IMG/VR virus record: IMGVR_UViG_3300042997_002652
Coordinates: 32,001 to 96,000 of that record
Strand: one strand, 5' to 3'
From: a virus
Lineage: Duplodnaviria; Caudoviricetes
DNA length: 64,000 nucleotides
The notes under the pieces: generated by a model
Seen by the model: the letters and a program-made list of their open reading frames with translations, nothing else
Database searches by the model: none
Told to the model about the DNA's origin: nothing
Part shown: positions 1-64,000 of the stretch, in pieces
How the letters are laid out: each line of letters begins with the position of its first letter
Position numbering within the stretch: position 1 is the stretch's first letter
Position numbers and translations under genes: made by a program

Positions 1-623
1 TTAATCATTTCATACAAACCGTCTTCGCGTTTTACTGTAAGAGTTTCGTGGTTGCCGGAGTAAAACTCATGTTCCCAATCATCGTCTACTAGCTTTTCAA
101 AAGCCCAGATCATTTCATCAAGCGCGTAATCCCAACGCTTAAAATGGTTGTCGTCAGTATCCCAATCGTTTTCCTTTGCAGGGGCTGATGTACTCTTTAG
201 TTCGTCAGGTACATCTTCATCGTCAACAAACGGTGCACCATGCGTAGTGTCTTTTAGTTGCTTAAGCATGGGCAAAATAATCATGCTTAAAGTATGATCA
301 ACGCTCCAAGTATCCCAGGGATCAATTTGAATCTTGATCACACGCTCACCTTGTAGTTTAGCTATTAGGCTCAAGGCGCCGCAGATTAGTTTAGAGACCC
401 AAGTTTGCTTGCGTTCTTCTTTACCAAACATAGGTCTTTTTTCACCTACTTCAGGCTCAGACTCTACATAACCATATGCTAGCCACTCGCCAAAGTCGTG
501 TACCCAATCTGGCTTACGTTTGAAGCCGTATTCGTCTTTTACTGGCTTAGCCCAAAAGCAAAGAAGTTCTGCTAACTGATATGGCCCAAAGTAATCCTTG
601 TACTTTCCTATTTTTATTTTCAT
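1..623 (-). CDS. Conserved phage hypothetical protein, 3' end runs off the window
   Basis: Not in the ORF track. ATG at 623 overlaps the TGA of the upstream gene (ATGA). Open frame MKIKIGKYKDYFGPYQLAELLCFWAK...IDPWDTWSVDHTLSMIILPMLKQLKDTTHGAPFVDDEDVP... continues to the window edge. Confidence 0.75.
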   Translation of the reverse strand, partial: MKIKIGKYKDYFGPYQLAELLCFWAKPVKDEYGFKRKPDWVHDFGEWLAYGYVESEPEVGEKRPMFGKEERKQTWVSKLICGALSLIAKLQGERVIKIQIDPWDTWSVDHTLSMIILPMLKQLKDTTHGAPFVDDEDVPDELKSTSAPAKENDWDTDDNHFKRWDYALDEMIWAFEKLVDDDWEHEFYSGNHETLTVKREDGLYEMI

Positions 624-1288
624 TTAATCCCCGTTCTTACGTTGCTTAATCTAGTAGTTTCGTGTTTGGTATATTGATCAATAAATAGTGCCTTAACAAT
701 AGCATTAGCAGTTACTACACTATTAACACCAATTAGTCTTTTATTCTTAGTAGAGTATGTAATCATTTTATTATCAGTAGTAATAGCAGTTATATAATGT
801 CTTTCCCATTCTTCAGAATAATATGACTTTATAATCTTAAAGTTAACTTGTACTTTGTCGCCTTCTAAACCCACATAACTATGGTTACATTCTCTTACTT
901 GTCTAAACTGTTCGTCTTTTAACTGTTCTCTGATTACAGCATGAGGTGCTGAGGCAATATACGCAATATTTTTATCAGTAAGTTTTAACTCATCATCGGA
1001 TGCCAAGTTGATCAGCTTTTTAAAATAGTCATGTAGCTTATCTTCAGATAGCATTTTAAAAAGCATACCTTTTAGATAATTGCGAACTTCTGTACCATCT
1101 TTAATACTTTGTTCACTGATTTTGTCAGTGTTGAATGCGTAAAATTGAATCAGTTCTCGGTTAGCTTGTTTACCCTGATGATCTTCTGAATATGTAATAT
1201 CTTCAGGTTTTAAGTAACCGTTATTAATGCTAAGTGCCTGACAACTAGCACCCCAAATAAGTTCAACTGTGATATCAGGCATGTTCAT
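620..1288 (-). CDS. Hypothetical protein, possible C-terminal OB-like beta domain
   Basis: 222 aa ORF, tightly packed with its neighbours; beta-rich C-terminus (DKVQVNFKIIKSYYS...HYITAIT). Confidence 0.65.
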   Translation of the reverse strand: MNMPDITVELIWGASCQALSINNGYLKPEDITYSEDHQGKQANRELIQFYAFNTDKISEQSIKDGTEVRNYLKGMLFKMLSEDKLHDYFKKLINLASDDELKLTDKNIAYIASAPHAVIREQLKDEQFRQVRECNHSYVGLEGDKVQVNFKIIKSYYSEEWERHYITAITTDNKMITYSTKNKRLIGVNSVVTANAIVKALFIDQYTKHETTRLSNVRTGIK

Positions 1289-1292
1289 TTTG

Positions 1293-1466
1293 TTAGCCTA
1301 GTAGTGTATTAGATTCGTCTATGTGAACCAGTACTTTTTTCGCTTCTTGTTTAGCTATAGCGGAAATAAGCCTAAGTGCTTGATAAAGTTCTTTATCAGA
1401 CTTGGGCTCTTTGATTTCTTTAACAGCAGCTTCCAAAACTCTTGCAATACGATCATTTACCATCAT
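1293..1466 (-). CDS. Small hypothetical protein (MMVNDRIARVLE...)
   Basis: Start moved from 1532 to 1466 because a GAGGT SD precedes ATGATG. Confidence 0.55.
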   Translation of the reverse strand: MMVNDRIARVLEAAVKEIKEPKSDKELYQALRLISAIAKQEAKKVLVHIDESNTLLG

Positions 1467-1609
1467 GGTCTGCACCTCGTGATTTAAGCTTGACTTTGCT
1501 TTCTCTACGCAAAGCTTTGAAAGTCTTGCCATGCGCTACTGATTGCTTGTTAGAGCGTATCATAGCTAATACAACATGATTTCTGGGTTTCATTTTCTTG
1601 TCGCTCATA
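1453..1609 (-). pseudogene. Small basic protein apparently split by one extra A (or a sequencing indel)
   Basis: ATG at 1609 follows a sigma70 promoter. Removing one T from TTTT at 1588-1591 gives a 51 aa frame MSDKKMKPRNHVVLAMIRSNKQSVAHGKTFKALRRESKVKLKSRGADHDGK ending at TGA 1453-1455. Confidence 0.4.
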
Positions 1610-1625
1610 ATCTAATATATATGCT

Positions 1626-1653
1626 ATTATAGCATAAACGGACAATAAGTCAA
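1626..1653 (-). promoter_or_regulatory. Sigma70-type early promoter
   Basis: TTGACT-N16-TATAAT with a TG extension on the minus strand. Confidence 0.7.
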
Positions 1654-1696
1654 GCCTTTTTGCGAAATAAAACCTTAGTTAAAACAATAACTTACG

Positions 1697-2140
1697 TTAA
1701 TTGACAGATAAAGTTACGGGGATCAAGCTTCCTACTACTGGGCTAAAGCTTCTGTACACGGTGTGATAGCTACCATTTACGTCAACTGTTACTTTGTACT
1801 GAGAAACTTGTTGTACAGTAAAGGGTTCACTCACGCATTGATTTCTAGTTACTGTTCTGTCACCTGCTTGATTTTGCCCTATAGCTGCACCAGTTACAGC
1901 ACCAACCGCTGTTGCGATATCTCTACCTGAGCCTCCGCCAACTTGATTACCAAGGGCTGCACCAATTGCGCCACCTAGCAAAGTGCCGCCGATTGATCTG
2001 CGAGTTTCTGTTACAGGAGCGCATACTTCACGATGCTGAGTACTCGTGGTATACACCGGTTCAGTAGCAACTACTTTTGCATCAACAGCAAATACATTAA
2101 AACTTACCATTGCAAGTACTAAAAACAAAAACGCTTTCAT
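1697..2140 (-). CDS. Secreted glycine-zipper (2TM) envelope protein
   Basis: Signal peptide MKAFLFLVLAMVSFNVFA; glycine zipper GGTLLGGAIGAALGNQVGGGSGRDIATAVGAVTGAAIG typical of proteobacterial YcfJ/SlyB-like proteins. Confidence 0.8.
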   Translation of the reverse strand: MKAFLFLVLAMVSFNVFAVDAKVVATEPVYTTSTQHREVCAPVTETRRSIGGTLLGGAIGAALGNQVGGGSGRDIATAVGAVTGAAIGQNQAGDRTVTRNQCVSEPFTVQQVSQYKVTVDVNGSYHTVYRSFSPVVGSLIPVTLSVN

Positions 2141-2206
2141 GTCTATCTCCTATGTGTTATACTATAGTACTATTTATTCTATCCAATATACAACTATTTT
2201 GGGTAA

Positions 2207-2371
2207 TTATCTACCCCTACCAGTTCGCTTTACTACGCCCTGGCTTGAATGTCCTTTTTGCGGTTTTGGCTTATTACCTTTTTGATATGAATTATTGCTT
2301 GTTTTCATCTTGTTAAGCATTTCACCATAAACACTGTTTTTTACTACTTTTTTGTTTTCATTGTCGCTCAT
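2207..2371 (-). CDS. Small basic hypothetical protein
   Basis: Start moved to MSDNENKK (GAGGTG SD); Lys-rich C-terminus. Confidence 0.5.
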   Translation of the reverse strand: MSDNENKKVVKNSVYGEMLNKMKTSNNSYQKGNKPKPQKGHSSQGVVKRTGRGR

Positions 2372-2376
2372 ACTAT

Positions 2377-2784
2377 TCACCTCACTGAGTCTAAGTATTC
2401 TTGTAGTGTACCGTATATGGTCATCCACATTGCTATTTTATCATCATAAATTATGATTTCAGGTTCTGTTTTTACATCTTTATTTAATTTGATAATATAA
2501 AAAGGACATTTTATCTTTTTACTTAAAGATAAGGTATAACTGTTAGGATTGTTTAAAATACTAGTATAATCGGTTTTGTTTGTAAATAATGGAAACTTAT
2601 AATGTGCTATATTAGCTTCTGTAAATGCTTCGTATCCGTCATCTTTCAACCTTAAGCTCTGCCCACCTCTGCCACTTACCCACCATTTGAACATTGATTG
2701 TTCAACCGTAAAACTACGATGTTTACTATGCTCAGGTAGTTCTTTAAATACAGCTTCAGTGATTTCTAACTTGGTGTTACTCAT
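2377..2784 (-). CDS. Hypothetical protein
   Basis: 135 aa ORF coupled to the upstream gene. Confidence 0.7.
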   Translation of the reverse strand: MSNTKLEITEAVFKELPEHSKHRSFTVEQSMFKWWVSGRGGQSLRLKDDGYEAFTEANIAHYKFPLFTNKTDYTSILNNPNSYTLSLSKKIKCPFYIIKLNKDVKTEPEIIIYDDKIAMWMTIYGTLQEYLDSVR

Positions 2785-3076
2785 CTGAATCGGGGTAAAC
2801 TTGTCTACCAGAGTTCATAAAGACTACAGTGAACTTATTAGTTTTAAACTGCGTATTAAGCTTTTTACATAAGTTTCTTGCGTGACCTGGATTAGAAAAA
2901 CTAGTTTTCTTGTATTTAGGTACCGTATCGTTAGACAAGTAATGTGAGGATTTTAAATTGATAGGTTGACCATCTAACACAACAGCCCATATACCCGCAG
3001 CTTCTACGATTTGATCACATTTGTATGTTTGTTTGTCAACTATTTCCATTAATACTTTTGGTTGAGACCTGCTCAC
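2777..3076 (-). CDS. Conserved phage hypothetical protein (GTG start)
   Basis: 99 aa; YKKTSFSNPGHARNLCKKLN motif; GTGA overlap with the upstream stop. Confidence 0.7.
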   Translation of the reverse strand: MSRSQPKVLMEIVDKQTYKCDQIVEAAGIWAVVLDGQPINLKSSHYLSNDTVPKYKKTSFSNPGHARNLCKKLNTQFKTNKFTVVFMNSGRQVYPDSDE

Positions 3077-3273
3077 TTAAACGACCCACCTGTTAGTTCT
3101 ACTTGGATTACTTCGTCTTTCTTTTGTTCGCTTGTTAGTAGATGTAGGTCAGCTAACAGCTTTGCTATATCATCTCTTAAACCCCTAGCCTCTTGCATGG
3201 AAATTACTACATCTTTGTTTTGCTTTGATTCCATTGCAGATATTTTATCTATAAATCTTTTTATATGTATCAT
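3073..3273 (-). CDS. Hypothetical protein
   Basis: 66 aa; ATGA coupling; CTAAATA 4 nt upstream of the ATG. Confidence 0.65.
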   Translation of the reverse strand: MIHIKRFIDKISAMESKQNKDVVISMQEARGLRDDIAKLLADLHLLTSEQKKDEVIQVELTGGSFK

Positions 3274-3728
3274 CTACTATTTAGTACTTGATTTGCTTGG
3301 ATTTCAGATGTAAATGGACCGTGATACTCATAACGCTGAATAAAGATGTATTTCGGGCAAAAAAGTACTTGTATGACACCGTTTTGATTTACAACAAACC
3401 ATCCAGCAACATGAAAACATTTACTCTTAGGTGAAGTAGTGAATAAGTGCAGCTTTCGCTTAACATCCATTACTGAGTTATATACTTTATTAGTAGTTGG
3501 ATACTCAGGATATGGATGATTTTGTTTAGATTTTAGATTTTTTATAGATTGAAAAATAATCTTGGTTTTTTGTTTGATATCGTCAGTACTAGCAAAATGC
3601 AAATTAGTACCATTTAATTTTACATCAAAGCCATTTTGGTCGGCAACAACGTTACCAACCTTTTTGTCACCGTCAGTGACAACCCAATACTGATTTTTTA
3701 TAATAGGTTTTGCGATCAAGTCTGACAT
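3270..3728 (-). CDS. Conserved phage hypothetical protein
   Basis: 152 aa ORF in an operon-like run. Confidence 0.7.
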   Translation of the reverse strand: MSDLIAKPIIKNQYWVVTDGDKKVGNVVADQNGFDVKLNGTNLHFASTDDIKQKTKIIFQSIKNLKSKQNHPYPEYPTTNKVYNSVMDVKRKLHLFTTSPKSKCFHVAGWFVVNQNGVIQVLFCPKYIFIQRYEYHGPFTSEIQANQVLNSR

Positions 3729-3729
3729 A

Positions 3730-4191
3730 CTACTCCTTTTGTTGTTCTTTTGTTAATGCCCATACTGTTATAAAGTGGTCATATGCTAATTTTACTGCAG
3801 GAACTTCAAACATCTTTTCTACTTCTTGTTCTAATGCTTTGATACCTGCTTTTGCTGCATCTGTCGCTGAAGCACCGTGAATCGCAAAATCTTGATCAGC
3901 AAAGCTTTGTTTAAGCTCTTGCCAAAGCTCACGCTGTCGTTCAGTAATAGGCTGTTGCTTTGGTTTGTATTCCATAGCTTTAACGATAGCACTACTCATA
4001 CTATCTTCGGCGTACTTACCTGCTGCCAGCATTGGTGCAAACATGGGATCAACATCATACATGTATGAAGTCGTACCCGGTCGACATACAACAAGAGTTG
4101 TTCCTTTAGGGAAAGCATCCATTAACTCTGAATCATACTCTTTTACTGGCTTGTAACGTTTACCTACTTTTTCGTAAAATATTTTCTTCAT
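3730..4191 (-). CDS. Hypothetical protein
   Basis: 153 aa ORF with ATGA coupling. Confidence 0.7.
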   Translation of the reverse strand: MKKIFYEKVGKRYKPVKEYDSELMDAFPKGTTLVVCRPGTTSYMYDVDPMFAPMLAAGKYAEDSMSSAIVKAMEYKPKQQPITERQRELWQELKQSFADQDFAIHGASATDAAKAGIKALEQEVEKMFEVPAVKLAYDHFITVWALTKEQQKE

Positions 4192-4415
4192 GACTTTAAC
4201 TCTTCCATCATTAATCGTTTAGACCGTTCGTTAAGTTCATGCTCTTCACGTTTAATCATATGCGGAGCCATGATAGTAACATATTCTAAGATGGCTTCTT
4301 TACCCTCTTCAGTAAGATGACAATACTCTGAAGAGTAACTCTGGTAGTAAAAAGACTTGTCTTTCAAAATCTCCATCAATCCAGCATAAACTTGTTTCTC
4401 AAGCGGCGTTTTCAT
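4188..4415 (-). CDS. Hypothetical protein
   Basis: 75 aa ORF overlapping the end of the RNase H-like gene. Confidence 0.6.
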   Translation of the reverse strand: MKTPLEKQVYAGLMEILKDKSFYYQSYSSEYCHLTEEGKEAILEYVTIMAPHMIKREEHELNERSKRLMMEELKS

Positions 4416-5409
4416 AAAGAGTACCTTTGTAAGGTGAATTCAACCAACGAGCATAAGTTTCAGCTTGTTCACTGATTTTGTTAAGCTCATATTTTCCTGC
4501 AAATTTCATAAAGTGAACACCAACCTGCGGTATGTGATCAAGCTTTACTGTATCATGAATAGTTGTATCAACTTGCTGTTTGATATCTTCAGGCTGTGCT
4601 GTTAAATCAATCAAGATACGGTTACGTTCGTAATCATCACGTACTCTACGTTCAACACCAAGATGATCTGTCCACTTTTGCAGCATCATGTTGTTCCAGT
4701 TAAAACCCTTCTTGTCACTGTCAGCAAATGCTTCTATCAAGCCAACTTTGTTTTTGCTACCTTTAGTTCTAACACCGGGATATGCTGAAAACACGTTATC
4801 AGTAGCATCACCGCGCATACACTTTTCAAACAAGATAAACTGTGGATCGTCTAGTCCTTTATGCTGCTTAGTTTTCTTGTCAATCACTGGACGATCACGA
4901 TCATCGTAGTAACCACTAAGTGTGATCAACTGATTAGTAATACCATTGTACTGCTTTACATTTTCAGTAATCAGTTGAATAAAGTCAGTATCCGAAGAAA
5001 CAATAATGTGTTGATCATTTGGATGCAAGTGAATGAAACGTGCAATGATATCATCTGCTTCAGCTACGGGATTTCTGATAACTGAACAGTTTGTTTTCTC
5101 ACGCAAGTATACTGTCAGAGCCTCATAAGTATCCCAAAACATTTTGTTTTCTTCTACTTCGGATTCAGTCATTGCAGACTCATCAAGCTTTCTGTTAGCT
5201 TTATATGGCTTGTAGAAATCTTTACGCCAAGACCTGCCTTCTAAACAAAATACCACATGATCAATACCATGTCGCTTTACAACTTGATTGACTGAAGCCA
5301 GTGTAAGATGTAGTGCCATACCAATCTTTTGCCAAGTATCGGCATTACGCGATGCTACGTGACGGGCACGAAAGAAAGTGTTAGCAGTGTCTACAAGTGC
5401 GTATTTCAT
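4399..5409 (-). CDS. rnh: T4 RNase H-like 5'-3' exonuclease / flap endonuclease
   Basis: PIN/FEN acidic motifs LVDTAN, EADDIIA, IVSSDTDFIQL and H3TH motif GDATDNVFSAYPG. Confidence 0.88.
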   Translation of the reverse strand: MKYALVDTANTFFRARHVASRNADTWQKIGMALHLTLASVNQVVKRHGIDHVVFCLEGRSWRKDFYKPYKANRKLDESAMTESEVEENKMFWDTYEALTVYLREKTNCSVIRNPVAEADDIIARFIHLHPNDQHIIVSSDTDFIQLITENVKQYNGITNQLITLSGYYDDRDRPVIDKKTKQHKGLDDPQFILFEKCMRGDATDNVFSAYPGVRTKGSKNKVGLIEAFADSDKKGFNWNNMMLQKWTDHLGVERRVRDDYERNRILIDLTAQPEDIKQQVDTTIHDTVKLDHIPQVGVHFMKFAGKYELNKISEQAETYARWLNSPYKGTLYENAA

Positions 5410-5504
5410 TTATTAATCCAAAGTTATAGTAAGTTTTTATATAGTAGCATATTTAAATATAATAGCAAGATAAAAGGGCAAAAACAACACGAATAAGACA
5501 ACCA

Positions 5505-5945
5505 CTACAAGAAAGTTTCTATAAAATCCCAGTATTCGGGCATAGACGGATCTCTGTATGGATTACCTTTGTAACCATGCCATATTCTTGTTTTGTGCCC
5601 GGCACGATAATTTTTCACCGTAATTCCTTTTAGTTTTGAATGACCGTAACCATGCTCTTTTCGTATTCTTTCTTTGGTATCATCTTCCGGGTATTCAACC
5701 GCATTTATTCCTAGAATTTCGTAATGTTCCAGCGTATGAAGAGGATAATATGAATCGTCTTTTACCCATGATAAAAACCTATCATGGTCCGCACAATAAA
5801 TAGCAGGGCGGTGTAACCAGTCACAGTATGTTTCTTTTATTATAAGTCTGCAATTCAAATGCTCTTTATTTTTTTGTAGTGTATTGAGTATAAAAAGTTC
5901 AATCTCAGATAAACCTTCTACCCATTTTTGTGTAACTCCTATCAT
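5505..5945 (-). CDS. Hypothetical protein
   Basis: 146 aa ORF; no recognisable motif. Confidence 0.6.
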   Translation of the reverse strand: MIGVTQKWVEGLSEIELFILNTLQKNKEHLNCRLIIKETYCDWLHRPAIYCADHDRFLSWVKDDSYYPLHTLEHYEILGINAVEYPEDDTKERIRKEHGYGHSKLKGITVKNYRAGHKTRIWHGYKGNPYRDPSMPEYWDFIETFL

Positions 5946-5957
5946 AATAAAATCTTC

Positions 5958-6060
5958 AACTCACCTCTGCCCGGCCATCGCCGATATTTTTAGTTTGAAT
6001 TACTCGTATTTGGGATCGTATGTCCTAGTATGCTGGTTGATATTCATGCATTCTAACATT
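5958..6060 (-). repeat. Decayed duplicate of the 3' end of the 7701-8144 gene
   Basis: 5958-6012 matches 7703-7757 at 49/55 nt. It encodes QIRVIQTKNIGDGRAEVS* versus QMRVIQTKDIGDGRTEVS*; upstream homology continues with an in-frame TAG. Confidence 0.85.
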
Positions 6061-6108
6061 ACATTTTTGTATCAGCAGGTATACTTATTTACCCACGTGA
6101 TATGTTAC

Positions 6109-7116
6109 CTATAAATTATCAAGCCTAGAATATACTACAGTGTTATCGCTACTTTTTGCGTTTTTGTTAAGTGTTTGATTACTTTGTCTTTTACTACTTG
6201 CTACTGTAAGAATATCCGAAATTTGATATCCAAATTCTTTATGATACTTTTCAACATCAACGTTCATATCACGATTTTTAACCTTTCCCACATTCCAGCA
6301 GCTAACTCCATTTTCATTAAGGTGAACTAATCCTAACCTAATAACTTCTCTCAAAAAATCGTCAGCCCAATCTTGATACGTAGACATGTTTTTAATACTT
6401 TGAGTATCTTCGTGTACATACACTTCTAAATCAAAATAGGGAGGACTGGTAAGCACCATATCAACTTTAGGAATGTTATAACGTGACATATTTCTAGCAT
6501 CATCACATATTAACGTGACCTTATCTTGGATTCCGAGAAAGTTTACAATCTTTATTAGATTGTTATATGTTGTAGTGTTTGGTTCAAACCCAATGTAGTT
6601 AGCACCATAGCTGACTGTACCTAACATTCTACCTCCCCAACCTGCACAAGGGTCTAAAACATATTTAGGTTTGTATTTAATACATGTCAGTTTCATCATT
6701 TGAGGACGATACATTGTGTTTTTTGTCATACCACAGCAAAAGTAAATTCCCCGTTTTATCTCACTCAAATACGGAGTACTATGGCTCTTGCGGTTCCAAC
6801 GTAAAATCTTTTCTAAGTTCTTAGCCGTCCATAGACTTTTGTAACTTGTGCCAGTTGCGCTCTCAATATCGTAAAAGTTGGGACAAAAGTGTTCGCTCAA
6901 CTTCATACCTAGGCGACTAGTAGAATTGATACTATCTTCTGTAGTAGTCCAATCGCAAAGCTTTTTCCAATCCTTTCTCATATCTTCATCAGTATAAGAA
7001 AAGTAAAAACTAGTCTGCTCAAGTTCTAGGGCAAGCATGGGTAATGCTGCTTCAAAATCAGCATCACTCATGTTTCTAGTAGAATGTCGTTTGTTTAAAA
7101 TATCACGTAAGAGCAT
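6109..7116 (-). CDS. Amino-DNA methyltransferase (m4C/m6A type)
   Basis: SAM-binding VLDPCAGWGG followed by catalytic LTSPPYF; start moved to MLLRDIL. Confidence 0.85.
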   Translation of the reverse strand: MLLRDILNKRHSTRNMSDADFEAALPMLALELEQTSFYFSYTDEDMRKDWKKLCDWTTTEDSINSTSRLGMKLSEHFCPNFYDIESATGTSYKSLWTAKNLEKILRWNRKSHSTPYLSEIKRGIYFCCGMTKNTMYRPQMMKLTCIKYKPKYVLDPCAGWGGRMLGTVSYGANYIGFEPNTTTYNNLIKIVNFLGIQDKVTLICDDARNMSRYNIPKVDMVLTSPPYFDLEVYVHEDTQSIKNMSTYQDWADDFLREVIRLGLVHLNENGVSCWNVGKVKNRDMNVDVEKYHKEFGYQISDILTVASSKRQSNQTLNKNAKSSDNTVVYSRLDNL

Positions 7117-7699
7117 TATATCTCTTTTTAAGCATATCAAAGTGCGGCTTAGATATGCTATTTGTTTCGGCAATGAGATTTTCGTTTAGATACTTAATCT
7201 GCAAGCTATCATGATCATAATTCTTGTAACCGAATTCACATACTACTCTTTTGCCAATCCTGGCGCTATCAACTCTCGTCTTGAGTTTGGGCTTAATTAC
7301 CTCGTACGGAATTTCAATGACATACAGGAATCTCCCTTCATGAAAACCGGCGCAAATAACATCACACCCGTCCTTCTTATCCAGCAATTCATTTGTCATA
7401 TCATTGAAATTGCCACTATTGGCACCGATCTTTTGACCTTCAACGATAAACTTAGGCTTAACCTCTTTTTGCTTGCCTGTTAGAGGACAGTAGCCATCCA
7501 TGCCATGCTTTTCCGTATATGAAGTATAATTTAGCATACGCAGTACCATTGCCTCTCTAAGCGTTGATGAATTATTATCACTTAGCATAGCCAACAACAA
7601 ATTGCGATATCCTGGATCTAAATTTTCAAATACGCTATCATTTCCTAAGGCATATTGGATAGCAAGGTCAATATTTTCGTCTGAAAGTAAATTTTTCAT
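7103..7699 (-). CDS. Putative PD-(D/E)xK endonuclease (restriction enzyme-like)
   Basis: HGMDGY...KQKEVKP fits a D...ExK active site; the gene overlaps the MTase gene. Confidence 0.5.
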   Translation of the reverse strand: MKNLLSDENIDLAIQYALGNDSVFENLDPGYRNLLLAMLSDNNSSTLREAMVLRMLNYTSYTEKHGMDGYCPLTGKQKEVKPKFIVEGQKIGANSGNFNDMTNELLDKKDGCDVICAGFHEGRFLYVIEIPYEVIKPKLKTRVDSARIGKRVVCEFGYKNYDHDSLQIKYLNENLIAETNSISKPHFDMLKKRYNALT

Positions 7700-7700
7700 C

Positions 7701-8144
7701 TTAACTCACCTCTGTCCTTCCATCACCGATATCTTTAGTTTGAATTACTCGCATTTGTTGAGCGCGAGTGTCTGGATCTGCTTGTTGCTGTTCATACATT
7801 TCTAGTACTACGTTTCTGCATACTTGTGTAAACCAACGATCTACGATATCTGCATCAGTATCGTCAGGTTTCATTTTGTACCCAGCTTTAATTAAGTTTA
7901 ACACAAACTTATCGTTCCAGTCAAGATCAAATGAACCATTATTAATATCATTTGGATCAACATCAACTTTCAAAATATTGATATATGGGTCACCTTTTGC
8001 GGTTGCTTGTTCTTTTGCGCTTAGTGTGGGTTCAACTGGTTTAGGTTTTTTAGCTCTAGGCTTTGGTTCTTTAACAGGTTTTTCTACTGGCTGCTCTGGT
8101 TGTGCTTCAGCTTTCTTAAATAGATTTTTCAGTTTATCAAACAT
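7701..8144 (-). CDS. Conserved phage hypothetical protein
   Basis: Start moved to MFDKLK (GGAG SD); Pro/Lys-rich N-terminus; FDLDWNDKFV and DIVDRWF motifs. Confidence 0.75.
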   Translation of the reverse strand: MFDKLKNLFKKAEAQPEQPVEKPVKEPKPRAKKPKPVEPTLSAKEQATAKGDPYINILKVDVDPNDINNGSFDLDWNDKFVLNLIKAGYKMKPDDTDADIVDRWFTQVCRNVVLEMYEQQQADPDTRAQQMRVIQTKDIGDGRTEVS

Positions 8145-9156
8145 TAGTTTTCTCCTTAATGTATGTATCGTATAATGCAAAGCTAGCAAGGTTTTTTGCT
8201 TTGCTTTCGCACAGCATGTCGGCCCACTCATTGTGAGTTATAGCCCAATCATTAACCGCTGTGTTCCAATAGTAATCAGAATGAGCGCGAAGGTGTTGTT
8301 TTTTGTGCCCAGTTTCTAATAGTGTAGTAAGATTGGGTAGTGTGTTTTTACAATGATTAACTAAGTAATCTTCGCGTGAAACACTATAATGAATAACAGG
8401 TCTAACACCGCGCCAAGAATCAATCACTCGCTTGATACGATCATCTGTAGCTTCAATATACTCACCTGTTTTCACCCAATGATGATGAATATCTAGGACT
8501 AGTGCAACATGATCTGCAAGCTCAAGTGAAGCATCCAATCCCCATGTCATTTCGTCATTTTCAATAGTGATCATGTTTCTTGCTTCAGGAGACAAACGAG
8601 GCAAAACGTCAATAATACCTTGAGGACCTTTTCTGCCAGAGATATGCACATTGATCTTAAAGTCTTGAAACTGTTTGCCATAGCCCATCATGCGAGCCAT
8701 ATCAACATGATATTCAAATTCTCTAATAGAGTTTTCTACTATAGAGGGAGTTTCCGAAGCTAGCACTGTAAACTGACCGGGGTGAAATGAAAGTCTAACG
8801 TTATGCTTTCTAGCAGTTTCACCAATGGGCGCAAATAGTTGCTCCATGCGCTTTACTACGTCAGGCAGTTTGTAAAAGTATTGCCAATCTTCGTGAGTGT
8901 AGGCTGTCATCATGTCGCTCGTCAACCTCACAATTCTAAGCTCAAGTGGAAGTTTAGCAACACGCATAACAAGATTATGTGTGTGTTTGATGTTAGTTTC
9001 CATTACTTCCCACATTTTGCGTTCAGCTACATTCTTGCCCACTTTTTTCAAGTAAGTAAGAGTAGTGCCGCCAGTGTTAAGACCTTCAACACTTTCAACA
9101 AGACCTTTCTTGTTGATTGCTACAAATTTACACGCAAATCCAATCTTTTTGATCAT
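8137..9156 (-). CDS. uvsE: UV-damage endonuclease (UvsE/UvdE TIM barrel)
   Basis: IGFACK, RLSFHPGQFTVL, INVHISG, ITIENDE, VLDIHHHW, HYS, AHSD and CESKAKNLA motifs; start moved to MIKKIGF. Confidence 0.92.
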   Translation of the reverse strand: MIKKIGFACKFVAINKKGLVESVEGLNTGGTTLTYLKKVGKNVAERKMWEVMETNIKHTHNLVMRVAKLPLELRIVRLTSDMMTAYTHEDWQYFYKLPDVVKRMEQLFAPIGETARKHNVRLSFHPGQFTVLASETPSIVENSIREFEYHVDMARMMGYGKQFQDFKINVHISGRKGPQGIIDVLPRLSPEARNMITIENDEMTWGLDASLELADHVALVLDIHHHWVKTGEYIEATDDRIKRVIDSWRGVRPVIHYSVSREDYLVNHCKNTLPNLTTLLETGHKKQHLRAHSDYYWNTAVNDWAITHNEWADMLCESKAKNLASFALYDTYIKEKTNV

Positions 9157-9188
9157 TGTAGATACCCAGTATAATGATAGACTAGTTA

Positions 9189-9216
9189 AGTATACACGGT
9201 TATTTAGAAATGTCAA
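9189..9216 (-). promoter_or_regulatory. Sigma70-type promoter for uvsE
   Basis: TTGACA-N16-TATACT with a TG extension. Confidence 0.7.
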
Positions 9217-9230
9217 TAGATTTGATGAGA

Positions 9231-9254
9231 AAGGGGTATATTATTATACCCCTT
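9231..9254. terminator. Intrinsic terminator hairpin
   Basis: AAGGGGTATA-TTAT-TATACCCCTT perfect 10 bp inverted repeat just after the 9260 stop. Confidence 0.65.
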
Positions 9255-9259
9255 ACATA

Positions 9260-10528
9260 TCAATGCTTTAAGAGTAGGGTACTTAGTACGCCCTGAGAGT
9301 TTGCTGTTAGATCGGGTTCACCGGGAGCAATGATAACATTCCATATATTGTTTATAGAATCTTTACCCTTTTTCTCCCATTCATCATAGCTAAGAATAGT
9401 ATTTTTATTTAAACCGTATTTAATTGCTAGTCTGTCTTTAAGAGTATCTAATGTTCCTGGCTGAAGTTGCCATTGTCCACTTGGTCCCTTTTCCAACTTT
9501 CCGTCTTTCTTGAGCAACAAATCTTTGAATAATTCGTCGGGAACAATTCTAGAGTTCTTTGTTTTTTCTAAGTTAGGATCAGTTGCTTTAACTTGTCTTT
9601 CTTGTTGTTTACTAGCACCCTCACTCCAGTTTATCATAAAGTTGTCTGGTTTCTTTCCTAATGCTGCTCCAGCGATTTTAGTGTAAGCATAGAAATTAAC
9701 ATCAGGTATAGATTGAGCCATTTTAAATGCCAAATCCATATACTGCGGACTAAAGAAATCCCCAGCATCGTGCCATCTAATAGTAACACGATATCCGTTT
9801 TTATCTCCTAAACGTTTTTCTTTTTCAATTTCGGTTTTCAATTGATTAAAGAACCCGTCTGGATCATTTAACAAATATGTTAATATTCTACCATCGCTTA
9901 TCCATGCGTTCTTGAACTGAATCTTTCCGCCTTTCATAGCAAAACAATCAACTTTACATGATCCAGCACCCGGACATGTATTTACGATAATCAATTTATT
10001 ATCTGATTCATCAACTGCGATACCAGTTAACGCAGCAAAACCAACGTTAAAGAACTGTTCTAGTTCTCCGCTGGAGTGTTTCATTTTTTCGTTTTCTTTT
10101 AACAGTTCTTTTGGTCTTTGAGACAACACATCAATAACTTTCTTTTCGTCATATCTGTTACCCGCCGCATCGTAATATTCTATTACGCTAGATCGGTGCA
10201 TGTATGGTAATTTATATCTATCTGTCTTTTCTTTACCCGATACATACTTTTCAATACCTTTCTTATCTACTTTAGGATTACCTTGTTTATCTAAGTCAGG
10301 TGTTCCTATGATTCTTTTCATATAATCTTGAAATTCTTGATCACCAAATTCTCTAGAAGGAGCCGAGAGTTTCGTAGCTTCGTCTACAACTTCATCTTCC
10401 GAAATCTCGTCATCACTTAGTTCAGCTTGTACGAATTCTTCTGGTGACATTATCTCTACGCCAGCAGTTGACCCCGGAAGCGACTCTGCCGCTTCATTAA
10501 TAATATCTAAAAGTTTTCTAAAATCCAT
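9260..10528 (-). CDS. GP88-family Fe-S / radical-SAM-like protein with acidic N-terminal extension
   Basis: TCPGAGSCKVDCFA (Cx5Cx3C), IRWHDAGDF and FYAYTK motifs; late promoter GATAAATA at 10552-10559. Confidence 0.6.
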   Translation of the reverse strand: MDFRKLLDIINEAAESLPGSTAGVEIMSPEEFVQAELSDDEISEDEVVDEATKLSAPSREFGDQEFQDYMKRIIGTPDLDKQGNPKVDKKGIEKYVSGKEKTDRYKLPYMHRSSVIEYYDAAGNRYDEKKVIDVLSQRPKELLKENEKMKHSSGELEQFFNVGFAALTGIAVDESDNKLIIVNTCPGAGSCKVDCFAMKGGKIQFKNAWISDGRILTYLLNDPDGFFNQLKTEIEKEKRLGDKNGYRVTIRWHDAGDFFSPQYMDLAFKMAQSIPDVNFYAYTKIAGAALGKKPDNFMINWSEGASKQQERQVKATDPNLEKTKNSRIVPDELFKDLLLKKDGKLEKGPSGQWQLQPGTLDTLKDRLAIKYGLNKNTILSYDEWEKKGKDSINNIWNVIIAPGEPDLTANSQGVLSTLLLKH

Positions 10529-10550
10529 AATAAGTTACCTGTCAGTTGTA

Positions 10551-11393
10551 CTATTTATCTAAAGTAAGCAGTTGTTCAACAGTATACAACTCTACCATAT
10601 ACGGTGAAACATTTTCTAATACACTTGATGGTAAGTCCCCTTTCCTCCTAGAACCTTCTTTAACTTTAAAGTCACAGTTGTTTACTTGTTTAAATATATC
10701 AACCATTTCTCTTACAGTGTGACCGATCCCGTGCCCTAAGCTTTCTACTTTGTTACTAGGAGTTTCAATAGCTAACTTTAATGCAGTACATATTTCCATA
10801 ACATGTACATAATCTCTAACCGCTGTACCGTCCCATGATTCTCTATAGTCAGTACCAAAGATAGTAAACTCATCAGTGTCTCGTGCTTTCATTAAATTAT
10901 ACATTAAGCCGTCAGGATTAGTTGGCTTGATACCATAATGACTACCGATCACATTATAAAATCTAAAAATAGTATAATCCATTGGCTTGTGTACAGTACA
11001 CATTTCTCTTACACAATCTTCTGCTGCCCGTTTACTAATACCATATGCTGATTCACACCCAACCGCTGCTCCAGTAGATGCAAATATAAAGTTGTTAGTT
11101 GGTATTTTATTCATTACATTTGTTGTACCATTTAGGTTAGTAAAATAGTACAGCATAGGCATTTGTTCACTTTCCCCTACATTAACTAATGCTGCTAAGT
11201 GAATAACAGCGTCATATGGTTCAGTTTGATCTGGGATAGTAAACAGTCTAGTAATGTCTACTTGATAAAACTTTTTGATAGGTACTTGAGGTTCTTTAAC
11301 ATCTAAACCATGTATTTCATATTCGTTTTCTAATAGTTTGCAAAGATGTGAACCAATATACCCTGAGCAACCTGTAATTAAAATCTTTTTCAT
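10551..11393 (-). CDS. NAD-dependent epimerase/dehydratase (GalE-like extended SDR)
   Basis: ITGCSGYIGSH Rossmann motif, VIHLAA, FASTG, YGISK (YxxxK), FRFYNVIG, VRDYVHV. Confidence 0.9.
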   Translation of the reverse strand: MKKILITGCSGYIGSHLCKLLENEYEIHGLDVKEPQVPIKKFYQVDITRLFTIPDQTEPYDAVIHLAALVNVGESEQMPMLYYFTNLNGTTNVMNKIPTNNFIFASTGAAVGCESAYGISKRAAEDCVREMCTVHKPMDYTIFRFYNVIGSHYGIKPTNPDGLMYNLMKARDTDEFTIFGTDYRESWDGTAVRDYVHVMEICTALKLAIETPSNKVESLGHGIGHTVREMVDIFKQVNNCDFKVKEGSRRKGDLPSSVLENVSPYMVELYTVEQLLTLDK

Positions 11394-12745
11394 TATAATC
11401 CTTCAAATAATGCATTTGGTGTATCATCTGTTGGTACAAAAGTTAAATCTTTTGTTAACCATGTATCTTGATCTGTATATATTACTCTAAACTTGTGTTT
11501 ATTAGATAATACGCTTTCAAAGTCCTCTCTTGCTATTTGTGTTCTGTTGAGGTCTTTTATATAGTCTTTGTAATTTACGGTTTCGTAAGTGTTTATCTTA
11601 GCTGTATTAGTTTTTGCTTGTTTAGCTTTAAAGTCAACTAACAACTGTTCCCAGCCTTCTGCAACTTGATCATCTAACGATCTGACGTAATCCAAAGCTT
11701 CAGGAAGTTGATTAATACCAGCTAACGCCAAGATATATTCATGTGCTTGTGATAAACTTGTTTTATGATAGAATTTGCTATCAAAGTTATCTGACCAATC
11801 TTGAGTATCTAGAACTACGCAAGGCATGTGTCCTAAACATTCTAAAAAGGCAAACGGATAGTTTTCTCTTAAACTAGGCATGAAAAATATTTTAGAACTT
11901 TTAATAAAGTCTACTTTTTCACTACCCACTATACCTGCTTTTATTTGATAGTCTGTTATACCTGCTTCTTTAAAAGCTTTTTCAAACTTTTTAGCACCGT
12001 TGGAATTAGTCATTACTTTGCAGGGTAACTTACACTCTTTCATCACTTTAATATATGCTTCAGGGTTTTTACCTTCTTCCCATCTGCCGATAAACAACAC
12101 ACCCGATTTAGTTCCTGCATAGGGTTCTAGTAATTGTCTTTCGCTCATTGGCATTTTTAACAGCTTACAATTAGTAGAACCATGTTTGGTTAATTCGTTG
12201 ATATTTTTTTGACTTTGTGTTCCTATAATAATATCACTAAACTCCATGTGCTTGTTATAGAAGTTGTGATAACTTGATAGAAAAACATCACTACCTTGTG
12301 TTTCTCTAAAGATCATACTGTGTAAATGAGTATAGAACACGATTGGTATGTAGCTGTTTAGAGTCATTGCATAAGCAGCAGACATTGCTTCCTGTGTGTT
12401 ACATATTAGCATATCATAAATGTTTGTTTCAAACCCGATAATAATAGATTTGCGAAAGTTTACTATCTTTTCAAAGTTAATAGTATCACTAAATGCAAAT
12501 GTATTAGTATGGTCAGTGTATCTAAGGTTGTCTGAAGGATAAACAATGTTTGCACCTAATGACTGCAACAGTTCACTAAACTCGTTAGTAGGTTTTTTAT
12601 CTACGATGATATCAACTTTCCATTGTAGTCTTGCACACATTTCAGTAAAACCTTTAGCAAACTGGCCTATCCCGCCGTGAGGGATAAGATGCTGGTCGCT
12701 TATTAAAAATCCAATTCTTTTGTTATATGTTTTTATGTTCCCCAC
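11393..12745 (-). CDS. GT-B (GT4-like) glycosyltransferase with extra C-terminal domain
   Basis: N-terminal PHGGIGQF, LFIGRWEEGKN and the EX7E motif ENYPFAFLE; about 70 extra aa after the GT fold. Confidence 0.8.
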   Translation of the reverse strand: MGNIKTYNKRIGFLISDQHLIPHGGIGQFAKGFTEMCARLQWKVDIIVDKKPTNEFSELLQSLGANIVYPSDNLRYTDHTNTFAFSDTINFEKIVNFRKSIIIGFETNIYDMLICNTQEAMSAAYAMTLNSYIPIVFYTHLHSMIFRETQGSDVFLSSYHNFYNKHMEFSDIIIGTQSQKNINELTKHGSTNCKLLKMPMSERQLLEPYAGTKSGVLFIGRWEEGKNPEAYIKVMKECKLPCKVMTNSNGAKKFEKAFKEAGITDYQIKAGIVGSEKVDFIKSSKIFFMPSLRENYPFAFLECLGHMPCVVLDTQDWSDNFDSKFYHKTSLSQAHEYILALAGINQLPEALDYVRSLDDQVAEGWEQLLVDFKAKQAKTNTAKINTYETVNYKDYIKDLNRTQIAREDFESVLSNKHKFRVIYTDQDTWLTKDLTFVPTDDTPNALFEGL

Positions 12746-13578
12746 CTATTCCCAAAAAGCGGGATATGAAGTCTATCGCTGTATCTTAATCCATGTTTCA
12801 TAGCTAGTTCAGCTACCCGTTGATTGTTTAACCTATATACGCTTTCTACGCCACCGATTGGCATCAAGTAAACAGGACCTTTGAACCCTTCTTTTCTATA
12901 CAATTCAGTTACTTCTATAGCTTCCATAGCATCTTCATCGGTTGCTATAACAAACTTTAAGTAAGTGTATCCTGCATTTTGATAATCTACAACGATTTCG
13001 GGAATAATAGCATCTTCACGTTTTTCACCTGAACAACTTAATTTAGGACTTACTGAAAATGTGATTTCTCTATCCCAATGCTGAGCCGCCCACTCATTCC
13101 TTAAGTAATGTCTAAACTCTTTAAACAATGGTTGTGTGCCATTAGTTTCAAACGTAATCTCTTTTAATGATTGCATCTTTGGATGATTTAATAAGTCAGG
13201 ATAAGATCGTTGCCACCCTAACAAAGGTTCACCACCAGTAATAACCAAATGTTCGTCACGCCATTCTTTAAATGGCAACAGATTAACTATTGCTTCAGCA
13301 ATCGCATCAGTAGTAAGTTTAGGGGATAAGTGTTTAAAGTTTACATCCCAGCTTGCGTAACTGTCACAACCAGTCGTAACTAATGGCAAGTCATTATAGT
13401 TTTTATAGCTTTTAGGATGAATTAGATTTCTTTCGTTACTGATTTCACCTTTAGGCATACCAAATCCTGAACAAGTGAAGTTGCAACCAAATGTTCGTAA
13501 GAATACACTTGGTACACCAGTATATCTGCCTTCTCCTTGTACTGAATAAAATAGTTCGCTGATCTTTATATTAGACAT
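12733..13578 (-). CDS. queE: 7-carboxy-7-deazaguanine synthase (radical SAM)
   Basis: ISELFYSVQGEG, FLRTFGCNFTC...CDS, LVITGGEPLL, FETNGT, SVSPKL, RLHIPLFGN. Confidence 0.92.
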   Translation of the reverse strand: MSNIKISELFYSVQGEGRYTGVPSVFLRTFGCNFTCSGFGMPKGEISNERNLIHPKSYKNYNDLPLVTTGCDSYASWDVNFKHLSPKLTTDAIAEAIVNLLPFKEWRDEHLVITGGEPLLGWQRSYPDLLNHPKMQSLKEITFETNGTQPLFKEFRHYLRNEWAAQHWDREITFSVSPKLSCSGEKREDAIIPEIVVDYQNAGYTYLKFVIATDEDAMEAIEVTELYRKEGFKGPVYLMPIGGVESVYRLNNQRVAELAMKHGLRYSDRLHIPLFGNRWGT

Positions 13579-13774
13579 TTGTATCTCGTTTAGTTTTCAG
13601 GGTCGGGTTCTCTACCGGTCTGCATGATAACTGACTATCACACAAACCGTATCTAGTAGTTTCTGTTATTATCTCATAACCGTTGTAAATTACAACCTTT
13701 TCGGTAGTTTCTGTTTCTAAAAACTTTTTAAAAGAACCAAGTGTGTCCCATTTTAACTTTTTGGGTACATACAT
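13571..13774 (-). CDS. Small hypothetical protein
   Basis: Fills the gap between the PRTase and queE; likely start MYVPKK coupled to the PRTase stop. Confidence 0.5.
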   Translation of the reverse strand: MYVPKKLKWDTLGSFKKFLETETTEKVVIYNGYEIITETTRYGLCDSQLSCRPVENPTLKTKRDTNV

Positions 13775-14322
13775 TACTTCCACCAGTTTTCCCAAGAAAA
13801 CTCTATCCAAGAATCTTCTTCAGCTTTGTTAATAGACAAAGAAGTATAGGCTATATCTTTAAAGTCGCTGGCTTCATTGTTTATCAATGTAGCAAACTTT
13901 ACATTATGATTCCATACTGTATCCCAGGCATACCTTTCATTTGGCATACATGACGATTCCCAGTCTTTCTTAATCCATTTGATAGTTTCACCCGTATCAT
14001 TGATATCATCTACAATCAAGATATTCTTTCTACGTGATACGTCCCAACGTGACTTTTCAGTTTGTCTTATTTCAGTTGACAAGTAGCCAAAAGCATGTTC
14101 AGGCATCCAAGCATTACACTCTTGTTGCGCATGGTCTCTTAAACTAACTCGCAATGTTTCCATTGGCACATTATAATACTGACTGATTAAAAGTGCAGGA
14201 AGTAAACCACCTCGCGTAATACCCACAACGTAGTCAGGTTTATATCCAGACAAAGTTATTTGTCTGATGATATCCATAGTCATTTTTTGTACATCTGAGT
14301 TTGATAACGTTACTGTGTTCAT
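13774..14322 (-). CDS. Type I phosphoribosyltransferase (purine PRTase/Gpt-like)
   Basis: VVGITRGGLLPA and the PRPP-binding loop ILIVDDINDTGET; ends WIEFSWENWW like Gpt; start moved to MNTVTLS (AAGGA SD). Confidence 0.85.
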   Translation of the reverse strand: MNTVTLSNSDVQKMTMDIIRQITLSGYKPDYVVGITRGGLLPALLISQYYNVPMETLRVSLRDHAQQECNAWMPEHAFGYLSTEIRQTEKSRWDVSRRKNILIVDDINDTGETIKWIKKDWESSCMPNERYAWDTVWNHNVKFATLINNEASDFKDIAYTSLSINKAEEDSWIEFSWENWWK

Positions 14323-14323
14323 A

Positions 14324-14788
14324 TTATCCTTCATAAATTGCTGAGTTAGCATCATGTTCAAATACTTCTACGCTTTTAACAGATACTGTTTTGTTTAATA
14401 ATGTGCCTGCTTTTTGGCTTTCGTCTAAAATTTGCGTCATTTTCTTAAAAGCCATTTCAGCAAATCGTTCACATCCAACTGCTGGAACAATTCGCAAATC
14501 AGCTACATGTGTGGGCAAATTCTTTAACTGTTCAAGTTCGGGATCATCTTCAGCTACTAACAAAGTATGATCAAACATGTGTTCTAGCCACTGTTTAAAT
14601 TCTTTAAGCCCGCCAAAATCCATGACCCAGTTTCTTTCATCCAAGCTTTCACATTCAAAGATGATTTTAACACCTATTGAATAGCCATGAAGTAGCGAAC
14701 AATGACTATGAGTAGAACGCCACTGTCTAAAGCAACAGCTTAGTCCCCTGTCATTACCATATGTTTTTGTACTATAAAACTTACCCAT
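14324..14788 (-). CDS. queD: 6-carboxy-5,6,7,8-tetrahydropterin synthase
   Basis: CSLLHGYS (CxxxHG), WVMDFGGLK, FDHTLLV, GCERFAE, VEVFEH. Confidence 0.88.
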   Translation of the reverse strand: MGKFYSTKTYGNDRGLSCCFRQWRSTHSHCSLLHGYSIGVKIIFECESLDERNWVMDFGGLKEFKQWLEHMFDHTLLVAEDDPELEQLKNLPTHVADLRIVPAVGCERFAEMAFKKMTQILDESQKAGTLLNKTVSVKSVEVFEHDANSAIYEG

Positions 14789-15245
14789 TCTTTCTCTCCG
14801 ATTCTGTTACTCGTTTACGTAAACTACTAGAGCTAAAACTATGATTTCTTTTATTATAAATGATTTCTATGTCAATTGCAAGACAATATTCTTTACCAGT
14901 GAAATCTTTGTCCATGTACTCTGCTCCCAATATACGAACATCTACTGGAAGTATTTTTAGTAAATCAAGCAAGTCTTGTTCAGTTTGGTATACCACAACT
15001 TCATCTACAAACCTACATGAACTTAATTGTATCTGTCGTTCAACGATACTTTGTACTGGTTTGTTTTTGGTGTCAGGTCTATCTATAGTTGGATCAGTTT
15101 GTAATCCAGCGATCAGGTAGTCGCAGTGATTTTTAGCTTCAGCTAACATTGCTATGTGTCCGGCATGAAGAAGGTCAAAAGCAGAAAATACTATGCCTAT
15201 CTTTTTTCCTTCTTCTTTTAATTGTCTAATTACATTAAAGATCAT
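14781..15245 (-). CDS. TagD/RfaE-like cytidylyltransferase (HxGH family)
   Basis: FSAFDLLHAGH, LIAGLQTD, PVQSIVER, SFSSSSLR. Confidence 0.88.
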   Translation of the reverse strand: MIFNVIRQLKEEGKKIGIVFSAFDLLHAGHIAMLAEAKNHCDYLIAGLQTDPTIDRPDTKNKPVQSIVERQIQLSSCRFVDEVVVYQTEQDLLDLLKILPVDVRILGAEYMDKDFTGKEYCLAIDIEIIYNKRNHSFSSSSLRKRVTESERKNG

Positions 15246-15928
15246 TTCTGAGGTTTTCCCATTCGTGCAATGCTTAGAAACTCTGCTCTTGCTGCTGGAT
15301 CAGTTTTGAAACCTCCACCTAATTTACAAGTTACTGTGCTTGACCCAGTGTCTTCAACACCGCGGCTCTTAACACAATAATGCTGTGCATCTATCATAAC
15401 AGCAACATGTTCAGTTTCTAAAATATAGGAAAGTGCATGGAATACTTGTTCAGTCAGTCTTTCTTGGATCTGAGGACGCTTACTGAAATACTCAACAATC
15501 CGATTGATCTTTGAAAGACCCAGAACCTTTTCCTGGGGTACGTATGCTACAGTAGCAAGACCATCAATGATTACAAAGTGATGTTCACAATTAGATTGTA
15601 CGTTTACGTTGCGTTCAACGACCATTTCGTCATAGCCCATTTTGTTTGCAACAGTAGTACATTTTGGGAATGCATCATAGTCTAGACCCCAAAAGATTTC
15701 ATTAACATACATCTTAGCAACACGCTTGGGCGTTTCTATAAGACTGTCATCAGATAAATTTAACCCGAGGGCTTGCATAATATCGGTAAACTTAGCTTCA
15801 ATGATTTCAATTTTGTCTGTGCGACTTAGATTGTTTTCAACTTGAGGAGTTTCAACTCCCATTTTGACTAGATATTTGTGTATCTTTTGACCCAACTCTG
15901 GATCACATTTTACTTTATTAAATGACAT
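15242..15928 (-). CDS. folE: GTP cyclohydrolase I
   Basis: ETPKRVAKMY, SNCEHHF, GLSKINRIVEYFSKRPQIQERLT, HYCVKSRGV. Confidence 0.96.
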   Translation of the reverse strand: MSFNKVKCDPELGQKIHKYLVKMGVETPQVENNLSRTDKIEIIEAKFTDIMQALGLNLSDDSLIETPKRVAKMYVNEIFWGLDYDAFPKCTTVANKMGYDEMVVERNVNVQSNCEHHFVIIDGLATVAYVPQEKVLGLSKINRIVEYFSKRPQIQERLTEQVFHALSYILETEHVAVMIDAQHYCVKSRGVEDTGSSTVTCKLGGGFKTDPAARAEFLSIARMGKPQK

Positions 15929-15946
15929 TTATATTCTCCTTTTGAA

Positions 15947-16003
15947 AGCATCTAACGTTAATGCTCAACGACCTTTCGGTATTTGCTACCTTTGTGTAGC
16001 AAA
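15947..16003 (-). promoter_or_regulatory. Three-hairpin leader upstream of folE
   Basis: UUUGCUAC/GUAGCAAA (8 bp), ACC-GAAA-GGU and AGCAU/AUGCU stems just 5' of the AAGGAG SD. Confidence 0.35.
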
Positions 16004-16008
16004 GATAT

Positions 16009-17112
16009 TTATCTCTTGTCAAGAAACACCGAATTAAATTGTTTGTTCACTCTAACAAATGTTGTACACTTTGACAAGTCTTTTAGGCTCGTTGCACCAA
16101 CATAAGTACAAGTACTGCGAACCCCACCTAAGATATCTTGTACTGTTTTAGCTACTGGACCTTTGTATGGAACCTTAACAGTCCTACCTTCTGAACTACG
16201 ATATTCTGCTACCCCGCCATGATGTTTAGTCATAGCAGTATCGGAACTCATACCATAAAACTGAACAAACTGCTTCTTTTCTTCAAGCTTTCCCAAACGA
16301 TTACCGGTTTCAGGGTCAAAGATTATTTGATTGGTTTCGTATACTTCTTCAATTATTTCTCCGCCACCTTCTGTGTGACCAGCAAGCATACCGCCTAGCA
16401 TTACAAAATCTGCGCCACCGCCGAATGCTTTTGCTATATCACCAGGACAAGTACAACCACCATCAGCAATGATATGACCGCCCAAACCGTGTGCTGCGTC
16501 CGCGCATTCAATAATGGCTGATAGTTGAGGATACCCAACACCTGTTTGAATACGAGTAGTGCAAACACTACCAGGACCAATACCCACTTTAACAATGTCT
16601 GCTCCACGTAAAATTAACTCCTGTGTCATATCTGCGGTAACTACATTACCTGCAATAATAGTTTTAGTTGGACATAATTTTCTAACTTTAGCAACAAACT
16701 CACCAAAGTGTTCTGAATATCCGTTAGCTATATCAATACAAATAAACTGTATCATGTCAGGATACTTATAAAGAATACTTTGTAACTTTGTAAAGTCACG
16801 ATCACTAGTACCAGTACTGATAGCAGTATTGTAAGAAAAGAATTTTGAAAAATTATCTTCCAAATCTTCTAAAGAATAACTTTTAACTAAGCAAGTAATC
16901 ATATTATATCCAGCAAGCGCAACTGCTATGTCAAAAGTACCAACACCATCCATGTTTGCAGCTAGGATAGGCACACCAGTCCAATTTGCGTTACTGTGCT
17001 TGAACTGATAAGTTCTTTCCAAACTTACTTCTTTTCTGCTAGACAGTGTTGATCTTTTTGGACGGATTAGAACATCACTGAAATCTAGTTTTACTTCATT
17101 TTCAATACGCAT
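16009..17112 (-). CDS. guaC: GMP reductase
   Basis: [70 protein letters not shown]. Confidence 0.95.
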
Positions 17113-17113
17113 A

Positions 17114-18313
17114 TTAGTACTTGTTTTCCTTTGTGTGTTTTCTATAATCTGTAGACATACGTAACCATTGCTCGCCTTTGCCTTCTATGATGTCACAAAT
17201 TCTATCAACAGTTTTGTCTGTCCAATCACTGATTTTGCCCATGTTTTTATGAGGTTTATCCAACAAAGATTCTAGTTTGCTGATCATATCTTCTATAGAC
17301 CAGGGCACATACATTCTTTCATGATCGTTAGCAAATACTTCAGGGAAAGAACGATACGCAGGGAATAAGACATTACATCCTAGTGCGTCAGCTTCACTTA
17401 CAGTATTACTAGTCCAATCTTGTAGTGCAGTATTAACTAAAACTCTAGAGTCTGTGAGTAAACGATAGTACTCATTTTTAGACAAGTTTTCATAAATCGT
17501 AAGCAACTTTTCTTCTTGCATAGCTCTAGCCATATCAACAAATTCTTGTTTGTTACTACGCAACGTTGAGCCTGTAAATATAGAAAATTCTATTTCACCA
17601 AACATTTCTTTGGGATATTTAGCATACCATTCTTTGATTAACTGAAGATAAAAGTCTGGATTCTTTTCTTGATCCCAACGTGAAGAAAAGCATACGCGCA
17701 TTTTGCGTTTATTGAATAAGATTAGGTTATGATCTACACGTTCTCTAACTTCTTGCTTATTAAATGCTAAACCAGATACGTTGTAAATGTTTGCAGTCCA
17801 TCCTGCTACTTTCATGTGTGCTACCATTTCTTCGTTTGATGCTAATACAGCACCTTTAGAAATAGAAACAATAGTGTTGACCATTTGTTCGTATTCGCTC
17901 ATCCACTTTTGCATACCCCAAACATGAACAAAGTCATCTGGATCAATAGTTTGTGCTAAACAGCGAACAAAGATACGAGGTCTTAGATTTTCTGGCACTT
18001 GAGTGATAATATATCCCAAGCTTTCAAAACCGGGCTGAAACATATCTTCAAAGTAAATTACGTCTTCATTTGTTACTTCACCCTGCTGCATCATACGAAC
18101 CAAGTTCATCATTTGACTCATAGCAAAGTAACTACGTCCGTGTGCATCTAAAACTTGACCTACTACAATTTGGTTAGAGTCATCAAGAGTTTCGCCCGGA
18201 ACATAAACTACTTTCATCCTTCTATGATCAAATACTCGCTTGTTCCATTCAGTTAATTGAAGTGTGTACCTTGCTTCGTAACTTTCAAGCCCCATGTAAA
18301 ACAGTTTTTGCAT
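17114..18313 (-). CDS. GT-B fold glycosyltransferase
   Basis: [29 protein letters not shown] (D/E-x7-E-like), PAYRSFPE. Confidence 0.7.
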
Positions 18314-18331
18314 TCTATCCTCTTTATTAGT

Positions 18332-18361
18332 AAAGAATGGGCTTGAAAGCCCATTCTTTTT
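18332..18361. terminator. Intrinsic terminator hairpin
   Basis: AAAGAATGGGC-TTGAAA-GCCCATTCTTT. Confidence 0.75.
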
Positions 18362-18366
18362 AGATT

Positions 18367-18594
18367 TTATCGTGATCCCGAAAGTCTTTCAAGTTGCTGA
18401 GCCCACTGATCTTTTACTTCCTTGCCAGTTAGTAGCTTGCCGTATTGACGCCAGACATAGCTACGATTGCTGTACAAGTCAGCTTCATCAAACCGGTACC
18501 CATACTCTCTACAGAAATTTCTATATTTATCCAAATCATCAAAAACTTTCTGAGTACGCGGATTAGGTTTAATATTGTTAGTTGAACGTGACAT
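18367..18594 (-). CDS. Conserved small phage protein
   Basis: 75 aa; VFDDLDKYRNFCREYGYRFDEADLY. Confidence 0.65.
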   Translation of the reverse strand: MSRSTNNIKPNPRTQKVFDDLDKYRNFCREYGYRFDEADLYSNRSYVWRQYGKLLTGKEVKDQWAQQLERLSGSR

Positions 18595-18664
18595 AAATAA
18601 AATTACTCCAATAAGTAATTAAGGTTAAAGTTAAGTTGTTTGAGAAAATTTTATACACTTATTC

Positions 18665-19108
18665 TCATCGTGTTAAGCAATTATATTCTATTTCACAACC
18701 GTTTTCATTATCTTCGGCAACAGAGATTACTATTTTTCTCCCAGAATAACGAGTTGCAATTACTTCGTACAAATCATCAGCAATCATTTCGCAACTTTTA
18801 TGATTAAGTTCCAAAACACTATTCTTATACTGATTTTCTAACCAGCGTTTGAATTGGATAAATTCAATATCTCGGTCATTATGGAAAACTTGAATAGCTA
18901 CCTTAAAGTAGAAAATATGTCTATGAGGCCAACCTAAAAAGCTAACATCATACTCATCTTTAGTTTTTAGATTAGGATCAGTGCTAGCATCAGGATAACA
19001 ATGAATACCTTCCTTTTGAAAAGTTACCCAAATCATACGAGTAGCCTTATTTTTGATTTGATTTCTTTGTTCTATCATAGCTATTTCTCTTTGATTAACT
19101 GCACTCAT
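18665..19108 (-). CDS. dpdL: QueD-like T-fold protein, DpdL-like (candidate CDG decarboxylase)
   Basis: LGWPHRHIF fits LxxxHRHxF, which I recall as the DpdL signature; also DIEFIQFK, SCEMIA and VAEDNENG T-fold elements; lies in a folE-queD-queE cluster. Confidence 0.7.
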   Translation of the reverse strand: MSAVNQREIAMIEQRNQIKNKATRMIWVTFQKEGIHCYPDASTDPNLKTKDEYDVSFLGWPHRHIFYFKVAIQVFHNDRDIEFIQFKRWLENQYKNSVLELNHKSCEMIADDLYEVIATRYSGRKIVISVAEDNENGCEIEYNCLTR

Positions 19109-19314
19109 CTATCATCACCGTAATCCAATCGTTCATGAGTTTCTTCCCATTCTTCTTTTATAAGTCTAGACAGTTCCAAAGAGTACTCATTTTTTTGCTT
19201 TTGCATTTCAACAAGTTTTTGTTTATTGTAATTCTCGTCTTTCATAGCTGCTTGTATCAGAGTAGTAAGACGGTTAATATTTTCTCGCACAAACTGAATT
19301 CTACTTTTATTCAT
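19105..19314 (-). CDS. Small coiled-coil hypothetical protein
   Basis: 69 aa, ATGA-coupled to the dpdL-like gene. Confidence 0.55.
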   Translation of the reverse strand: MNKSRIQFVRENINRLTTLIQAAMKDENYNKQKLVEMQKQKNEYSLELSRLIKEEWEETHERLDYGDDR

Positions 19315-19327
19315 ATCTTTTCTCTTG

Positions 19328-20884
19328 TTAACTAATACTAAATAAATCAGGATTACCCCACTGCGGTAATACTTTCTTTTCTAACTTATCTATTACCATT
19401 TTATCATGAAGGTCATCACCCTCAAAATTATCCGTAAGTGTAGTCATGTTGTTTACTGCTTTCTTACCAGAAAAGCCCTGACTTCCTGACTGCATTTGCA
19501 TCCAAAACTTGTTATACTGTTCAATAGTATCTAAACTTTCTTGTCTAGTTTTTTTACTAAAGATTTCATCTACGATGTCATTAAAGTGTTTGGGTTCAAA
19601 CTTGTTCATAATCATTTTTGGCATAATGCCCTGCTCGTACCTACGATTAGCTTCTTGAACAGCATAGATGTGTTGATACACATTATGGGCTTGAACTAGT
19701 GTATAACTCAAAGTATCCCAACTTGTTTTAGTTTCTTTACCATGCTGTCCCAAAAAGCCATGACCCCTATAACACAAGTCCTTAATAAGCATTTTATCAG
19801 TTACAGGAGAATCAGTAAATATTTTATGGATGCCGTCAGCTAAAACTGCGTCACTAAACTTTCTATTATCTGTATCATAGTTTTTATTTTCAGCAGTTTT
19901 TTCCATTGAATAGGACCATTTCTTATCATGTTCAATAGAATTATTAAAGTAAACCAAACCTTTTGCTGCTGCGAAAAACGGGCTAGCACAGTCAAATGTA
20001 ATTTGCAAGTTTGGATTGTGATACTTTCTAACTGCACGTTGAATGTCAGTAAACAGAACCGCATACTCTAAGATACTAGTACCCAAACAGTGAATAAGAT
20101 CGTGTTTACCTGTTTCTAGTAATCCATCGTAAATCATGTTTACTATACGTTTGAGCATCAAGTGAATGTCAATTTTATTCTGACCACCAAACGCCCAACC
20201 GTTAAAGTGATTAGTTGGATATACTTTTGGATCACAGTACTTTTTCATTTCAGCATACCATTCATCACTTTGAGTATGAGTTAATCCTTGAAGTACGTTT
20301 AATAACTTACATTCGCCTGTTCTGTTATTGATAAAATACTCATTGTTGATATGAGTAGCTGCAACAGCTTGTTCTATTGTAGAAATACCGTGCTTGTCAA
20401 GTAAGTGTTTGTTTCTAAGAGTTTGAGTAGGAACGTCAAGACACATACCATAGTCCATATAAGTATCCATCCATTTTAGTACTAGTTGACGCTGCTTCAT
20501 AGCTTTAGGACAGTTAGGATCTTTCCAATCAGCTGGCCATTGCCCCTTCATAATCTGAAATCCACCTGAGTCGCCTAACATGAAAGTACCCTTTTCACGC
20601 TTTCTGATAATTGACTCACTTGGATCATCTTTAGTAATGTCTAGATTAGCGTGACCTGCAGAATACAAGCCCCATTTGTACTTGTACAAACCCTGAGTAG
20701 AGTTCAAGAAGTTAAGTGGTTCTACGTCACCATTAAACCCTTGAGGAATTCTAGCAGCATCAAAGTACTGCTCACCTTCTCGTTGTTTGCCTAATCCTGC
20801 GATAAAGAATGAAGACACTGCCGGTAAGAACAGTGCCCATTCTGGATTGTGTGCGTTAGTAAGATTATGCTGGATCTGATCCAT
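19328..20884 (-). CDS. dpdA: TGT-fold guanine transglycosylase, DpdA-like
   Basis: TGT motifs in the correct order: LGDSGGFQ, CLDVP, VLQG, GWAFGG, IHCLG, ITFDCASP. No CxCxxC zinc site of tRNA TGTs; lies next to the Que genes. Confidence 0.7.
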   Translation of the reverse strand: MDQIQHNLTNAHNPEWALFLPAVSSFFIAGLGKQREGEQYFDAARIPQGFNGDVEPLNFLNSTQGLYKYKWGLYSAGHANLDITKDDPSESIIRKREKGTFMLGDSGGFQIMKGQWPADWKDPNCPKAMKQRQLVLKWMDTYMDYGMCLDVPTQTLRNKHLLDKHGISTIEQAVAATHINNEYFINNRTGECKLLNVLQGLTHTQSDEWYAEMKKYCDPKVYPTNHFNGWAFGGQNKIDIHLMLKRIVNMIYDGLLETGKHDLIHCLGTSILEYAVLFTDIQRAVRKYHNPNLQITFDCASPFFAAAKGLVYFNNSIEHDKKWSYSMEKTAENKNYDTDNRKFSDAVLADGIHKIFTDSPVTDKMLIKDLCYRGHGFLGQHGKETKTSWDTLSYTLVQAHNVYQHIYAVQEANRRYEQGIMPKMIMNKFEPKHFNDIVDEIFSKKTRQESLDTIEQYNKFWMQMQSGSQGFSGKKAVNNMTTLTDNFEGDDLHDKMVIDKLEKKVLPQWGNPDLFSIS

Positions 20885-21220
20885 TATTGTCCTTTAGTAG
20901 TATTTTTACTATCTGTATCTTTTCTTCAATATCAGCTTTTTGTTTTAAAAGATCAGCAAAAGTGGGATTGTCTTTTAATTTTTCTATTGCTTTTTCTTCT
21001 GCCATTTTTTACTGGCCCAGTCCATAATCATTCGTGTGTTATAGTCAATATCTATATTAACTGTAGATGATATTTTATACCAAGACGAACCATCGTAAAC
21101 TTCCATATCTGTCCCGTTATATCTAACCATGCCAGCACTATGATTATTCAAACTTACATACGGGCCTGAAGAGCCGCCAGTACTTAATAATCCCAAACCT
21201 GTTGCTATCTTTGTAATCAT
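20865..21220 (-). pseudogene. Conserved small protein split by a 1-nt frameshift at an A6 run
   Basis: ORF 20984-21220 ends ...DWASKKWQKKKQ*. One more A at 21005-21010 joins it to MAEEKAIEKLKDNPTFADLLKQKADIEEKIQIVKILLK (21005 to 20865), giving a coherent coiled-coil tail. Confidence 0.55.
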
Positions 21221-21951
21221 TTTGACATTGCAGGAAGAATGTAAGAGTACACAGCTAAGCCTGAATCTACTGTGATTTCAGCAGCACCCTGATCAGAGAT
21301 TTTAACTGTTTTATCGCCGGGCAAGTCCATGATAGAAAGAAACACTTTTACAGGCCATTGCCAAGCTTTGGTCATAGTACCAGTTACACCTGCATGAAAC
21401 ACAAAGTTACCTGAGTGAGTAGAAGGATCACCAAAATAAATTTTCAAGTTTCCGCTTTCTGTTTTAGTTGAAAACGTTACTTCTTCACTGTTAGCAGAAG
21501 CTTGCATTTTCAAACGCATAATACCAGCTACTGTGGGTTCAAATTCTACGTTCCAAGCTGCACCCTTAAATGTAACAGTTTTTACTTTGCTTTCTACAAT
21601 TTCTTTAGACATAAGTCTGTAATCATTTACAAAGTCGTTATTCTTTGTAGCAAAGTGAATAGTAGTAGGAACGTCTTCACTATCTCTTGTTTCTCTAACA
21701 ACACTGATAGAAGCATTTTCGTCATACTCAGCTTCAAAACCTAAAATAGTTTTAAGCTTGCCTAGATTGGGCATACCAAAAGTACCAATAGCATCAGCGA
21801 TTGGATGCTTAAAAGTGCCACTGATAATAACGGTCTTATCTTCTGCCATTGCTTCGATCTTAGTAACTTGATCAGTGCCTGTTACTTTTACTAACTCCAC
21901 TACTCCCAAGCCATGTGTATGCTGGATCAAATCTTGTAAAAAATCTTTCAT
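21217..21951 (-). CDS. DNA polymerase sliding clamp (gp45-like)
   Basis: 244 aa alternating beta/alpha clamp-like pattern; GTFGMPNLGKLKTIL; ends YSYILPA; adjacent to PolB. Confidence 0.65.
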   Translation of the reverse strand: MKDFLQDLIQHTHGLGVVELVKVTGTDQVTKIEAMAEDKTVIISGTFKHPIADAIGTFGMPNLGKLKTILGFEAEYDENASISVVRETRDSEDVPTTIHFATKNNDFVNDYRLMSKEIVESKVKTVTFKGAAWNVEFEPTVAGIMRLKMQASANSEEVTFSTKTESGNLKIYFGDPSTHSGNFVFHAGVTGTMTKAWQWPVKVFLSIMDLPGDKTVKISDQGAAEITVDSGLAVYSYILPAMSK

Positions 21952-21995
21952 TTTATTTCCTCTTGTATGAAATTATTTAGGTATTTCTATTATGT

Positions 21996-22024
21996 ATAAT
22001 ATAGGATTTTATTGCGTTTGTCAA
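21996..22024 (-). promoter_or_regulatory. Sigma70-type promoter, with a late TAAATA at 21974-21979
   Basis: TTGACA-N17-TATTAT. Confidence 0.65.
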
Positions 22025-22032
22025 CTGTTCGT

Positions 22033-24735
22033 TCAACCAAAAGAAAACAAACTATCAAATGTAGTATTTGTGTCTGTGTTACTTTTCAAGTCCCAGTTTA
22101 GTACACCTAATAGGTTTTCAATCTTTTTATCTACTAGTGTAGTTTCCATTAATGAGTCATCAAACGGTAATTGTTTGAACCAATCTGGAAGTCTAAGCTC
22201 ATCTGTAGGATAAGCAATGGAAGTGAATCCTAACGGATTGGTTTTAAGCTTACACACAACAACTTTCATACCATCTAAAATAGTCATAGAATAATTGTCG
22301 CTATGTGCCTTTTTAAGAAAGTTCCAATTGATAGCTGCACGAACATGCCCCGGCATAGTAGCCTTACCTTTTTTACTTCTAGCTTCTAGTTCGCCGTAAA
22401 AAGTAAGCTTGTTTACTGACTTAGGAGAACCCTTAGTCCAACTAGGCTGTTCGGATAGTTCTCGCTTAAAATCTTTGATACGTTCTATAATATCTTCTTT
22501 GGACTTATTGCTTAGAACCATAGTAAGAACGTCTAGTAAAAACTTTTGAATATATTTAGGCGTATCTGATCTTTTTAGTTCAAGACCCATAGCTTTAATA
22601 TCACCCGTTTTACCATTTACGTCTTTACGCTTGCCTTCTTTGTCATAGATATTTACCGCATAACGCTTTTTCTTGATAAACAAGCCCACGTCACCTATGA
22701 TTTCTCTGCCACCTTTAATGATAGCACCGTTCTTTCTTGGACAATGACATGCACGTTCCATGAACCCGGGAAAGCTATCGTTAACTTGATCAGCAATATT
22801 ATCATATAATTGGACAACTAGTTCTTTGTTCCATTCCATCTTACCTGCGTTAACTTCTTGCTCAATAATAGGCCAAGCTGAAAAATAACCTGAGTCGGTA
22901 TCAGAGTATATCATAGATTCGCCTTCATGATTGTAAGCACCTGTTATAATCTCATTGATCTGAGAATTCATGTGCTTAACAATTTGTCTACCAGTTAAAG
23001 TAACTGACTGACCCAATCGTTTGTCATAGAACCTACAGTGTTCATTTAAGAGTGCACCATAAGCAGAGTTAAGCAAAATCTTTCTTACCAACTGTCGCTT
23101 GTCATAATACTCTTTATCTGTTTCAGTAGTAGCTTCTTTTAGTTTTTTCTGCAAGTCTTTACGTTCAGCATACCAACGAGTAAGTAGACCGGGAATAACA
23201 CCTTCTTGATCACTTCTAAATATAGTACCATTAGCTGATAACATATACGGACTGTGTGAATCAAAAATCATTTTCCATATTTCAGCAGCAGACATTTCTT
23301 GTGATCTACCATCTTCAAAGTCAACAATAAGCATTGTGCCGCGTTCTTGATTCATTACTGAAGTATATTCTAGTGAACCAAACAATCCTTCCCAAAGCAA
23401 TGAACTCATGTCAAGTTCATCATCTTCGTCATAGTTTCGCTTTTCTTTAGCTAGTTCCATTGCTCTATCGTGTAAGAACTTTTCAGTATGTGTTTGTCTA
23501 ATTTGCCCTACAATTGTTTCTGGGGCCATGTTCAAAGCACGAATTGTTGAAGGATACAGTGAGTTAATATCTATAGCTCCCACCCAGTAATGCAATCCTT
23601 TCTTTGGTTGGGCAACATAAGCACCAGCAGCAGCCATTTCGCCTGAATGACCTCTTTGCTTATCTGGCACGATAAGACCTCTAGCATGTGCTTCATTATA
23701 GATAGCCATTTCAATCATAGCTACTGAACCCATTACTGTTGGTAACAATACTGTATTTTCGTGTGCTAGTTGATTAGCCAACTCTAAGAATTTTAGCTTG
23801 TTGTGAATCTTTACTACAAGCATAGTGTCTTGGCGGTTATATCTAATGAATTCTTTGAAGTCACGATTGTATAGTTGATCTAGTGTGCCTTCATATGGAG
23901 TTTTTGTTTCACCAACTTCCATTTCCCCGATAGCATCTAACGAGTAACTGTGTCTGGATTCATAGTTGTACTTTTTATACAACTGAAGATAGTCCATATG
24001 AATTCTACCTACTAAGTCATATGTTTGTTCTTCTTTACCAAATCGTTCGTAAGTTCTTGGTTTAGGTAATTGCCCCATTAAACAGAACTTTCTAGTATCA
24101 TCTTTACTCATGATCTTAGTTACTCTGTTTACTATATATGGAATATCAAATCCTTCTGAGTTCCATCCTGTTAACACATCAGCATCTTCAATTATTTGAA
24201 AGAAAGTTTCAAACATTTCTATTTCACTACGAAACAAAAAAGTGTTTGGAAATTCTGCTACTAGCTCTTGTGCTGTTTCGTCTGTTATGTGTTTAGGTGG
24301 AATAGCCAAACATATAAGTTGATCTAACCAATCCAAGTACAATGCAATTGCTGTCACTGGACTAAAAGGATCACTAGTAGGCGCGTATCCGCGTTCTGGG
24401 GAAAAATCAACCTCAATGTCAAAAAACGCTGTGTGAAGTTTTGGAGCTTCTACACCTAAATAGTTGTCAGATAAACATCTAAAAACAGTGTTAACATCGC
24501 TTTCAAATAACTTCTTACCCGAGTGTATACGCTTTTCTTTTTCAAATTCGCTTTTCTTTCTAGTAGAAAACCTACTTAAAGAGTCACGATAGATAGAACG
24601 ATACTTGCCTTTAGAGTCGGGATAATAAAATACATAGTTAGCAGGGAACTCCTGATAGCTTCTAGTGCCATCAGAAGTTCTTTCTATCACATGTATGCGA
24701 TCATTTTTTGCATCATTGATTGCATCAACATACAT
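22033..24735 (-). CDS. Family B DNA polymerase (gp43-like)
   Basis: Exonuclease motifs FFDIEV, GWNSEGFD and YNRQD; polymerase motifs DINSLYPS, KILLNSAYG, YSDTDS and KKRYA; start moved to MYVDAI. Confidence 0.96.
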   Translation of the reverse strand: MYVDAINDAKNDRIHVIERTSDGTRSYQEFPANYVFYYPDSKGKYRSIYRDSLSRFSTRKKSEFEKEKRIHSGKKLFESDVNTVFRCLSDNYLGVEAPKLHTAFFDIEVDFSPERGYAPTSDPFSPVTAIALYLDWLDQLICLAIPPKHITDETAQELVAEFPNTFLFRSEIEMFETFFQIIEDADVLTGWNSEGFDIPYIVNRVTKIMSKDDTRKFCLMGQLPKPRTYERFGKEEQTYDLVGRIHMDYLQLYKKYNYESRHSYSLDAIGEMEVGETKTPYEGTLDQLYNRDFKEFIRYNRQDTMLVVKIHNKLKFLELANQLAHENTVLLPTVMGSVAMIEMAIYNEAHARGLIVPDKQRGHSGEMAAAGAYVAQPKKGLHYWVGAIDINSLYPSTIRALNMAPETIVGQIRQTHTEKFLHDRAMELAKEKRNYDEDDELDMSSLLWEGLFGSLEYTSVMNQERGTMLIVDFEDGRSQEMSAAEIWKMIFDSHSPYMLSANGTIFRSDQEGVIPGLLTRWYAERKDLQKKLKEATTETDKEYYDKRQLVRKILLNSAYGALLNEHCRFYDKRLGQSVTLTGRQIVKHMNSQINEIITGAYNHEGESMIYSDTDSGYFSAWPIIEQEVNAGKMEWNKELVVQLYDNIADQVNDSFPGFMERACHCPRKNGAIIKGGREIIGDVGLFIKKKRYAVNIYDKEGKRKDVNGKTGDIKAMGLELKRSDTPKYIQKFLLDVLTMVLSNKSKEDIIERIKDFKRELSEQPSWTKGSPKSVNKLTFYGELEARSKKGKATMPGHVRAAINWNFLKKAHSDNYSMTILDGMKVVVCKLKTNPLGFTSIAYPTDELRLPDWFKQLPFDDSLMETTLVDKKIENLLGVLNWDLKSNTDTNTTFDSLFSFG

Positions 24736-24736
24736 A

Positions 24737-25000
24737 TTACTGGACCCTGCCAACAGTCTCCAGAATCGTGTTTAAATCTTCATGATCTTGATTAGTTTGT
24801 GTAAGTGATGACTTGTATGCAGTCTTTACTGCCCGTTTTAGTACGGATGGCTTGATATCTAGCTCTTCTGCAATAGCTTTTATCGTATCCGATAATCCGC
24901 CGTTAAGCGTTTCTATCTCATTTAATACTGAAAGACCCTCATTTATAATCTGGGTCAATTTAGTTTTTTCGTCTTGATTAAATACTCTACCGTTTGACAT
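24737..25000 (-). CDS. T4 DsbA-like small dsDNA-binding protein
   Basis: 87 aa helical; LSDTIKAIAEELDIKPSVLKRAVKTAYK. Confidence 0.6.
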   Translation of the reverse strand: MSNGRVFNQDEKTKLTQIINEGLSVLNEIETLNGGLSDTIKAIAEELDIKPSVLKRAVKTAYKSSLTQTNQDHEDLNTILETVGRVQ

Positions 25001-25106
25001 ATGATCTCCTGTTGTTGTGTAGTATATATGTGTGAATTCTGTAGGACAGAATTTTTCTTAGACTGTTAGTATAGTCTAAATTATTGAATTATCAATCTAA
25101 TTGGTA

Positions 25107-25631
25107 TTATTCAAAGATATGTGGGTTGGCAGCACCGTATATTTTTATTAGTTTGCCAGCCATCATGTCAGCCATTGCTTCTATCGGTGATCCCGGATAA
25201 CTTGAATCGGGTTTAATCATATCTAGGTCGTGTTGTTTTACATGTACTAGTTCGTGGAAGGTAGTTCTTAAAATATCTACTAAGTTTCTGTTTTTAGCAT
25301 AAATCCAAATCTTACCTGATCCAGGTACGTGTCCACCAGTATGATGATTGCCTTGCGCTTCATCAGTATCCATGCTTAGTTCAATTGCGGGTATTTTTGT
25401 GATGTTAAGTTTTTTACAAATCCATTCTACTGCTTTAGCTACTTCAGCAGCTTTGTTATCATCAATTTCTTCATCCAAGCTTTGTATTGCTTTTTTAGCT
25501 ATATTTCTTTCTTTTTTAGCATTTTTTACAAGTTTATCTAGAACACTGTATCTATGTTTATCTAAGGTAGGCAAACCGTATGCTGGATTTTCTTGAACTG
25601 TATTTTCTATAATAAACTCTTTTGCTCTCAT
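25107..25631 (-). CDS. HExxH metallopeptidase-like protein with CTS-like N-terminus
   Basis: LRTTFHELVHVKQ and a downstream E (SPIEAMA); begins MRAKEFIIEN. Confidence 0.6.
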   Translation of the reverse strand: MRAKEFIIENTVQENPAYGLPTLDKHRYSVLDKLVKNAKKERNIAKKAIQSLDEEIDDNKAAEVAKAVEWICKKLNITKIPAIELSMDTDEAQGNHHTGGHVPGSGKIWIYAKNRNLVDILRTTFHELVHVKQHDLDMIKPDSSYPGSPIEAMADMMAGKLIKIYGAANPHIFE

Positions 25632-25639
25632 AATAACTC

Positions 25640-25725
25640 AGTATTTGGTGCTACACTTTGACTTATGGGGTAGCGAATCCTTCAGTCGCGTAGTAGCTCA
25701 CGCACATAACCCCAACGGTCCCTGG
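25640..25725 (-). ncRNA. Candidate small structured RNA with possible pseudoknot
   Basis: GC-rich spacer; UGGGGU/ACCCCA outer stem, GCGU/ACGC hairpin whose loop GCUAC complements downstream GUAGC. Confidence 0.4.
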
Positions 25726-25731
25726 GTATGT

Positions 25732-25920
25732 TCACTTCATTTCTTTAATCGTACCAATAACAGCATCAGTAATGCCATATTGTTGTTTCATTAATTGCCT
25801 AGCCATAAACAAGTTTTGCGCAGTTACAGTAACATCCATATTACCAGTATAACCCGGTTGCTTTACAAACACCCGGGCAATGTACATTTTATATGGTTGT
25901 ACAACGTCTGCTACTTTCAT
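25732..25920 (-). CDS. Small hypothetical protein
   Basis: 62 aa, TAATG-coupled. Confidence 0.6.
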   Translation of the reverse strand: MKVADVVQPYKMYIARVFVKQPGYTGNMDVTVTAQNLFMARQLMKQQYGITDAVIGTIKEMK

Positions 25921-26471
25921 TAATTATAATAAGTGGGGCCGCCACTTTTGCTAGGTGCCATATTATCATAAGGTGATTTTGGTCTTGCTTGTCCCTTAAA
26001 GAACTTAACAATTTTATCAAAACCTTCTTTGTTTTGGCCACCAACATTTTGCATAGTTTCTTTATTTGCCGGCATAACTGTTTCATACTTGCGCAAAAAC
26101 AAGTTAATATCTTCTACCGGTAATTTAGCTTTAGAGCCATCTTTAAAACTAATAGCATAGTTTCCATCAACGTCAAGTGCTGACCGTAGTTGCATAACCA
26201 AGTGCTTTACTTTGTCTTGATCGGCATCAGCAACCGGTTCGTCTTCATCCCAATCGTCAATTTCTCTGTTTTTTGCTTCGTTAGTAGGAGTGTGCGTAAC
26301 ATCAGCTAAGTAAACAGCAATACCAGCAGTAGACTTCAAGCCCCACTTTTCAGCAGCTTTTTTAGCAGCGCCATAGCTTGAACTAGCAGTACATTCATAC
26401 GTACCTTTTTTAACATGAACACACACGTAAGGGCGTTCTGCGTTTTCTAATAAAACTTCTTGGATTTTCAT
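25920..26471 (-). CDS. Modular late protein, putative internal head protein
   Basis: MKIQEVLLEN start; carries a 46 aa module shared with the 48944 protein; CATAAATA at 26495-26502. Confidence 0.65.
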   Translation of the reverse strand: MKIQEVLLENAERPYVCVHVKKGTYECTASSSYGAAKKAAEKWGLKSTAGIAVYLADVTHTPTNEAKNREIDDWDEDEPVADADQDKVKHLVMQLRSALDVDGNYAISFKDGSKAKLPVEDINLFLRKYETVMPANKETMQNVGGQNKEGFDKIVKFFKGQARPKSPYDNMAPSKSGGPTYYN

Positions 26472-26497
26472 ATTAAGTTCCTTTATTAATTTAGTAT

Positions 26498-26941
26498 TTA
26501 TGCTCTATCTGTTTTTAATGTGCTGTTTAACTGCCAAGACCATTTTTCATGTGCATCTAGTCTTTCAGCTAAAAAGTTCATAATACCTTGTTTGTTCTCT
26601 TGCTCTGCGGATTTGAAGCAAGTATTCAAAAGATCAATAAGTTTTAAATTGTCTTGATAAATTTCAGCTATCATTAATTGGGCACGGGGTATCTTTAGCT
26701 GATCTTCTATTATACACAGTTCTGCCATTCGTGTAAAGCTTCCGGGAGCGTAACTGCCCAAAGTTCTTACATATTCTGCTGTTTGGTCAATGGCATTGTC
26801 AAACACATCTTCATAGATTTTCCCAAAAAACTTGTGATATTGGGGAAAGTCTGGTCCCTCTACATTCCAATGAAAATTTTGGGCTTTTATAGCAAAGCCA
26901 TAACAACTTGCTAATAATACTTTTAAATCATCTGATAACAT
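26498..26941 (-). CDS. dps: Dps / ferritin-like protein
   Basis: KAQNFHWNVEGPDFPQYHKFF, DQTAEYVRTLG, HEKWSWQL. Confidence 0.9.
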   Translation of the reverse strand: MLSDDLKVLLASCYGFAIKAQNFHWNVEGPDFPQYHKFFGKIYEDVFDNAIDQTAEYVRTLGSYAPGSFTRMAELCIIEDQLKIPRAQLMIAEIYQDNLKLIDLLNTCFKSAEQENKQGIMNFLAERLDAHEKWSWQLNSTLKTDRA

Positions 26942-26943
26942 TT

Positions 26944-27333
26944 TTATTCCTCAATATCGTCTAAGTTTATAAACTTAATAGGTTGTTTACTTTTTACTGC
27001 TGCTAACGCTCTGTGATTACCATCAATAATTCTACCGTCAGCAATAACGATTATTTGATTTGCAAGATTTTGTTTAGCATATGTTTTGACTAACTTCTGT
27101 TGATAGCTGTCCATGATATCATATAACTCATCTACGTGTTCTATTCTGTACTGTCCTTTTAGTAATATTTCTAATTTATAAGGTTGCATAGTTTGAATTT
27201 CATGTTGAGTATTCAATTCACTATTAGTAACATATTCCCAAAAAGCTTCGTCACGATCGGGGAAATCATTTTGATAAACTTGATTTAAAGAAGTAGTATC
27301 TTCTTTAAGAGTTATGAATTCGCGGGCTCTCAT
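26944..27333 (-). CDS. ParB/Srx-like domain protein with CTS-like N-terminus
   Basis: IIVIADGRIIDGNHRALAA; begins MRAREFITLKE. Confidence 0.7.
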   Translation of the reverse strand: MRAREFITLKEDTTSLNQVYQNDFPDRDEAFWEYVTNSELNTQHEIQTMQPYKLEILLKGQYRIEHVDELYDIMDSYQQKLVKTYAKQNLANQIIVIADGRIIDGNHRALAAVKSKQPIKFINLDDIEE

Positions 27334-27833
27334 TTCTTATCTCTAGTACTCTTAGTAGGCACGTTCTTTGCCTTACCTTGTCTTTCAGGATTTGGATCTT
27401 GTCTACGCTTTCTGCTAGCAGCACTTGCTCTACCTTTTTTACCTAAAGACTGTGCTTTCTTTTGCGGTAAGCATTTTGGCTTACCTTCACCTTCACTGCC
27501 CCTAGCACATGAGCCTCTGATTTTACCGTCAGGACCAAATCTAACCCACTTTTCTTTAAACCATTTACGCAAGTCTTCTTCTAGTTGTTCTTCGCTAGTT
27601 TCATCTATACTTTCTTTTGGCACACAGTTAGGAACCATTTTGCCACTTTTCTTTTTCATACCCACTTGTTTGTATGTATCCCAACATGCTTCATCAAGCT
27701 GGTCAACTTCTTCATCAGTCTTTTTTCTGCCCTGACAATGTGCTTTTTGGCTAAAGCCTTTTGGATTACTACAGTTGATAGAGCGTTTATATTTCTCGCT
27801 CCAAGCTTCTGTTATAAACTCACCAGCTCTCAT
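27330..27833 (-). CDS. Modular basic/Cys-rich late protein
   Basis: MRAGEFITE start, then three short Cys-containing modules each starting after xxE (ITE-AWSEKYK, LDE-ACWDTY, LEE-DLRKWF). Confidence 0.7.
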   Translation of the reverse strand: MRAGEFITEAWSEKYKRSINCSNPKGFSQKAHCQGRKKTDEEVDQLDEACWDTYKQVGMKKKSGKMVPNCVPKESIDETSEEQLEEDLRKWFKEKWVRFGPDGKIRGSCARGSEGEGKPKCLPQKKAQSLGKKGRASAASRKRRQDPNPERQGKAKNVPTKSTRDKK

Positions 27834-30373
27834 TTGCTTTTATTACCCCAATTACTAGCGCCAACTTTGCGGCACTTTACTAACGCACCTGAAGCATACG
27901 CACTTGGCCAAACTTTGTAGCGCGATTTTACTTTATGATAGCAAGCATCTTTATTGCCTTCTTCGTTTAGTTCGCTTTCTGCTACTAGCTTACCGCCGCA
28001 TTCGGGGCACTTATCAGTATTTTCTGTAACTAATGTTGCTTTGTAGTTTTTATTAGGTAAACGAATAAGTTGATATGAATTTCCTTTTAAATCTTTTCGT
28101 TGCATCATTTTTGGGCCGTGACTTGCCGCATCATACGCAACTTCTGCACCAAAATGTTTTTGTAGTGATGCTGAATCGTGTTCTTGATCAGTATTTTCTG
28201 TTACACTTTCGTTTTTAGGTTCCCAGTATCTTCCTTTACCCAACATATTATCTTGATAACCATACCACTTACCTGATTTACTTTGTTTTAATCCTGCACG
28301 ACTAGCATCAGTTTCTTTTCCTGCTGGTACATTGTAAAAAAACATACCTTTAGGTTTGTTATAAGTTTTGCGTGTTTCGTGACCTAACTCATGTTCCATT
28401 TCTCTACGCTTGAAGTCGCGTTTGCTCATTGAACCCCAATCATCATTCTGTTCGTTCTGAATACCTCGCATGATAGAACTTTCAAAACTAGGAACGATTG
28501 GTTTGTCGTCTGCGCCCATTACTTCGCCTTTACCTAATGACAAACGAGTTTTATGATTTTCTATTCTTCTTTCTAGTTCTTTAATTTTAGCTTGATCATT
28601 TTGCTGTGCAGCCATTTGATGATACTTGATAAGTGTTTGTAGTTGAGGACTATTGCTATACACTTGTTGTGCTTGCTGCTGTCCTATTCCCCAAAGAGAA
28701 GCTAACAGTGCTGTACCTGCTAATACTTTTCCTATTACTCCTTCGGACATTTCTCTGTCCATCATGGTTAATGTATCATAGTCAATATAAAAGTCTGTGT
28801 CTGGGTCATATGCCAAACCAGCTTTTGGATCGTAGTAATATACTTTACCGTTTCTTGCTCTGAATGGCCCTTCTAAGCCTTGTCTTTCTTGATATTTTTC
28901 ACGATCAATGTTTGGTAGTATACGGTAGCCTTCCGCCATATCTTGATCAACAGATTCTATTTTTAATCTCTTACTGATATAATCATGTTGTGCTAATAGT
29001 CCACTCCATCTTTCTCTAGAGCTAAAACTTTCATCTTTATCTTGGCGCAACTTATTTATTTCTCTTTTAGTCTGTTCAAGTTGTTGTTGAAGTTTTATTC
29101 TTTCTTCTGGAGATGGTGGTGTTGCTTTAAATGCAGGTTTTACAGGTTGTTTTTCCCCTGGCTGTCTAATTTTTGCGTTCATGCCCATTGATTTTGCCAT
29201 ACTAGCAAAATCATCTGCTAATCCTTCCCCTACGCCGCCGCCAGCAATAACTCCGCCGGTCATTTCATCAAAACGGCGCTGATATGAATTAGCACTTGTA
29301 GAATATCTAGAACCTATTGTTTTCATACCTTCGCCGGCTAACAATAAATCATACATTAGTTTTATAACTTGCATGGGCGAAAACAAACTATCAATTCTAT
29401 TATAAAAGTAATCTATTTTTTCAGGTTTCATTCTACGATCAGGGAAACCTTTTATTAATTCTCTTGCTCTAGCTTTAATAGTTTCTAAATCTTTTATTTT
29501 TTCTAATTGTTTAATATCGTCTATACTAAAGTTATCTCTTTTGCCTTCAATGGTGTCTTCACTTAGTTGTTTATGTTCTAAATACTCACGAACAGTGTTT
29601 AAGTAATCATTTGCTTTGATAATCTTTTCTTGAACCCAACCTTCAATACCCACTTCTTCGGGAATGTCTTTGATCAGTTCATATATCTTTTTAGCATTCT
29701 TATTAGATTGAAACAAGTCACTCTTTGCCATTTCAACTTCGTGATCAGTACGGTCTTTTGCTTTTGGAATAAATCCAGGCTTGATACGATTTCCTTGACC
29801 AGGAACAATGATAATGTCTTCTTCATCAAGTTTGGCTTCTGATAAGTCTTGGTTCCAGTCTTTTGTCCATTTTGCGACTTTATTAGCATCACCCATATGA
29901 TATCCATATTCTATACCAAACACATAATTTCCTGCATATACGACCCATCCATCGTACTCAGGGTCTTTACCTTGAACCATAGCGTAATCATCTGTATCAA
30001 TGCCTTGTAAACCAACTAAGGATTTAATCCATTTTTTACCTAGTTGTTGTATTTGGAAAGGTCCTTGCCATCCTCGACTTTTTAAGATTTCAACTAGCTT
30101 TTCACTACCAAAGTTTTTACGTGTATATGGTGAGTCAGGTATTGTTAACCTGTTACTAGCTTCTGAAACATCTTGCTCTTGAGATTCTTTAACTGATTTA
30201 CTGTTAGCAAACTTTTCATTAGTCTTTTTGCCAGTTAATAAGTTGCCGCCTTTTTCGTTAGGATAAATTCCTTTACCGCGTGTTTGTGTTTTGCCTACAG
30301 GTGTAGCAACAGTAGCTATAGCCCCTGAAGTAGTTGATTCTGTGAATTGTTTGCTGTTCATAATGAAATCCAT
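27830..30373 (-). CDS. Large modular late protein, putative internal head polyprotein
   Basis: 847 aa of unrelated segments separated by hydrophobic-x-E sites; GATAAATA at 30386-30393. Confidence 0.7.
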   Translation of the reverse strand: MDFIMNSKQFTESTTSGAIATVATPVGKTQTRGKGIYPNEKGGNLLTGKKTNEKFANSKSVKESQEQDVSEASNRLTIPDSPYTRKNFGSEKLVEILKSRGWQGPFQIQQLGKKWIKSLVGLQGIDTDDYAMVQGKDPEYDGWVVYAGNYVFGIEYGYHMGDANKVAKWTKDWNQDLSEAKLDEEDIIIVPGQGNRIKPGFIPKAKDRTDHEVEMAKSDLFQSNKNAKKIYELIKDIPEEVGIEGWVQEKIIKANDYLNTVREYLEHKQLSEDTIEGKRDNFSIDDIKQLEKIKDLETIKARARELIKGFPDRRMKPEKIDYFYNRIDSLFSPMQVIKLMYDLLLAGEGMKTIGSRYSTSANSYQRRFDEMTGGVIAGGGVGEGLADDFASMAKSMGMNAKIRQPGEKQPVKPAFKATPPSPEERIKLQQQLEQTKREINKLRQDKDESFSSRERWSGLLAQHDYISKRLKIESVDQDMAEGYRILPNIDREKYQERQGLEGPFRARNGKVYYYDPKAGLAYDPDTDFYIDYDTLTMMDREMSEGVIGKVLAGTALLASLWGIGQQQAQQVYSNSPQLQTLIKYHQMAAQQNDQAKIKELERRIENHKTRLSLGKGEVMGADDKPIVPSFESSIMRGIQNEQNDDWGSMSKRDFKRREMEHELGHETRKTYNKPKGMFFYNVPAGKETDASRAGLKQSKSGKWYGYQDNMLGKGRYWEPKNESVTENTDQEHDSASLQKHFGAEVAYDAASHGPKMMQRKDLKGNSYQLIRLPNKNYKATLVTENTDKCPECGGKLVAESELNEEGNKDACYHKVKSRYKVWPSAYASGALVKCRKVGASNWGNKSK

Positions 30374-30417
30374 AAGTGATATGTATATTTATCAAATCTG
30401 TAAATTTATAGAACAAT

Positions 30418-30442
30418 AAAAAAGGGGCCTAAGCCCCTTTTT
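30418..30442. terminator. Bidirectional intrinsic terminator
   Basis: AAAAAAGGGGC-CTAA-GCCCCTTTTT. Confidence 0.85.
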
Positions 30443-30456
30443 ATGTCAAAATATTA

Positions 30457-31350
30457 TTATTTTACTTCATTTCCTGCTTGATCTACCAGTTTCATTCCTT
30501 TAGCTTTTTGTGCTTCTAGATACATAGGTCCAATAGTATTCAACAAATGGTCTTGATTTTCCTGGCAGAAGGTATAAGTACCTGTGTGTCTTAACAAAAC
30601 TCGTTTGTCAACCCAAATTCTACCACCTAGATCACGCCAATTTTCACACATAGTCCAGTCTTCTGAATAATATCTGTTTTGCCTTACTGCTGTGTCAAAG
30701 TAAGTTTTCAAGTACTTGTCATATTTAGGGTCAAGACCAATATCATTCTTATACTGCTTCACAGCAGGATGTCCGTTCATTTTTTCAAATACATGCTTCT
30801 TGGTTAATAAAAATCCAGTACCTGCTTTACTTACTTCTTGTAAACCATCGGCGCCTTCTTCTGCTCCATCAAACCCGTTTACTACCCATTTAATTGGCAT
30901 AGTTTTCATCGGGTAAAGTCCACCGATTACATCTACATCTCTGTTTAATAGAACCAGTAGATGCCATGGCTCCCAACCAATATCAGCGTCAATAAACATC
31001 AAGTGAGATGATTCAGGCATTTCTAAGAACTTGGCAGTCAGTGTATTTCTAGCTCTGCTAATTAGCGACTCGTTTACCATTGTCTCAAGAGTCCAGTCAA
31101 TGCCTAACTGTCTAGCAGTGTTAGCCCACTTGATATAACTCATGAATGTAGATTCTGTTAACATGCCACCGTAGCAGGGCATTGCCAAATGTGCTCTTGT
31201 AGTTCTTAAAAAATCTACATTGACTTGAACTTGATTTTGTGCGGGAGCTTCAGTGCCGCCGATGCTTGCTGCTTGTGGTGCTTTATCAGCTAGTTCCTGA
31301 ACTGCTTCTACTGGAATAGCTTTGTCTTGATTTGTTTTACGTTTTGCCAT
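30457..31350 (-). CDS. GT-A fold glycosyltransferase (late)
   Basis: LAMPCYGG, ESLISRARN, MFIDADIGW (DxD), AGTGFLL, YSEDWTMC. Confidence 0.8.
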   Translation of the reverse strand: MAKRKTNQDKAIPVEAVQELADKAPQAASIGGTEAPAQNQVQVNVDFLRTTRAHLAMPCYGGMLTESTFMSYIKWANTARQLGIDWTLETMVNESLISRARNTLTAKFLEMPESSHLMFIDADIGWEPWHLLVLLNRDVDVIGGLYPMKTMPIKWVVNGFDGAEEGADGLQEVSKAGTGFLLTKKHVFEKMNGHPAVKQYKNDIGLDPKYDKYLKTYFDTAVRQNRYYSEDWTMCENWRDLGGRIWVDKRVLLRHTGTYTFCQENQDHLLNTIGPMYLEAQKAKGMKLVDQAGNEVK

Positions 31351-31354
31351 GTTA

Positions 31355-31395
31355 TCCTCTTCAAATAAGTAATATTATTTACTATCTGAAGAGGA
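31355..31395 (-). promoter_or_regulatory. SD-occluding hairpin with late promoter at the loop
   Basis: UCCUCUUCAGAUAGUAA pairs with UUACUUAUUUGAAGAGGA, covering the SD; TAAATA at 31376-31381. Confidence 0.7.
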
Positions 31396-31402
31396 CATCA
31401 AA

Positions 31403-32671
31403 TTATTTTTCTGAGATATAATCTGTAGATTCGTTAACTTGACTTATATCAATAGAACGATTTTTAGCTATAGGTCTGTTACCTTGCTTGGTTTTAAAGT
31501 TTTCATATTCAACTAATGCTTTTAACATGTTTTCTACTACACCAGCTTCGTACAGTGAATGATACAAATTGCTGTATCTTTTTTCTTTGATCATTTCTAC
31601 CATACTAGAAAACTTTCTTGTTAAGTTAGATAAAAGTGATTGTTCATCCCAAGTACCCATACCGCCGTCTGGTACAATCAAATGACCTTGTTCTGGATCG
31701 TTAATAAGAGTTGCTTCTTCAACATCCATTGACTCAAACTGATCTCTATCACTAGCCACTCTTCTTTCGCTTCCCTGACTTGGAAAACTATTACTTGATG
31801 AATTATTATTCTGTGTATTACTCTGTTTCTGTTTGGCTACTTTTGCAGCGGCCATATCTTGTGCTTTTGCTTTAATACGATTTAAGTCTCTTCTATCTAA
31901 AACAAAACCGTCTTCATTCTCTGCGCGATCAACCAATGCTTCATAATACTGTTTAGTTAGTTGCGTATACTGTTGTATGTTATCCATATCAGAAGTTTGA
32001 GCATTAGCTCCCAATGATGCTAATGCTAAAGCACCCCCTGCTACAACGTCTTTCCAGCCCTCCGCTACACCTTCTTCATTTACTTGATCACCAATAATAC
32101 CGGCATCTAACATTTTTACTGCTACATCAGCCAGCTTTTTGTTTTGTTGTGTTCTAGGGTATAAACTCATTACCATTGCTAATTTTTGTCTTTCGTTTAA
32201 GTTAGGCCAAGCGTTTCTTATTTCTGTCGCGCTTTTAATACCGGGTCCAAACTCAATAGTCGGTAAGTATTCCATGTAAGCATGTTTATTAAAAGATTCT
32301 AAATTATCGGGATCATATGGTTGAAAGTATGAAGGTGATCCATCTTTTTTAGTACCACCGGGCTTAGGCTGTTCGTCTCTATCTTTTTCGCTTCTAACAA
32401 ATATTAATACATCTTGTTCAGGATTATATTTTTGAGTAATTTCTTCAGCTTTGAAAGGACTTTTTACTTGAACAAATTGATCAGGATTAACTCCAGCTAA
32501 TTGTGCTAGTTTCTTTTTAATTTCAAAAGGGAACGGACGAGTTTTGGTATCGTTAGTAGCTGCTAAGTATACATCAGCATCAGGAAACTTTTCTTCTGCT
32601 GCTTTAAACAGCGAATAATGTCCTGCATGATACGGGTGATAGCCACCTGGAAGTACTACGATCTTTTTCAT
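31403..32671 (-). CDS. HxGH nucleotidyltransferase-fold protein with inserted C-terminal modules
   Basis: IVVLPGGYHPYHAGHY, FVRSEKD, SATEIR; then VNE/VAE/VEE-delimited segments. Confidence 0.7.
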   Translation of the reverse strand: MKKIVVLPGGYHPYHAGHYSLFKAAEEKFPDADVYLAATNDTKTRPFPFEIKKKLAQLAGVNPDQFVQVKSPFKAEEITQKYNPEQDVLIFVRSEKDRDEQPKPGGTKKDGSPSYFQPYDPDNLESFNKHAYMEYLPTIEFGPGIKSATEIRNAWPNLNERQKLAMVMSLYPRTQQNKKLADVAVKMLDAGIIGDQVNEEGVAEGWKDVVAGGALALASLGANAQTSDMDNIQQYTQLTKQYYEALVDRAENEDGFVLDRRDLNRIKAKAQDMAAAKVAKQKQSNTQNNNSSSNSFPSQGSERRVASDRDQFESMDVEEATLINDPEQGHLIVPDGGMGTWDEQSLLSNLTRKFSSMVEMIKEKRYSNLYHSLYEAGVVENMLKALVEYENFKTKQGNRPIAKNRSIDISQVNESTDYISEK

Positions 32672-32679
32672 GTTAGTCC

Positions 32680-33048
32680 TTAATAAGAAATTTTAACATA
32701 TTGTACAACGCCGTTAGCAAAGTCTTTTATCTTTGCTCTCATATACACAAAATTTCCAGTAATATTTTGATATGCGTTTATTGTACTGTTTGTGTTGGAA
32801 TTGTTATCAGCTTCTACTTCATAAACCTTGAACCAATCACCTGATCCCGGTTCAGTAGCAAGAGTAGCTTCAATTTCTAAGTTACCAGTGACATTTGTAA
32901 AACTATAAGTTATAGTTTGCAAGTCTTGATTACCCAAATAATAAGCAGCGGCGGGTTGAGCATTACCAGTAACAGTATACACATTAGCGGTTCCGCCACC
33001 GTCGTATGTAGTTTGCGGTAATAGAATGAGTGTAGAAGTTTGTGACAT
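32680..33048 (-). CDS. Putative virion structural protein (beta-rich)
   Basis: 122 aa; Thr/Asn-rich jelly-roll-like composition, NITGNFVYMRAKI. Confidence 0.6.
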   Translation of the reverse strand: MSQTSTLILLPQTTYDGGGTANVYTVTGNAQPAAAYYLGNQDLQTITYSFTNVTGNLEIEATLATEPGSGDWFKVYEVEADNNSNTNSTINAYQNITGNFVYMRAKIKDFANGVVQYVKISY

Positions 33049-33209
33049 TAGGCTTTTTCAACCTCAACTATCACACTATCACCTACCAACTCTTGAGCAA
33101 CTTGTTCTAGCGCCGCTTGTAAATCATTAGTTACAATACCCTGAGTAACATCGTCTTTTACTAATTTGCTTAGCTTGATTACGATGATTTCTTCTACGAT
33201 TTTAGCCAT
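33048..33209 (-). CDS. Small hypothetical protein below the ORF-track cutoff
   Basis: MAKIVEEIIVIKLSKLVKDDVTQGIVTNDLQAALEQVAQELVGDSVIVEVEKA*; TAATG-coupled to the next gene; late promoter upstream. Confidence 0.7.
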   Translation of the reverse strand: MAKIVEEIIVIKLSKLVKDDVTQGIVTNDLQAALEQVAQELVGDSVIVEVEKA

Positions 33210-33210
33210 G

Positions 33211-33240
33211 TAAATACCCTATAAATATATAGAGTATTTA
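33211..33240 (-). promoter_or_regulatory. Late promoter inside an SD-occluding hairpin
   Basis: UAAAUACUCUAUA-UAUU-UAUAGGGUAUUUA 13 bp stem ending 1 nt before the AUG. Confidence 0.6.
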
Positions 33241-33244
33241 TCTC

Positions 33245-33925
33245 TTAAGGACGTTTTTCTAACTTATAATTTTTACCCAAGCATTCGTTAAAAAGTAAGT
33301 GCATTAATGTTAGTGTACTAGGGTCATTGTAGTTAATAAAGTAATTGTTAGTCAAATATTTACGATACCTTATACCCCAACGATTACTATTAACATAATC
33401 TTTTAATGCGCCACATAATTGTATATCTAGTGAATACTCATATCTTTTGCTAAAGTCTCTTAAATCCGATATCAAAGTTTCATTTACTCTGATACCTTTT
33501 AAGTATACTCTAAACTTAAAAGAGGGGTCTTTTGCAAAATACATTATTGCAGGCGGAGCCGGTAATGCTTGAATTATTTCTATGTTGTTATCAATTTGAT
33601 ACAACTCTTTTAAAATATCTATATTAGAAGTATAAACAGATAATGCTAAATGATCATGTAAAAAAGTAACTTCTTTATTACATGAATAGTTATTATAAAA
33701 CCCTATTAGCTTTTCACATACATCTAAGTTGAGTTGAGTTAGCTTAGGTACTGGTACCTTATACCAAGCAGTTGAATTATTTTTTCGTGCCATGCTGATC
33801 TTTCGTTTAAAATGATCCAAGTCCCTAGTGTTAGAAACAAATCTAACACCAAGGTACTTTAAAATCACACGATAACAAAACTTATTATAAAAAAGCTTAT
33901 TACGCTCAGTCAGGGTTATGTTCAC
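33245..33925 (-). CDS. Hypothetical protein
   Basis: 226 aa; overlaps the end of clpA. Confidence 0.65.
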   Translation of the reverse strand: MNITLTERNKLFYNKFCYRVILKYLGVRFVSNTRDLDHFKRKISMARKNNSTAWYKVPVPKLTQLNLDVCEKLIGFYNNYSCNKEVTFLHDHLALSVYTSNIDILKELYQIDNNIEIIQALPAPPAIMYFAKDPSFKFRVYLKGIRVNETLISDLRDFSKRYEYSLDIQLCGALKDYVNSNRWGIRYRKYLTNNYFINYNDPSTLTLMHLLFNECLGKNYKLEKRP

Positions 33926-36185
33926 TACTAACCTCTATAATACCTTGATCATTAAGTTTAGCTGTTACTTTGTTGGTCACATTAAACACAATTTCATCAT
34001 TTTCAATGATAGCCATGATGTTTGAATCTTTAATGCGTTCAAACAAAATCTTTTTACTCAAGGGTACTCTGATCATTTCATCAATCTTACGAGCCAGGGG
34101 TCTTGCTCCCATTTTGTTATCATAACCTTTATCAGCTAGATATTCAATAACCGGTTCGCTCAAGTTAAGAGTAATGTTGTGTTTTTCCAACAAGCTCTTT
34201 TTAACATCTTCAGTAAACTTAATAACAATCTTTTTAATAGAAAGCATATCAAGCTTTTTAAACTTGCAAACCATGTCTAATCTGTTTCTAAACTCTGGCT
34301 TAAAAAAGTCTTTAAGTGCTTTATCATCTTCACCAGTTTTTTCTTGTGTACCAAATCCAATGGCGTTCTTTTCGCTATCAGCCGAACCTAGGTTAGAAGT
34401 CAAGATAATAACAGTGTTCTTACAACTAACTTTCTTACCATTAGACCCAGTGATCGTACCTTCGTCAAGAATTTGCAAAAAGATATTAAAAATATCTGGA
34501 TGTGCTTTTTCAACTTCGTCAAACAACATGATAGCATGTGGATTCTTGCTTAGATCAGAGATAAGTCTTCCTCCCTGAACCTGACTATCACCGAAACCAA
34601 CATATCCCGGAGGAGGTCCGATCAATGATGATACTGAATGCTTTTCACTGTATTCGCTCATGTCGTATTTGAGCAATGGCATTTCTAGATTCTTACTTAA
34701 GAGTTTAGCCAATTCAGTTTTACCAGTACCTGTCGGGCCTAAGAACAAAAAGCTTGCAATGGGCTTAGTTTCATTACCAATGCCTGCAAATGATACATAC
34801 ACTCGCTCAAGAACCTTATCAACTGTGTCATCTTGACCGTATAGTTTTGATTTAATGCCCGCGTCCAAATTATTAATGCGTTCATAGTTGTTGTTTGAAA
34901 GCTTGTCAGCAGGAACCCCTGTATATTTTTCTACTTGTTCATGAATAAGCTCTTTAGTTATTTTAGCTTCTTTGTTGCCTAAGACTCGTTGCTTGGCACA
35001 CGCAGCATCTAGCAAGTCAATTGCTTTGTCGGGATTTTTGCGATCATGAATATAACGATCAGCACTTTCTACTGCTGCTTTAATAGCTTCTTCTGTAATA
35101 TCTACAGAGTGAAAATCGTTTAATCTTGCTGACAATCCATTTAAGATTCTAATAGTAGAATCATGTGATGGTTCATCAATTGAAATTTTGTAGAACCTGC
35201 GCATCAAAGCACGATCTTTCTCAAAAGATTCGTAAAACTCTTCCCAAGTTGTTGATGCTATAACTTTTAAGTTACCTTTAGTAATAGCTGGTTTAATCAT
35301 ATTAGCAAAGTCAACTGATCCGTTACTTGTGCCGCCTGCTTGCATGGTATGTGCTTCATCAATAAACAAGATAGCATTTTTCTTAGTTGCCAATGCTTCT
35401 AACACAGTTTTTACTTTTTCTTCAAAATCACCGCGATATCTAGAACCAGCAAGTAAACTACCTATTTCAAGAGAATACAATTCAAATCCTTCTAGAAACT
35501 CGGGAATATCCCCACTAATAATAGCGTTTGCTATACCTTCAGCAATTGCAGTTTTACCTACACCTGGATCACCTACCATAAGTACATTAGCTTTAAATCT
35601 TTTAGCTAACACATTTACAATGTCATCTATTTCTTTTGATCTACCGATAACTGGTTCTAGTTTATTTTCTCTTGCTAATTGAGTAAGATTAATAGTAAAC
35701 TCTTCCAAAATATCATCAGCTTGATTAGATGTTAAAGAAGTAGTGTAGTCGCCACCTTTATAATTCTTTTGCCAGTGCTGCGCAAACTCATTTCTAAATA
35801 CACCATACTTTAACAAAAAGTAATGGGCATGTGAGTTGTTTTCAGAAGTTAAACTAAGATACAAATCAATAGTAGTTACTTGTTTTCTATTAGTAAAAAG
35901 AACTTGGGTAACACTACGATTCATTGCTCGTTCTAATGTATTCGTTCTTTTGGGAGTAACATTAAGTTCAACAGATTCAATAGAATGTAATCCATCTAAG
36001 TAAGAACTTATCTCATCAGTCATCAATCCTGTGTCTATTCCAAAAGAGTTTAAACATTTTTTAAAGGGAGGATGAATAACTAATGCAAGCAATAAATGCT
36101 CTAGTGTTACATACTCGTGTTTGCGGGATTTTGCTTGTTCTATTGCCTGTTCAATGATACTTTCAATTTCGGGACTGGTGTTCAA
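33906..36185 (-). CDS. clpA: ClpA-type AAA+ unfoldase
   Basis: Clp N-domain, two Walker A motifs (GDPGVGKT, GPTGTGKT), Walker B FIDEAH and LFDEVEKAH, ClpP-docking IGF loop (NAIGFG), no ClpB middle domain. Confidence 0.92.
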   Translation of the reverse strand: MNTSPEIESIIEQAIEQAKSRKHEYVTLEHLLLALVIHPPFKKCLNSFGIDTGLMTDEISSYLDGLHSIESVELNVTPKRTNTLERAMNRSVTQVLFTNRKQVTTIDLYLSLTSENNSHAHYFLLKYGVFRNEFAQHWQKNYKGGDYTTSLTSNQADDILEEFTINLTQLARENKLEPVIGRSKEIDDIVNVLAKRFKANVLMVGDPGVGKTAIAEGIANAIISGDIPEFLEGFELYSLEIGSLLAGSRYRGDFEEKVKTVLEALATKKNAILFIDEAHTMQAGGTSNGSVDFANMIKPAITKGNLKVIASTTWEEFYESFEKDRALMRRFYKISIDEPSHDSTIRILNGLSARLNDFHSVDITEEAIKAAVESADRYIHDRKNPDKAIDLLDAACAKQRVLGNKEAKITKELIHEQVEKYTGVPADKLSNNNYERINNLDAGIKSKLYGQDDTVDKVLERVYVSFAGIGNETKPIASFLFLGPTGTGKTELAKLLSKNLEMPLLKYDMSEYSEKHSVSSLIGPPPGYVGFGDSQVQGGRLISDLSKNPHAIMLFDEVEKAHPDIFNIFLQILDEGTITGSNGKKVSCKNTVIILTSNLGSADSEKNAIGFGTQEKTGEDDKALKDFFKPEFRNRLDMVCKFKKLDMLSIKKIVIKFTEDVKKSLLEKHNITLNLSEPVIEYLADKGYDNKMGARPLARKIDEMIRVPLSKKILFERIKDSNIMAIIENDEIVFNVTNKVTAKLNDQGIIEVSSEHNPD

Positions 36186-36202
36186 CTTTTACTCCTTTTG
36201 AT

Positions 36203-36994
36203 TTATTTGGTTGTTCTTTCTAAATGATCGTTAATAGCTGTAGTTATTTCATGACTTATATTATCAGGCATATAAGGTTTTAGCAAGATAAATTGGTCTC
36301 CGTATCCATTTTTTTTATCGGGCATACCTGCTTTGGGTATTTTAAGTTGCATATAAGGTTGTGTTTTGGGATTTATTTTAACTTCTAGAATTCGTTGATC
36401 TATTGTTGTAAACTTAAACTTAGTACCAACTATTAAATCTAATATAGAAATGGAATAGTGAGAGTACAAATCATTTCCTTTTCTGTCAAATCTCAAATCA
36501 GGTAAAACAACAAATTGCACTAACAATATTGCATTTTCTATTACATCGTCATATCTAATAGAATCTCCGGTTTCAATTCCTGGAGGTACATTAATATTTA
36601 TTATTTTACTACCAGAATGAGTAGACAACTGCAAAACATGTGTAGATCCTTTAAAAGCATCTACTAATGACACACTAACTTGAGTTTTAAATGTTTGTTT
36701 TTGATTATGGGCATAGTTGTGTTGTCTACCTCCGAAAAACTGACTAAAGATAGTATCAAATTCAGCGGAATTCATATTAAACCCAAATTGCTGCTGATTT
36801 CTAGATGGGTTATCGTACTGTTGTCTTTTTATTGGGTCGCCCAATGTATCATATGCTTCTTGGATTTTTTTGAATTGAACATCATCTCCGTTATTTCGGT
36901 CAGGATGATATTTCATAGCTAATTTTTTATAGGCTTTTTTGATATCTTCTTGAGAAGATTTATTGTCTATGCCTAATATTGAATAATATTCCAT
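36203..36994 (-). CDS. dnaJ: DnaJ-class co-chaperone (CbpA-like, no zinc finger)
   Basis: J-domain YYSILG...YHPDRN; C-terminal DnaJ_C ([12 protein letters not shown]...GDQFI). Confidence 0.88.
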
Positions 36995-36999
36995 TGTTT

Positions 37000-37028
37000 A
37001 TTATACAACACGATTTAGATAATGTCAA
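37000..37028 (-). promoter_or_regulatory. Consensus sigma70 promoter for dnaJ-clpA
   Basis: TTGACA-N17-TATAAT, 5 nt before the ATG. Confidence 0.8.
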
Positions 37029-37032
37029 TGGT

Positions 37033-37575
37033 TTAAAGCCCTGCGGACATAATAAAATCTTTTAATAGTGCGTCTTTTTCCCCAAAAAGTTTTTTAGGTT
37101 CTAATCCAGCTGCTACTCGCATTTCATTAAGTTCTGATTCATCTTCTTTTTCGGATTTGTACTCGTTTGGGTTTAGAATAACCTTTTCTCGTATTATTTC
37201 TTCACTAGCTGGGTATTCTTTGCTATCAATTTGTATTACCCAATCTTTCATTTGTATTCCAGTAAGTGTTTTTAAATCGTTTAATAATTCAATAACACGC
37301 TGAGGTACTCTTGATCTTCTGTCCAATTCTACGAACACTACATACTTTCCCGGAGCAAGCTCACCTTCACTAGTACTAGCATCAATAACAAAATCATAAC
37401 CCTTTTCAAACCAAGATACCAAATCTTCACCTGCCAATTCGGATTTTACAATAAATGACAGTGTTACTACCTCGTGATCTGGACCCATTTTAGCAGCATA
37501 TTCATCTATAGAAATCTTAGATTCTAATTGTCCTTCCATATCCAAATAATCTAAACTTTCTTTTATAATAGTCAT
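37033..37575 (-). CDS. Conserved phage hypothetical protein
   Basis: 180 aa; ISIDEYAAKMG, FVIDASTSEGE. Confidence 0.7.
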   Translation of the reverse strand: MTIIKESLDYLDMEGQLESKISIDEYAAKMGPDHEVVTLSFIVKSELAGEDLVSWFEKGYDFVIDASTSEGELAPGKYVVFVELDRRSRVPQRVIELLNDLKTLTGIQMKDWVIQIDSKEYPASEEIIREKVILNPNEYKSEKEDESELNEMRVAAGLEPKKLFGEKDALLKDFIMSAGL

Positions 37576-38160
37576 TTATATCTGCTCTGATGGTAATGCT
37601 GGTTGATCCATATCTTCTTGTTCAGAATCTTCTATTTTTGACGCATCTTTGTCTAAATCTTCGTTATATGCATCTTCAATATCTGCTAAGTCAATAGTGC
37701 TATCTGCTAAGTCAATAGATCCCTCTTTAATAGAATCCATTAGTGCTAAAGGTATTTCTATTTTTACGAACCAAACTTTTCTTTCTTTCATCTTGGGATA
37801 ATTACCGCCCGGGACCAAGTCTTCATAGTCTCTTACTTCAACTGGAACTTTTATTTCAGATTTAGCAAATTCTACTTTGCATCCAATCTTTAATAATCTT
37901 ACAGCACCTCTGGGATCAGGCATCATTTTGTACGGCCACATGAAAATGCAAGTTGCTGTGTATCTTCCTACATCAGGACCTTGAACTAACTCACCGTTAA
38001 TCCAATTTTTAAATGCATAAACATCAGCATCATCTATAACTCTTTCATAGTCTAACAAAGTGGACATTGTGCCGTCACTAGTGTATATACCTTTTACAGT
38101 ATCTACGATACTAATAAAGTTAATGGTGTCAAAGAATTTATCTGCGGTTTTTGTTTTCAT
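37576..38160 (-). CDS. Conserved phage hypothetical protein (late)
   Basis: Start moved to MKTKTAD, which lies exactly 5 nt after TAAATA; YAFKNWINGELVQGP, MPDPRGAVRL. Confidence 0.7.
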   Translation of the reverse strand: MKTKTADKFFDTINFISIVDTVKGIYTSDGTMSTLLDYERVIDDADVYAFKNWINGELVQGPDVGRYTATCIFMWPYKMMPDPRGAVRLLKIGCKVEFAKSEIKVPVEVRDYEDLVPGGNYPKMKERKVWFVKIEIPLALMDSIKEGSIDLADSTIDLADIEDAYNEDLDKDASKIEDSEQEDMDQPALPSEQI

Positions 38161-38326
38161 ATACTTATTTATCACTTATTATAAAACACAACGGTAAAAA
38201 TACTTAATCGGAACATTCATATATTTATCATAAGCTAACTACTTTTAATAGTACAGTCTTACGCGCATATTACCTACTTAAATATTAATGAAGCATAGCT
38301 TCATGTAAAACAAAAGGAGAACACAC

Positions 38327-39118
38327 TTGAGCAAAAGAAAAACCGGTGCATTACGAAAGAAAGATCCAAGATTCACTAGACAAGAAATGAACTCGTATGA
38401 TGATAGTAAAACATTCTATACTAAAGAATCTAAAACAGTGATAGATTTTAATCAAGCTCAGCAAAAACAAAAACCCCGCAGAAAAATTGAACTTATTCCA
38501 AAAAGCGTAAACCAAGAAAAATATATTTTATCACTTACTGATCCAGAAAAAGATGTAGTTATCTCTTCAGGACCAGCAGGTACAGGTAAAACTTATCTAG
38601 CGGTATTAGCTGCTATACAAGCATTACGAGACGGGGAATGCGAAAAGATAATATTGACGAGGCCGGCGGTATCAGTAGACGATGAAGATCATGGATTCTT
38701 ACCAGGAGACTTAAATCAGAAGATGGAACCATGGGTGCGTCCTTTATATGATGTTCTCAATGAATTTTATAGTGCAACAGAATTAAAGTATATGTTAGAC
38801 GAACATGTGATAGAAATTACACCACTTGGTTTTTGTCGAGGCAGAACTTTTAAAAATAGTTGGATTATTGTGGATGAAAGCCAGAATAGCACACCCGTTC
38901 AACTCAAGATGTTATTAACTAGAATAGGCGAAGGTAGTAAGATTATCATTACAGGCGACATTGAACAAACAGATCGCCAAACATCTCAAAACGGCCTACT
39001 AGATTTAGTAACACGAGTAGAAAAATGTGCAGTGCCTGGAATGACTGTCTGCAAATTTGACACTAAAGATATAAGGAGGCATAAGATTATAGAACATATA
39101 CTTAAGATGTACTCATAA
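38327..39118 (+). CDS. phoH: PhoH-family ATPase (TTG start)
   Basis: GPAGTGKTYLA, IILTRPAV, GFLPGDL, RGRTF, IVDESQN, ITGDIEQTD; AGGAG SD; TAAATA at 38279-38284. Confidence 0.95.
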   Translation: MSKRKTGALRKKDPRFTRQEMNSYDDSKTFYTKESKTVIDFNQAQQKQKPRRKIELIPKSVNQEKYILSLTDPEKDVVISSGPAGTGKTYLAVLAAIQALRDGECEKIILTRPAVSVDDEDHGFLPGDLNQKMEPWVRPLYDVLNEFYSATELKYMLDEHVIEITPLGFCRGRTFKNSWIIVDESQNSTPVQLKMLLTRIGEGSKIIITGDIEQTDRQTSQNGLLDLVTRVEKCAVPGMTVCKFDTKDIRRHKIIEHILKMYS

Positions 39119-39121
39119 AAT

Positions 39122-39146
39122 AAAACGGGGCTTAGCCCCGTTTTTT
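39122..39146. terminator. Bidirectional terminator between convergent genes
   Basis: AAAACGGGGC-TTA-GCCCCGTTTTTT. Confidence 0.85.
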
Positions 39147-39432
39147 ATTTTGTTTTCTTAAGTTTGGATAGTTGATTTTTTGTTATTATCGCTTCTTTTT
39201 CTAACTGATCAATGATATTAGGGTATATTTTTTTATAATAAATATTCATTTTGTCAAAATCAGTATCAACCTTTTTACCTTCAATTACACACTTTTCTAC
39301 TTTTTTGTCCGCATAATCAATAATAACATTAGAAGTATTGATATCGGATTCTTGAAGTCGTTTGGATGTCTTAACCATTTCATCAATTTGACCACCCTTT
39401 CTTCTAAAAAATGATATTAACAAATAACGCAT
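39145..39432 (-). CDS. Conserved phage hypothetical protein
   Basis: 95 aa; MRYLLISFFRRKGGQIDE. Confidence 0.65.
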   Translation of the reverse strand: MRYLLISFFRRKGGQIDEMVKTSKRLQESDINTSNVIIDYADKKVEKCVIEGKKVDTDFDKMNIYYKKIYPNIIDQLEKEAIITKNQLSKLKKTK

Positions 39433-39433
39433 T

Positions 39434-40363
39434 TTAACTCCCTGTTAGCTCAGCAAGTGTAGCTGCTAAACTTATTTCAGGTATACCCACAAGAGGAAGA
39501 CTAGCCAAGCCATTTCTAATAGTGATAATAGACTGATCTTTCTTATCGTTAGTCTTACCCCAAAGATCAAGATTGTTGTACATCCACCGATATGTATTTT
39601 CTACTCTTGTTGGATAAAGAGCAATGTACTGCATTAGTTGCTGTCTACCTTCAAGAATCTTACCTGTTTTAAATAACTGTGCAGCTTGAGTCAATAACTC
39701 TTCTTCACCATTACCTTCAGAATGAGGAGGTTGTAATTTTCCTGTACCTGAGTTAGCTTGTAGCTGATTCAAACACTTGCGCAAATCTGGATAACAGCCG
39801 CGAACATAGCTATCTAAGTCTTCTAGTGTAAAATCTATGTTTTCGGTAACAAGAACCGTTGCTGCTCTAGCAGTAAATTCAGTAATATCAGGTTTTGCAA
39901 TGTGAAACTTAGTACATCTGCTTTCTCTTAGTGCAGGAATAATCTTGTGCTCATAGTTACAAGTAAGAATAAATCTTACTGTATTAGCATAAGCTTCCAT
40001 ATCGTTTCTAAGTGCTGCTTGAAACTCAGGAGAAGTGTAATCAGCTTCGTCTAGCAAGATAACTTTGAATTTACCAAAAGGCATTGTTTCAGCAAAGTTA
40101 TTGATTTTAGTTCTAACAATACCTACGCCGTTATCTCTAGAAGCGTTAATCTCCATTACATCGTATTCTTCTACGCCAAGCTCTTTGATTAGAACTTTTG
40201 CCAGTGTAGTCTTACCGGTGCCTGGATCACCGGATAACAGTAAGTGAGGGATCATTCCATCTTTGATCCATTGATTAACGATTTGTTTTTGTCTTTCATC
40301 AACAAAAACATATTCATTTACAGATTTAGGCCTGTATGCCTCAACCCAAAGTCTATTCTTCAT
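39434..40363 (-). CDS. Clamp loader AAA+ subunit (gp44/RFC-like)
   Basis: LWVEAYRPK, GDPGTGKTT, EINASRDNG, ILLDEAD, FILTCN, DLRKCLN. Confidence 0.92.
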   Translation of the reverse strand: MKNRLWVEAYRPKSVNEYVFVDERQKQIVNQWIKDGMIPHLLLSGDPGTGKTTLAKVLIKELGVEEYDVMEINASRDNGVGIVRTKINNFAETMPFGKFKVILLDEADYTSPEFQAALRNDMEAYANTVRFILTCNYEHKIIPALRESRCTKFHIAKPDITEFTARAATVLVTENIDFTLEDLDSYVRGCYPDLRKCLNQLQANSGTGKLQPPHSEGNGEEELLTQAAQLFKTGKILEGRQQLMQYIALYPTRVENTYRWMYNNLDLWGKTNDKKDQSIITIRNGLASLPLVGIPEISLAATLAELTGS

Positions 40364-40366
40364 TAA

Positions 40367-40672
40367 TTATCTCTTGATTGCTTCGTATGTTACAATGTGT
40401 GCTAGTCTCTCACCCAAATCTTGTTCGGATGTAACTATGTATAAACTGGTTTGACTGTCGTGGTTTTTATCATAACTACGTGTTTCTACTACATGCCCGC
40501 CGTCAGCTTTGTACACAGTAAACCTAGTACCGTTAGAGTCAATAGAATCAACTGACTTAGGCGATAGTGAATTTGCTATTGAAGGTCTATCCCCTCTTGT
40601 TTTTTCGTATTCACGCGCATTTTCCCACGCTTCACGGCACATATTTGCAAACCATTTCTTAAAAAATTTCAT
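40367..40672 (-). CDS. Hypothetical protein
   Basis: 101 aa, TAATG-coupled. Confidence 0.65.
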   Translation of the reverse strand: MKFFKKWFANMCREAWENAREYEKTRGDRPSIANSLSPKSVDSIDSNGTRFTVYKADGGHVVETRSYDKNHDSQTSLYIVTSEQDLGERLAHIVTYEAIKR

Positions 40673-41037
40673 TAGATTCCCTTATCACTCATGTTATAGT
40701 CTTCAACTTTTTCATCGCTTACTAATAGTATATCTTTATTGTCTACTTTGCGAACAATTTGGACACCTTCAGCGTCTTCAATCTTTACACCTCTAGTCCA
40801 TCTTCCGTGTGCGATATAAATCCATTTCCCGACTTCTAAATCTTTTTGATCTGGACCGATCGCATAAACTCTAGCCCAACGAGGTCTGATACCAGAATTT
40901 TTCATATCATCATTTGGAAGAATAAGACCTGCATGACTCAATCTTTCACCAAATTCCATTTGATGAACAACTACAGAATCTTTAAGAGGTAAAAACTCTT
41001 CTACTTGAATAGCATTCGTATTTTTAGCTGTTAACAT
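40672..41037 (-). CDS. Divergent GroES-like co-chaperonin
   Basis: PLKDSVVV...AGLILP...RVYAIGP...LEVG pattern of the GroES fold; start moved to MLTAK. Confidence 0.7.
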   Translation of the reverse strand: MLTAKNTNAIQVEEFLPLKDSVVVHQMEFGERLSHAGLILPNDDMKNSGIRPRWARVYAIGPDQKDLEVGKWIYIAHGRWTRGVKIEDAEGVQIVRKVDNKDILLVSDEKVEDYNMSDKGI

Positions 41038-41044
41038 AATATCC

Positions 41045-41332
41045 TTACTTAATAATTGCCAAAATTTCATCTTCTTGTAGAATGCGGTACTCTTGATCTT
41101 CTACTTTTACTACTTGACCCGCGCCTTGAACGAAAAGAACTTTGTCACCCTCATTAACTCCGGGTACTACAAAAGTGCCATTTTCTAAATAAGTTCCAGG
41201 ACCTACAGCAATTACGATACCTTGATTAGGTTTATCTGCTGCCGCGCCTGCTAAGATAAGACCGCCTGCACTCTTTTTTATTGTTTCAACTTCTTTAACT
41301 ACTATTCTGCCTTGTATTGGTTTAATCTTCAT
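41045..41332 (-). CDS. groES: Co-chaperonin GroES
   Basis: IKPIQGRIVV, SAGGLIL, GIVIAVGPG, GDKVLF, ILQEDEILAI. Confidence 0.92.
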   Translation of the reverse strand: MKIKPIQGRIVVKEVETIKKSAGGLILAGAAADKPNQGIVIAVGPGTYLENGTFVVPGVNEGDKVLFVQGAGQVVKVEDQEYRILQEDEILAIIK

Positions 41333-41667
41333 TTAGTACTTTTCCTTTCTTTTGCTTTAATTTGTTCTATTTCTATATCATCGTCAAGAGATTGTTCTAG
41401 TTCAATTTCATCTGGTGTTAGTTCAGGTGTAGGTTTATTAGCTTTTGGTTGGGGTTTTACTACGTTTGCTGACCTATTACCCACAGTTTTTTGATAATTA
41501 TTACTTACTTTTTTTGTAGCAGGTACTATTACGTTACCTTGAGCATCAATCGTGTCTCCACGAGCATTTACACTCATGTTACCTACGGCTCTTACCTTTT
41601 CATTTTTTGCGGTTAGTGAAGCCATGTCTATCGTCTTTCCCATTGCAGTTCTATACTTTGTCATCAT
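41329..41667 (-). CDS. Conserved phage hypothetical protein
   Basis: YRTAMGKTIDM...AVGNMSVNARGD. Confidence 0.7.
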   Translation of the reverse strand: MMTKYRTAMGKTIDMASLTAKNEKVRAVGNMSVNARGDTIDAQGNVIVPATKKVSNNYQKTVGNRSANVVKPQPKANKPTPELTPDEIELEQSLDDDIEIEQIKAKERKSTK

Positions 41668-41674
41668 TAGTCTC

Positions 41675-42181
41675 CTATTTTAAAAACTCATTAATTGATA
41701 TTTGATAGTATAAACTATTTATCCTATGTATCCCTATTAGATATAAAACAAAACTAGCAATACTACTACCTCTACCTACACCCCATACTATGTTATGTTT
41801 ACGCATAGTGTCTACTAAATATTTTAAGTATTGAAGAAGAATAAACATGTCTCGTTCTTGAAACATAATCAGTTCTTCTCCTGCGCGTTGTAATTCTTCA
41901 TCAGTTTTGCATTGCTCTAAAATCCATTTAGCAATATCAAAATTTTTATATTCTTCAGGCATGAACCATTCGGTTGATCTTATGTTGTCAAATTCTTCAA
42001 TAGTTTGGTCACTGGTTTGATATTCAAGAAGTTCTGGTAGTTTTTGTAAATCTAGTTCTGAATCAAAGTTAATTACTTCTTTTACAAGTAATGATTTTAA
42101 CTGCCGAGTAGGGTCAGTCATGTACAAATTACATATGTCTTTTTCGTTAAAGATGTGCTGACCGAAGTTATCAATAATCAT
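41675..42181 (-). CDS. Stand-alone fragment of DNA Pol III alpha (DnaE) polymerase domain
   Basis: YLKYLVDTMRKHNIVWGVGRGSSIASFVLYLIGIHRIN matches the DnaE GxGRGS...LVxYxLGIT region; only 168 aa. Confidence 0.7.
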   Translation of the reverse strand: MIIDNFGQHIFNEKDICNLYMTDPTRQLKSLLVKEVINFDSELDLQKLPELLEYQTSDQTIEEFDNIRSTEWFMPEEYKNFDIAKWILEQCKTDEELQRAGEELIMFQERDMFILLQYLKYLVDTMRKHNIVWGVGRGSSIASFVLYLIGIHRINSLYYQISINEFLK

Positions 42182-42187
42182 TGATTG

Positions 42188-42216
42188 ATGATATATTAAT
42201 TGTAAGTTTATGTCAA
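42188..42216 (-). promoter_or_regulatory. Sigma70-type promoter, probably leaderless
   Basis: TTGACA-N17-TATCAT-N6-ATG. Confidence 0.7.
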
Positions 42217-42225
42217 TGAAAAAGG

Positions 42226-42465
42226 TTAACTCTTACTACCTTTTTCAATGTTAATTTGAGCGTTAATGTTTTGCTTTTTGATCATTTCGTCCATTCTTTT
42301 ATTATATTCAGTCCGATAACTTTCTATAACCATATGTATTTGACTGATCAATGCTCCATTACCCGATCTGTATGCAAAATTTAATTTACCGTACAAATCG
42401 GATAACGTATTCTGGAGCTCTTCTAAATTTTTATCTGTAAGTGATACTATAAATGGATGTTCCAT
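42226..42465 (-). CDS. Hypothetical protein
   Basis: 79 aa coiled-coil. Confidence 0.65.
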   Translation of the reverse strand: MEHPFIVSLTDKNLEELQNTLSDLYGKLNFAYRSGNGALISQIHMVIESYRTEYNKRMDEMIKKQNINAQINIEKGSKS

Positions 42466-42467
42466 AA

Positions 42468-43763
42468 TTAGAATGGATTCAACGTTGTTCTTCTAAAAAT
42501 ATCTGGTCCGTCGTATACCGTATAATCAATATCAACATTAGAACTAACTGTAGTAATATTAGTATATTCAGGTCCTGCTACACCGTTGTATCTAGTCTTA
42601 CTAATAGTTACATTACTACCTGACACTGAATTAATGTAATATACTGTATCTAGTTCTATGTTAGCAGTATTACCCGAAGCATTACCTGCGAAAATAATAG
42701 GATTATTTACTTCTAAGTTAGCTGTTGATCCACTTACAGTTATGATATTCGGAGAGGTGGTATTAGCTATATTTCTATTGAATGCATTTGCAGAGTAATT
42801 TGCTACAGCAACATACATATACTGTACGGCATTTAACAGCATTGCTGTTCCTGTAGCGTTAGCACCTATAGCAATATTTGATCCGCTTACGGTAGAAGAT
42901 ACAGTAAATCGTGTACTGTTTACTACGTTTCTAATATAATAAGTATTACCTACTACAACGTTTGCTTCTAAACTAGTTCCTGTAAAGGTTACTGATAATC
43001 CTGGATACAGAGTTGTTGTGCTTGACGTTGTAAAATAAGGATCAGTATTTGCACCAGTAACAACTAACTGACTTGTACCGGTATCAATACAAACAGTACC
43101 TACTTTGTCACCTTGTTGGCCGGTACTTGGAGGAGTTCTTTTTATAATTTGAGTAGACTGGTAGGGTCTATTCATAGGTTCTATAGTAATAGTATTACCG
43201 CAATCTAATGTTCTTAGTTTAAATTCTAACTGCTCAACATCGTACGGCGCTGTAATTGTAATTACGTTTGCTATGTTTGCATAGTTTTCTAAAATAGTTC
43301 CACCAAAATTATTATTTGATGCTACTACTTGACTAGGAAATGTTATAACTGCACTACTATTACTAATGCCTAAACGCAAAGTAATAGCACTTTCTGTGTT
43401 AGTGGGAGCCCAAGAACCAAACTGTAATGTTACATTTCCTGCTACATTACCATATTGTACATCTGCTTGTGCTACGTTAACTAAAACAGTGCCTGATAAC
43501 GCATTACCTAAATTATAAGTAGTAGCTCTAAACGATCTAGTAGAAGCATTGCTAATAAGAGTATTAGCCATGTCGTTGTTAATTGTAGAACCATTCAACG
43601 CAGCTTTAAGAACTACTTTATTCTGAAGATCAGTTATTTCTGTTCCGGCAGTATTTAAATTCGTTTTGATAGATGCAAAGTTATCTCTAAAACCTTGAGT
43701 AGAATTATTCTCTCCCGGTATAGGATAGTTTACATTTATTCCATTGGTATTAATTGTGCTCAT
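42468..43763 (-). CDS. Virion structural protein (baseplate/fibre-associated)
   Basis: YPIPGENNSTQGFRDNF N-terminus; Asn/Thr/Gly-rich repeated beta domains; late promoter at 43791-43796. Confidence 0.6.
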   Translation of the reverse strand: MSTINTNGINVNYPIPGENNSTQGFRDNFASIKTNLNTAGTEITDLQNKVVLKAALNGSTINNDMANTLISNASTRSFRATTYNLGNALSGTVLVNVAQADVQYGNVAGNVTLQFGSWAPTNTESAITLRLGISNSSAVITFPSQVVASNNNFGGTILENYANIANVITITAPYDVEQLEFKLRTLDCGNTITIEPMNRPYQSTQIIKRTPPSTGQQGDKVGTVCIDTGTSQLVVTGANTDPYFTTSSTTTLYPGLSVTFTGTSLEANVVVGNTYYIRNVVNSTRFTVSSTVSGSNIAIGANATGTAMLLNAVQYMYVAVANYSANAFNRNIANTTSPNIITVSGSTANLEVNNPIIFAGNASGNTANIELDTVYYINSVSGSNVTISKTRYNGVAGPEYTNITTVSSNVDIDYTVYDGPDIFRRTTLNPF

Positions 43764-43793
43764 TCTTAATTCCTAATTTCATTTATACAGTAT

Positions 43794-46412
43794 TTAGTAC
43801 TGAGTTTCATCGGGTAAAATAGTTTTTCTAGGAAATAGTGTATAAAAATCATTACTATTCACTGGATTTGGTACTGGAGTCGCACTTGGTAATCCAATCC
43901 ACGTAGCCGGACTTAAATTATTATCATAGTTATATGTCAAACTCTTATCTACAGTAAATCTATCTATCTTAAAGTTAATTTCGTTAAGTTGAAATTTATA
44001 ATTTGTTACAGGATCTTGCCAATTATTTTCTATTTGATACTTGATATACTCACCGTAAGTTACAGTTTGACCATTTAATGTTGTTGTTCCTGGCTTACAA
44101 TAAGCAATAACCCAAGCTGGTGTAAATCCTAATGTGCTACCATTCGCTTGTTGTGAAGTCATCCATCTTGGATACAGTCTAAAATTATATTCTTGCCCTA
44201 ATTCTTCCCCCACTTGTTCTCTCATATTAGGTAAACTGTTAGGATATAAAACGGTTGCATATCCGGGAGTTAAACTAGTATAAAAACCGGGCTGACCTGA
44301 TTCAGTTTCTAAAATGAACAAATCCTCAGAGGTAATATATTCATTATTTTGTGTTAGCCAAGACTGTCCCTCAACTGGTGCATTTATGTAACTAGTATAA
44401 ATATCAGTAACACTTGTATACCATGGACCTAAGTTTAAATCTATAAGTCTAGGCCAAACTATTTCTTTACTGACACTAACACCTTCAGGGTTTATCAAGT
44501 TATCAATTACTGAACTATATACAACTTCATATATAACTTCGCCTGCATCATTCTTTGCTACTGCGGTATTTAATTCACCTAATGTAATATTTCTCCAATA
44601 ATGATTTTTAGTAACCGCAGCTACATATGCGTCTAAATCATTAGCATATATTCCATAAGCATGAGCATATATAACACTAGTTGCTTTACCAAAATTTAAA
44701 TCTGTTGGTCTATATAAATAACTGTCAGGTATTAGTGTAGTATCATTCAATAAAGTTCTTAGTAAATTTCTATCTTGTATACTTGGTGTACACTTAATGT
44801 ATAGTGTGTCAGTTGGCTGTGTATATTGCTGCACCACTGATAAAGTAAAAGTTCGTGTAGAGTTAACAACCGTTGAATATAGAGGAGAAAACGCTTCTAT
44901 CTCAAATGTAAAGTCAGTAATAGCGCCTGCTGGTAATAATGTATCTGTAGGTTGATATGCTACTGTACCAGTAATTTCTCCGTTAGACAACAAAACCAAA
45001 TTAGGTGGAAGAGTTCCGCTTACTAATCTGTATTCTAAGTTTACATCTGATTCTGCCACTACACTTAAAACACTAACTGTACTATTTTCTATTTGCCCTA
45101 AATCAGAAGGAGTTATCCAGAATATATCACCTATCAAATTGTTAACTAGTCTATATGAAAAGTTATAAGAAGGAGTAGTGATAGCTGGGTTACCAGCTTT
45201 AGCTACCGCTACACTAAATGAAAATTCACTTATAGAATTATTAGCTATTACGGGATTGCCTGTGATCCAGCCAGTAGCACTATTTGCTGTTAGTCCTGAT
45301 GGTAAGTCTGCAAATGTATAAGTTAATACATTGCTATCAAAGTCATGACCTATTACCTTAAACGAAAATATATTATCACTGGTAATACTACCTATATAAG
45401 CATCTTCTGTAGGAAGATAGGTATTACCTTGTTCGTTTGGTGGTAATACATAGTAACCATAGTAAGGGGTAGATTCATTTATATTAAATGTAGGGGGTCT
45501 AGTGTTGTATATAGTAGGCTCTCTGGAATTCGCAGGTTTAGGTCCACCTTCTGCTTCGGGAGCATTTTGATTCACTACGGTAATGTTATAGGATTCTATG
45601 TCACTGCCTAATAAGCTTTCTAGTTTTACAGTAAATGAATATGTGCGTGTAGTAGGTTGTCCTATTGATATGTTAGGTAGGCTAGCAGTCATGTATCCTA
45701 CGTCATTACTTAATACAACGGTTGATCCTCCAACAATATTTGATATAGTAAAAGAAGATTCATCAAAAGTTTTAATGTAATAAGTTTGCGATGCTACTAT
45801 ACCGCCAAACGGTGTACCTGAAAATATTATAGGTCTTCCTATTCTAAACCCAGTAGTACTTAAACAAGTTATAATATTTGAATTTGTAGAAGTTATAGAT
45901 GTATTTACCGCACCCAAGTTAACATTATTAATTGGTGGCTCAGCATAACCTCGTATCAGTCCGTTAGTGTTTATTTCTAAACCTGGCGGTAGTTGTCCTT
46001 GTATTATTCTGATAGCAACTAAATTGTTACTTAATGGATTACTATATTCAATAGGTAATTGTACCCATGTACTGTCTGGAGTATTTAATATACTACCAGT
46101 AGGGGTAGTAAATTCAGGAGATGCTACTCCTGAAATTATCATAGAAAATGTTCTGTCTCTTATGTTTCCTAAATTGTCTGTAACTCTAACCACAAATGTA
46201 TAAGTCGTATCGCTAATAACTATTATAGGAGTTCCTGATATTAAACCAATATTGGATAAACTCAAACCCTCAGGTAATGATCCGCTTATCAATGTATAAG
46301 TTACGGTTGCAGCAGGTGCTACCGGCTGAGCCAGTAACTGCACAGATAATAATACTAGTGCTGGATATGATCCTATACTGCCTGCAGGTGTAGTCCAATT
46401 TGGTTGAGACAT
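43794..46412 (-). CDS. Baseplate wedge-like protein with putative Ig-like repeats
   Basis: Repeats of Y.L.SG.LP.GL.L...G.I.G.P; located in the structural module. Confidence 0.6.
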   Translation of the reverse strand: MSQPNWTTPAGSIGSYPALVLLSVQLLAQPVAPAATVTYTLISGSLPEGLSLSNIGLISGTPIIVISDTTYTFVVRVTDNLGNIRDRTFSMIISGVASPEFTTPTGSILNTPDSTWVQLPIEYSNPLSNNLVAIRIIQGQLPPGLEINTNGLIRGYAEPPINNVNLGAVNTSITSTNSNIITCLSTTGFRIGRPIIFSGTPFGGIVASQTYYIKTFDESSFTISNIVGGSTVVLSNDVGYMTASLPNISIGQPTTRTYSFTVKLESLLGSDIESYNITVVNQNAPEAEGGPKPANSREPTIYNTRPPTFNINESTPYYGYYVLPPNEQGNTYLPTEDAYIGSITSDNIFSFKVIGHDFDSNVLTYTFADLPSGLTANSATGWITGNPVIANNSISEFSFSVAVAKAGNPAITTPSYNFSYRLVNNLIGDIFWITPSDLGQIENSTVSVLSVVAESDVNLEYRLVSGTLPPNLVLLSNGEITGTVAYQPTDTLLPAGAITDFTFEIEAFSPLYSTVVNSTRTFTLSVVQQYTQPTDTLYIKCTPSIQDRNLLRTLLNDTTLIPDSYLYRPTDLNFGKATSVIYAHAYGIYANDLDAYVAAVTKNHYWRNITLGELNTAVAKNDAGEVIYEVVYSSVIDNLINPEGVSVSKEIVWPRLIDLNLGPWYTSVTDIYTSYINAPVEGQSWLTQNNEYITSEDLFILETESGQPGFYTSLTPGYATVLYPNSLPNMREQVGEELGQEYNFRLYPRWMTSQQANGSTLGFTPAWVIAYCKPGTTTLNGQTVTYGEYIKYQIENNWQDPVTNYKFQLNEINFKIDRFTVDKSLTYNYDNNLSPATWIGLPSATPVPNPVNSNDFYTLFPRKTILPDETQY

Positions 46413-46413
46413 A

Positions 46414-47034
46414 TTATCCTTTTAATGCTTTTAATGCTAACTCGTAGTGATGCTTTCTATCTTCTAACCCGTTTGTTCCACCATTGATTCTTTTTGTTAG
46501 TGTAACAAAATCGTCTTTATCACATAAATCATTTAATTTATTCTTATCCCAAAACCAAGCAGCACTAGCTACAGCACCTTCTGCGGTTTCTAGATAACTA
46601 ACTGCTTCTGTTATTGGCTTTTTTATAGATTCAGCAAACTTAGTATAATTTTCTTTACCAGTTAACTGAATTAAACCGCGACCTCTGTAAGTCCAACCGT
46701 CTCCTGATTTTTCATCACCATTTCCCATTCTGCTTGCGTATACTTTGTTAGCGATTTGTTCTGGCTTTCTTTCATGTACTAATGCGTCTTTTTCTGTTGA
46801 ATAATACTTTTTAAATACTGATTGTAATGCTTTAGCATTATAATTTAAGTTTTCTTTAGTAAAATTAAAACCACCTGACTCGTGTGCAACTTGCGCTAAA
46901 AATGCGGCTGTTCTTTTATGGTTATCTAAAATACCATATTTTTTACACACAGCATTGAGTGGGGCAACGTATGTTTCTAAAACTTCTTTTTTAGTTTTAG
47001 GAGCTATTTGTTGTAGTAAAGATAATGTAATCAT
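46414..47034 (-). CDS. GH19 family endolysin/lysozyme
   Basis: AAFLAQVAHESGGF, YRGRGLIQLTG..NY, TKRINGGTNGLEDR. Confidence 0.9.
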   Translation of the reverse strand: MITLSLLQQIAPKTKKEVLETYVAPLNAVCKKYGILDNHKRTAAFLAQVAHESGGFNFTKENLNYNAKALQSVFKKYYSTEKDALVHERKPEQIANKVYASRMGNGDEKSGDGWTYRGRGLIQLTGKENYTKFAESIKKPITEAVSYLETAEGAVASAAWFWDKNKLNDLCDKDDFVTLTKRINGGTNGLEDRKHHYELALKALKG

Positions 47035-47045
47035 TTATATTTCCT

Positions 47046-48836
<1,791 letters not shown>

Positions 48837-48883
48837 AAGTATATCCTCTATAATATATTACTGTATTTATCATTGTTACAAAC

Positions 48884-48910
48884 AAAAAAATACCCGGCGA
48901 ACCGGGTATT
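48884..48910 (-). terminator. Intrinsic terminator
   Basis: AATACCCGG-TTCG-CCGGGTATT on the minus strand followed by a U-tract. Confidence 0.85.
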
Positions 48911-48943
48911 AAAGAAACGTTCAGTTGAGCATTATTATTATTA

Positions 48944-51925
48944 TTATCTTATTCCGCTTAGTTTCTTCCAATCATCAAGCAAACTAGACTCTGCTACTTT
49001 AACTTTAGTATGCGGTAAAGTAGTTTGATCTTGTTTTTGTCCGTTCAATCCACCTGAAATAACTCTAGTCATAAACTCAATGTCTTGTTCAAACGTATTG
49101 TCTTTTATGTTTTCAGAACCTTGATATCCAGCGTCATTAGCCCACTCAGTTAATTCTTCTTCGCTTTCGTCAATTTCTTCTTCGTTGTCAGACATTGCAC
49201 CAGCTAGTGCTTGATCTTCTTTAGCTTCTGCGTTTTCGTCAGCAGTAGTTTCAGCTTCACCGGAATCAGGAGCATTTGCTTCGGATACTTCAAACTCCAT
49301 TTGATCTTCAGTTTCATCTTCGTCTGTTCTTTTTCCAAATTTTCCATAAGAATCATCTCTACGATCTTTCATAGATTGTTCTTTACCAGATTCTTTACCT
49401 GTACGCATTCCCAATGATTCATCTTCTTTGTCATCGTAGCCTTGTTCTTCACCAACTACCAATGCTTTACTGTCTGAATCATTGCATCCACAATCACCTG
49501 ATCCACATACGTCACATGATGCATCTTGAGATTCTTCATCCTCGTAATCATTGCCTGCTACTTTCTGCATCAGTGCCATCATGCCATCATGATCTCCAGT
49601 ATCTACATTTGAGTCAGGATATACACTTTGCGATCCTGCATCAGATTGTACCGGAGCACCATATGCGCTAGTTCGCGCAGTGTCTTCACCGCCGAACAAT
49701 CCTAAGCCAGCTTGCTTAATCAGACTTAGTAACTGATCGGCTTCACTATCTTGTGCTGAAATAGTAACAGAGTCAGGTGATCCTTGTTGTCCTTTAGAAA
49801 CGGAAACAGTCATACCTTCTTTTACTGGTTTTTTGTCAGTAGAACCAGACAAGTCTTTTTTCATGTCAGCTTTTGATTTACCATACTTTTCTTTAAACTT
49901 AGTATCAGTCATGTGTGTCATGTCAATATCAATGTCTTTAATTTTGCCTTCATTAACTTCTTTGCTCGTACTAGTTTCAATACTAATATCTTCTGCCCTA
50001 TCTCGTAGATTTTCTCCCTTTATCCAATCCTGAGCTTCTTTTTTACTCGCGAATCCTTTCTCTATTTTATACGTGTCTCGGTTGTTAGGTAAATAACGAA
50101 CTTGGAATTTAGGTGTTACTGCTTCATTCAATAAAGCATTTAGTTCACGATCCCATGACTCAAACGCCATCATATCGTCATCACTCACATCATCAAATCC
50201 ACCAAACGCAAACTCACTACCGCCTCTTGGTGAAGGAGTATCCATCATAGAATCTTGTGATACCATACCAGGCATCATACCGATATCTTGTTGCATTCCC
50301 ATGCCGCCTGATCCATAGCATTCGTCTAAACCAGATTTGTATCCATCAAGATAAGCTTGTGCTTCTTGTGAACCTTCTTCATACTTACAACTGAAAGTAT
50401 CATTTGCCATAGCATGTGCTTTACCAAGTAATCTTGCTGACTCGGTTGGATTTGTGCCTTCTTTAACTGTTTTCTTTTTCGCAACAGCTTTTTGTAAACC
50501 AGCCGGTAACTTTTTCTGCGCGGCGGTTAACCCTGCACTGCTCTTTTTATCAGTAGAACCTGTTTTCTTGTCCGCCGCAGCTTTTTTCATTGGTTCTTTT
50601 TTGTCACCATCTTTATCTAAGTCTAAAAAGTCTGGCTTAGCTTTAGCTTCATTTGTCTTTTTCATTGTTGATACCTTTTGTTTGTCGGCTGCTGCCTTTT
50701 TCATTGATTCTTTCTTGTTGCCATCTTTGTCTAAGTCTAGAAAATCTGGCTTGGCTTTTTTAGCTTCTAAAGTCTTGCTGTTTCTTCCAGCGCCTAATCC
50801 TGCACCAAAGTCGCTGTCATTGGTTGGCATAGCTGCTTCATCAGTTTTATTCTTTTCAGGTTTAGGACAATCTGCACAAGCATACTTAGCATTCGCACCT
50901 TCCCCTTTCTTGAATAAGGGTTTGTTGTGTTGAGTACATAATGCAGGAGTTGTTTTTTTTGTCTTTATATCTTTCCACATTAAAGGAGAACCCTTTTCTT
51001 CGTTAGTTTTTTCTTTTTTGTCAGGTAAGCCTTTGTGTTTAGTTTTCGCAAACTTTTCTAACTCTTTAGCGGGCATTTTTGCCATTTCTTTTGATGCACC
51101 TTTTAGTGTGCTTTTTGGAGCATCACCGCGCTTAGCTGCTAATGCTGCACCAGCTGCTTGTTGCTGTGACTTACTTTTTGCTTTTTCGGTTAGCTTGGCT
51201 TCATTAAGATTATCTACATATTCAGTTTCTCTAACATCAACTATAACTGTTTTACCAGCATTTCTTCCAGTTAATTCTAATTCCACTTCAAGATAAGTTG
51301 GGTGTAATTCACTAATTTTACCTATTACAGTTTTACCGTTATAGTTAGCTTTTACTACATCACCAAGATGAAGACCGTGTAATTCTGTAGCATATTGATC
51401 ACTGCCGTCATCATGATCGTAATCATCACCGTCATAATCATCATCAACTTCATTTAATTCATCACCAGCTAAACTCATTTCACCTTTACCAATGCTTTGC
51501 TTAATTTGATTAGCTAGATTAGGATTAGTAACTGTACCAAGAGTTTTATTACCTTGCTTGATTACTTGAGTGTTTTGTTGAGCTGGTTGAATAGTAACTT
51601 GTTCAGCTTCAGCAAGTAAAGCGTTAAACATACTTTTTAAAGATGGCTTCGTGTTTTCTTCTAAACTTGCAGCAGAAATGGGTTTATCAGCCACATAAGC
51701 ATCAATACCAGCAGTTGATTTCAACTTCCATTTATCAGCAGCTTTTTTAACAGCTTCATAACTAGAGTTAGCCTTAACTTCATACTTGCCTTTTTTAGCA
51801 TGAACACATACATACGGGCGTTCAGCACTTTCGTTTAGAACTCTTTTACCAGTAGTAGTAACTTTCTCTTCTTTAGTAGTGCCTTGAAGTTCAGTCATTT
51901 TGTTTAATAAATCTTTCATACTCAT
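48944..51925 (-). CDS. Very large acidic/basic modular head protein (scaffold or internal polyprotein)
   Basis: Start moved to MSMKDLL (AAGGA SD); many xxE-delimited modules, duplicated KPDFLDLDKDG repeat, acidic tail. Confidence 0.7.
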   Translation of the reverse strand: MSMKDLLNKMTELQGTTKEEKVTTTGKRVLNESAERPYVCVHAKKGKYEVKANSSYEAVKKAADKWKLKSTAGIDAYVADKPISAASLEENTKPSLKSMFNALLAEAEQVTIQPAQQNTQVIKQGNKTLGTVTNPNLANQIKQSIGKGEMSLAGDELNEVDDDYDGDDYDHDDGSDQYATELHGLHLGDVVKANYNGKTVIGKISELHPTYLEVELELTGRNAGKTVIVDVRETEYVDNLNEAKLTEKAKSKSQQQAAGAALAAKRGDAPKSTLKGASKEMAKMPAKELEKFAKTKHKGLPDKKEKTNEEKGSPLMWKDIKTKKTTPALCTQHNKPLFKKGEGANAKYACADCPKPEKNKTDEAAMPTNDSDFGAGLGAGRNSKTLEAKKAKPDFLDLDKDGNKKESMKKAAADKQKVSTMKKTNEAKAKPDFLDLDKDGDKKEPMKKAAADKKTGSTDKKSSAGLTAAQKKLPAGLQKAVAKKKTVKEGTNPTESARLLGKAHAMANDTFSCKYEEGSQEAQAYLDGYKSGLDECYGSGGMGMQQDIGMMPGMVSQDSMMDTPSPRGGSEFAFGGFDDVSDDDMMAFESWDRELNALLNEAVTPKFQVRYLPNNRDTYKIEKGFASKKEAQDWIKGENLRDRAEDISIETSTSKEVNEGKIKDIDIDMTHMTDTKFKEKYGKSKADMKKDLSGSTDKKPVKEGMTVSVSKGQQGSPDSVTISAQDSEADQLLSLIKQAGLGLFGGEDTARTSAYGAPVQSDAGSQSVYPDSNVDTGDHDGMMALMQKVAGNDYEDEESQDASCDVCGSGDCGCNDSDSKALVVGEEQGYDDKEDESLGMRTGKESGKEQSMKDRRDDSYGKFGKRTDEDETEDQMEFEVSEANAPDSGEAETTADENAEAKEDQALAGAMSDNEEEIDESEEELTEWANDAGYQGSENIKDNTFEQDIEFMTRVISGGLNGQKQDQTTLPHTKVKVAESSLLDDWKKLSGIR

Positions 51926-51935
51926 AATAGATTCC

Positions 51936-52556
51936 TTATCTTCCGGCGCCAATCTTGGGCTTAGCTGGTCTGTTGATAGTACTCATTGGACTTTTATCGC
52001 CCATTGATTTCATATACTCTTCTGGCTTAAATGGATCAAACGCTTGTTTAGTTTTTTCACCAGCATACGGGCTTTCAATTTTATGATCTTTCATAGACTT
52101 TTCAATTTCATCTAAGTAAGAATTACCATATGCTTTTGCTGCTGCTTTAGCAGACTTATCATCGGGATAATCGTTAGTTAATACTGGTGACTTTTCCATT
52201 TGATTTTCATACTGTTCTGCTTCATGATCAATGCTGTCATCAAACGCAGTAGAAACTAATCGCACTCTGTTTTCATCTATGTTTATTAATCTAGCCATTT
52301 GTCTAACCATTGGCTCAGTTGCAGGATATCTAAACTTTGCTTTAATGATATTTACAGACTGATTTGTAACACCAGGAAATCCATATGGTGATTTTTGAAT
52401 AGGTGTAGAAGTTGGTCCAGTAATTTCTATTGGATCAAATTTATTCAAGTTGTACTTGAACAGGTCCATCTGTTTAGCATCTATATCGCCTACAATTTTA
52501 ATAGTGTAGTCGTAACTGTGTACAGATTCTACCAAATAATGTTTGAAGCTTCGCAT
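51936..52556 (-). CDS. Conserved late protein with CTS-like N-terminus
   Basis: MRSFKHYLVES; GATAAATA at 52587-52594. Confidence 0.7.
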   Translation of the reverse strand: MRSFKHYLVESVHSYDYTIKIVGDIDAKQMDLFKYNLNKFDPIEITGPTSTPIQKSPYGFPGVTNQSVNIIKAKFRYPATEPMVRQMARLINIDENRVRLVSTAFDDSIDHEAEQYENQMEKSPVLTNDYPDDKSAKAAAKAYGNSYLDEIEKSMKDHKIESPYAGEKTKQAFDPFKPEEYMKSMGDKSPMSTINRPAKPKIGAGR

Positions 52557-52609
52557 GGTTAATCCTTAAATATGTATAATATCTATTATTTATCTTTATC
52601 TTTTAAAAT

Positions 52610-53092
52610 CTACTTGTCTTTTGTATAAAGTTTTAAAAGTTCGTTTCTGTCTAATGCTTTACCTTCACCGATAGGTGTGTTTTCTACTTCTTCGTGTTTG
52701 TTTTGTAGTTTTTGATCCAAAGCGGCTTTTTTTAATTGAAGATCAAGTTGTTTTAGCTTTTTATTAATTTTTGCAGTCTTTGCCGTAATCGCATGTCCCA
52801 ACATACTACTAGCACTGTTAAATATTTCACTTGAAAATCTAGACTCTACTTGCATACCCAAATCCATTAAGTCTTTGTAACTACTAGCTGCTAATTCTGC
52901 AAGTTCATCTAATTCGCTATCTGCCGCTTCCAATCCTCTTACTTGAGGTAATGCAGCTTCTATTTTTTCTAAGTTAGTTAAAGCAGTTTGAGTGATTTCT
53001 TGCGCGTGGTCAAAAATAGGTTCTGATAAATCAGTATCTGAAATATCAGAGTCTTCGGGTAATTCAAAAAGTTCGCTTAATTTTTTAGTCAT
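52610..53092 (-). CDS. Putative terminase small subunit
   Basis: 160 aa helical/coiled-coil (SEIFNSASSMLGHAITAK..KINKKLKQLDLQLKK); late leaderless promoter; near head genes. Confidence 0.45.
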   Translation of the reverse strand: MTKKLSELFELPEDSDISDTDLSEPIFDHAQEITQTALTNLEKIEAALPQVRGLEAADSELDELAELAASSYKDLMDLGMQVESRFSSEIFNSASSMLGHAITAKTAKINKKLKQLDLQLKKAALDQKLQNKHEEVENTPIGEGKALDRNELLKLYTKDK

Positions 53093-53114
53093 GTAACTAT
53101 TTATTAAAAAATAA

Positions 53115-53561
53115 TTATCTTTTTCCTTTTTTGCTAGTAGTATTCATGAATATTGAGTCTTCGCTTACTACTCTAAATACAAAACCGTTTTGTTTACAAT
53201 ATGCCATAGCAGCAGTAAACTTAGCTTGATTGACTATAGCATGTACTTTATCATGTCTAGTTTTAGCTTCTTGTAATGAAGTTTGACTTTTTGGTTTTAC
53301 TTCAATTATTTCTGCACTGGTTTTGTGATGTTTGTTTTCATACATTACGAAAAAATCAGGAATATACATTGAAGGTTTTCCCGTAAGAGGGTTTTTATAA
53401 GGAATTGCAATAGCTTCACTAGCCCATTTTAATATATGTTTGTTCTCATCTAAAAACATCATTACTCGTAATTCCCAACCAGAACGATATCTTGGTGTGT
53501 GTTTACCTATATATTTGTCAGGATTTTTTGGAGTGTATTGACCTTGCGCCCATTTAGCCAT
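53115..53561 (-). CDS. Head completion nuclease (T4 gp4-like, TnsA-type PD-(D/E)xK)
   Basis: YTPKNPDKYIG, YRSGWE, WASE, YIPDF, IEVKP, NQAK. Confidence 0.85.
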   Translation of the reverse strand: MAKWAQGQYTPKNPDKYIGKHTPRYRSGWELRVMMFLDENKHILKWASEAIAIPYKNPLTGKPSMYIPDFFVMYENKHHKTSAEIIEVKPKSQTSLQEAKTRHDKVHAIVNQAKFTAAMAYCKQNGFVFRVVSEDSIFMNTTSKKGKR

Positions 53562-53924
53562 TTATTGGACTACATTTCTAGCAGCAAGTTGATTTGGTCT
53601 AGCAATAACTCCTACACCGTAAAGTGAAGTATTAGATTTAAAGCTATTCAAAAAGTAACAAATAACTTTATTCATTTCAAGTTTGTTAGGTAACCCCTTT
53701 AACTGATCTAATAATTCTAATACAGGTATATCTGCTTCTTGTGATATTCTAAAAAGATTTGAAGTAAAGTTTCCAGCAATCGTATCATTATCTGATATTG
53801 ATTTAAAATAAGAAAAAACAATGTCAAATTCATTGGCGTTTATACCAAGCTTGGTATTATAGAAATTATCGTATATTAATATAGTTCTGTCTGTGTTTTG
53901 AAGGTTATTAATTATTGTAGGCAT
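53562..53924 (-). CDS. Hypothetical structural-module protein
   Basis: 120 aa; TAAATA-N5-ATG. Confidence 0.65.
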   Translation of the reverse strand: MPTIINNLQNTDRTILIYDNFYNTKLGINANEFDIVFSYFKSISDNDTIAGNFTSNLFRISQEADIPVLELLDQLKGLPNKLEMNKVICYFLNSFKSNTSLYGVGVIARPNQLAARNVVQ

Positions 53925-53949
53925 AATATTATTTAGTCATTATGTGTTA

Positions 53950-55266
53950 TTACAAACTTCTTCTAGTAATCGGCTGACCTAAGTTAGCTGGATATGATGT
54001 TGCACCACTTGAATTAACTTGACCGCCGGCAGGAAGAGGTGCTCTAGTTATACCTGCTCTAGTGTCAAATGCCGCGAAACTTTGAGCACCGGCAGGAAGA
54101 GGTGCTCTAGTTATACCTGCTCTAGTGTCAACTGCCGCATGGCTGATGGCGCCAGTAGTAGGTGCACTTGCTGTTGCTACAGGTGACGGAGTAGAACCAA
54201 CTTGCTGGAAAAACGCACCTATATTTCTAGTTACGTTGGGATTAGTTAAAGCAGATGTTACTCCATTTAACAACTCTTGTTTTATATTTTGTTTAAGATC
54301 AGTATTTTTAAAAGTGTTGTACGAGGTGCCTGCGAGTTTGATAGCACCTAAAATATTTCCTTGACTTAACGCTTCTATAGTTCCACCTACACCATCTACT
54401 AAACCTCCCTGCCCTAATATTGTTCTATTTGAGCCGGGGATAGAAATAGGACTTAATCTTCTATCATAAGTTTCTTCTGAACCAAAACCTGTTATAATAT
54501 TATCCGGTCTAGTACCATCAATTGAGCCATAATCATATACTACAGTTTCATAATCAATAGTCATTTGATTTTGCATAATGCCGCTACCTTGATCATAGTT
54601 ATAAGTATCATGAGAAAACTGTGTTATGACGGGGTTTACTAATGTATAAGATACGAAATTATGTCGGTTTAGTCCATACACTGTAATATTTTTAAAGAAT
54701 TGAACTTTTACGTTGTTGTTATTGTATGCGTCACCGGTGAATCCCCAGTTTTCACCTATTATACTAGGTTGGTAAATGTTTCTCGTTGTTAAGTCATCAC
54801 CTGCTACCGTTCCGTCAGCACTGAAATCAGAAAACGCCGAACCTTGAATACGTCTGTTGAAACTCTTGTCCATGTCACGATAGTTGTATCTATAATAAGC
54901 TTCCCAAAGTTTCGTAGCTTTGTTAGCATTATCATCGTGAAATGTTATAGTAACAGGTTCATACTTTATTTTAGTTTGTATAATTCTTTTTCTATTGTAT
55001 TGGTTCATCTGAAAAGTATCAAATGTATAGCTAGGTAATTTAATTTCTTTTACTAATAAACCTAAGTTTTGAGTTTTGTCTATTCCTGCATTATAAATTT
55101 CTTGATTTATTTCAAAATATGTATGAAATAAAAATTTATACTTAGGAGTATTTTCATAGAAATTAGGTCTAAATGTTTTAGATGCATGGGTAAAGTCTCT
55201 AAGATAGTCGCTGCCGAAGAATCCTCCAGCAGCGCCTCTTAGTAAGTCTTGAAAAAATCCAGACAT
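53950..55266 (-). CDS. Tail tube-like / baseplate-tube junction protein
   Basis: Tube-fold signatures (VKEIKLPSY, YEPVTITFHDD, FSHDTYNY, MTIDYE) plus a low-complexity tail. Confidence 0.6.
   Translation of the reverse strand: MSGFFQDLLRGAAGGFFGSDYLRDFTHASKTFRPNFYENTPKYKFLFHTYFEINQEIYNAGIDKTQNLGLLVKEIKLPSYTFDTFQMNQYNRKRIIQTKIKYEPVTITFHDDNANKATKLWEAYYRYNYRDMDKSFNRRIQGSAFSDFSADGTVAGDDLTTRNIYQPSIIGENWGFTGDAYNNNNVKVQFFKNITVYGLNRHNFVSYTLVNPVITQFSHDTYNYDQGSGIMQNQMTIDYETVVYDYGSIDGTRPDNIITGFGSEETYDRRLSPISIPGSNRTILGQGGLVDGVGGTIEALSQGNILGAIKLAGTSYNTFKNTDLKQNIKQELLNGVTSALTNPNVTRNIGAFFQQVGSTPSPVATASAPTTGAISHAAVDTRAGITRAPLPAGAQSFAAFDTRAGITRAPLPAGGQVNSSGATSYPANLGQPITRRSL
54026..54131. repeat. In-frame tandem duplication with 63 bp period
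   Basis: An identical 43 nt at 54026-54068 and 54089-54131 encodes DTRAGITRAPLPAG twice. Confidence 0.9.
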
Positions 55267-55285
55267 TTATAAACTACCTAAAGTA

Positions 55286-55957
55286 TTATGCACTAGGTGT
55301 ATTTGAACCTATACCAGTAGCAATACCTTGAGCAGCAGCATCAGCAACAATTCTACCAATACGCTGACCAACACCAGCAGTACCAAGAGTATCACCCTGA
55401 GTTTGAACTGCGTTGTCGTAACGAATAGTAAGTGCTATAGTAGCTGCTTCACTTGTTGCATAGTTTAACTGGTTATAGTTTGCTTGTTGTAAGTAGCATC
55501 CGTATAATTCCCAATTTTCTAATACAACCGGTACAGCAGTTCCGTTACCACCATCTAGAACTTGAACGTTAACTTGGAATTTAAAATCTTGACCAGATGC
55601 AGCAGACGCTTGTTCTACAAAGTCTAATTGCTTTTGCAATTGCTGGCCTACTGCTTTAGAGACTGATCCTGATGCATCGTCCCTGATGTTAACAGTAACT
55701 GGTTGCCAAGTGTGTTTACCCGGTAAGTAAATTCTTGAGTTGTATACGTTTAGTGTAATCTCGTCAAACTGTACTTGTGGTCTGGTTACATCCATTACTT
55801 GTTTTGTTAAGCTTAATCCGCCATCAACATCAACACCAAAGTTTAAGAAGTTAACTCTAAAACGGTATTGTAGTTTAGGCATCAGCAAGCCTTGGTTGCC
55901 ACCTGCGTTATCAGATGCTACTGTCATGTTGAACAACGAATTTGAGGCTGTCGCCAT
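55286..55957 (-). CDS. Tail tube protein (gp19-like)
   Basis: LLMPKLQYRFRV, GKHTWQPVTVNIRDD, WELYGCY, IALTIRYDNA; follows the sheath gene. Confidence 0.85.
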   Translation of the reverse strand: MATASNSLFNMTVASDNAGGNQGLLMPKLQYRFRVNFLNFGVDVDGGLSLTKQVMDVTRPQVQFDEITLNVYNSRIYLPGKHTWQPVTVNIRDDASGSVSKAVGQQLQKQLDFVEQASAASGQDFKFQVNVQVLDGGNGTAVPVVLENWELYGCYLQQANYNQLNYATSEAATIALTIRYDNAVQTQGDTLGTAGVGQRIGRIVADAAAQGIATGIGSNTPSA

Positions 55958-55990
55958 GTTATTTCTCCTGTTTTATATATTTATCTTTTT

Positions 55991-56019
55991 AAATGAGAGG
56001 GGCTTAACCCCTCTCATTT
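55991..56019. terminator. Intrinsic terminator hairpin
   Basis: AAATGAGAGGGG-CTTAA-CCCCTCTCATTT. Confidence 0.85.
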
Positions 56020-56025
56020 ATTTTA

Positions 56026-59000
56026 TTATCTCAAACTAGTTGGTGCTGCACCGTCTAATGATGATGATAACTCACCTGTATTCAAGATACGAACTGGGAT
56101 GTAGATAAATTCAGCAGCTTTCACTGGCTCAATCGCTACATCTACGTAAAGTTCGTTTCTATCTATTCTAGCAGGTGTGTTGTTTGAATCGTCACACACT
56201 ACTAAGTAGTCGTACAACCCTCGTTTAGCCACTAAATCAACTAATAGAGTTTGTACTACACCTGTTATTTGCTGTCTAGTTAACGCATCATTAGGCTCAA
56301 ATACAAACGGTCTAGCAGCTATTGTTAACTGACGACGGATATATGCTACTAATCTTGCTACGTTAATTCTGTCAAGTGCGCTTTGTGAATTAAAGCTTGA
56401 CTTGTTGCCATAGTTTAACAATCCGTTTCCAGTAAAGAATACTAGAGGGTTGATAAAGTTTGTATACAACACATCTCTAATTCCAACTCTAGTTCGTGTA
56501 GATTGGAATTCACCTGTTTGTGCATCTAAGTAACCAATGCTTAATGCATTATCAATAACACCTCTTCTAGTACCTGCAGGAGCAAACCAAGGATAAGCGA
56601 TAGAGTCATTACGTAAAATAGTTCTTAACATCATATGTGATGCTGGAACTACTACTTCATTTCCTGCTAAATCATTAGTCAAACCACTTGGATAAAATAG
56701 ACCCATGTAAGTACTTCTAGTTACTAACCCGTCATCGCCTGTAGAAGTTGCGCCAGCAGCATTAGTTGCCCATGCTTGAATTGCTGTAGCTGTTTCTGGC
56801 AATCTCATTGGAGTATCACCAATGATAAACCCAGTTTCTCCTCTATCTGCGTTTAGTACAATCATGTTTGCTTGAAGTTCTGGATAGTTCGGAGTAGCAA
56901 TCAAGTTAAAGAAGTTGTCTTCATCTCTAATAGCAGTATTAGTGTCAATAGATGCTCTTAACGCCTGAACTACCATTGCTCTTTGAGCTTTACGACCCAT
57001 GTACGGAGCACCATTAGATTGTAATCCAGACACAGATACCCAAGCATCTTTTTCTGTTGGTAACGCAACATCTGGGAAACTAGTAGAGTTAAAGTAATTA
57101 GTTATAAACTCTTTAACGTTATAGCCTGATCGTCTAGTGTTGAATAACAACATACCTGTTGGATATAAGCTATCATCAGGAGCATCTAAATCTAAGTAGT
57201 TGCTTGTTAACAAGCTAACAATTGTTGGAACTGCATCTGTTGCTGGATTTGTTGTTGCGTTGGTCGCCCAACGTGCATCAGCAAAGACAACACCTGTTGG
57301 ATTTGTTTGATCAGTGTTATCAATTCTTACCCACTGATCAGTACCGCTAACACTTTGCCAACGATTGATAATAGGATAATTTTCTAAATCACTTATATCA
57401 ATCCAAAGATCACCGTATGCTAATGCAGTACCATCGGATTGAAGAGTTGGTGCGCTTGCGCTTACAATAGGACCGTTAGGATCAGTAGCGTTCACACCGC
57501 TTGGTAGTGGAAAACCTGAACTGCTAAAGTTGATGTTTCTGTATCCTCTCCAGCCTGCTGAAGTATTTACCATAATGTCTACTTGATCTACAACGCTATA
57601 GAACCAATTAGTTCCTGTAACCGGAGCTTCAGTTAATGCAGTTGCGCTTGCTGTAGGATCAGCTTCGATCCAGTCAGATAGTAATGAAGTATAAACAACA
57701 TTAGGAGTTCCTGATACAAAAGTTATGCCTTCTAACGCGCCTGCACCACTTACTTGTGTTACTTCAACTACTAAATTGTTAGCTGGAGCAGTACCACCTA
57801 AATTTGCTCCAGAAACGGTAAGTTGATCTCCTACTACATAACCTGTACCTGCGTTAGAAAAAGTGGTTGAATTTACTGCATATGTAGAAGCAAGAGAAAC
57901 TGATAGTACTGCGGATGAGCCAGCACCACCGGTAACAACAGGTGTGTATGTAGGTGTTAGAATAGCACCCTGTTTAACATAGTCGGTTGTACCTGCGATA
58001 AATCCAGCTTCGGTTAAAAATCCGTTATTATCAGTAATTTGTATCACACCACCGGCAGTATGAGTAATTACTAATGCACCTGCAGAATTTAGTTCTATAC
58101 TAGTATAAGGTATTGCAGCATTAGTCCAATCAACGATAAAGTCGGCGGCGGTGGCGTTGTCAGCTACAATTACTGTATAAGCACTAGACAGTGGGGCAAT
58201 TCCCGGTTGCGATACTTGTACAGAAAGAGTATAGGGGCCGCTAGGAAACGTTGGATTTTCTACAGTTCCCGTTACTACAGTTGCCCCTGCATTTGCTTTT
58301 TTCCAATAATAAATAGGACTATCTGATGGATACAAATTGTTGAAGTTATATTGCGCATAAAGAGTGTTTGCATCAATATTTAAACCTCCTTCTGCATCTA
58401 AGGATGCTATGGCTGCGTTATCAGATACCGCAAGGGTTACTGTTTTAGCATTCCAAGCAGCTAAATCACTAGACCATTCTTCTATCACAGGAGTTAATCC
58501 GTTACCGACAGATCCTACTTTGATCCAAATAGAACCAGTAGGTCTAGAAACGGTTTGACCAGTTTGCCATAGAGGTTGTTGTGAGGAAGTAGCGTATGTA
58601 ATTACAGGTTGAAAGTAATTCCCAGCAGTAATACCTAAGTCAGTTAATACAGTGCCTGTTCCTGCTACAATAGTAATAAATTTAGGTGCTATATCATCAA
58701 GATTTTGAGAAGAATATATATTTAATTTTCCACCGATTACAGAAGCACTTACACCGCCCCAACCTAAGTTATTAATTGCAGCAGCTACGCCTGATACTGT
58801 GTTGTTAGTAGCTGCTGGAACTGTAATAGTAGCACTTACTTGAGTAGTACCGGATAATCTGATTATAAAAGTATTTGCTGCGGTAAGTGACGTAGGTGCG
58901 TTAGAACCTTGGATAGCAGGAACATTTTGTAACCAAGCATTACTACCAATACTAACCCAAGTATTTGTAGTTGCTTTGTAGAAAAACTGTTTACCAGTAG

Positions 59001-59595
59001 CACTAGTAGGAGTACTATAAGTTGGTATAGCGATTACCGCGTAATCACCGATATTACCTACAGTATTAACAGGTGAACCAGCTGATACTTGCGTACTATC
59101 AGTTATTACGATTGGAGTTTGTAACGTAAACTGACCAGTAGTTTGGTTGAATACATAAATACCCCAAGTTGTTTCAGAAGTATTTAACCATAGAGTTCCA
59201 TCTGATGGTTCACCTGAAGGTCTTCCAGTTTGACCAACTAATGCAGCCAAGTCAATGTCTGCTCTCATGCAATATACTGTATTAGTAGCACCTAAAGCAG
59301 AGTATGCGGCTAATAATCCATATTCGTTTAATTCATACCCTTGAATAGGTGTACCATTAGTAGACGTATAAAAGAATGGATTACCGTATAAGTTAACAAG
59401 ATCACGCTGACTTGTTACTCTAAACAATTTGTTTGCGTTAGCAGCAGTTGTTCCTGATGCTATCCCTGTACCGCTAGGGTTAACTTTATTTTGTGCAGTT
59501 GCTAATAGCACAAATGGTATTGAATTTGTTGGCGCTGGTAAGTACTGAGATTCATCAGTAATACTAACTTGTACGCCGGGTGATGTTAATGCCAT
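56026..59595 (-). CDS. Contractile tail sheath protein (gp18-like) with large insertions
   Basis: MALTSPGVQVSITDES, YPWFAPAGTRRG, LYTNFINP, ALDRINVARL, FVFEPND, CDDSNNTPARIDRNEL, EFIYIP. Confidence 0.93.
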   Translation of the reverse strand: MALTSPGVQVSITDESQYLPAPTNSIPFVLLATAQNKVNPSGTGIASGTTAANANKLFRVTSQRDLVNLYGNPFFYTSTNGTPIQGYELNEYGLLAAYSALGATNTVYCMRADIDLAALVGQTGRPSGEPSDGTLWLNTSETTWGIYVFNQTTGQFTLQTPIVITDSTQVSAGSPVNTVGNIGDYAVIAIPTYSTPTSATGKQFFYKATTNTWVSIGSNAWLQNVPAIQGSNAPTSLTAANTFIIRLSGTTQVSATITVPAATNNTVSGVAAAINNLGWGGVSASVIGGKLNIYSSQNLDDIAPKFITIVAGTGTVLTDLGITAGNYFQPVITYATSSQQPLWQTGQTVSRPTGSIWIKVGSVGNGLTPVIEEWSSDLAAWNAKTVTLAVSDNAAIASLDAEGGLNIDANTLYAQYNFNNLYPSDSPIYYWKKANAGATVVTGTVENPTFPSGPYTLSVQVSQPGIAPLSSAYTVIVADNATAADFIVDWTNAAIPYTSIELNSAGALVITHTAGGVIQITDNNGFLTEAGFIAGTTDYVKQGAILTPTYTPVVTGGAGSSAVLSVSLASTYAVNSTTFSNAGTGYVVGDQLTVSGANLGGTAPANNLVVEVTQVSGAGALEGITFVSGTPNVVYTSLLSDWIEADPTASATALTEAPVTGTNWFYSVVDQVDIMVNTSAGWRGYRNINFSSSGFPLPSGVNATDPNGPIVSASAPTLQSDGTALAYGDLWIDISDLENYPIINRWQSVSGTDQWVRIDNTDQTNPTGVVFADARWATNATTNPATDAVPTIVSLLTSNYLDLDAPDDSLYPTGMLLFNTRRSGYNVKEFITNYFNSTSFPDVALPTEKDAWVSVSGLQSNGAPYMGRKAQRAMVVQALRASIDTNTAIRDEDNFFNLIATPNYPELQANMIVLNADRGETGFIIGDTPMRLPETATAIQAWATNAAGATSTGDDGLVTRSTYMGLFYPSGLTNDLAGNEVVVPASHMMLRTILRNDSIAYPWFAPAGTRRGVIDNALSIGYLDAQTGEFQSTRTRVGIRDVLYTNFINPLVFFTGNGLLNYGNKSSFNSQSALDRINVARLVAYIRRQLTIAARPFVFEPNDALTRQQITGVVQTLLVDLVAKRGLYDYLVVCDDSNNTPARIDRNELYVDVAIEPVKAAEFIYIPVRILNTGELSSSLDGAAPTSLR

Positions 59596-59598
59596 AAT

Positions 59599-59678
59599 AA
59601 TTTTCCTTTAGTTGTAATATTTTGAGGTTTACTAACCTATACTGCGTTTCTTTTATTTATCAAATACTAAAGAAAATT
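59599..59678 (-). promoter_or_regulatory. SD-occluding stem with late promoter in the loop (sheath gene)
   Basis: AAUUUUCUUUAGU pairs with ACUAAAGGAAAAUU (one bulged G); GATAAATA at 59654-59661 lies inside. Confidence 0.65.
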
Positions 59679-59727
59679 AACACCTACATCAATTCTGGAT
59701 GCCTTTGAAGGTAGAATAAATATTTAT

Positions 59728-60078
59728 ATGAATATAAGACCTATATGTCCAAAATGTAATACATGTGTTTGTGCTATCAATTATAAGAAAAATAATGTGT
59801 ATCATTATAGAAGCACATGTAATAGCTGCGGTAGGAAAAAGCCCAGAAAAAAACCCAGAACTTTTCTTTGGCAAAAAAGCGGTTATAAGAAAAAAACAAT
59901 GTGTGACTTATGTGGATTTAGAAGTGTATACGCTACTCAAATAGTAGTGTACCATATCAACGGGGATTTAACTGATATTAAGTTAAACAATCTACGCAGT
60001 ATATGTTTATGCTGCGTAGAAGTTGTCAAAAGAAAAGAAGTGACTTGGAAGAGGGGAGATTTACAAGTTGACTATTAA
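59728..60078 (+). CDS. Zinc-finger / degenerate HNH protein
   Basis: CPKC, CNSC, CDLC, VYHINGD...NNLRSICLCC; TAAATA-N5-ATG. Confidence 0.7.
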   Translation: MNIRPICPKCNTCVCAINYKKNNVYHYRSTCNSCGRKKPRKKPRTFLWQKSGYKKKTMCDLCGFRSVYATQIVVYHINGDLTDIKLNNLRSICLCCVEVVKRKEVTWKRGDLQVDY

Positions 60079-60678
60079 GTTTAATGATGCAAACAAATCT
60101 TCTTTAGTGCCGTTATTAGCTAGGTAACAATCATACTCTAATCCTACAGAACTGTATTCGCTAGCATGAACGCCTCGAGGCGGTAAGCAACCTTCAGTAC
60201 CTTGATTGAATCTAACAGCATCATCATACCAGTTCGGAAGTTCACCGCGTTCAATACGAATCAATTTTCCATTTAGTTTTTTTACTACACTTAGTTCGTT
60301 AGCAAATCTAGCATCAGTTATTACGATATTACCTTCGCATTTAAGAATTTTGTTTTCTAACGATGCTACCCAAATATCTTTATGAAAACCATGTCTACAA
60401 ACTTCAGTACCCCAGTATTGTAATATCCATCTAGGAGTAAGATGGGGCATGTTTAATCTAGCAGCCCACCATGGATCAATTTGTTCTCTCCATTGTCTAC
60501 TCTCTAAAGTTTCACCTTCAAGTAAAACACGATCCCACCCAAATACTACTGCGATAGCATCTTTTAACGATCCTGCAAAGCTTAGTTTAGTAAAATTATG
60601 ATTGTTGATTAAGTATTCTGCTGCTGTATCTTTACCCGAGCCTATGAAACCCGAGATAGATATAATTTTGTTGGGCAT
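60061..60678 (-). CDS. Deoxynucleoside monophosphate kinase (T4 gp1-like)
   Basis: ISGFIGSGKDT, SFAGSLKD, TPRWILQYWGTEVCR, VITDARFANE, HASE. Confidence 0.9.
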   Translation of the reverse strand: MPNKIISISGFIGSGKDTAAEYLINNHNFTKLSFAGSLKDAIAVVFGWDRVLLEGETLESRQWREQIDPWWAARLNMPHLTPRWILQYWGTEVCRHGFHKDIWVASLENKILKCEGNIVITDARFANELSVVKKLNGKLIRIERGELPNWYDDAVRFNQGTEGCLPPRGVHASEYSSVGLEYDCYLANNGTKEDLFASLNLIVNL

Positions 60679-60743
60679 GTTATTCTCCTATGATTCTAAT
60701 AGAATAACAGAATGAACAGTCAATTGTCAAGTAAATTGGTTAA

Positions 60744-61520
60744 TTAGCCTTGCACCCATGTCAGAGGTTGTGAATTATCAACATATCGTTTGAGTTCATC
60801 AATCAATTTCTCTATCATAGCATAGCCTTCACTTTTCATTGCTGCGCCGTTAAGTGATGTACCACCACTGGGTCCAGCAATAGTAGCAAACTTTTCTCTG
60901 GCTTCACCAATGATAGTTTTTAAAACCGCAAGTGTATAATCTTGAATCCAAGTACCAGTAGAAGGGTCTTGTAACAATGTAGCTTCAGGTCGCAGGATAT
61001 CCGCCCAAATAAGGATCTTTTCACCTGAACCCTTAAAATCACGAACTATTCTAAGTGTCTTAGATACAGGATCAAATGTATAAGTCAAGTAACCACCAAA
61101 CATTCTAGCAGCTAACTCAACATAACCAGCATAAAAATCGTAAGTAGCCAAGCCACCGGCAGAGTTATAATTAAGCAAGTAAGTATTTAATATCGCACTT
61201 GAAAATGGATCAAATGAGCTGGCGCCGGGGCCAGTTTCTAATCCAACTGTTCTACGGTATAAGCATCTTACATTAATAAATTCACTGGGAAGTGTATAAG
61301 TATCTACATTTTTTTCTATAGTAAAAAGTGTGTAAGTTTCCTGTGTGGAATTCTGCGCACGTTGTCTATATGTAGATATAGCATAATTATATGCTACTTC
61401 CAAGTGCTCAGGATCAACTTCAAGATCAATTATATTTTGACCTAATCTTAATAAACATGAATTAAATAATTGCTCTTTTAATTGAGTAAGATTAAGATTA
61501 GTTGGAATTGTTTGGATCAT
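60744..61520 (-). CDS. Neck protein (gp13-like)
   Basis: LRLGQNIIDLEVDPEH, EAREKFATIAGPSGGTSLNG; GATAAATA at 61547-61554. Confidence 0.8.
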   Translation of the reverse strand: MIQTIPTNLNLTQLKEQLFNSCLLRLGQNIIDLEVDPEHLEVAYNYAISTYRQRAQNSTQETYTLFTIEKNVDTYTLPSEFINVRCLYRRTVGLETGPGASSFDPFSSAILNTYLLNYNSAGGLATYDFYAGYVELAARMFGGYLTYTFDPVSKTLRIVRDFKGSGEKILIWADILRPEATLLQDPSTGTWIQDYTLAVLKTIIGEAREKFATIAGPSGGTSLNGAAMKSEGYAMIEKLIDELKRYVDNSQPLTWVQG

Positions 61521-61599
61521 TTTTCATGGTTCCTTTATGTTATAACTATTTATCTGGTTACATTTAGTTTACATGAAATAATTATTCTAAGGGCATGGC

Positions 61600-61975
61600 G
61601 AGTAGATATAAAATCTACAAGCCACGGGTTATTCTTGAGGTACTTAGGCAACGATGAATTCAAACATTACAGTGGAGGATTGTCTATGTCTCACTAACCC
61701 ATAAAGGGAGTTTGCCGTATTCGCTGTTAACGTTCAAACGCTATTCACCGAGGAGTTTGAACCAGCCCAAGAGTATCTATCGCAATTACCATCTCTTGGC
61801 AACAACAACCATTTAGACACAAGAAACGTTTCTAACAAGGGTTAGACGTTTATGGCATCCCTATTCGGGGTAGTCTTGTGAATGGAGTCACTGATTTTAC
61901 TCAGTTCAAGCTTAGACTCGCTTCTATACCCACACAACACGGATTGAGGTGGGACTTGGATGTTATTGTGGCTAA
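61600..61975 (-). ncRNA. Candidate large structured ncRNA (350-400 nt), family unassigned
   Basis: No credible ORF; about 43% GC by hand count (61621-61980); at least eight stems, including a 6 bp long-range closure. Strand inferred from flanking genes. Confidence 0.6.
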
Positions 61976-61998
61976 CACTTACCTTGCTTGATAAACAA

Positions 61999-62217
61999 TT
62001 ATTCTATAAGTTTAAATATCAAAAACAAATCTTTAAGGGGATGATTCCATGGATCTTTTACACCATATGCTGTACAGCCAAATCTAGTATCATCGTCTAA
62101 GTGATCTTTTCCTTTGGTATAGTTTTCCATGTCAATACAAGTAAGTACTGTACCTTCAGGAATCTTTGCTAATTCTTCTGGTGTAAAAAGATAAAGATCA
62201 TCCTCCCATTTTTGCAT
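61999..62217 (-). CDS. Hypothetical protein
   Basis: 72 aa; DDDTRFGCTAYG. Confidence 0.6.
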   Translation of the reverse strand: MQKWEDDLYLFTPEELAKIPEGTVLTCIDMENYTKGKDHLDDDTRFGCTAYGVKDPWNHPLKDLFLIFKLIE

Positions 62218-62645
62218 TATAAATCATTCTCTTTTCTATTTTCAGAATAGAATGGATCAAACGTGCCGCCAGGATATCTTGCTTCAAGCTTTTTAACGTT
62301 TTCAGCAATCACATCGTTTGGATCTAAACCTAATGCTCTGCAAGCATTGATCCAATACCAAATAATATCGCCTAGTTCACGTTTCATGTGGTAAACGTTT
62401 TCATCACTCAATTCTTTACCTTGAAAAATGATTTTTTTGTTTACCTCGATAAACTCTCCGCTTTCTGCTGCTAAACCCAAACATGCAGTAATCAGCAACG
62501 GAACATTTACTGCAGGCCCAGTTACATCTTCTTTATTTTGCGAATTTAGCTCTTCACACCTTTGCTGAAAAATGTGAAAATGATTGCTTGGGTTACTAGT
62601 TACAACCTCTACAAAATCTTTGTACTTGTTTAAATCAATATTCAT
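62217..62645 (-). CDS. mazG: MazG-like NTP pyrophosphohydrolase
   Basis: LGLAAESGEF..VNKK...ELGDIIWY (ExxE...ExxD), NVKKLEARYP. Confidence 0.85.
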   Translation of the reverse strand: MNIDLNKYKDFVEVVTSNPSNHFHIFQQRCEELNSQNKEDVTGPAVNVPLLITACLGLAAESGEFIEVNKKIIFQGKELSDENVYHMKRELGDIIWYWINACRALGLDPNDVIAENVKKLEARYPGGTFDPFYSENRKENDL

Positions 62646-62654
62646 GTGTTCTCC

Positions 62655-63839
62655 TCAAAATGCTTTTAGTATGATCATAGCATCGTTAAATCTGCCATTT
62701 GGTGTAGTAGCAACAGCTTTGATATCTTTAAAAAACTTTCTGGCTGCTGGCTTACTACCCGTAATTTGTTTTAACTGTTCTTCTGGCTTCCGCAATATCT
62801 TTGCTTCACTTTCTTTAGTGTCAAAGCCTAAAAGTGTATTTCCCTTGACAATTAAACATTTGCTCATTTCATCAGCAACAAAGTGGTAAAGTTTGCGCTT
62901 AGCAGTATCGTATACCCAACATTCACTTGAGTTATGGAGCTTAGTAGGATCAATACTAACCAAATTCAGTTTTGTTTTTTCATCAATAAACTTACGCAAA
63001 TATTTCAGTTTAGAAACTTGCTTTTCTACAGAAACAGGTTTTTTAGCTCGTTTTACTTTATTAGTTTGTTTTAGCGCAACATACGAGTTAACCGCACTAG
63101 TAATAATGTCAATGTATTTGATTATATTTTTAATCTGCATTTTTGAAAGGTGTGAATAACCTTCTACTAATTGTTCATCAGTACCTTGCTGAACTTCAAT
63201 AAGTTCGTCTTTAATGGGAGTAAATGGTTGAGTTACAATAGAAGTGTGTTGCGGCAAAATACTTTTTTCAGACAAATAATTAATTACTTTTGTAGTAGGG
63301 TCAATACCTGTTTTACACCCATCACTAATGTATTCGTCTAGCATTCCTTGAAGTTCACCTGAAACATCACTTGCTCTTTCACGCATTATAATTTGAATGT
63401 TTCTTTTGTTAGTTTCTTCTACTACAACCGCAGCAGCTATAGTTTCTTCAGTTTCAGGATTTTCATCATCCATATGAACAAGCCTAGCTACTTCTTTAGC
63501 TAATCGCTTTTTTTCTTCTTCTGTTAGCTCAAATCCGCGTAAAGACATTCTAGCTAACCAGCCAAATGTGGGTGCCACTTTGTTATCGGGAGTTCGGAAT
63601 ACTTTTTTAGCAGTAGCAGTATCGCCAGTTGAATTAAGATAATCACATATAAACTGTTTTGCTTCTTTATTGGAGCAAAAGTAGTTATACCAGTTAAACG
63701 CACTACCCATAAAAGACAGTCGTTTTTGTTCAGTAGAGTAGTCAACTGATTTAGGTTCGTTTCCGTGCCCTTTAAGCCCAAACAAGTCTTTTGGGCGAAG
63801 ATCACGAACTTCAGCAGTGTTTTTTTGTCTAATAGCCAT
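62655..63839 (-). CDS. Conserved T4-like hypothetical protein
   Basis: Start moved to MAIRQK; C-terminal WVYDTAKRKL...KILRKPEE...NGRFN; sigma70 and late promoters upstream. Confidence 0.7.
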   Translation of the reverse strand: MAIRQKNTAEVRDLRPKDLFGLKGHGNEPKSVDYSTEQKRLSFMGSAFNWYNYFCSNKEAKQFICDYLNSTGDTATAKKVFRTPDNKVAPTFGWLARMSLRGFELTEEEKKRLAKEVARLVHMDDENPETEETIAAAVVVEETNKRNIQIIMRERASDVSGELQGMLDEYISDGCKTGIDPTTKVINYLSEKSILPQHTSIVTQPFTPIKDELIEVQQGTDEQLVEGYSHLSKMQIKNIIKYIDIITSAVNSYVALKQTNKVKRAKKPVSVEKQVSKLKYLRKFIDEKTKLNLVSIDPTKLHNSSECWVYDTAKRKLYHFVADEMSKCLIVKGNTLLGFDTKESEAKILRKPEEQLKQITGSKPAARKFFKDIKAVATTPNGRFNDAMIILKAF

Positions 63840-63862
63840 ACAATATGTTCTCTTTGTTGGGG

Positions 63863-63911
63863 TATTTATATCATGAATACATATGATAACAAATCTTTGA
63901 GCATTAGTCAA
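63863..63911 (-). promoter_or_regulatory. Tandem sigma70 and T4 late promoters
   Basis: TTGACT-N17-TATCAT (63883-63911) and a perfect TATAAATA (63863-63870). Confidence 0.7.
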
Positions 63912-63959
63912 TACCCGAAGATAAATATAATGATACGATAAAGTGTAAGGAGATCCAAA

Positions 63960-64000
63960 ATTCCAAGATTAAGCCTATATAGGCCCAATAAACAAAACGA
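63960..64000 (+). CDS. 5' end of a late gene with apparent ATT start (possibly neck gp14-like)
   Basis: GATAAATA, then AAGGAG SD, 7 nt spacer, then ATT CCA AGA TTA AGC CTA TAT AGG CCC AAT AAA CAA AAC (xPRLSLYRPNKQN). Confidence 0.45.
   Translation, partial: MPRLSLYRPNKQN

Follow-up and report, generated by a model that had tools for sequence, protein, structure and literature searches.

Why should sugar-nucleotide enzymes and two glycosyltransferases be encoded among the genes for a 7-deazaguanine base in a phage genome? The source is an uncultured lake-type jumbo phage, of which a 64,000 nucleotide stretch (here called the window) was analysed; all window genes for which coordinates are given below lie on the minus strand. 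Positions 10551–18313 hold nine recognisable enzyme genes, encoding an epimerase, the glycosyltransferase GT1, QueE, a phosphoribosyltransferase (PRTase), a QueD-like protein, a nucleotidyltransferase, FolE, GMP reductase and the second glycosyltransferase, GT2, plus one 79 amino acid ORF, all tightly packed. Every gene named in the original prediction lies where it was placed, the overlaps and abutments are real, and no terminator-like site was found on the coding strand inside this interval, where the guaC-folE spacer has a hairpin without a T-run (15982–16003); overlooked were the PRTase gene and the poorly conserved 79 amino acid ORF (13571–13810 in the ORF list; 3 loci). A strong palindromic hairpin with an 11 bp stem (18332–18359) is present just upstream of GT2, between it and a small basic 75 amino acid ORF (18367–18594; pI 9.6) that is kept between DpdL and GT2 (109 loci); since a proper T-run is absent, it may act as a weak terminator or else in RNA processing or stability. 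The bounds first given were too narrow, as the functional unit reaches upstream to 20884 and includes genes for DpdL and a DpdA-like protein. The deazaguanine cluster sits directly downstream of a family-B DNA polymerase gene (22033–24753; Pfam DNA_pol_B 1.6e-40, DNA_pol_B_exo1 2.8e-22).

The base-making genes are those for GTP cyclohydrolase I, FolE (15242–15928; Pfam 3.6e-61), a QueD-like 6-carboxytetrahydropterin synthase (14324–14788; PTPS 4e-19) that scores under the QueD equivalog cut-off and has the motif CxxxHGY, not CxxxHGH, and a QueE-like radical-SAM 7-carboxy-7-deazaguanine (CDG) synthase (12733–13578; phrog_2076 6.9e-56; QueE models 2e-15, under cut-off). QueC is missing from the window, and the genome as a whole gives no Pfam match to a canonical TGT. 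Upstream of GT2 is a QueD-paralogous T-fold protein (18665–19108), the proposed CDG decarboxylase, whose LGWPHRHIF fits the LxxxHRHxF signature defined for DpdL (PMC10516641), and which by tblastn is 50% identical to an Acidovorax phage ACP17 protein and 32.5% identical (8e-7) to one of Cellulophaga phage phiST. Beyond it, after a small conserved 69 amino acid ORF (19105–19314 in the ORF list; 12 related loci by tblastn; no Pfam family above cut-off), lies the gene for a 518 amino acid DpdA-like DNA guanine transglycosylase (19328–20884). Pfam and PDB sequence profiles gave no match to this protein; its AF2 model (pLDDT 82) has the TGT fold, the best 50 PDB matches listed by Foldseek are all tRNA-guanine transglycosylases (E from 2.7e-7, probability 1.0, TM by target ~0.5), and in its DSGGFQ motif residues D105, S106, G107, G108 and Q110 are invariant in two alignments. 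Together the DpdL homologue and the TGT-fold protein upstream therefore identify the cluster as the known DpdL-type, QueC-less 7-deazaguanine DNA system of the phiST type; a divergent QueC-like gene in another part of the genome makes the exact base uncertain.

The phiST system consists of FolE, QueD, QueE, DpdL and DpdA3, makes 2'-deoxy-7-deazaguanosine (dDG) and gives complete replacement (Cui, Hutinet et al., NAR 2023, PMC10516641). The present cluster shares with it FolE, QueD-like and QueE genes without QueC, a DpdL homologue with the signature motif, a highly divergent TGT-fold DpdA invisible to Pfam, and a place beside replication genes. It differs in having sugar-nucleotide enzymes, PRTase and GuaC, all missing from the phiST cluster, and a GT2-family gene, of which the phiST genome has none; the word "glycosyl" is absent from PMC10516641. 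The DpdA-like protein has no tblastn match at 1e-3 to phiST or Campylobacter DpdA3, so it may belong to another subfamily.

The gene that ties sugar transfer to this pathway is GT2 (17114–18313), which encodes a 399 amino acid GT4-like glycosyltransferase. Its Pfam Glycos_transf_1 match (7.3e-6; 26.1 bits) is marginally under the 26.4 bit cut-off, and its ESM Atlas model is GT-B with TM 0.69–0.77 to GT4 clusters, in keeping with the second GT-B gene of the original prediction. Homologues of 28–55% identity all keep the donor-site residues R212, K217, D299 and E307. Among GT2-bearing contigs of this phage family with enough upstream sequence, DpdL is encoded upstream in 76 of 76 and DpdA no more than 4.5 kb upstream in 75 of 76. 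In six cultured lineages, PA5oct, ACP17, Xanthomonas X1, BCSR5, Phosso and BUCT-ZZ01, each genome has a single GT2-family gene, which without exception lies in the deazaguanine cluster, and in the first four of these it abuts or overlaps dpdA. Ten distant representatives (28–39% identity) were chosen blind to genomic context, and each of the ten lies next to, or at most ~1.5 kb from, a DpdL gene with the LxxxHRHxF motif; on every contig of sufficient length, genes for FolE, PTPS or radical-SAM proteins are also close by. Polymerase type is not the same in all the host phages (PolB here, PolA in L172), and GT2 pairs with two DpdA subtypes, DSGGFQ of ~520–550 and DSGGLQ of ~420–440 amino acids. 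In everything sampled, which includes many unrelated phages, the GT2 family occurs only next to DpdL, while five DpdL phages, phiST among them, lack a GT2-family gene in their whole genomes (the positive control worked); such asymmetry is what one would predict for an enzyme that works on the product of DpdL. We conclude that GT2 is very probably tied functionally to the DpdL/DpdA pathway.

GT1 (11393–12745; 450 amino acids) passes the Glycos_transf_1 cut-off (27.8 against 26.4 bits), and its AF2 model (pLDDT 83) resembles retaining enzymes of the GT4 type, with the best matches to MshA, BshA, PglA and PimA, which are small-molecule and lipid-linked enzymes. The extra C-terminal part predicted for it is a conserved extension of ~70 amino acids, and E294-x7-E302 and an HGGIG loop are invariant among aligned homologues; from their invariant residues both GT1 and GT2 are predicted to be catalytically competent. 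The gene is present in 22 of 41 GT2-anchored loci, and a homologue lies in the BUCT-ZZ01 cluster (42.6% by tblastn; HMM 8e-148). Directly after it in 85 of 96 loci comes the gene for a short NAD-dependent sugar-nucleotide epimerase (10551–11393; Pfam Epimerase 4.5e-33), which is GalE-like as first proposed, with GxxGxxG and YxxxK motifs and a GalE model score of 161 bits, under the 262 cut-off. The predicted TagD-like enzyme (14781–15245) does belong to the cytidylyltransferase family (CTP_transf_like 7e-12; an HAGH motif of the HxGH type; phrog_7878 2.8e-34), and the TagD assignment itself is not upheld, as RfaE domain II scores higher (81.6 against 58.9 bits, both under cut-off); its substrate is probably a sugar- or polyol-phosphate, and it is found in 23 of 41 related loci.

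The PRTase (13774–14361; Pribosyltran 2.5e-12) is of the purine type with weak similarity to xanthine PRTases (35 bits against a cut-off of 138), has homologues in the PA5oct and BUCT-ZZ01 clusters and occurs in 22 of 41 related loci. The product of guaC (16009–17112) passes NCBIfam GMP reductase equivalogs (559.9 bits against 397; 536 against 492) and matches human GMPR structures at 6e-137; it is the canonical GMP reductase that had been called from the sequence, and only 12 of 41 related loci have it. For these two enzymes a role in purine salvage or in control of the pool is a better reading than one in sugar chemistry. With GT1, the epimerase and the nucleotidyltransferase, which are held by only half to three quarters of relatives, they form a variable shell. 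Sugar enzymes turn up again in other clusters: PA5oct has an epimerase-like gene and PRTase, BCSR5 has next to GT2 a weak match to a PIG-L-type deacetylase, and there are among relatives two epimerase/dehydratases, a HIT protein, an aldolase, a DegT fragment and a kinase-nucleotidyltransferase fusion. Because their presence varies, the link of GT1, the epimerase and the nucleotidyltransferase to the dpd genes is weaker; conservation across relatives, to which the original prediction had looked, thus holds strongly for GT2 and only in part for these three.

In our reading, to which we give even chances, a DpdL-type module for 7-deazaguanine DNA modification lies behind the DNA polymerase gene, and this stretch is the half of it that does the sugar tailoring. 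FolE, the QueD-like protein and QueE make CDG, DpdL would convert this to 7-deazaguanine, and DpdA would exchange guanine in phage DNA for it (the last two steps after PMC10516641). With an NDP-sugar, GT2 would then glycosylate 7-deazaguanine, most likely after its insertion in DNA, either at the electron-rich C7 freed by DpdL, giving a C-glycoside, or at the exocyclic N2 as in huimycin; GT1 might add a second or alternative sugar, with donors supplied by the epimerase and the nucleotidyltransferase. A precedent for a GT4-type enzyme that glycosylates a 7-deazapurine base is HuiG, described below. PRTase and GuaC could recycle guanine released by base exchange and reduce the pool of G nucleotides, or supply a parallel route to nucleotides. 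That GT2 glycosylates DpdL-made 7-deazaguanine, probably in DNA, and that GT1 and the sugar enzymes elaborate it, could as readily prove wrong as right; of the idea that a sugar is put on a modified base, the link of GT2 to the dpd genes is borne out and the DNA acceptor is what we infer. Since 7-deazaguanine has no hydroxyl, unusual C- or N-glycosylation or an extra oxygenase step would be needed, and the single 2OG-Fe oxygenase that turned up in the genome is ~165 kb past the end of the window. The base itself can be made without GT2, since phiST achieves full dDG replacement with no glycosyltransferase.

T4 alpha- and beta-glucosyltransferases act on 5-hydroxymethylcytosine. As in T-even phages, a GT-B enzyme gene here stands beside base-modification genes, the modified base is proposed to come first and the sugar second, and two enzymes may take part in the elaboration. 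In contrast, the proposed acceptor is a purine analogue without a hydroxymethyl group, and in the genome ThyA is of the ordinary kind (366 bits) and ThyX is absent, with no sign of a hydroxymethylase and thus none of a hydroxymethyl-pyrimidine acceptor; the fold neighbours of GT1 are GT4 enzymes, with no T4 DNA glucosyltransferase among the 50 structural matches listed. QTMAN (GTDC1), the tRNA-queuosine mannosyltransferase, is likewise a GT-B enzyme glycosylating a 7-deazaguanine derivative within nucleic acid, and is among the language-model neighbours of GT2; its sugar, however, goes on the queuosine cyclopentenediol, absent here, and even with an E-value limit of 1 the genome shows no QTMAN_N domain.

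It is unlikely, though worth weighing, that GT2 acts on the free 7-deazaguanine base or nucleotide and not on DNA, making a precursor inserted by DpdA or a soluble huimycin-like deazapurine glycoside outside DNA. Eukaryotic TGT inserts a base with a bulky 7-substituent, GT1's fold neighbours work on small molecules, and PRTase, which three lineages have, might produce nucleotides of deazapurines. HuiG, a GT4-type enzyme described from a FolE/QueD/QueE cluster, N-glycosylates a free 7-deazapurine base with UDP-GlcNAc (bioRxiv 10.64898/2026.04.15.718813), although that acceptor is an O-methylated preQ0 derivative of actinomycete secondary metabolism, in a setting without DpdA. The abutment or overlap of GT2 and dpdA in four cultured lineages and the location of the clusters in replication modules speak for DNA, and a secreted metabolite is of no obvious use to a lytic phage.

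We regard two further explanations as improbable, and about equally so. Were the sugar genes auxiliary genes that glycosylate virion proteins or the host surface, lying among the que genes only through a variable island, the coming and going of GT1, the epimerase and the nucleotidyltransferase would fit, as would the hypervariable region between core genes (with a Bax-inhibitor homologue, HIT, FAD oxidoreductase and homing-type inserts) and the GT1-like gene of Xanthomonas phage X1, which is far from the dpd cluster and beside NAD-salvage genes; yet this leaves GT2 unexplained, which is paired with DpdL/DpdA in six cultured lineages and for all ten distant homologues, whatever the polymerase family or DpdA subtype. 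In the other, a nucleotide-level route as for tubercidin (TubE, TubD) and toyocamycin (ToyH, ToyE), PRTase would join CDG or 7-deazaguanine to PRPP, DpdL would decarboxylate, GuaC would deaminate and the polymerase would incorporate 7-deazapurine dNTPs, the transferases being irrelevant to the base. 7-Deaza-dGTP is a good polymerase substrate. CDG-forming genes with PRTase, a decarboxylase and GMP reductase but no QueC mirror the tubercidin cluster (PMC6112128). Here, however, there is a conserved DpdA-like transglycosylase, the candidate decarboxylase has the T-fold and is not UbiD, adenylosuccinate synthetase (PurA) is absent from the genome, GuaC is of the canonical GMP reductase kind, many relatives lack PRTase or GuaC, and the GT2-DpdL tie has no explanation. 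It is very improbable that GT2 only assists DpdL or DpdA, as a regulator or as a non-catalytic partner such as a scaffold, and transfers no sugar: translational coupling with dpdA in several lineages and the failure of heterologous DpdA plus DpdL to give dDG, for which missing factors were suspected (PMC10516641; ACP17, one of the two phages tested, has GT2 between dpdA and dpdL), are outweighed by donor-site residues invariant down to 28% identity, the recurrence of sugar-nucleotide enzymes in the clusters and phiST's making dDG without GT2.

The new part is thus GT2, added to a known DpdL-type 7-deazaguanine system; no paper was found describing sugar-bearing 7-deazaguanine DNA or linking GT2 to deazaguanine genes. 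At restriction sites that contain G the DNA of PA5oct resists cutting, and nucleases directed against hypermodified DNA sense it (PMC12191111). The case for a sugar-bearing deazaguanine in virion DNA stands evenly balanced. Deazaguanine genes with a dedicated sugar transferase mean that the DNA of these phages may carry a sugar-bearing purine, and this can be tested in the cultured phages.

The window is bases 32001–96000 of a 267 kb IMG/VR virus record of an uncultured phage (estimated 76% complete, GC about 36%). The genes of the sugar-gene stretch all run along the minus strand, and neighbours overlap or directly adjoin. In transcription order they encode the 399-aa GT4-like transferase GT2 (17114–18313), GuaC (16009–17112), FolE (15242–15928; Pfam GTP_cyclohydroI, 3.6e-61), an HxGH nucleotidyltransferase (NT, 14781–15245), a QueD-like protein (14324–14788; Pfam PTPS, 4e-19), a phosphoribosyltransferase (PRTase, 13774–14361), a 79-aa product that is given no family and whose ORF lies between the PRTase and QueE genes, QueE (12733–13578; phrog QueE-like, 6.9e-56), the 450-aa GT4-type transferase GT1 (11393–12745) and, last, a short GalE-like epimerase (10551–11393). 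Family searches and ORF positions confirm the original prediction that two glycosyltransferases, an epimerase and a nucleotidyltransferase are packed among que genes, folE and guaC, and no terminator is found on the coding strand from 18313 to 10551, as had been stated; all the genes named there are present, and the PRTase gene and the 79-aa ORF had been omitted.

The guaC call also holds, as its product passes two NCBIfam GMP reductase equivalog cut-offs (559.9 against 397 bits and 536 against 492 bits). The QueD-like and QueE proteins score below the corresponding equivalog cut-offs; the former has CSLLHGY in place of the QueD motif CxxxHGH, so that one zinc-ligand histidine is replaced, and QueD identity among relatives is low (39–66%). 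The epimerase keeps the GxxGxxG and YxxxK motifs, is about 50 amino acids shorter than GalE and reaches 161 bits against the GalE equivalog cut-off of 262, so by its sequence it is GalE-like and falls short of assignment as UDP-glucose 4-epimerase. The NT had been called a TagD-like cytidylyltransferase; the HxGH motif of that superfamily is retained, but the score for TagD glycerol-3-phosphate cytidylyltransferase is 58.9 bits against a cut-off of 165, and RfaE domain II heptose-1-phosphate adenylyltransferase fares no better (81.6 bits against 181). A strong hairpin lies directly upstream of GT2; promoter and terminator scans and a search for the T4 late motif TATAAATA gave nothing above chance that would speak to the timing of expression. 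The adjoining gene for a GP88-family protein (9260–10528; PF17338, 4.4e-24) has the other orientation in most related phages and so is probably outside the module. Just past the cluster is a homologue of the UV-damage endonuclease UvdE (8137–9216; 4.7e-39) that is kept in many relatives.

Upstream of GT2 a 147-aa protein (18665–19108), homologous to the DpdL proteins of phages ACP17 and phiST, carries LGWPHRHIF, the LxxxHRHxF signature in place of CxxxHGH. This signature defines DpdL, a QueD-paralogous T-fold protein that is the proposed decarboxylase of 7-carboxy-7-deazaguanine (CDG) (PMC10516641). The next protein, of 518 aa (19328–20884), is DpdA-like, with a DSGGFQ motif that is invariant in alignments. 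It is recognisable through fold comparison only: the 50 best listed Foldseek PDB matches of its AF2 model (pLDDT 82) are all tRNA-guanine transglycosylases (TGTs), and sequence profiles are blind to it, with no match in Pfam (E up to 1) or for an alignment profile searched against PDB sequences. It may belong to a DpdA subfamily other than DpdA3, as tblastn at 1e-3 matched it to neither phiST nor Campylobacter DpdA3. A family-B DNA polymerase (PolB) gene lies upstream of it. Of the features of a DpdL-type system, FolE, QueD and QueE, the DpdL signature and a TGT-fold DpdA with the catalytic Asp motif are found here. The DpdL signature, the modelled TGT fold and the polymerase gene just upstream therefore identify the sugar-gene stretch, as far as sequences and models tell, as one half, the downstream one, of a 7-deazaguanine DNA-modification module of the DpdL type that apparently lacks QueC and is situated among replication genes. 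The same kind of module in Cellulophaga phage phiST has been shown to give complete replacement by 2'-deoxy-7-deazaguanosine (dDG).

In DpdL-type systems without QueC the pathway stops at CDG or 7-deazaguanine (PMC10516641). The window contains no QueC gene; about 144 kb past its end, at G000:C1:239415–240110 in the coordinates of the whole record (locus L002:1024–1719), is a gene for a divergent 231-aa QueC-like PP-loop protein, which matches QueC at 39.4 bits over the last 65 model positions only and has weak Asn_synthase and PP-loop matches at its N-terminus. Such a protein could convert CDG to its amide or nitrile, or join another group to it, so that the phage's DNA may contain a base other than plain 7-deazaguanine.

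The phage's own family is very abundant: clustered at 90% identity, the close homologues of GT2 alone fall into 7932 groups or more. The order GT2-(GuaC)-FolE-(NT)-QueD-(PRT)-QueE-GT1-epimerase is found again in more than 100 IMG/VR contigs. Conservation of gene order had been proposed as a check of the whole system, and its outcome is divided: of the 76 contigs that carry GT2 and reach far enough upstream, all have DpdL upstream and 75 have DpdA, while among 41 loci retrieved through GT2 that extend 9 kb or more downstream the epimerase is present in 31, the NT in 23, the PRTase and GT1 in 22 each and GuaC in 12. The spacer genes also vary, and include a Bax-inhibitor homologue, HIT, aldolase, DegT fragment, FAD oxidoreductase, HhH-GPD protein and kinase-nucleotidyltransferase fusion genes as well as extra epimerases. 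These counts and the changing spacers show that DpdA, DpdL, GT2 and FolE/QueD/QueE are a fixed core, and that the sugar and purine genes are a variable shell. At the position of the NT, one relative (L026:6244–7041) has an APS-kinase-like P-loop domain fused to an HxGH nucleotidyltransferase, which has the logic of a kinase plus activation and would yield an NDP-sugar donor or perhaps one for sulfate. Two others encode small HhH-GPD-type DNA-glycosylase-like proteins inside their deazaguanine clusters (L105:14994–15443 and L088:15424–15852), and in phage Phosso a gene annotated "glycosylase", without a Pfam match, adjoins dpdL (L178:7379–7912); these proteins may serve to flip bases or to excise G.

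The association extends well outside this family. GT2-family hits below 1e-30 number 183 representatives. Ten GT2 representatives at 28–39% identity were taken from an exhaustive search and chosen blind to context (the survey covered virus and phage sequences), and in 10/10 a DpdL gene with the LxxxHRHxF signature is either the neighbour or no more than about 1.5 kb away; wherever the contig is long enough, there are also genes for FolE, PTPS or radical-SAM proteins. The replicative polymerase differs among GT2 phages (PolB here, PolA in locus L172), as does the DpdA subtype. By a family HMM, PA5oct, ACP17, Xanthomonas phage X1, BCSR5 and Phosso each have a single GT2-family gene, always within the deazaguanine cluster, and BUCT-ZZ01 has one, so that the GT2/DpdL pair is carried by six cultured phage lineages. 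The homologue overlaps or abuts dpdA in PA5oct, ACP17, X1 and BCSR5 and abuts dpdL in Phosso; the PA5oct cluster also has an epimerase-like gene and a PRTase gene. The whole genomes of five DpdL phages, phiST, Ahp1, Bakedbeans, RHph_I1_18 and D479, have no GT2-family gene by a search that worked on all five positive-control genomes. GT2 is thus always found with DpdL and DpdL at times without GT2, the pattern of an enzyme that acts on the DpdL product, and it is very probable that GT2 is functionally tied to the DpdL/DpdA pathway.

Several lineages have the DpdL domain behind an N-terminal domain of about 130–280 aa without a recognised family (L172:6745–7953, L185:454–1410, L168:430–1194 and L180:7212–8363, the last being Vibrio phage Bakedbeans gp176). 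The gene after the dpdA-like gene of Vibrio phage 2.275.O was considered as a glycosyltransferase and has a weak amidoligase match instead. ACP17 (KY979132.2, locus L177), in which the GT2-family gene (342 aa, HMM 3.6e-44) lies between dpdA and dpdL in the 4728–7411 region, is one of two phages whose dpdA and dpdL yielded no dDG in E. coli (PMC10516641); because of its location, this gene may be the "missing" factor. In BCSR5 a weak match to PIG-L/LmbE-type de-N-acetylases (L182:9927–10634; 24.3 bits, below cut-off) is one gene from the GT2 homologue, an arrangement that resembles the GT4 enzyme/deacetylase pairs MshA/MshB and BshA/BshB and by analogy may point to GlcNAc as the sugar donated.

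Pfam recognises the two transferases weakly (Glycos_transf_1, cut-off 26.4 bits; GT1 passes at 27.8 and GT2 is just below at 26.1), and their models have the two-Rossmann GT-B fold of GT4 enzymes. The GT1 model (pLDDT 83) best matches retaining GT4 enzymes (MshA, PglA, BshA, SPS, PimA), and the fold of GT2 is taken from its ESM Atlas model (TM 0.69–0.77 to GT4 clusters). The donor-site motif E294-x7-E302 is invariant in GT1; GT2 has the variant D299-x7-E307 and an invariant basic pair, R212 and K217, and its GT4 donor-site residues do not vary even in homologues of 28% identity. The two are not recent paralogues, as they share a local match of 25 residues only. Two leads from the protein atlas failed, since neither QTMAN_N (PF12038) nor the GT4-conflict family PF20706 has a match in the whole genome (E up to 1); the X1 homologue of GT2 reaches PF20706 at 0.053 only. 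Unlike the T4 alpha/beta DNA glucosyltransferases, which are absent from the 50 matches listed for the GT1 model, these enzymes show no sign of an accompanying hydroxymethyl-pyrimidine acceptor pathway, since ThyA is canonical (366 bits) and the genome lacks ThyX.

FolE, QueD and QueE make CDG. DpdL is proposed to convert this to 7-deazaguanine, and DpdA to insert it into DNA (PMC10516641). GT2 would then transfer a sugar to the base so provided, either at C7, which DpdL would free as a nucleophilic pyrrole carbon, or at N2, the position that HuiG glycosylates on a free deazapurine (bioRxiv 10.64898/2026.04.15.718813). The epimerase and the NT would supply sugar donors and GT1 would elaborate the sugar added by GT2. 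The PRTase and GuaC, both optional, might salvage the guanine released by base exchange and lower the G pool. These two enzymes would also be explained by a nucleotide-level 7-deazapurine route of the tubercidin/toyocamycin type, in which both occur; however, the adenylosuccinate enzyme PurA is absent from the genome and a DpdA-like transglycosylase is present, where that pathway has no nucleic-acid transglycosylase, and the cluster is unlikely to belong to it. Against a glycosylated base it can be said that 7-deazaguanine has no hydroxyl handle and that phiST makes dDG without any glycosyltransferase. Glycosylated 7-deazaguanine in virion DNA, with the acceptor deduced from gene association, is accordingly a prediction for and against which we consider the chances evenly balanced. 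Its fuller form, in which guanine is replaced, GT2 adds a hexose or N-acetylhexosamine, possibly as a C7 C-glycoside, and GT1 here adds a second sugar, we consider slightly less likely.

The base system is of the known DpdL type, and the new element is the pairing of GT2 with DpdL. The word "glycosyl" is absent from the 2023 paper that defined DpdL and DpdA3 (PMC10516641), and full-text searches that combined deazaguanine with DpdA and glycosyltransferase, or with DpdL in papers from 2024 onwards, yielded no account of the pairing. PA5oct DNA has been reported to be resistant at G-containing restriction sites (PMC12191111). That a family of glycosyltransferases occurs, in the genomes sampled, only together with DpdL leads us to predict a DNA base of a new class. 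To our knowledge the sugar hypermodifications of DNA are all on pyrimidines (glucosyl- and arabinosyl-hmC, and base J on thymine) and the 7-deazaguanines of DNA have at most a small group at C7; a glycosylated 7-deazaguanine, if true, would be the first known sugar-bearing purine in DNA. The prediction is directly testable because the pair is present in six cultured lineages and PCR with 7-deaza-dGTP gives DNA that contains dDG. If it is correct, the carriers are freshwater jumbo phages of a very abundant group and, among cultured phages, PA5oct, ACP17 and others; given the very large GT2 family the modification would be common in lakes, and it would bear on restriction, CRISPR and defences such as the END nucleases that sense hypermodified DNA.

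Follow-up and report, generated by a model that had tools for sequence, protein, structure and literature searches.

The module described here lies in an uncultured, freshwater-type jumbo phage (record length, 267 kb) and was analysed within a 64-kb stretch of that record, referred to below as the window. The five genes on which an earlier note had built a 7-deazaguanine pathway (folE, queD, queE, a second T-fold gene, and the gene for a 518-aa TGT-fold protein) were all confirmed as real minus-strand ORFs with correct coordinates, and six further operon genes that it had missed encode a phosphoribosyltransferase (PRTase), a nucleotidyltransferase, a GMP reductase (GuaC), two GT-B glycosyltransferases (GT1 and GT2), and a GalE-like epimerase (Table 1). 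Because a family B DNA polymerase (PolB) gene lies nearby, the module was placed in the replication gene block. The gene order PolB, virion protein, DpdA-like, DpdL, 75-aa ORF, GT1, FolE, nucleotidyltransferase, QueD, and QueE was conserved over 80 related contigs. The 75-aa ORF, for which family searches gave no match, was found at the same position in 66 of the 80 related IMG/VR loci; the PRTase gene was found in only some of these relatives, and the presence of guaC was variable. The virion protein homologue was located upstream of the DpdA-like gene in 79 of the 80 clade loci, in Pseudomonas phage PA5oct, in Vibrio phage 2.275.O, and in one metagenome contig, and its product is 33% identical to PA5oct EST35_0314, a protein seen by virion mass spectrometry.

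Table 1. Genes of the module and its flanks (positions in the window)
Feature	Position	Strand	Remarks
GalE-like NAD-dependent sugar epimerase, 280 aa	10551..11393	-	Pfam Epimerase E 4.5e-33; TIGR01179 161 bits, below cut-off
GT2, second GT-B glycosyltransferase (P0394, 450 aa)	11393..12745	-	Pfam Glycos_transf_1 27.8 bits
QueE-like radical-SAM CDG synthase	12733..13578	-	phrog_2076 E 7e-56
Type I phosphoribosyltransferase (PRTase), distantly XGPRT-like, accessory	13774..14361	-	Pfam Pribosyltran E 2.5e-12
QueD-like 6-carboxytetrahydropterin synthase	14324..14788	-	Pfam PTPS 69 bits; phrog_2389 E 9e-40
TagD/RfaE-II-like nucleotidyltransferase	14781..15245	-	Pfam CTP_transf_like E 7e-12; TIGR02199 81.6 bits, below cut-off
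FolE, GTP cyclohydrolase I	15242..15928	-	NF006824 316 bits, cut-off 202; Pfam E 4e-61
GMP reductase (GuaC), accessory	16009..17112	-	NF003470 560 bits, cut-off 397
GT1, GT-B/GT4-like glycosyltransferase (P0393, 399 aa)	17114..18313	-	Pfam Glycos_transf_1 26.1 bits, borderline
Small basic ORF, conserved, 75 aa, pI 9.6	18367..18594	-	between dpdL and GT1
DpdL homologue (P0002, 147 aa), proposed CDG decarboxylase	18665..19108	-	LGWPHRHIF; phrog_17812 E 2e-31
DpdA-like transglycosylase (P0001, 518 aa)	19328..20884	-	unnamed TGT-superfamily lineage
PA5oct virion protein homologue, 244 aa	21217..21951	-	phrog_12062 E 3e-32
Family B DNA polymerase	22033..24753	-	Pfam DNA_pol_B E 1.6e-40

The FolE-QueD-QueE core was present as claimed, with matches in Pfam, PHROG, and NCBIfam. 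QueE scored under every NCBIfam QueE cut-off (best ≤57 bits) and is 47% identical to QueE of phage BUCT-ZZ01; QueD is 41% identical to QueD of ACP17 and phiST. The nucleotidyltransferase is a generic phage auxiliary gene, with relatives in 137 records that span a wide variety of phages.

The second T-fold protein is a true sequence homologue of named DpdL proteins (identity: Sinorhizobium phage Phosso, 65%; PA5oct, 59%; ACP17, 50%; phiST CGPG_00067, 32.5%). In alignment with its QueD paralogues, a His and a Glu are common to both and the QueD Cys is replaced by Leu. The motif LxxxHRHxF, which the earlier note had named as a DpdL marker, is indeed given as the DpdL signature (Cui et al. 2023, PMC10516641). 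In the same paper, decarboxylation of 7-carboxy-7-deazaguanine (CDG) is the proposed role of DpdL, no DpdL had been shown to be active, and co-expression of dpdL and dpdA of phiST or ACP17 in E. coli formed no dDG.

The 518-aa protein carries the motifs DSGGFQ (105-110), VLQG (197-200), GWAFGG (229-234), HCLG (265-268), and FDCASP (297-302). No model of Pfam (PF01702 included), PHROG, or NCBIfam matched it, and no match was found among PDB sequences even with the family profile as query. Its AlphaFold2 (AF2) model (pLDDT 89.9) matched ArcTGT (Z 19.0), QTRT2 (17.3), bacterial TGT (16.9), DpdA 7ui4 (16.0), and Cap10 (15.1), compared with Z 11.9 or less for barrels outside the TGT superfamily. 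Alignment to E. coli Tgt by hhalign gave a probability of 88.7% with all motifs aligned, and profile alignments gave 96.5% for ACP17 DpdA2 and 98.7% for the Vibrio GR7B TGT-domain protein, versus 0% for an unrelated control. D105, D150, and D298 were invariant in an alignment of 59 diverse homologues, and TGT and DpdA likewise keep these three Asp without exception (PMC10164549). The motif CxCxxC is absent from the protein, and no conserved Cys cluster was found in the 59-sequence family alignment. About 90 C-terminal residues (from ~430) extend past the part matched to TGT-family structures, and the last 50 (469-518) were modelled with low confidence. Judged from the model, the protein is a member of the TGT superfamily, so that the predicted TGT fold without the tRNA-TGT zinc site was borne out; the missing zinc site is not distinctive, since the examined DpdA2 and DpdA3 representatives are also without CxCxxC.

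Assignment to DpdA3 was rejected (hhalign, 67% over 82 columns; Foldseek E 0.016), as was assignment to DpdA2, to which the similarity is at profile level and not at BLAST level. By these comparisons the enzyme belongs to a separate unnamed lineage, neither DpdA2 nor DpdA3, which is common to PA5oct, Phosso, and Vibrio phage 2.275.O. Since the gene adjoins those for QueE and DpdL in PA5oct and those for QueF, a YhhQ-like transporter, and FolE in 2.275.O, the family tracks deazaguanine synthesis genes.

Among known systems, Cellulophaga phage phiST (FolE, QueD, QueE, DpdL, DpdA3; PMC10516641) likewise has a CDG pathway that lacks both QueC and QueF, an LxxxHRHxF DpdL paralogous to QueD, and a zinc-less TGT-superfamily enzyme, all located beside a polymerase gene. 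It differs in that the transglycosylase here is not DpdA3 and is twice as long (518 vs 259 aa), its DpdL is 32% identical, and it is without GT1, GT2, PRTase, and GuaC. Acidovorax phage ACP17, Xanthomonas phage X1, and Synechococcus phage BUCT-ZZ01 share FolE, QueD, QueE, a DpdL of 40-50% identity, and a GT1 homologue adjoining dpdL, with GT2 and the PRTase also shared by BUCT-ZZ01, but their transglycosylase is a DpdA2, with 35% identity to those of nt-1 and VH7D. The region EST35_0314 to EST35_0322 of the jumbo phage PA5oct, whose DNA resists G-site restriction enzymes, matches in gene order and enzyme families (virion protein, DpdA-like at 34%, GT1-like, DpdL at 59%, PRT-like, and QueE). 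These PA5oct genes are annotated as hypothetical, the DpdL motif there reads LGYPHFHYF, and comparison over a 19-kb stretch revealed no homologue of the nucleotidyltransferase, GT2, epimerase, or GuaC. Bacterial DpdA (Salmonella Montevideo, PDB 7ui4) and tRNA TGTs share the TIM-barrel TGT fold and the three invariant Asp, but the 518-aa protein has neither their CXCX2CX22H zinc site nor a match to PF01702.

Taken as a whole, the locus is likely a DpdL-type, QueC-independent 7-deazaguanine DNA-modification module in the replication block of a jumbo phage. In favour of this reading, dDG takes the place of all G in phiST, a phage with DpdL and without QueC. By homology, FolE, QueD, and QueE convert GTP to CDG. 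The DpdL homologue would next take the carboxyl group off CDG to give 7-deazaguanine. The 518-aa enzyme would then swap genomic guanine for 7-deazaguanine by a double displacement of the TGT/DpdA type, with Asp298 as the putative nucleophile, Asp105 as acid/base, and Asp150 reading the Watson-Crick edge. GT1 and GT2 may either decorate the inserted base or be the component missing from the failed reconstitutions, and the PRTase and GuaC may be accessory purine-pool enzymes that plausibly recycle the guanine freed by base exchange. The earlier note had allowed dDG, dCDG, or a further-decorated base; dDG or a glycosylated form of it is the probable product here. Thus, the earlier note was confirmed in what it observed and partly supported in its interpretation.

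The PRTase and GuaC can also be read as central to a pre-replicative route, in which the PRTase makes a deazaguanine ribonucleotide, kinases and ribonucleotide reductase carry it to 7-deaza-dGTP for incorporation by the polymerase, GMP reductase drains the G pool, and the TGT-like protein is auxiliary or acts on another substrate. The PRTase, encoded between queD and queE, retains an intact PRPP loop, ILIVDDINDTGET, and occurs in the PA5oct and BUCT-ZZ01 clusters as well; GuaC in the operon is bona fide; and in toyocamycin/tubercidin biosynthesis a PRTase and a GuaC homologue act on deazaguanine intermediates. Full substitution of the kind seen in phiST would be easier to account for before replication. 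Nevertheless, this route is unlikely: the PRTase and GuaC are not constant among close relatives, whereas DpdA-like, DpdL, and GT1 are, the record yielded no homologue of PurA or PurZ, phiST replaces all of its G although no PRTase was detected in the cluster it carries, and DpdA is encoded by every phage known from the literature to carry deazaguanines.

The pathway had been described as QueC-less, which holds for the window and the phage clade: neither queC nor queF was found within the 64 kb, the sole QueF match being a T-fold cross-match inside folE. The search of the rest of the genome that the earlier note had suggested detected a divergent QueC-like ORF about 175 kb from the module (G000:C1:239415-240110), so the term does not hold for this genome as a whole. 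A PP-loop enzyme of this kind might turn CDG into an amide or nitrile, in which case the DNA would carry dADG or dPreQ0 instead of dDG. The ORF (231 aa) has SGGLDS and a C-terminal CxxCxxC, exceeds the Pfam QueC cut-off (39 vs 22 bits), matches phrog_1550, and has viral QueC-like clusters as its language-model neighbours, but it reaches only 30 bits against an NCBIfam QueC cut-off of 150 and is located among head genes with HNH endonuclease genes on both sides. Three near-complete relatives (230-264 kb) are without it while retaining the adjacent capsid gene (93-96% identity), and for this reason it was judged accessory. Its sole cultured-phage homologue, in Ralstonia phage RsoM2USA, has no deazaguanine context, and such an activity would make DpdL redundant. 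A QueC-derived base is thus quite unlikely.

The fold of the transglycosylase does not by itself prove a DNA substrate, since Cap10 acts on a protein, and the nearest solved folds are those of tRNA enzymes. A target in host tRNA, other RNA, or protein, by which the pathway would reprogramme translation or signalling, is nonetheless very improbable. The DpdA-like gene is near the DNA polymerase gene in every relative, and no tRNA gene was found in the whole 267-kb record. The zinc subdomain that tRNA TGTs and bacterial DpdA are reported to have (PMC10164549) is present in E. coli Tgt and missing here, as in the examined phage DpdA2 and DpdA3. Moreover, PA5oct, with the same enzyme, shows its restriction resistance at G sites, and phiST ties DpdL to a DNA base.

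The distribution of the GT1 and GT2 families was searched among 50,697 phage records. All eight records matching GT1 were DpdL carriers, with the gene in each case no more than about 2.5 kb from dpdL (ACP17 also has a homologue), and all three matching GT2 (BUCT-ZZ01, X1, and BUDD) were DpdL carriers too. Two GT-B glycosyltransferase families limited to DpdL-carrying phages among these records are the new finding of this study. Both enzymes probably act in the deazaguanine pathway, and this restriction, which the earlier note had not weighed, makes plain dDG less certain. The AF2 model of GT1 (pLDDT 76) gave Z 20-23 to GT4 enzymes, and since the scores of T4 DNA alpha-glucosyltransferase, a pterin glucosyltransferase, and cell-wall GT4 enzymes span no more than 4 Z units, the fold gives no acceptor specificity. 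A purely metabolic auxiliary role, with a soluble product (e.g. pterin glycosides as in cyanobacteria) and no part in nucleic-acid modification, would suit FolE and a PTPS-family enzyme as first steps of pterin synthesis, the cyanobacterial tetrahydrobiopterin glucosyltransferase as a GT1 fold neighbour (Z 20.0), and the fact that, among cultured phages, GT1 and GT2 have their nearest homologues in a Synechococcus phage, but it is extremely improbable, as it leaves no role for QueE or the TGT-fold enzyme, dozens of GT4 enzymes tie with the structural match, whose identity is only 10%, and the GT families follow DpdL, not cyanophages generally.

The T4 alpha- and beta-glucosyltransferases, which act on 5-hydroxymethylcytosine DNA, are likewise of the GT-B class, with genes that adjoin a base-modification pathway, and the alpha enzyme is a GT1 fold neighbour (Z 19.0), with no sequence similarity to either T4 enzyme. 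Unlike T4, this phage makes no known sugar acceptor base, as its ThyA is canonical and accompanied by DHFR, and no hydroxymethylase was found in the record; DNA as the glycosyltransferase acceptor is a conjecture.

TCGA was depleted 9-fold, and AGATCT, ACGCGT, and AGCGCT were absent. Such strong avoidance, seen for TCGA and for several palindromic 6-mers, shows that some restriction still affects the DNA and that protection is incomplete or site-dependent. If the favoured DpdL-type reading is right, the modified DNA would resist many, though not all, guanine-reading nucleases, and, given the two pathway-restricted glycosyltransferases, the base that results may exceed in complexity all those described so far.

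The 518-aa protein P0001 could be placed by structure and profile-profile comparison only. It had no match in Pfam, PHROGs or NCBIfam and none among PDB sequences, even with a 59-sequence profile, and the Pfam TGT model PF01702 matched neither P0001 nor any other part of the 267-kb record at E values up to 1. An AF2 model built on 59 diverse homologues (pLDDT 89.9) was subjected to exhaustive structural comparison. The best PDB matches were archaeosine TGT (ArcTGT, Z 19.0), QTRT2 (Z 17.3) and bacterial TGT (Z 16.9), followed by DpdA (DNA preQ0 insertase, Z 16.0) and Cap10 (Z 15.1), and the next matches were unrelated TIM barrels (Z ≤11.9). The TGT fold proposed for this protein in the earlier note was thus borne out by the top five structural matches, all from the TGT superfamily, and Foldseek agreed (E 4e-7). 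In a profile-profile alignment with E. coli Tgt (probability 88.7%, E 2.6e-6) the motifs were superimposed as follows, P0001 being named first: DSGGFQ on DSGGFQ, LD (D150) on FD (D143), VLQG on IIQG, GWAFGG on GYAVGG, HCLG on YLMG, and FDCASP (D298) on FDCVMP (D264, nucleophile). Residues D105, D150 and D298 were invariant in the 59 homologues and aligned with D89, D143 and D264 of E. coli Tgt; three aspartates, for acid/base catalysis, base recognition and nucleophilic attack, are invariant in TGT and DpdA (Hutinet and colleagues, PMC10164549). The CXCX2CX22H zinc site of bacterial DpdA/TGT was not present in P0001, which had neither CxCxxC nor a conserved Cys cluster. The description of the enzyme as zinc-free therefore stands but is not distinctive, since CxCxxC was also missing from DpdA2 of ACP17, X1 and BUCT-ZZ01 and from DpdA3 of phiST. 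The P0001 family comprised 824 clusters at 50% identity and >6,400 at 90%, and was found on 168 IMG/VR contigs by a scan with the single P0001 sequence as query, the family alignment being too divergent.

DpdA is treated as a signature of deazaguanine DNA, and four viral subfamilies have been named. The DpdA proteins of ACP17, X1 and BUCT-ZZ01 were mutually similar and matched the validated DpdA2 of nt-1 and VH7D (E ~1e-38); the DpdA2 label of the ACP17 enzyme was inferred from this similarity. P0001 showed no BLAST-level similarity to the ACP17, X1 and BUCT-ZZ01 enzymes (BLASTP E 0.36 with that of ACP17), a search with it did not recover DpdA2 of nt-1 or VH7D, and its link to DpdA2 consisted of a profile match (probability 96.5%) only. 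Assignment to DpdA2 was rejected because sequence-level similarity to the validated proteins was missing, and assignment to DpdA3 because similarity to phiST CGPG_00065 was too weak (BLASTP E 2.8; hhalign 66.7% over 82 columns; Foldseek E 0.016). Relatives of P0001 were EST35_0316 of PA5oct (34%), protein 440 of Phosso (26%) and protein 468 of Vibrio phage 2.275.O, the top BFVD match (E 7e-27). Since no paper naming this lineage was found in the literature, P0001 is treated here as a member of an unnamed DpdA-like subfamily.

The 147-aa T-fold protein P0002 carried LGWPHRHIF. DpdL has been described as a paralogue of QueD with LxxxHRHxF in place of CxxxHGH (Cui et al. 2023, PMC10516641). In alignment, Leu of P0002 occupied the Cys position of the QueD paralogues, and His and Glu positions were common to P0002, the named DpdL proteins and the QueD paralogues. 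By tblastn against 50,697 phage records, P0002 was 50% identical to ACP17 DpdL (E 2e-34) and 32.5% identical to phiST DpdL CGPG_00067 (E 8e-7). The motif, these homologies and the alignment identify P0002 as a DpdL family member by sequence, as the earlier note had suggested, with a putative role as decarboxylase of 7-carboxy-7-deazaguanine (CDG). When dpdL and dpdA of phiST or ACP17 were expressed in E. coli, no 7-deazaguanine deoxynucleoside (dDG) was obtained (Cui et al. 2023, PMC10516641).

The source record (266,967 bp), of which the window covers bases 32001-96000, had a uniform G+C content of ~36%, most genes on the minus strand, and myovirus-like capsid, portal and tail genes. No tRNA gene was found in 267 kb; a single permuted (two-piece) tmRNA gene, with the tag ANDEFALEDIRLAA, was present. 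In one stretch of 25 kb ORF starts were very sparse, which points to one or a few giant genes. The module lay in one block, all on the minus strand (window 10.5-24.8 kb); a megablast comparison of its locus with the phage collection gave no match. Every motif quoted earlier for P0001 and P0002 was present. The 75-aa ORF between dpdL and the glycosyltransferase GT1 had no family match and was kept there in 66 of 80 related contigs. The QueE-like protein matched the phage QueE family strongly and fell under every curated QueE subtype cut-off; the spacing of its N-terminal cysteines was odd (C32-x3-C36, then C71). The phosphoribosyltransferase and GMP reductase genes were variably present or absent among close relatives.

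Features of the module, in transcription order, and of other loci (window coordinates unless prefixed; G000:C1, coordinates in the whole record)
Feature	Coordinates	Strand	Position or remark
Family B DNA polymerase	22033-24753	-	first in block
244-aa homologue of PA5oct virion protein		-	after polymerase
78-aa ORF		-	between virion-protein homologue and P0001
P0001, DpdA-like, 518 aa	19328-20884	-	after 78-aa ORF
69-aa ORF		-	between P0001 and P0002
P0002, T-fold protein, 147 aa	18665-19108	-	after 69-aa ORF
75-aa basic ORF, pI 9.6	18367-18594	-	between dpdL and GT1
GT1, GT-B glycosyltransferase, 399 aa	17114-18313	-	after 75-aa ORF
GMP reductase (GuaC)		-	between GT1 and FolE
FolE		-	after GMP reductase
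TagD/RfaE-II-like nucleotidyltransferase		-	between FolE and QueD
QueD		-	after nucleotidyltransferase
Type I phosphoribosyltransferase (PRTase)		-	after QueD
79-aa ORF		-	between PRTase and QueE
QueE	12733-13578	-	after 79-aa ORF
GT2, second GT-B glycosyltransferase, 450 aa	11393-12745	-	after QueE
GalE-like epimerase		-	last in block
Permuted tmRNA gene	G000:C1:168987-169409		
Stretch with sparse ORF starts	G000:C1 ~190000-215000		
QueC-like ORF, 231 aa	G000:C1:239415-240110 (also L005:1024-1719)		
PAPS-reductase-family (PP-loop) gene of X1	L094:7858-8391		directly after folE in the DpdL cluster

Both the window and three near-complete relatives encoded DpdL together with the DpdA-like enzyme, FolE, QueD and QueE, and no QueC. 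To that extent the pathway is QueC-less, as the earlier note had described it; the whole-record search for queC did find in this genome a divergent QueC-like ORF ~175 kb from the dpdL cluster, with SGGLDS and a C-terminal CxxCxxC. It passed the Pfam QueC model (39 bits vs a cut-off of 22), mainly via the C-terminal zinc ribbon, and stayed below the curated equivalog TIGR00364 of NCBIfam (30.3 bits vs a cut-off of 150.3). This divergent PP-loop gene lay in a head-gene module, where it closely follows the major capsid gene and has a homing endonuclease gene on one side and an HNH-type gene on the other. No trace of it was found in the three relatives (230-264 kb), in which the adjoining capsid gene was present at 93-96% identity. 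The only homologue in a cultured phage was that of Ralstonia jumbo phage RsoM2USA, where the gene context was uninformative. The DpdL cluster of X1 includes a PAPS-reductase-like gene, whose product was rejected as kin of the QueC-like ORF for want of sequence similarity. The sole QueF match was a T-fold cross-match inside folE and was discarded. The QueC-like ORF is judged to be an accessory gene, probably a mobile one, and the deazaguanine pathway of the clade appears QueC-independent; diversion of CDG to an amide or nitrile by this ORF, in this one genome, is improbable.

The following order was kept across the 80 related contigs: polymerase, virion protein, DpdA-like enzyme, DpdL, 75-aa ORF, GT1, FolE, nucleotidyltransferase, QueD and QueE. 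In PA5oct the genes after that for the DpdA-like enzyme encode a GT1 homologue, DpdL, a PRT-like protein and QueE. In Vibrio phage 2.275.O the neighbours of the DpdA-like gene are genes for QueF, a transporter of YhhQ type, a QueC-type protein, an amidotransferase and FolE. The context suggests that members of the DpdA-like family accompany more than one kind of deazaguanine pathway, as is the case for DpdA subfamilies. Gene context in three distant family members said little, their contigs being short. The order of polymerase, ~245-aa virion protein and DpdA-like gene was common to this clade (window 21217-24753), PA5oct and Vibrio phage 2.275.O. The pair of virion-protein and DpdA-like genes also recurred in one distant metagenome contig; in Phosso a gene annotated "virion structural protein" lies directly upstream of the DpdA-like gene and gave no sequence match. 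A modified G in PA5oct DNA was inferred by its authors from restriction resistance, and they found only QueE and a PTPS-like gene. The polymerase adjacency and the restriction resistance of PA5oct make the P0001 family a candidate guanine exchange enzyme acting on DNA. The TGT fold can also serve acceptors other than DNA, as is shown by Cap10.

Restriction sites were counted over the whole record, window included. TCGA occurred 32 times vs 285 expected, and AGATCT, ACGCGT and AGCGCT were absent (43, 14 and 17 expected, respectively); GATC and CCGG were not depleted. The depletion of palindromes indicates that restriction pressure persists at some G-containing sites, so that the modification either is partial or depends on context, or does not hinder some enzymes. 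Cleavage of 7-deaza-dG DNA has been reported for TaqI, among other enzymes, and would agree with the last of these options.

GT1 had a GT-B/GT4 fold (Z 20-23 to GT4 structures), and scored 26.1 bits with Pfam Glycos_transf_1 (cut-off 26.4), GT2 scoring 27.8. D299-x7-E307 was invariant in 25 homologues and, as judged by eye only, resembles the EX7E motif. Among the 50,697 phage records, eight (BUCT-ZZ01, the PA5oct group, X1 and BUDD) matched the GT1 family, all of them within the 29 DpdL carriers, and in each the gene was no more than ~2.5 kb from dpdL; three records of the collection, likewise all DpdL carriers, matched the GT2 family. ACP17 has a weaker GT1 homologue between its dpdA2 and dpdL; phiST, which has plain dDG, is without GT1 and GT2. 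A pathway-specific role for the nucleotidyltransferase was dismissed, because this generic phage gene was present in 137 unrelated phage records.

Most simply read, this distribution places GT1 in the DpdL pathway, either as an enzyme that may decorate the base or as a component whose absence may have caused the reconstitutions to fail. We tentatively propose, with more doubt than confidence, one of these two roles. In the former, DpdL-type phages would go beyond dDG: GT1, together with GT2 where present, would glycosylate the deazaguanine, prior to or following its incorporation into DNA, and this would apply to this clade, PA5oct, ACP17, Xanthomonas X1 and Synechococcus BUCT-ZZ01. In the latter, DpdL and DpdA would make no dDG without GT1 as their catalytic partner. 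The fold search for GT1 gave no acceptor specificity; T4 DNA alpha-glucosyltransferase, a pterin glucosyltransferase and many cell-envelope GT4 enzymes fell within 4 Z units. Hydroxymethyl-pyrimidine was ruled out as the sugar acceptor, because the thymidylate-synthase family of the record consisted of one canonical ThyA adjoining a DHFR gene, so that no such acceptor is made. A tubercidin-like conversion to deaza-adenine was dismissed in view of the lack of a PurA or PurZ homologue.

The earlier interpretation of the module was largely sound. What the comparison adds to the literature is an abundant unnamed DpdA-like lineage, which ties this clade to PA5oct, and two glycosyltransferase families confined to phages with DpdL. 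The P0001 lineage would be a further, fifth viral DpdA lineage. It also supplies a candidate for the enzyme behind the G modification of PA5oct, a therapeutic jumbo phage in which this modification has so far had no explanation. It is missed by Pfam, PHROGs and NCBIfam, so surveys undercount modified phage genomes. The relevant genes occur in the cultured phages PA5oct, ACP17, X1 and BUCT-ZZ01. No report of glycosylated deazaguanine in DNA was found in the literature; if sugar addition is correct, the DNA would contain a glycosylated 7-deazapurine, and bases of this class have yet to be described. The DpdL-restricted glycosyltransferases offer a concrete explanation for the resistance of the DpdL route to reconstitution, and they may point to a new base.

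Follow-up and report, generated by a model that had tools for sequence, protein, structure and literature searches.

The closest described phage counterpart of the locus reported here is that of phiST (PMC10516641), in which 100% of dG is replaced by 7-deazaguanine (dDG). phiST encodes FolE, QueD, QueE and DpdL with no QueC nearby, places a TGT-like enzyme between the genes for 7-carboxy-7-deazaguanine (CDG) synthesis and the polymerase, and carries a MazG and a P-loop protein adjoining DpdL. Complete replacement of the phiST type has been credited entirely to DpdA3, acting by base exchange after replication. Rebuilding the DpdA3 pathway in E. coli failed, heterologous DpdL and DpdA giving no dDG, and reconstitution of the ACP17 system failed likewise; ADG nucleoside has been detected in the cytoplasm of CP220-infected cells.

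Two bacterial systems offer further points of comparison. In the tubercidin cluster of Streptomyces tubercidicus (PMC6112128), TubC, TubA and TubB are GCH-I, QueD and QueE, TubE is a CDG-PRPP transferase, and TubD is a GMP reductase homologue. TubE is a biochemically proven CDG-specific phosphoribosyltransferase (PRTase) that rejects 7-deazaguanine; ribosylation precedes decarboxylation in this pathway, and CDG is the last free-base intermediate. TubD and ToyE, the latter paired with ToyH (ACF06639.1) in toyocamycin synthesis, are GMP reductase homologues that perform the reductase step. The second is ordinary bacterial purine salvage by Gpt (XGPRT) and GuaC.

A deazaguanine operon in a giant marine phage

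The window is a 64,000-nucleotide stretch (positions 32,001 to 96,000 of IMG/VR record IMGVR_UViG_3300042997_002652) from an uncultured giant marine T4-like phage whose genome has a G+C content of 36%. On its minus strand, one tight operon runs in the order glycosyltransferase (GT), GuaC, FolE, nucleotidyltransferase, QueD, PRTase, orf79, QueE, GT and epimerase, and is preceded on its 5' side by a DpdL homologue, a TGT-fold DpdA-like transglycosylase, a clamp-like gene and PolB. The relevant features are as follows.

10551-11393, minus: NAD-dependent sugar epimerase (PF01370)
11393-12745, minus: second GT-B glycosyltransferase (PF00534)
12733-13578, minus: QueE, CDG synthase, radical SAM (five QueE equivalog models, E 2e-15 to 1e-9, all below cut-off)
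13571-13810, minus: orf79, small protein of 79 aa
13774-14361, minus: purine PRTase, 195 aa (PF00156, 46.8 bits, E 2.5e-12, above cut-off)
14324-14788, minus: QueD, 6-carboxytetrahydropterin synthase (PF01242, 69 bits)
14781-15245, minus: nucleotidyltransferase, RfaE domain II / TagD-like (PF01467, 46 bits; TIGR02199, 81.6 bits, below cut-off; phrog_7878)
15242-15928, minus: FolE, GTP cyclohydrolase I (PF01227, 206 bits; NF006824, 316 bits, above cut-off)
16009-17112, minus: GuaC, class-1 GMP reductase, 367 aa (NF003470, 559.9 bits, cut-off 397; TIGR01305, 536 bits, cut-off 492)
17114-18313, minus: GT-B glycosyltransferase directly upstream of GuaC (PF00534, 26 bits)
18665-19108, minus: DpdL homologue, a QueD paralogue and proposed CDG decarboxylase (motif LGxPHRHIF)
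19328-20884, minus: DpdA-like transglycosylase, TGT fold, 518 aa (AF2 model, pLDDT 83)
21217-21951, minus: sliding-clamp-like protein (orf244), neighbour of the module
22033-24753, minus: family B DNA polymerase, PolB (PF00136/PF03104)
60061-60678, minus: T4-type dNMP kinase (PF21448, 50 bits)
62217-62645, minus: MazG-type nucleotide pyrophosphohydrolase (PF03819, 37.7 bits)

The first-pass annotation of this DNA had placed a Gpt-like PRTase between queD and queE and guaC directly upstream of folE. Both placements hold, with orf79 intervening between the PRTase and QueE and a gap of 80 nt between GuaC and FolE; the PRTase gene also overlaps that of QueD. The main genes had been named correctly, but the nucleotidyltransferase between FolE and QueD was overlooked. 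The operon block is itself flanked by the two GT-B glycosyltransferases and the epimerase.

The locus shares with phiST its CDG genes, DpdL and the position of the TGT-like enzyme. No QueC lies near the operon, the sole candidate in the genome being a weak PP-loop ATPase ~190 kb away (30 bits; cut-off 150), and FolE, QueD and QueE without a nearby QueC point to a phiST-type 7-deazaguanine system. phiST likewise encodes a PRTase that falls in the Pfam family of the one described here and shares 30% identity with it. In phiST this gene and the CDG genes are ~18 kb apart; it neighbours RNase H, with the RNR gene ~1.3 kb downstream of it. Here the PRTase gene is part of the operon, which also includes GuaC, two glycosyltransferases, a nucleotidyltransferase and an epimerase. 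The tubercidin cluster resembles the operon in its five enzyme families, in the absence of QueC, and in keeping a PRTase and a GMP reductase homologue together; TubE and ToyH are likened to the phage PRTase solely through the make-up of their clusters. Unlike that cluster, the phage operon contains no UbiD decarboxylase, Nudix hydrolase or transporter, and instead is accompanied by the T-fold DpdL as proposed decarboxylase and a DNA-type transglycosylase. The presumed end products are modified DNA in the phage and a secreted nucleoside in the tubercidin producer.

Putative transglycosylase and decarboxylase genes beside the operon

The DpdL homologue carries the signature LxxxHRHxF, as described in PMC10516641, aligns with phiST gp040 at an hhalign probability of 98.9%, and yields tblastn matches in phiST, ACP17 and PA5oct. 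A Pfam TGT search of this genome, phiST, BUCT-ZZ01 and PA5oct gave no matches, and the DpdA-like gene was therefore recognised through its fold and motifs. Foldseek matches its model to the Zymomonas mobilis and human TGT structures (probability 1.00, E 1.7e-7). Across the family, D105, S106, G107, G108 and Q110 of the DSGGFQ motif are invariant, as are F297 and D298 of the FDC motif, with C299 nearly so; by these residues, the enzyme is predicted to be catalytically intact. A profile of the family found nothing among PDB sequences and does not detect phiST DpdA3. A different DpdA candidate, GP88 (9260-10528), was rejected after tblastn matched nothing but hypothetical, gp37/gp68-like and minor-head proteins, all of them unrelated.

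A phage-specific purine phosphoribosyltransferase

The best NCBIfam match of the PRTase is xanthine PRTase PRK09177 (35.1 bits against a cut-off of 138), and TIGR01203 scores 21.6 bits (cut-off 150); as neither the Gpt nor the Hpt equivalog cut-off is even approached, the protein is Gpt-like and not a Gpt orthologue. Its AF2 model (pLDDT 89) finds purine PRTase folds by Foldseek with probability 1.00 and a TM of ~0.75 on the target, the nearest structures including Sulfolobus HGXPRT/APRT, and its profile matches 1VDM (E 9e-23), Sulfolobus HGXPRT (1e-18) and E. coli XGPRT (2e-12) in the PDB. Both hallmarks of type I PRTases are present, namely a PRPP-binding loop (acidic pair, xxDTGxT) and an RGG pyrophosphate loop. 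Among 34 family members, D118-T126 (DDINDTGET), W185, E191, R50 and G51 are invariant and G52 nearly so. Folds and catalytic motifs are those of bacterial Gpt and GuaC salvage, and the alignment with E. coli XGPRT covers the PRPP loop as well as the base-binding segment at the C-terminus. XGPRT residues D92, W134 and D140 correspond to the third Asp of DDxxDTG, the C-terminal Trp and the C-terminal acidic residue, respectively, each kept in 34/34 members; in XGPRT these residues contact N7 and the guanine edge. The PRTase forms a phage-specific clade within the XGPRT / archaeal-type purine PRTase group, with only four matches among 185,579 species genomes. Unlike bacterial Gpt and Hpt, it belongs to a virus-only clade tied to a DNA-modification operon.

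Linkage of the PRTase to deazaguanine genes is strong. Of 33 viral lineages left after dereplication, 27 have QueE no more than 10 kb from it, which far exceeds chance, and 19 have a DpdA-like transglycosylase within that distance. The PRTase is also found in the culturable relatives phiST (gp064), PA5oct (EST35_0321) and cyanophage BUCT-ZZ01; among isolated phages it was detected only in those bearing DpdL, and not in the fully substituted Campylobacter CP220-type and Flavobacterium immuto-type phages. It is nevertheless optional in the deazaguanine system. Six sister loci with the order GT-GuaC-FolE-NTase-QueD-QueE-GT lack it, also by profile search, and five of eight complete DpdL-bearing phage genomes, that of ACP17 included, contain no PF00156 protein. 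Small ORFs of ACP17 and Phosso considered as hidden PRTases gave hhalign probabilities below 1%. Such absences fit a step that host enzymes could cover.

Several arrangements place the PRTase and GuaC as a directly adjacent pair, separated by 3-440 nt or overlapping, and at two loci (L025 and L042) the genes are 2 kb apart on contigs of 62 kb and 41 kb from which CDG genes are absent. The recurring pairs suggest that a base is converted in two steps, first to an NMP and then to IMP.

GMP reductase and its loose linkage to the cluster

GuaC aligns with human GMPR1 at E 6e-137. Thirteen motif residues and the SEG motif are identical to those of Salmonella GuaC, the catalytic Cys loop and the MSS motif are kept, and an insertion of ~21 aa precedes the FYGMSS motif; the protein is a canonical GMP reductase in every catalytic motif. 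Its attachment to the deazaguanine cluster is loose and optional. Where close relatives have flanks of 8 kb or more to either side, cluster genes are present at 12 of 28 loci and absent from 16. At least 596 viral stretches match a GuaC pattern, and around 36 of the best 80 no cluster gene is in range. Relatives at 66-73% identity occur in unrelated auxiliary-gene islands, one of which carries Hsp70, Hsp20, heme oxygenase and bilin reductase. Cr30, XacN1 and RAS14 possess GuaC without QueE, and in Xoo-sp13, judged on the surroundings of guaC, the gene lies away from deazaguanine genes. In these four phages the DNA surrounding guaC has a G+C content of 38-50%, and the hosts of the GuaC-bearing, QueE-less isolated phages are high in G+C, a difference that fits rebalancing of the nucleotide pool from G to A. 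A GuaC tree built to count acquisitions had long branches and one cellular sequence, and yielded no count.

The check set in the first-pass annotation, whether the PRTase and guaC are equally frequent in relatives without dpdA, gives a divided answer: the PRTase is tightly bound to deazaguanine genes, whereas GuaC is about as frequent elsewhere and in QueE-less phages. All four combinations of presence and absence are observed, so the two vary independently.

Possible roles of the PRTase and GuaC

Base exchange of the TGT type releases free guanine. It is quite possible, and our tentative preference, that the PRTase and GuaC form an accessory guanine sink or recycling arm for exchange by the DpdA-like enzyme. 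FolE, QueD and QueE would make CDG, for which DpdL is the proposed decarboxylase, and the TGT-fold enzyme would swap guanine in DNA, its presumed target, for the deazapurine. The PRTase would then join the expelled guanine, its presumed substrate, to PRPP to give GMP, which GuaC would reduce irreversibly to IMP. Such an arm may clear guanine that competes to be put back by the transglycosylase, bring purine back into the GTP pool feeding FolE, and supply adenine nucleotides for a genome of low G+C content. Recycling of excised guanine to GMP and IMP had been one of two proposals in the first-pass annotation, and it is still the most parsimonious; its support, all indirect, comes from the intact transglycosylase beside the operon, the 6-oxopurine-PRTase residues retained by the PRTase, the dispensability of the PRTase, and the PRTase-GuaC pairs. 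Several observations count against it. The strong divergence of this phage-specific enzyme from cellular Gpt could equally mean a new substrate, the gene set matches the tubercidin core in which the PRTase is CDG-specific, the PRTase was not found in CP220- and immuto-type phages, where recycling would be equally useful, and GMP reduction competes with the GTP supply for FolE. If the PRTase does recycle expelled guanine, this would explain how exchange is driven to completion and how the purine cost is contained in nutrient-poor seas.

The other proposal of the first-pass annotation, that the PRTase turns a deazapurine base into a nucleotide, is more doubtful. The PRTase would here be a viral counterpart of TubE, joining CDG or 7-deazaguanine to PRPP, and kinases and the phage RNR would carry the product into the dNTP pool for incorporation by PolB before or alongside DpdA exchange, while GuaC reduces the competition from G nucleotides; 7-deazaguanine would then reach DNA, in part or entirely, by way of the nucleotide pool. 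TubE sets a precedent that the first-pass annotation did not name, with the same core gene set lacking QueC and decarboxylation after ribosylation, as does TubD. The phage-only clade embedded in CDG operons is consistent with such a role, as are the position of the PRTase near RNR in the fully substituted phiST, where MazG and the P-loop protein lie by DpdL, the ADG nucleoside in CP220-infected cytoplasm, the failure of heterologous DpdL and DpdA to produce dDG, and the presence of RNR, dNMP kinase and MazG in the genome described here. As an obligatory route, however, the proposal does not stand, since PRTase-less sister operons and DpdL genomes exist. A base-exchange enzyme with intact catalytic motifs lies nearby, the N7-directed Asp of 6-oxopurine PRTases is invariant, TubE itself does not accept 7-deazaguanine, and GuaC would deplete the GTP required by FolE. 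Wherever GuaC adjoins the PRTase, the pair could extend a TubE-like route to 7-deaza-IMP and hence to 7-deazaadenine nucleotides. Followed through in full, this tubercidin logic would have the PRTase form 7-deaza-GMP from CDG or deazaguanine, GuaC convert it to 7-deaza-IMP, and host PurA and PurB complete 7-deaza-AMP, and it predicts 7-deazaadenine in the DNA or nucleotide pool of GuaC-bearing lineages. TubD and ToyE again provide precedent, and GuaC lies within the CDG operon here and in many relatives and directly beside the PRTase in several phage lineages. This extension is nonetheless very improbable: GuaC is unchanged relative to housekeeping GMP reductases, its close relatives reside in unrelated islands and QueE-less phages, it occurs independently of the PRTase, no phage PurA was found in the 267-kb record, and a literature search found no report of 7-deazaadenine in natural DNA. 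Also unlikely, to a lesser degree, is that GuaC is uncoupled from the system, a free-standing auxiliary metabolic gene for G-to-A rebalancing in AT-rich phages that landed here by chance, leaving only the PRTase as a functional part of the deazaguanine machinery. The abundance of viral GuaC matches, the many loci without cluster genes, the heat-shock and bilin island, and the QueE-less phages with their guaC surroundings of 38-50% G+C all agree with this. However, where GuaC shares a stretch with the cluster it lies inside the operon, often beside the PRTase and in several arrangements, which would be rare under random insertion.

Literature on phage deazaguanine systems yielded nothing relevant on a PRTase, PRPP or a pre-replicative route, and the available parts of the two main papers, Cui et al. 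2023 (PMC10516641) among them, do not mention the phage-only purine PRTase that is wired into deazaguanine operons. A deazapurine feed into the nucleotide pool through this enzyme could be an option that published work on these systems has left unconsidered. Should the PRTase ribosylate a deazapurine, natural DNA hypermodification would follow the scheme by which nucleoside antibiotics are made, and there would be a pre-replicative route of the kind excluded by assumption in published studies of DpdA3-type phages.

Other features of the locus

A near-identity DNA search against isolated phages found no match, and a promoter and terminator scan gave a number of sites not above that in shuffled sequence. 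orf79 had no match in family searches, and is present in loci L003-L005, L099, L103, L148 and L176, where PRTase identity ranges from 40 to 97%. The glycosyltransferase upstream of GuaC has a 58% identical homologue within the BUCT-ZZ01 cluster. Sinorhizobium phage Phosso carries a 246-aa gene annotated as a sliding clamp in the position of orf244, the two being likened by position and annotation alone. The synteny of the clamp-like gene and PolB beside the module is kept in most loci.

Organization of the deazaguanine operon

The window covers positions 32001-96000 of a 267-kb IMG/VR virus record whose G+C content is 36%. All genes around the purine phosphoribosyltransferase (PRTase) lie on the minus strand and either overlap or are separated by gaps of at most 80 nt.

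Genes around the PRTase in transcription order (window coordinates, strand, product)
22033-24753, minus, PolB
21217-21951, minus, clamp-like protein
19328-20884, minus, orf518, DpdA-like transglycosylase candidate
18665-19108, minus, orf147, DpdL homolog; small ORFs follow
17114-18313, minus, GT-B glycosyltransferase
16009-17112, minus, GMP reductase (GuaC)
15242-15928, minus, FolE
14781-15245, minus, PF01467 nucleotidyltransferase
14324-14788, minus, QueD
13774-14361, minus, PRTase
between PRTase and QueE, minus, orf79 (79 aa)
12733-13578, minus, QueE
within 10551-12745, minus, second glycosyltransferase, then NAD-dependent epimerase
8137-10528, minus, PF17338 (GP88) protein (422 aa), then UvdE-type UV endonuclease; operon end

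The first-pass annotation had correctly placed the PRTase between queD and queE and guaC directly upstream of folE, but two genes were missing from its list: the nucleotidyltransferase that separates FolE from QueD, and the 79-aa ORF that follows the PRTase and precedes QueE. The PF17338 protein and UvdE are both retained in the closest relatives (L003, L099, L103, L106). A perfect 12-bp hairpin with T-rich flanks on both strands (18332-18359, between orf75 and the glycosyltransferase) may mark a boundary between a DpdA/DpdL unit and a glycosyltransferase-GuaC-FolE unit. Elsewhere in the window, 26498-26941 and 31403-36994 encode a ferritin-like protein, a second cytidylyltransferase-like protein (422 aa), a ClpB-type double AAA+ chaperone and DnaJ.

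A predicted phiST-type modification system

The orf147 product matches phiST gp040 with an hhalign probability of 98.9% and contains the motif LGxPHRHIF, a type that is the signature of DpdL, a QueD paralog and proposed decarboxylase of 7-carboxy-7-deazaguanine (CDG) (Cui et al., PMC10516641). Although orf518 has no match in Pfam, its AlphaFold model (pLDDT 83) aligns with the Zymomonas and human tRNA-guanine transglycosylases (TGTs) at a Foldseek probability of 1.00. The DSGGFQ and FDC motifs, invariant across the 15 members of its family, correspond to TGT catalytic positions, as placed through PDB entry titles naming the mutants Y106F and C281S. No QueC is encoded near the operon; the sole QueC-like match in the 267-kb record is a weak PP-loop ATPase ~190 kb away. 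This 231-aa protein (C1:239415-240110; L001 1024-1719) has weak similarity to both QueC and asparagine synthase, scoring 30 bits (cut-off 150). Since FolE, QueD and QueE occur together with DpdL and a TGT-fold protein and without QueC nearby, the operon is expected to be a phiST-type system, an already known kind, with 7-deazaguanine as the predicted end product. In phiST, all dG is replaced by 7-deazaguanine (PMC10516641).

The cyanophage BUCT-ZZ01 encodes a 416-aa hypothetical protein adjoining FolE (L080 12278-13528), in which ADSGGLQ aligns with DSGGFQ of the orf518 family. The hhalign score between this protein and the family is not significant, and it may represent another divergent DpdA-like type.

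A viral PRTase linked to deazaguanine genes

The protein is a type I PRTase that scores far below all Gpt, Hpt and Apt equivalog cut-offs; by profile and fold, its nearest solved structures are the Pyrococcus horikoshii purine PRTase, Sulfolobus HGXPRT/APRT and Escherichia coli XGPRT. An RGG motif, the sequence DDINDTGET and a C-terminal Trp and Glu are conserved in the 34 aligned family members. The third Asp of DDINDTGET aligns with D92 of E. coli XGPRT, and the C-terminal pair with W134 and D140, positions through which 6-oxopurine PRTases would contact N7 and the edge of the guanine base. Database searches returned 2427 homologs, and the closest ESM Atlas clusters are 95-100% viral. With 185,579 prokaryotic species each represented by one genome, only four matches were found, every one on a contig from a MAG or SAG; two of these contigs carry phage cluster genes (QueD/QueE in one case, orf518, DpdL, FolE and QueE in the other), and on the other two, Marinoscillum contigs, the PRTase alone was found. 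Judged by these matches, the PRTase clade is viral.

A scan of viral contigs yielded 76 PRTase loci, which were dereplicated at 90% identity to 33 lineages. QueE lies no more than 10 kb from the PRTase in 27 of the 33 lineages; the corresponding counts are 23 for FolE, 20 for DpdL, 19 for a DpdA-like gene and eight for GuaC. The lineages lacking QueE are mostly short contigs. Three groups of isolated phages carry the PRTase. The gene order is PolB, clamp, orf518 homolog, DpdL, PRTase, QueE in the jumbo phage PA5oct, and QueE, PRTase, x, QueD, FolE in BUCT-ZZ01. In the phiST group, the PRTase (annotated as a phosphoribosyl transferase) adjoins RNase H ~1.3 kb upstream of the RNR gene. At a separate phiST locus (L089, KC821604.1, 5412-7574), DpdL is flanked by a MazG-like NTP pyrophosphohydrolase and a small P-loop (AAA_18, kinase-like) protein, nucleotide-acting enzymes next to a supposedly base-level pathway; the next gene, a 259-aa hypothetical, is presumably DpdA3. 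The terms "phosphoribosyl", "GMP reductase" and "salvage" are absent from the main texts of Cui et al. (PMC10516641) and Hutinet et al., and, judged by the searchable literature, a PRTase wired into a 7-deazaguanine operon, with or without GuaC, appears to be an undescribed variant.

The PRTase is nevertheless optional. Six loci have the window order (glycosyltransferase, GuaC, FolE, nucleotidyltransferase, QueD, QueE, glycosyltransferase) but no PRTase by tblastn or family profile, and in three of them the QueD-QueE gap is just 220-400 nt. Among eight complete DpdL-bearing phage genomes, a PF00156 protein is present in three (phiST, BUCT-ZZ01, PA5oct) and absent from five (ACP17, Phosso, RHph_I1_18, BUDD, Bakedbeans). 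Because the core of FolE, QueD, QueE, DpdL and the DpdA-like protein stands without it in sister lineages, the PRTase is best regarded as an add-on. DpdL and DpdA from two phages, one of them ACP17, gave no 7-deazaguanine in DNA when expressed in E. coli (PMC10516641); as ACP17 has no PF00156 protein, a missing PRTase alone cannot explain the failed reconstitution.

GuaC is a conventional GMP reductase with its own distribution

GuaC scores above both curated GMP reductase thresholds, matches human GMPR1 (E 6e-137) and shares with Salmonella GuaC an identical catalytic loop (GPGSVCTTR) and identical GMSS and SEG motifs. The window clade (L003, L004, L007, L025, L042) has 10-25 extra residues ahead of FYGMSS (residues about 256-280), which Salmonella GuaC and the other phage GuaCs lack. 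The gene is frequent in viruses: at least 596 stretches of viral contigs match. Among the best 80 of these relatives (66-87% identity), a deazaguanine gene is within reach in 44 and in 36 there is none; when only loci flanked by 8 kb or more on each side are considered, the counts are 12 and 16. One close relative lies in a cluster-free auxiliary-gene island (L107 9399-15446) with an Rv2179c-like exoribonuclease, Hsp70, Hsp20, heme oxygenase and a ferredoxin-dependent bilin reductase. Phages Cr30, XacN1 and RAS14 have GuaC and no QueE, and in Xoo-sp13 GuaC has no such genes nearby; G+C near guaC in these four is 38-50%, and their hosts are high-G+C bacteria.

Where GuaC and the cluster share a stretch, GuaC is positioned within the operon. 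In several lineages it directly adjoins the PRTase, which lies 3-440 nt upstream or has its start overlapped by GuaC. The two genes are 2 kb apart in L025 and L042, fragments of 62 kb and 41 kb that contain neither QueE nor DpdL. In L025 (9576-15308) the PRTase is flanked by a gamma-glutamyl cyclotransferase-like gene and an FNR-type oxidoreductase, with GuaC and NAD synthase downstream. All four combinations of PRTase and GuaC presence and absence exist.

Proposed guanine recycling and a deazapurine alternative

TGT-type enzymes replace guanine with a free base and release the guanine, and a fully substituted ~350-kb genome of 36% G+C would release ~10^5 guanines per progeny genome by our arithmetic. 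Our preferred, still tentative, reading is that the PRTase converts guanine expelled by the DpdA-like enzyme to GMP, which GuaC, in lineages having it, would take irreversibly to IMP. Removal of guanine would eliminate a competitor for re-insertion, the recovered purine could supply GTP and hence FolE, and IMP could feed A nucleotides. Three observations favor this reading: the active-site residues are of the 6-oxopurine type, the distribution of the PRTase is optional, and in several lineages the PRTase is paired with GuaC. In substance it is the first of two proposals in the first-pass annotation, that guanine is recycled via GMP to IMP, with a mechanistic reason now given for the linkage.

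By analogy with tubercidin biosynthesis, the PRTase could instead act on a deazapurine as a TubE-like enzyme, a virus-only clade having changed its substrate; we consider this the main alternative, but rather unlikely. Tubercidin clusters lack QueC and are built on CDG, and their five enzyme families all occur in the phage operon, although the candidate decarboxylase of the phage operon differs. As a PRTase, TubE is specific for CDG and does not accept 7-deazaguanine; the GMP reductase homolog TubD was assayed only with GMP standing in as a surrogate substrate, and deamination of 7-deaza-GMP is its proposed role (Liu et al., PMC6112128). Nucleotide-level chemistry would also fit MazG and the P-loop protein beside DpdL and the RNR gene near the PRTase in phiST, as well as the RNR, dNMP kinase and MazG encoded by the genome of the window. 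Extension of such a route to 7-deaza-IMP and 7-deazaadenine is highly improbable: GuaC has no sign of specialization, it is distributed independently, and no PurA is encoded in the 267-kb record.

Sugar genes among the CDG genes

The CDG genes are interspersed with two GT-B glycosyltransferases, the nucleotidyltransferase and the epimerase (10551-12745, 14781-15245, 17114-18313). Homologs of both glycosyltransferases (43% and 58% identity) flank FolE, the DSGG-motif protein and DpdL in BUCT-ZZ01 (L080 10945-15096), and a weak glycosyltransferase homolog in PA5oct and an annotated glycosyltransferase in Phosso lie beside DpdL. The interleaved sugar genes suggest a sugar-decorated deazapurine.
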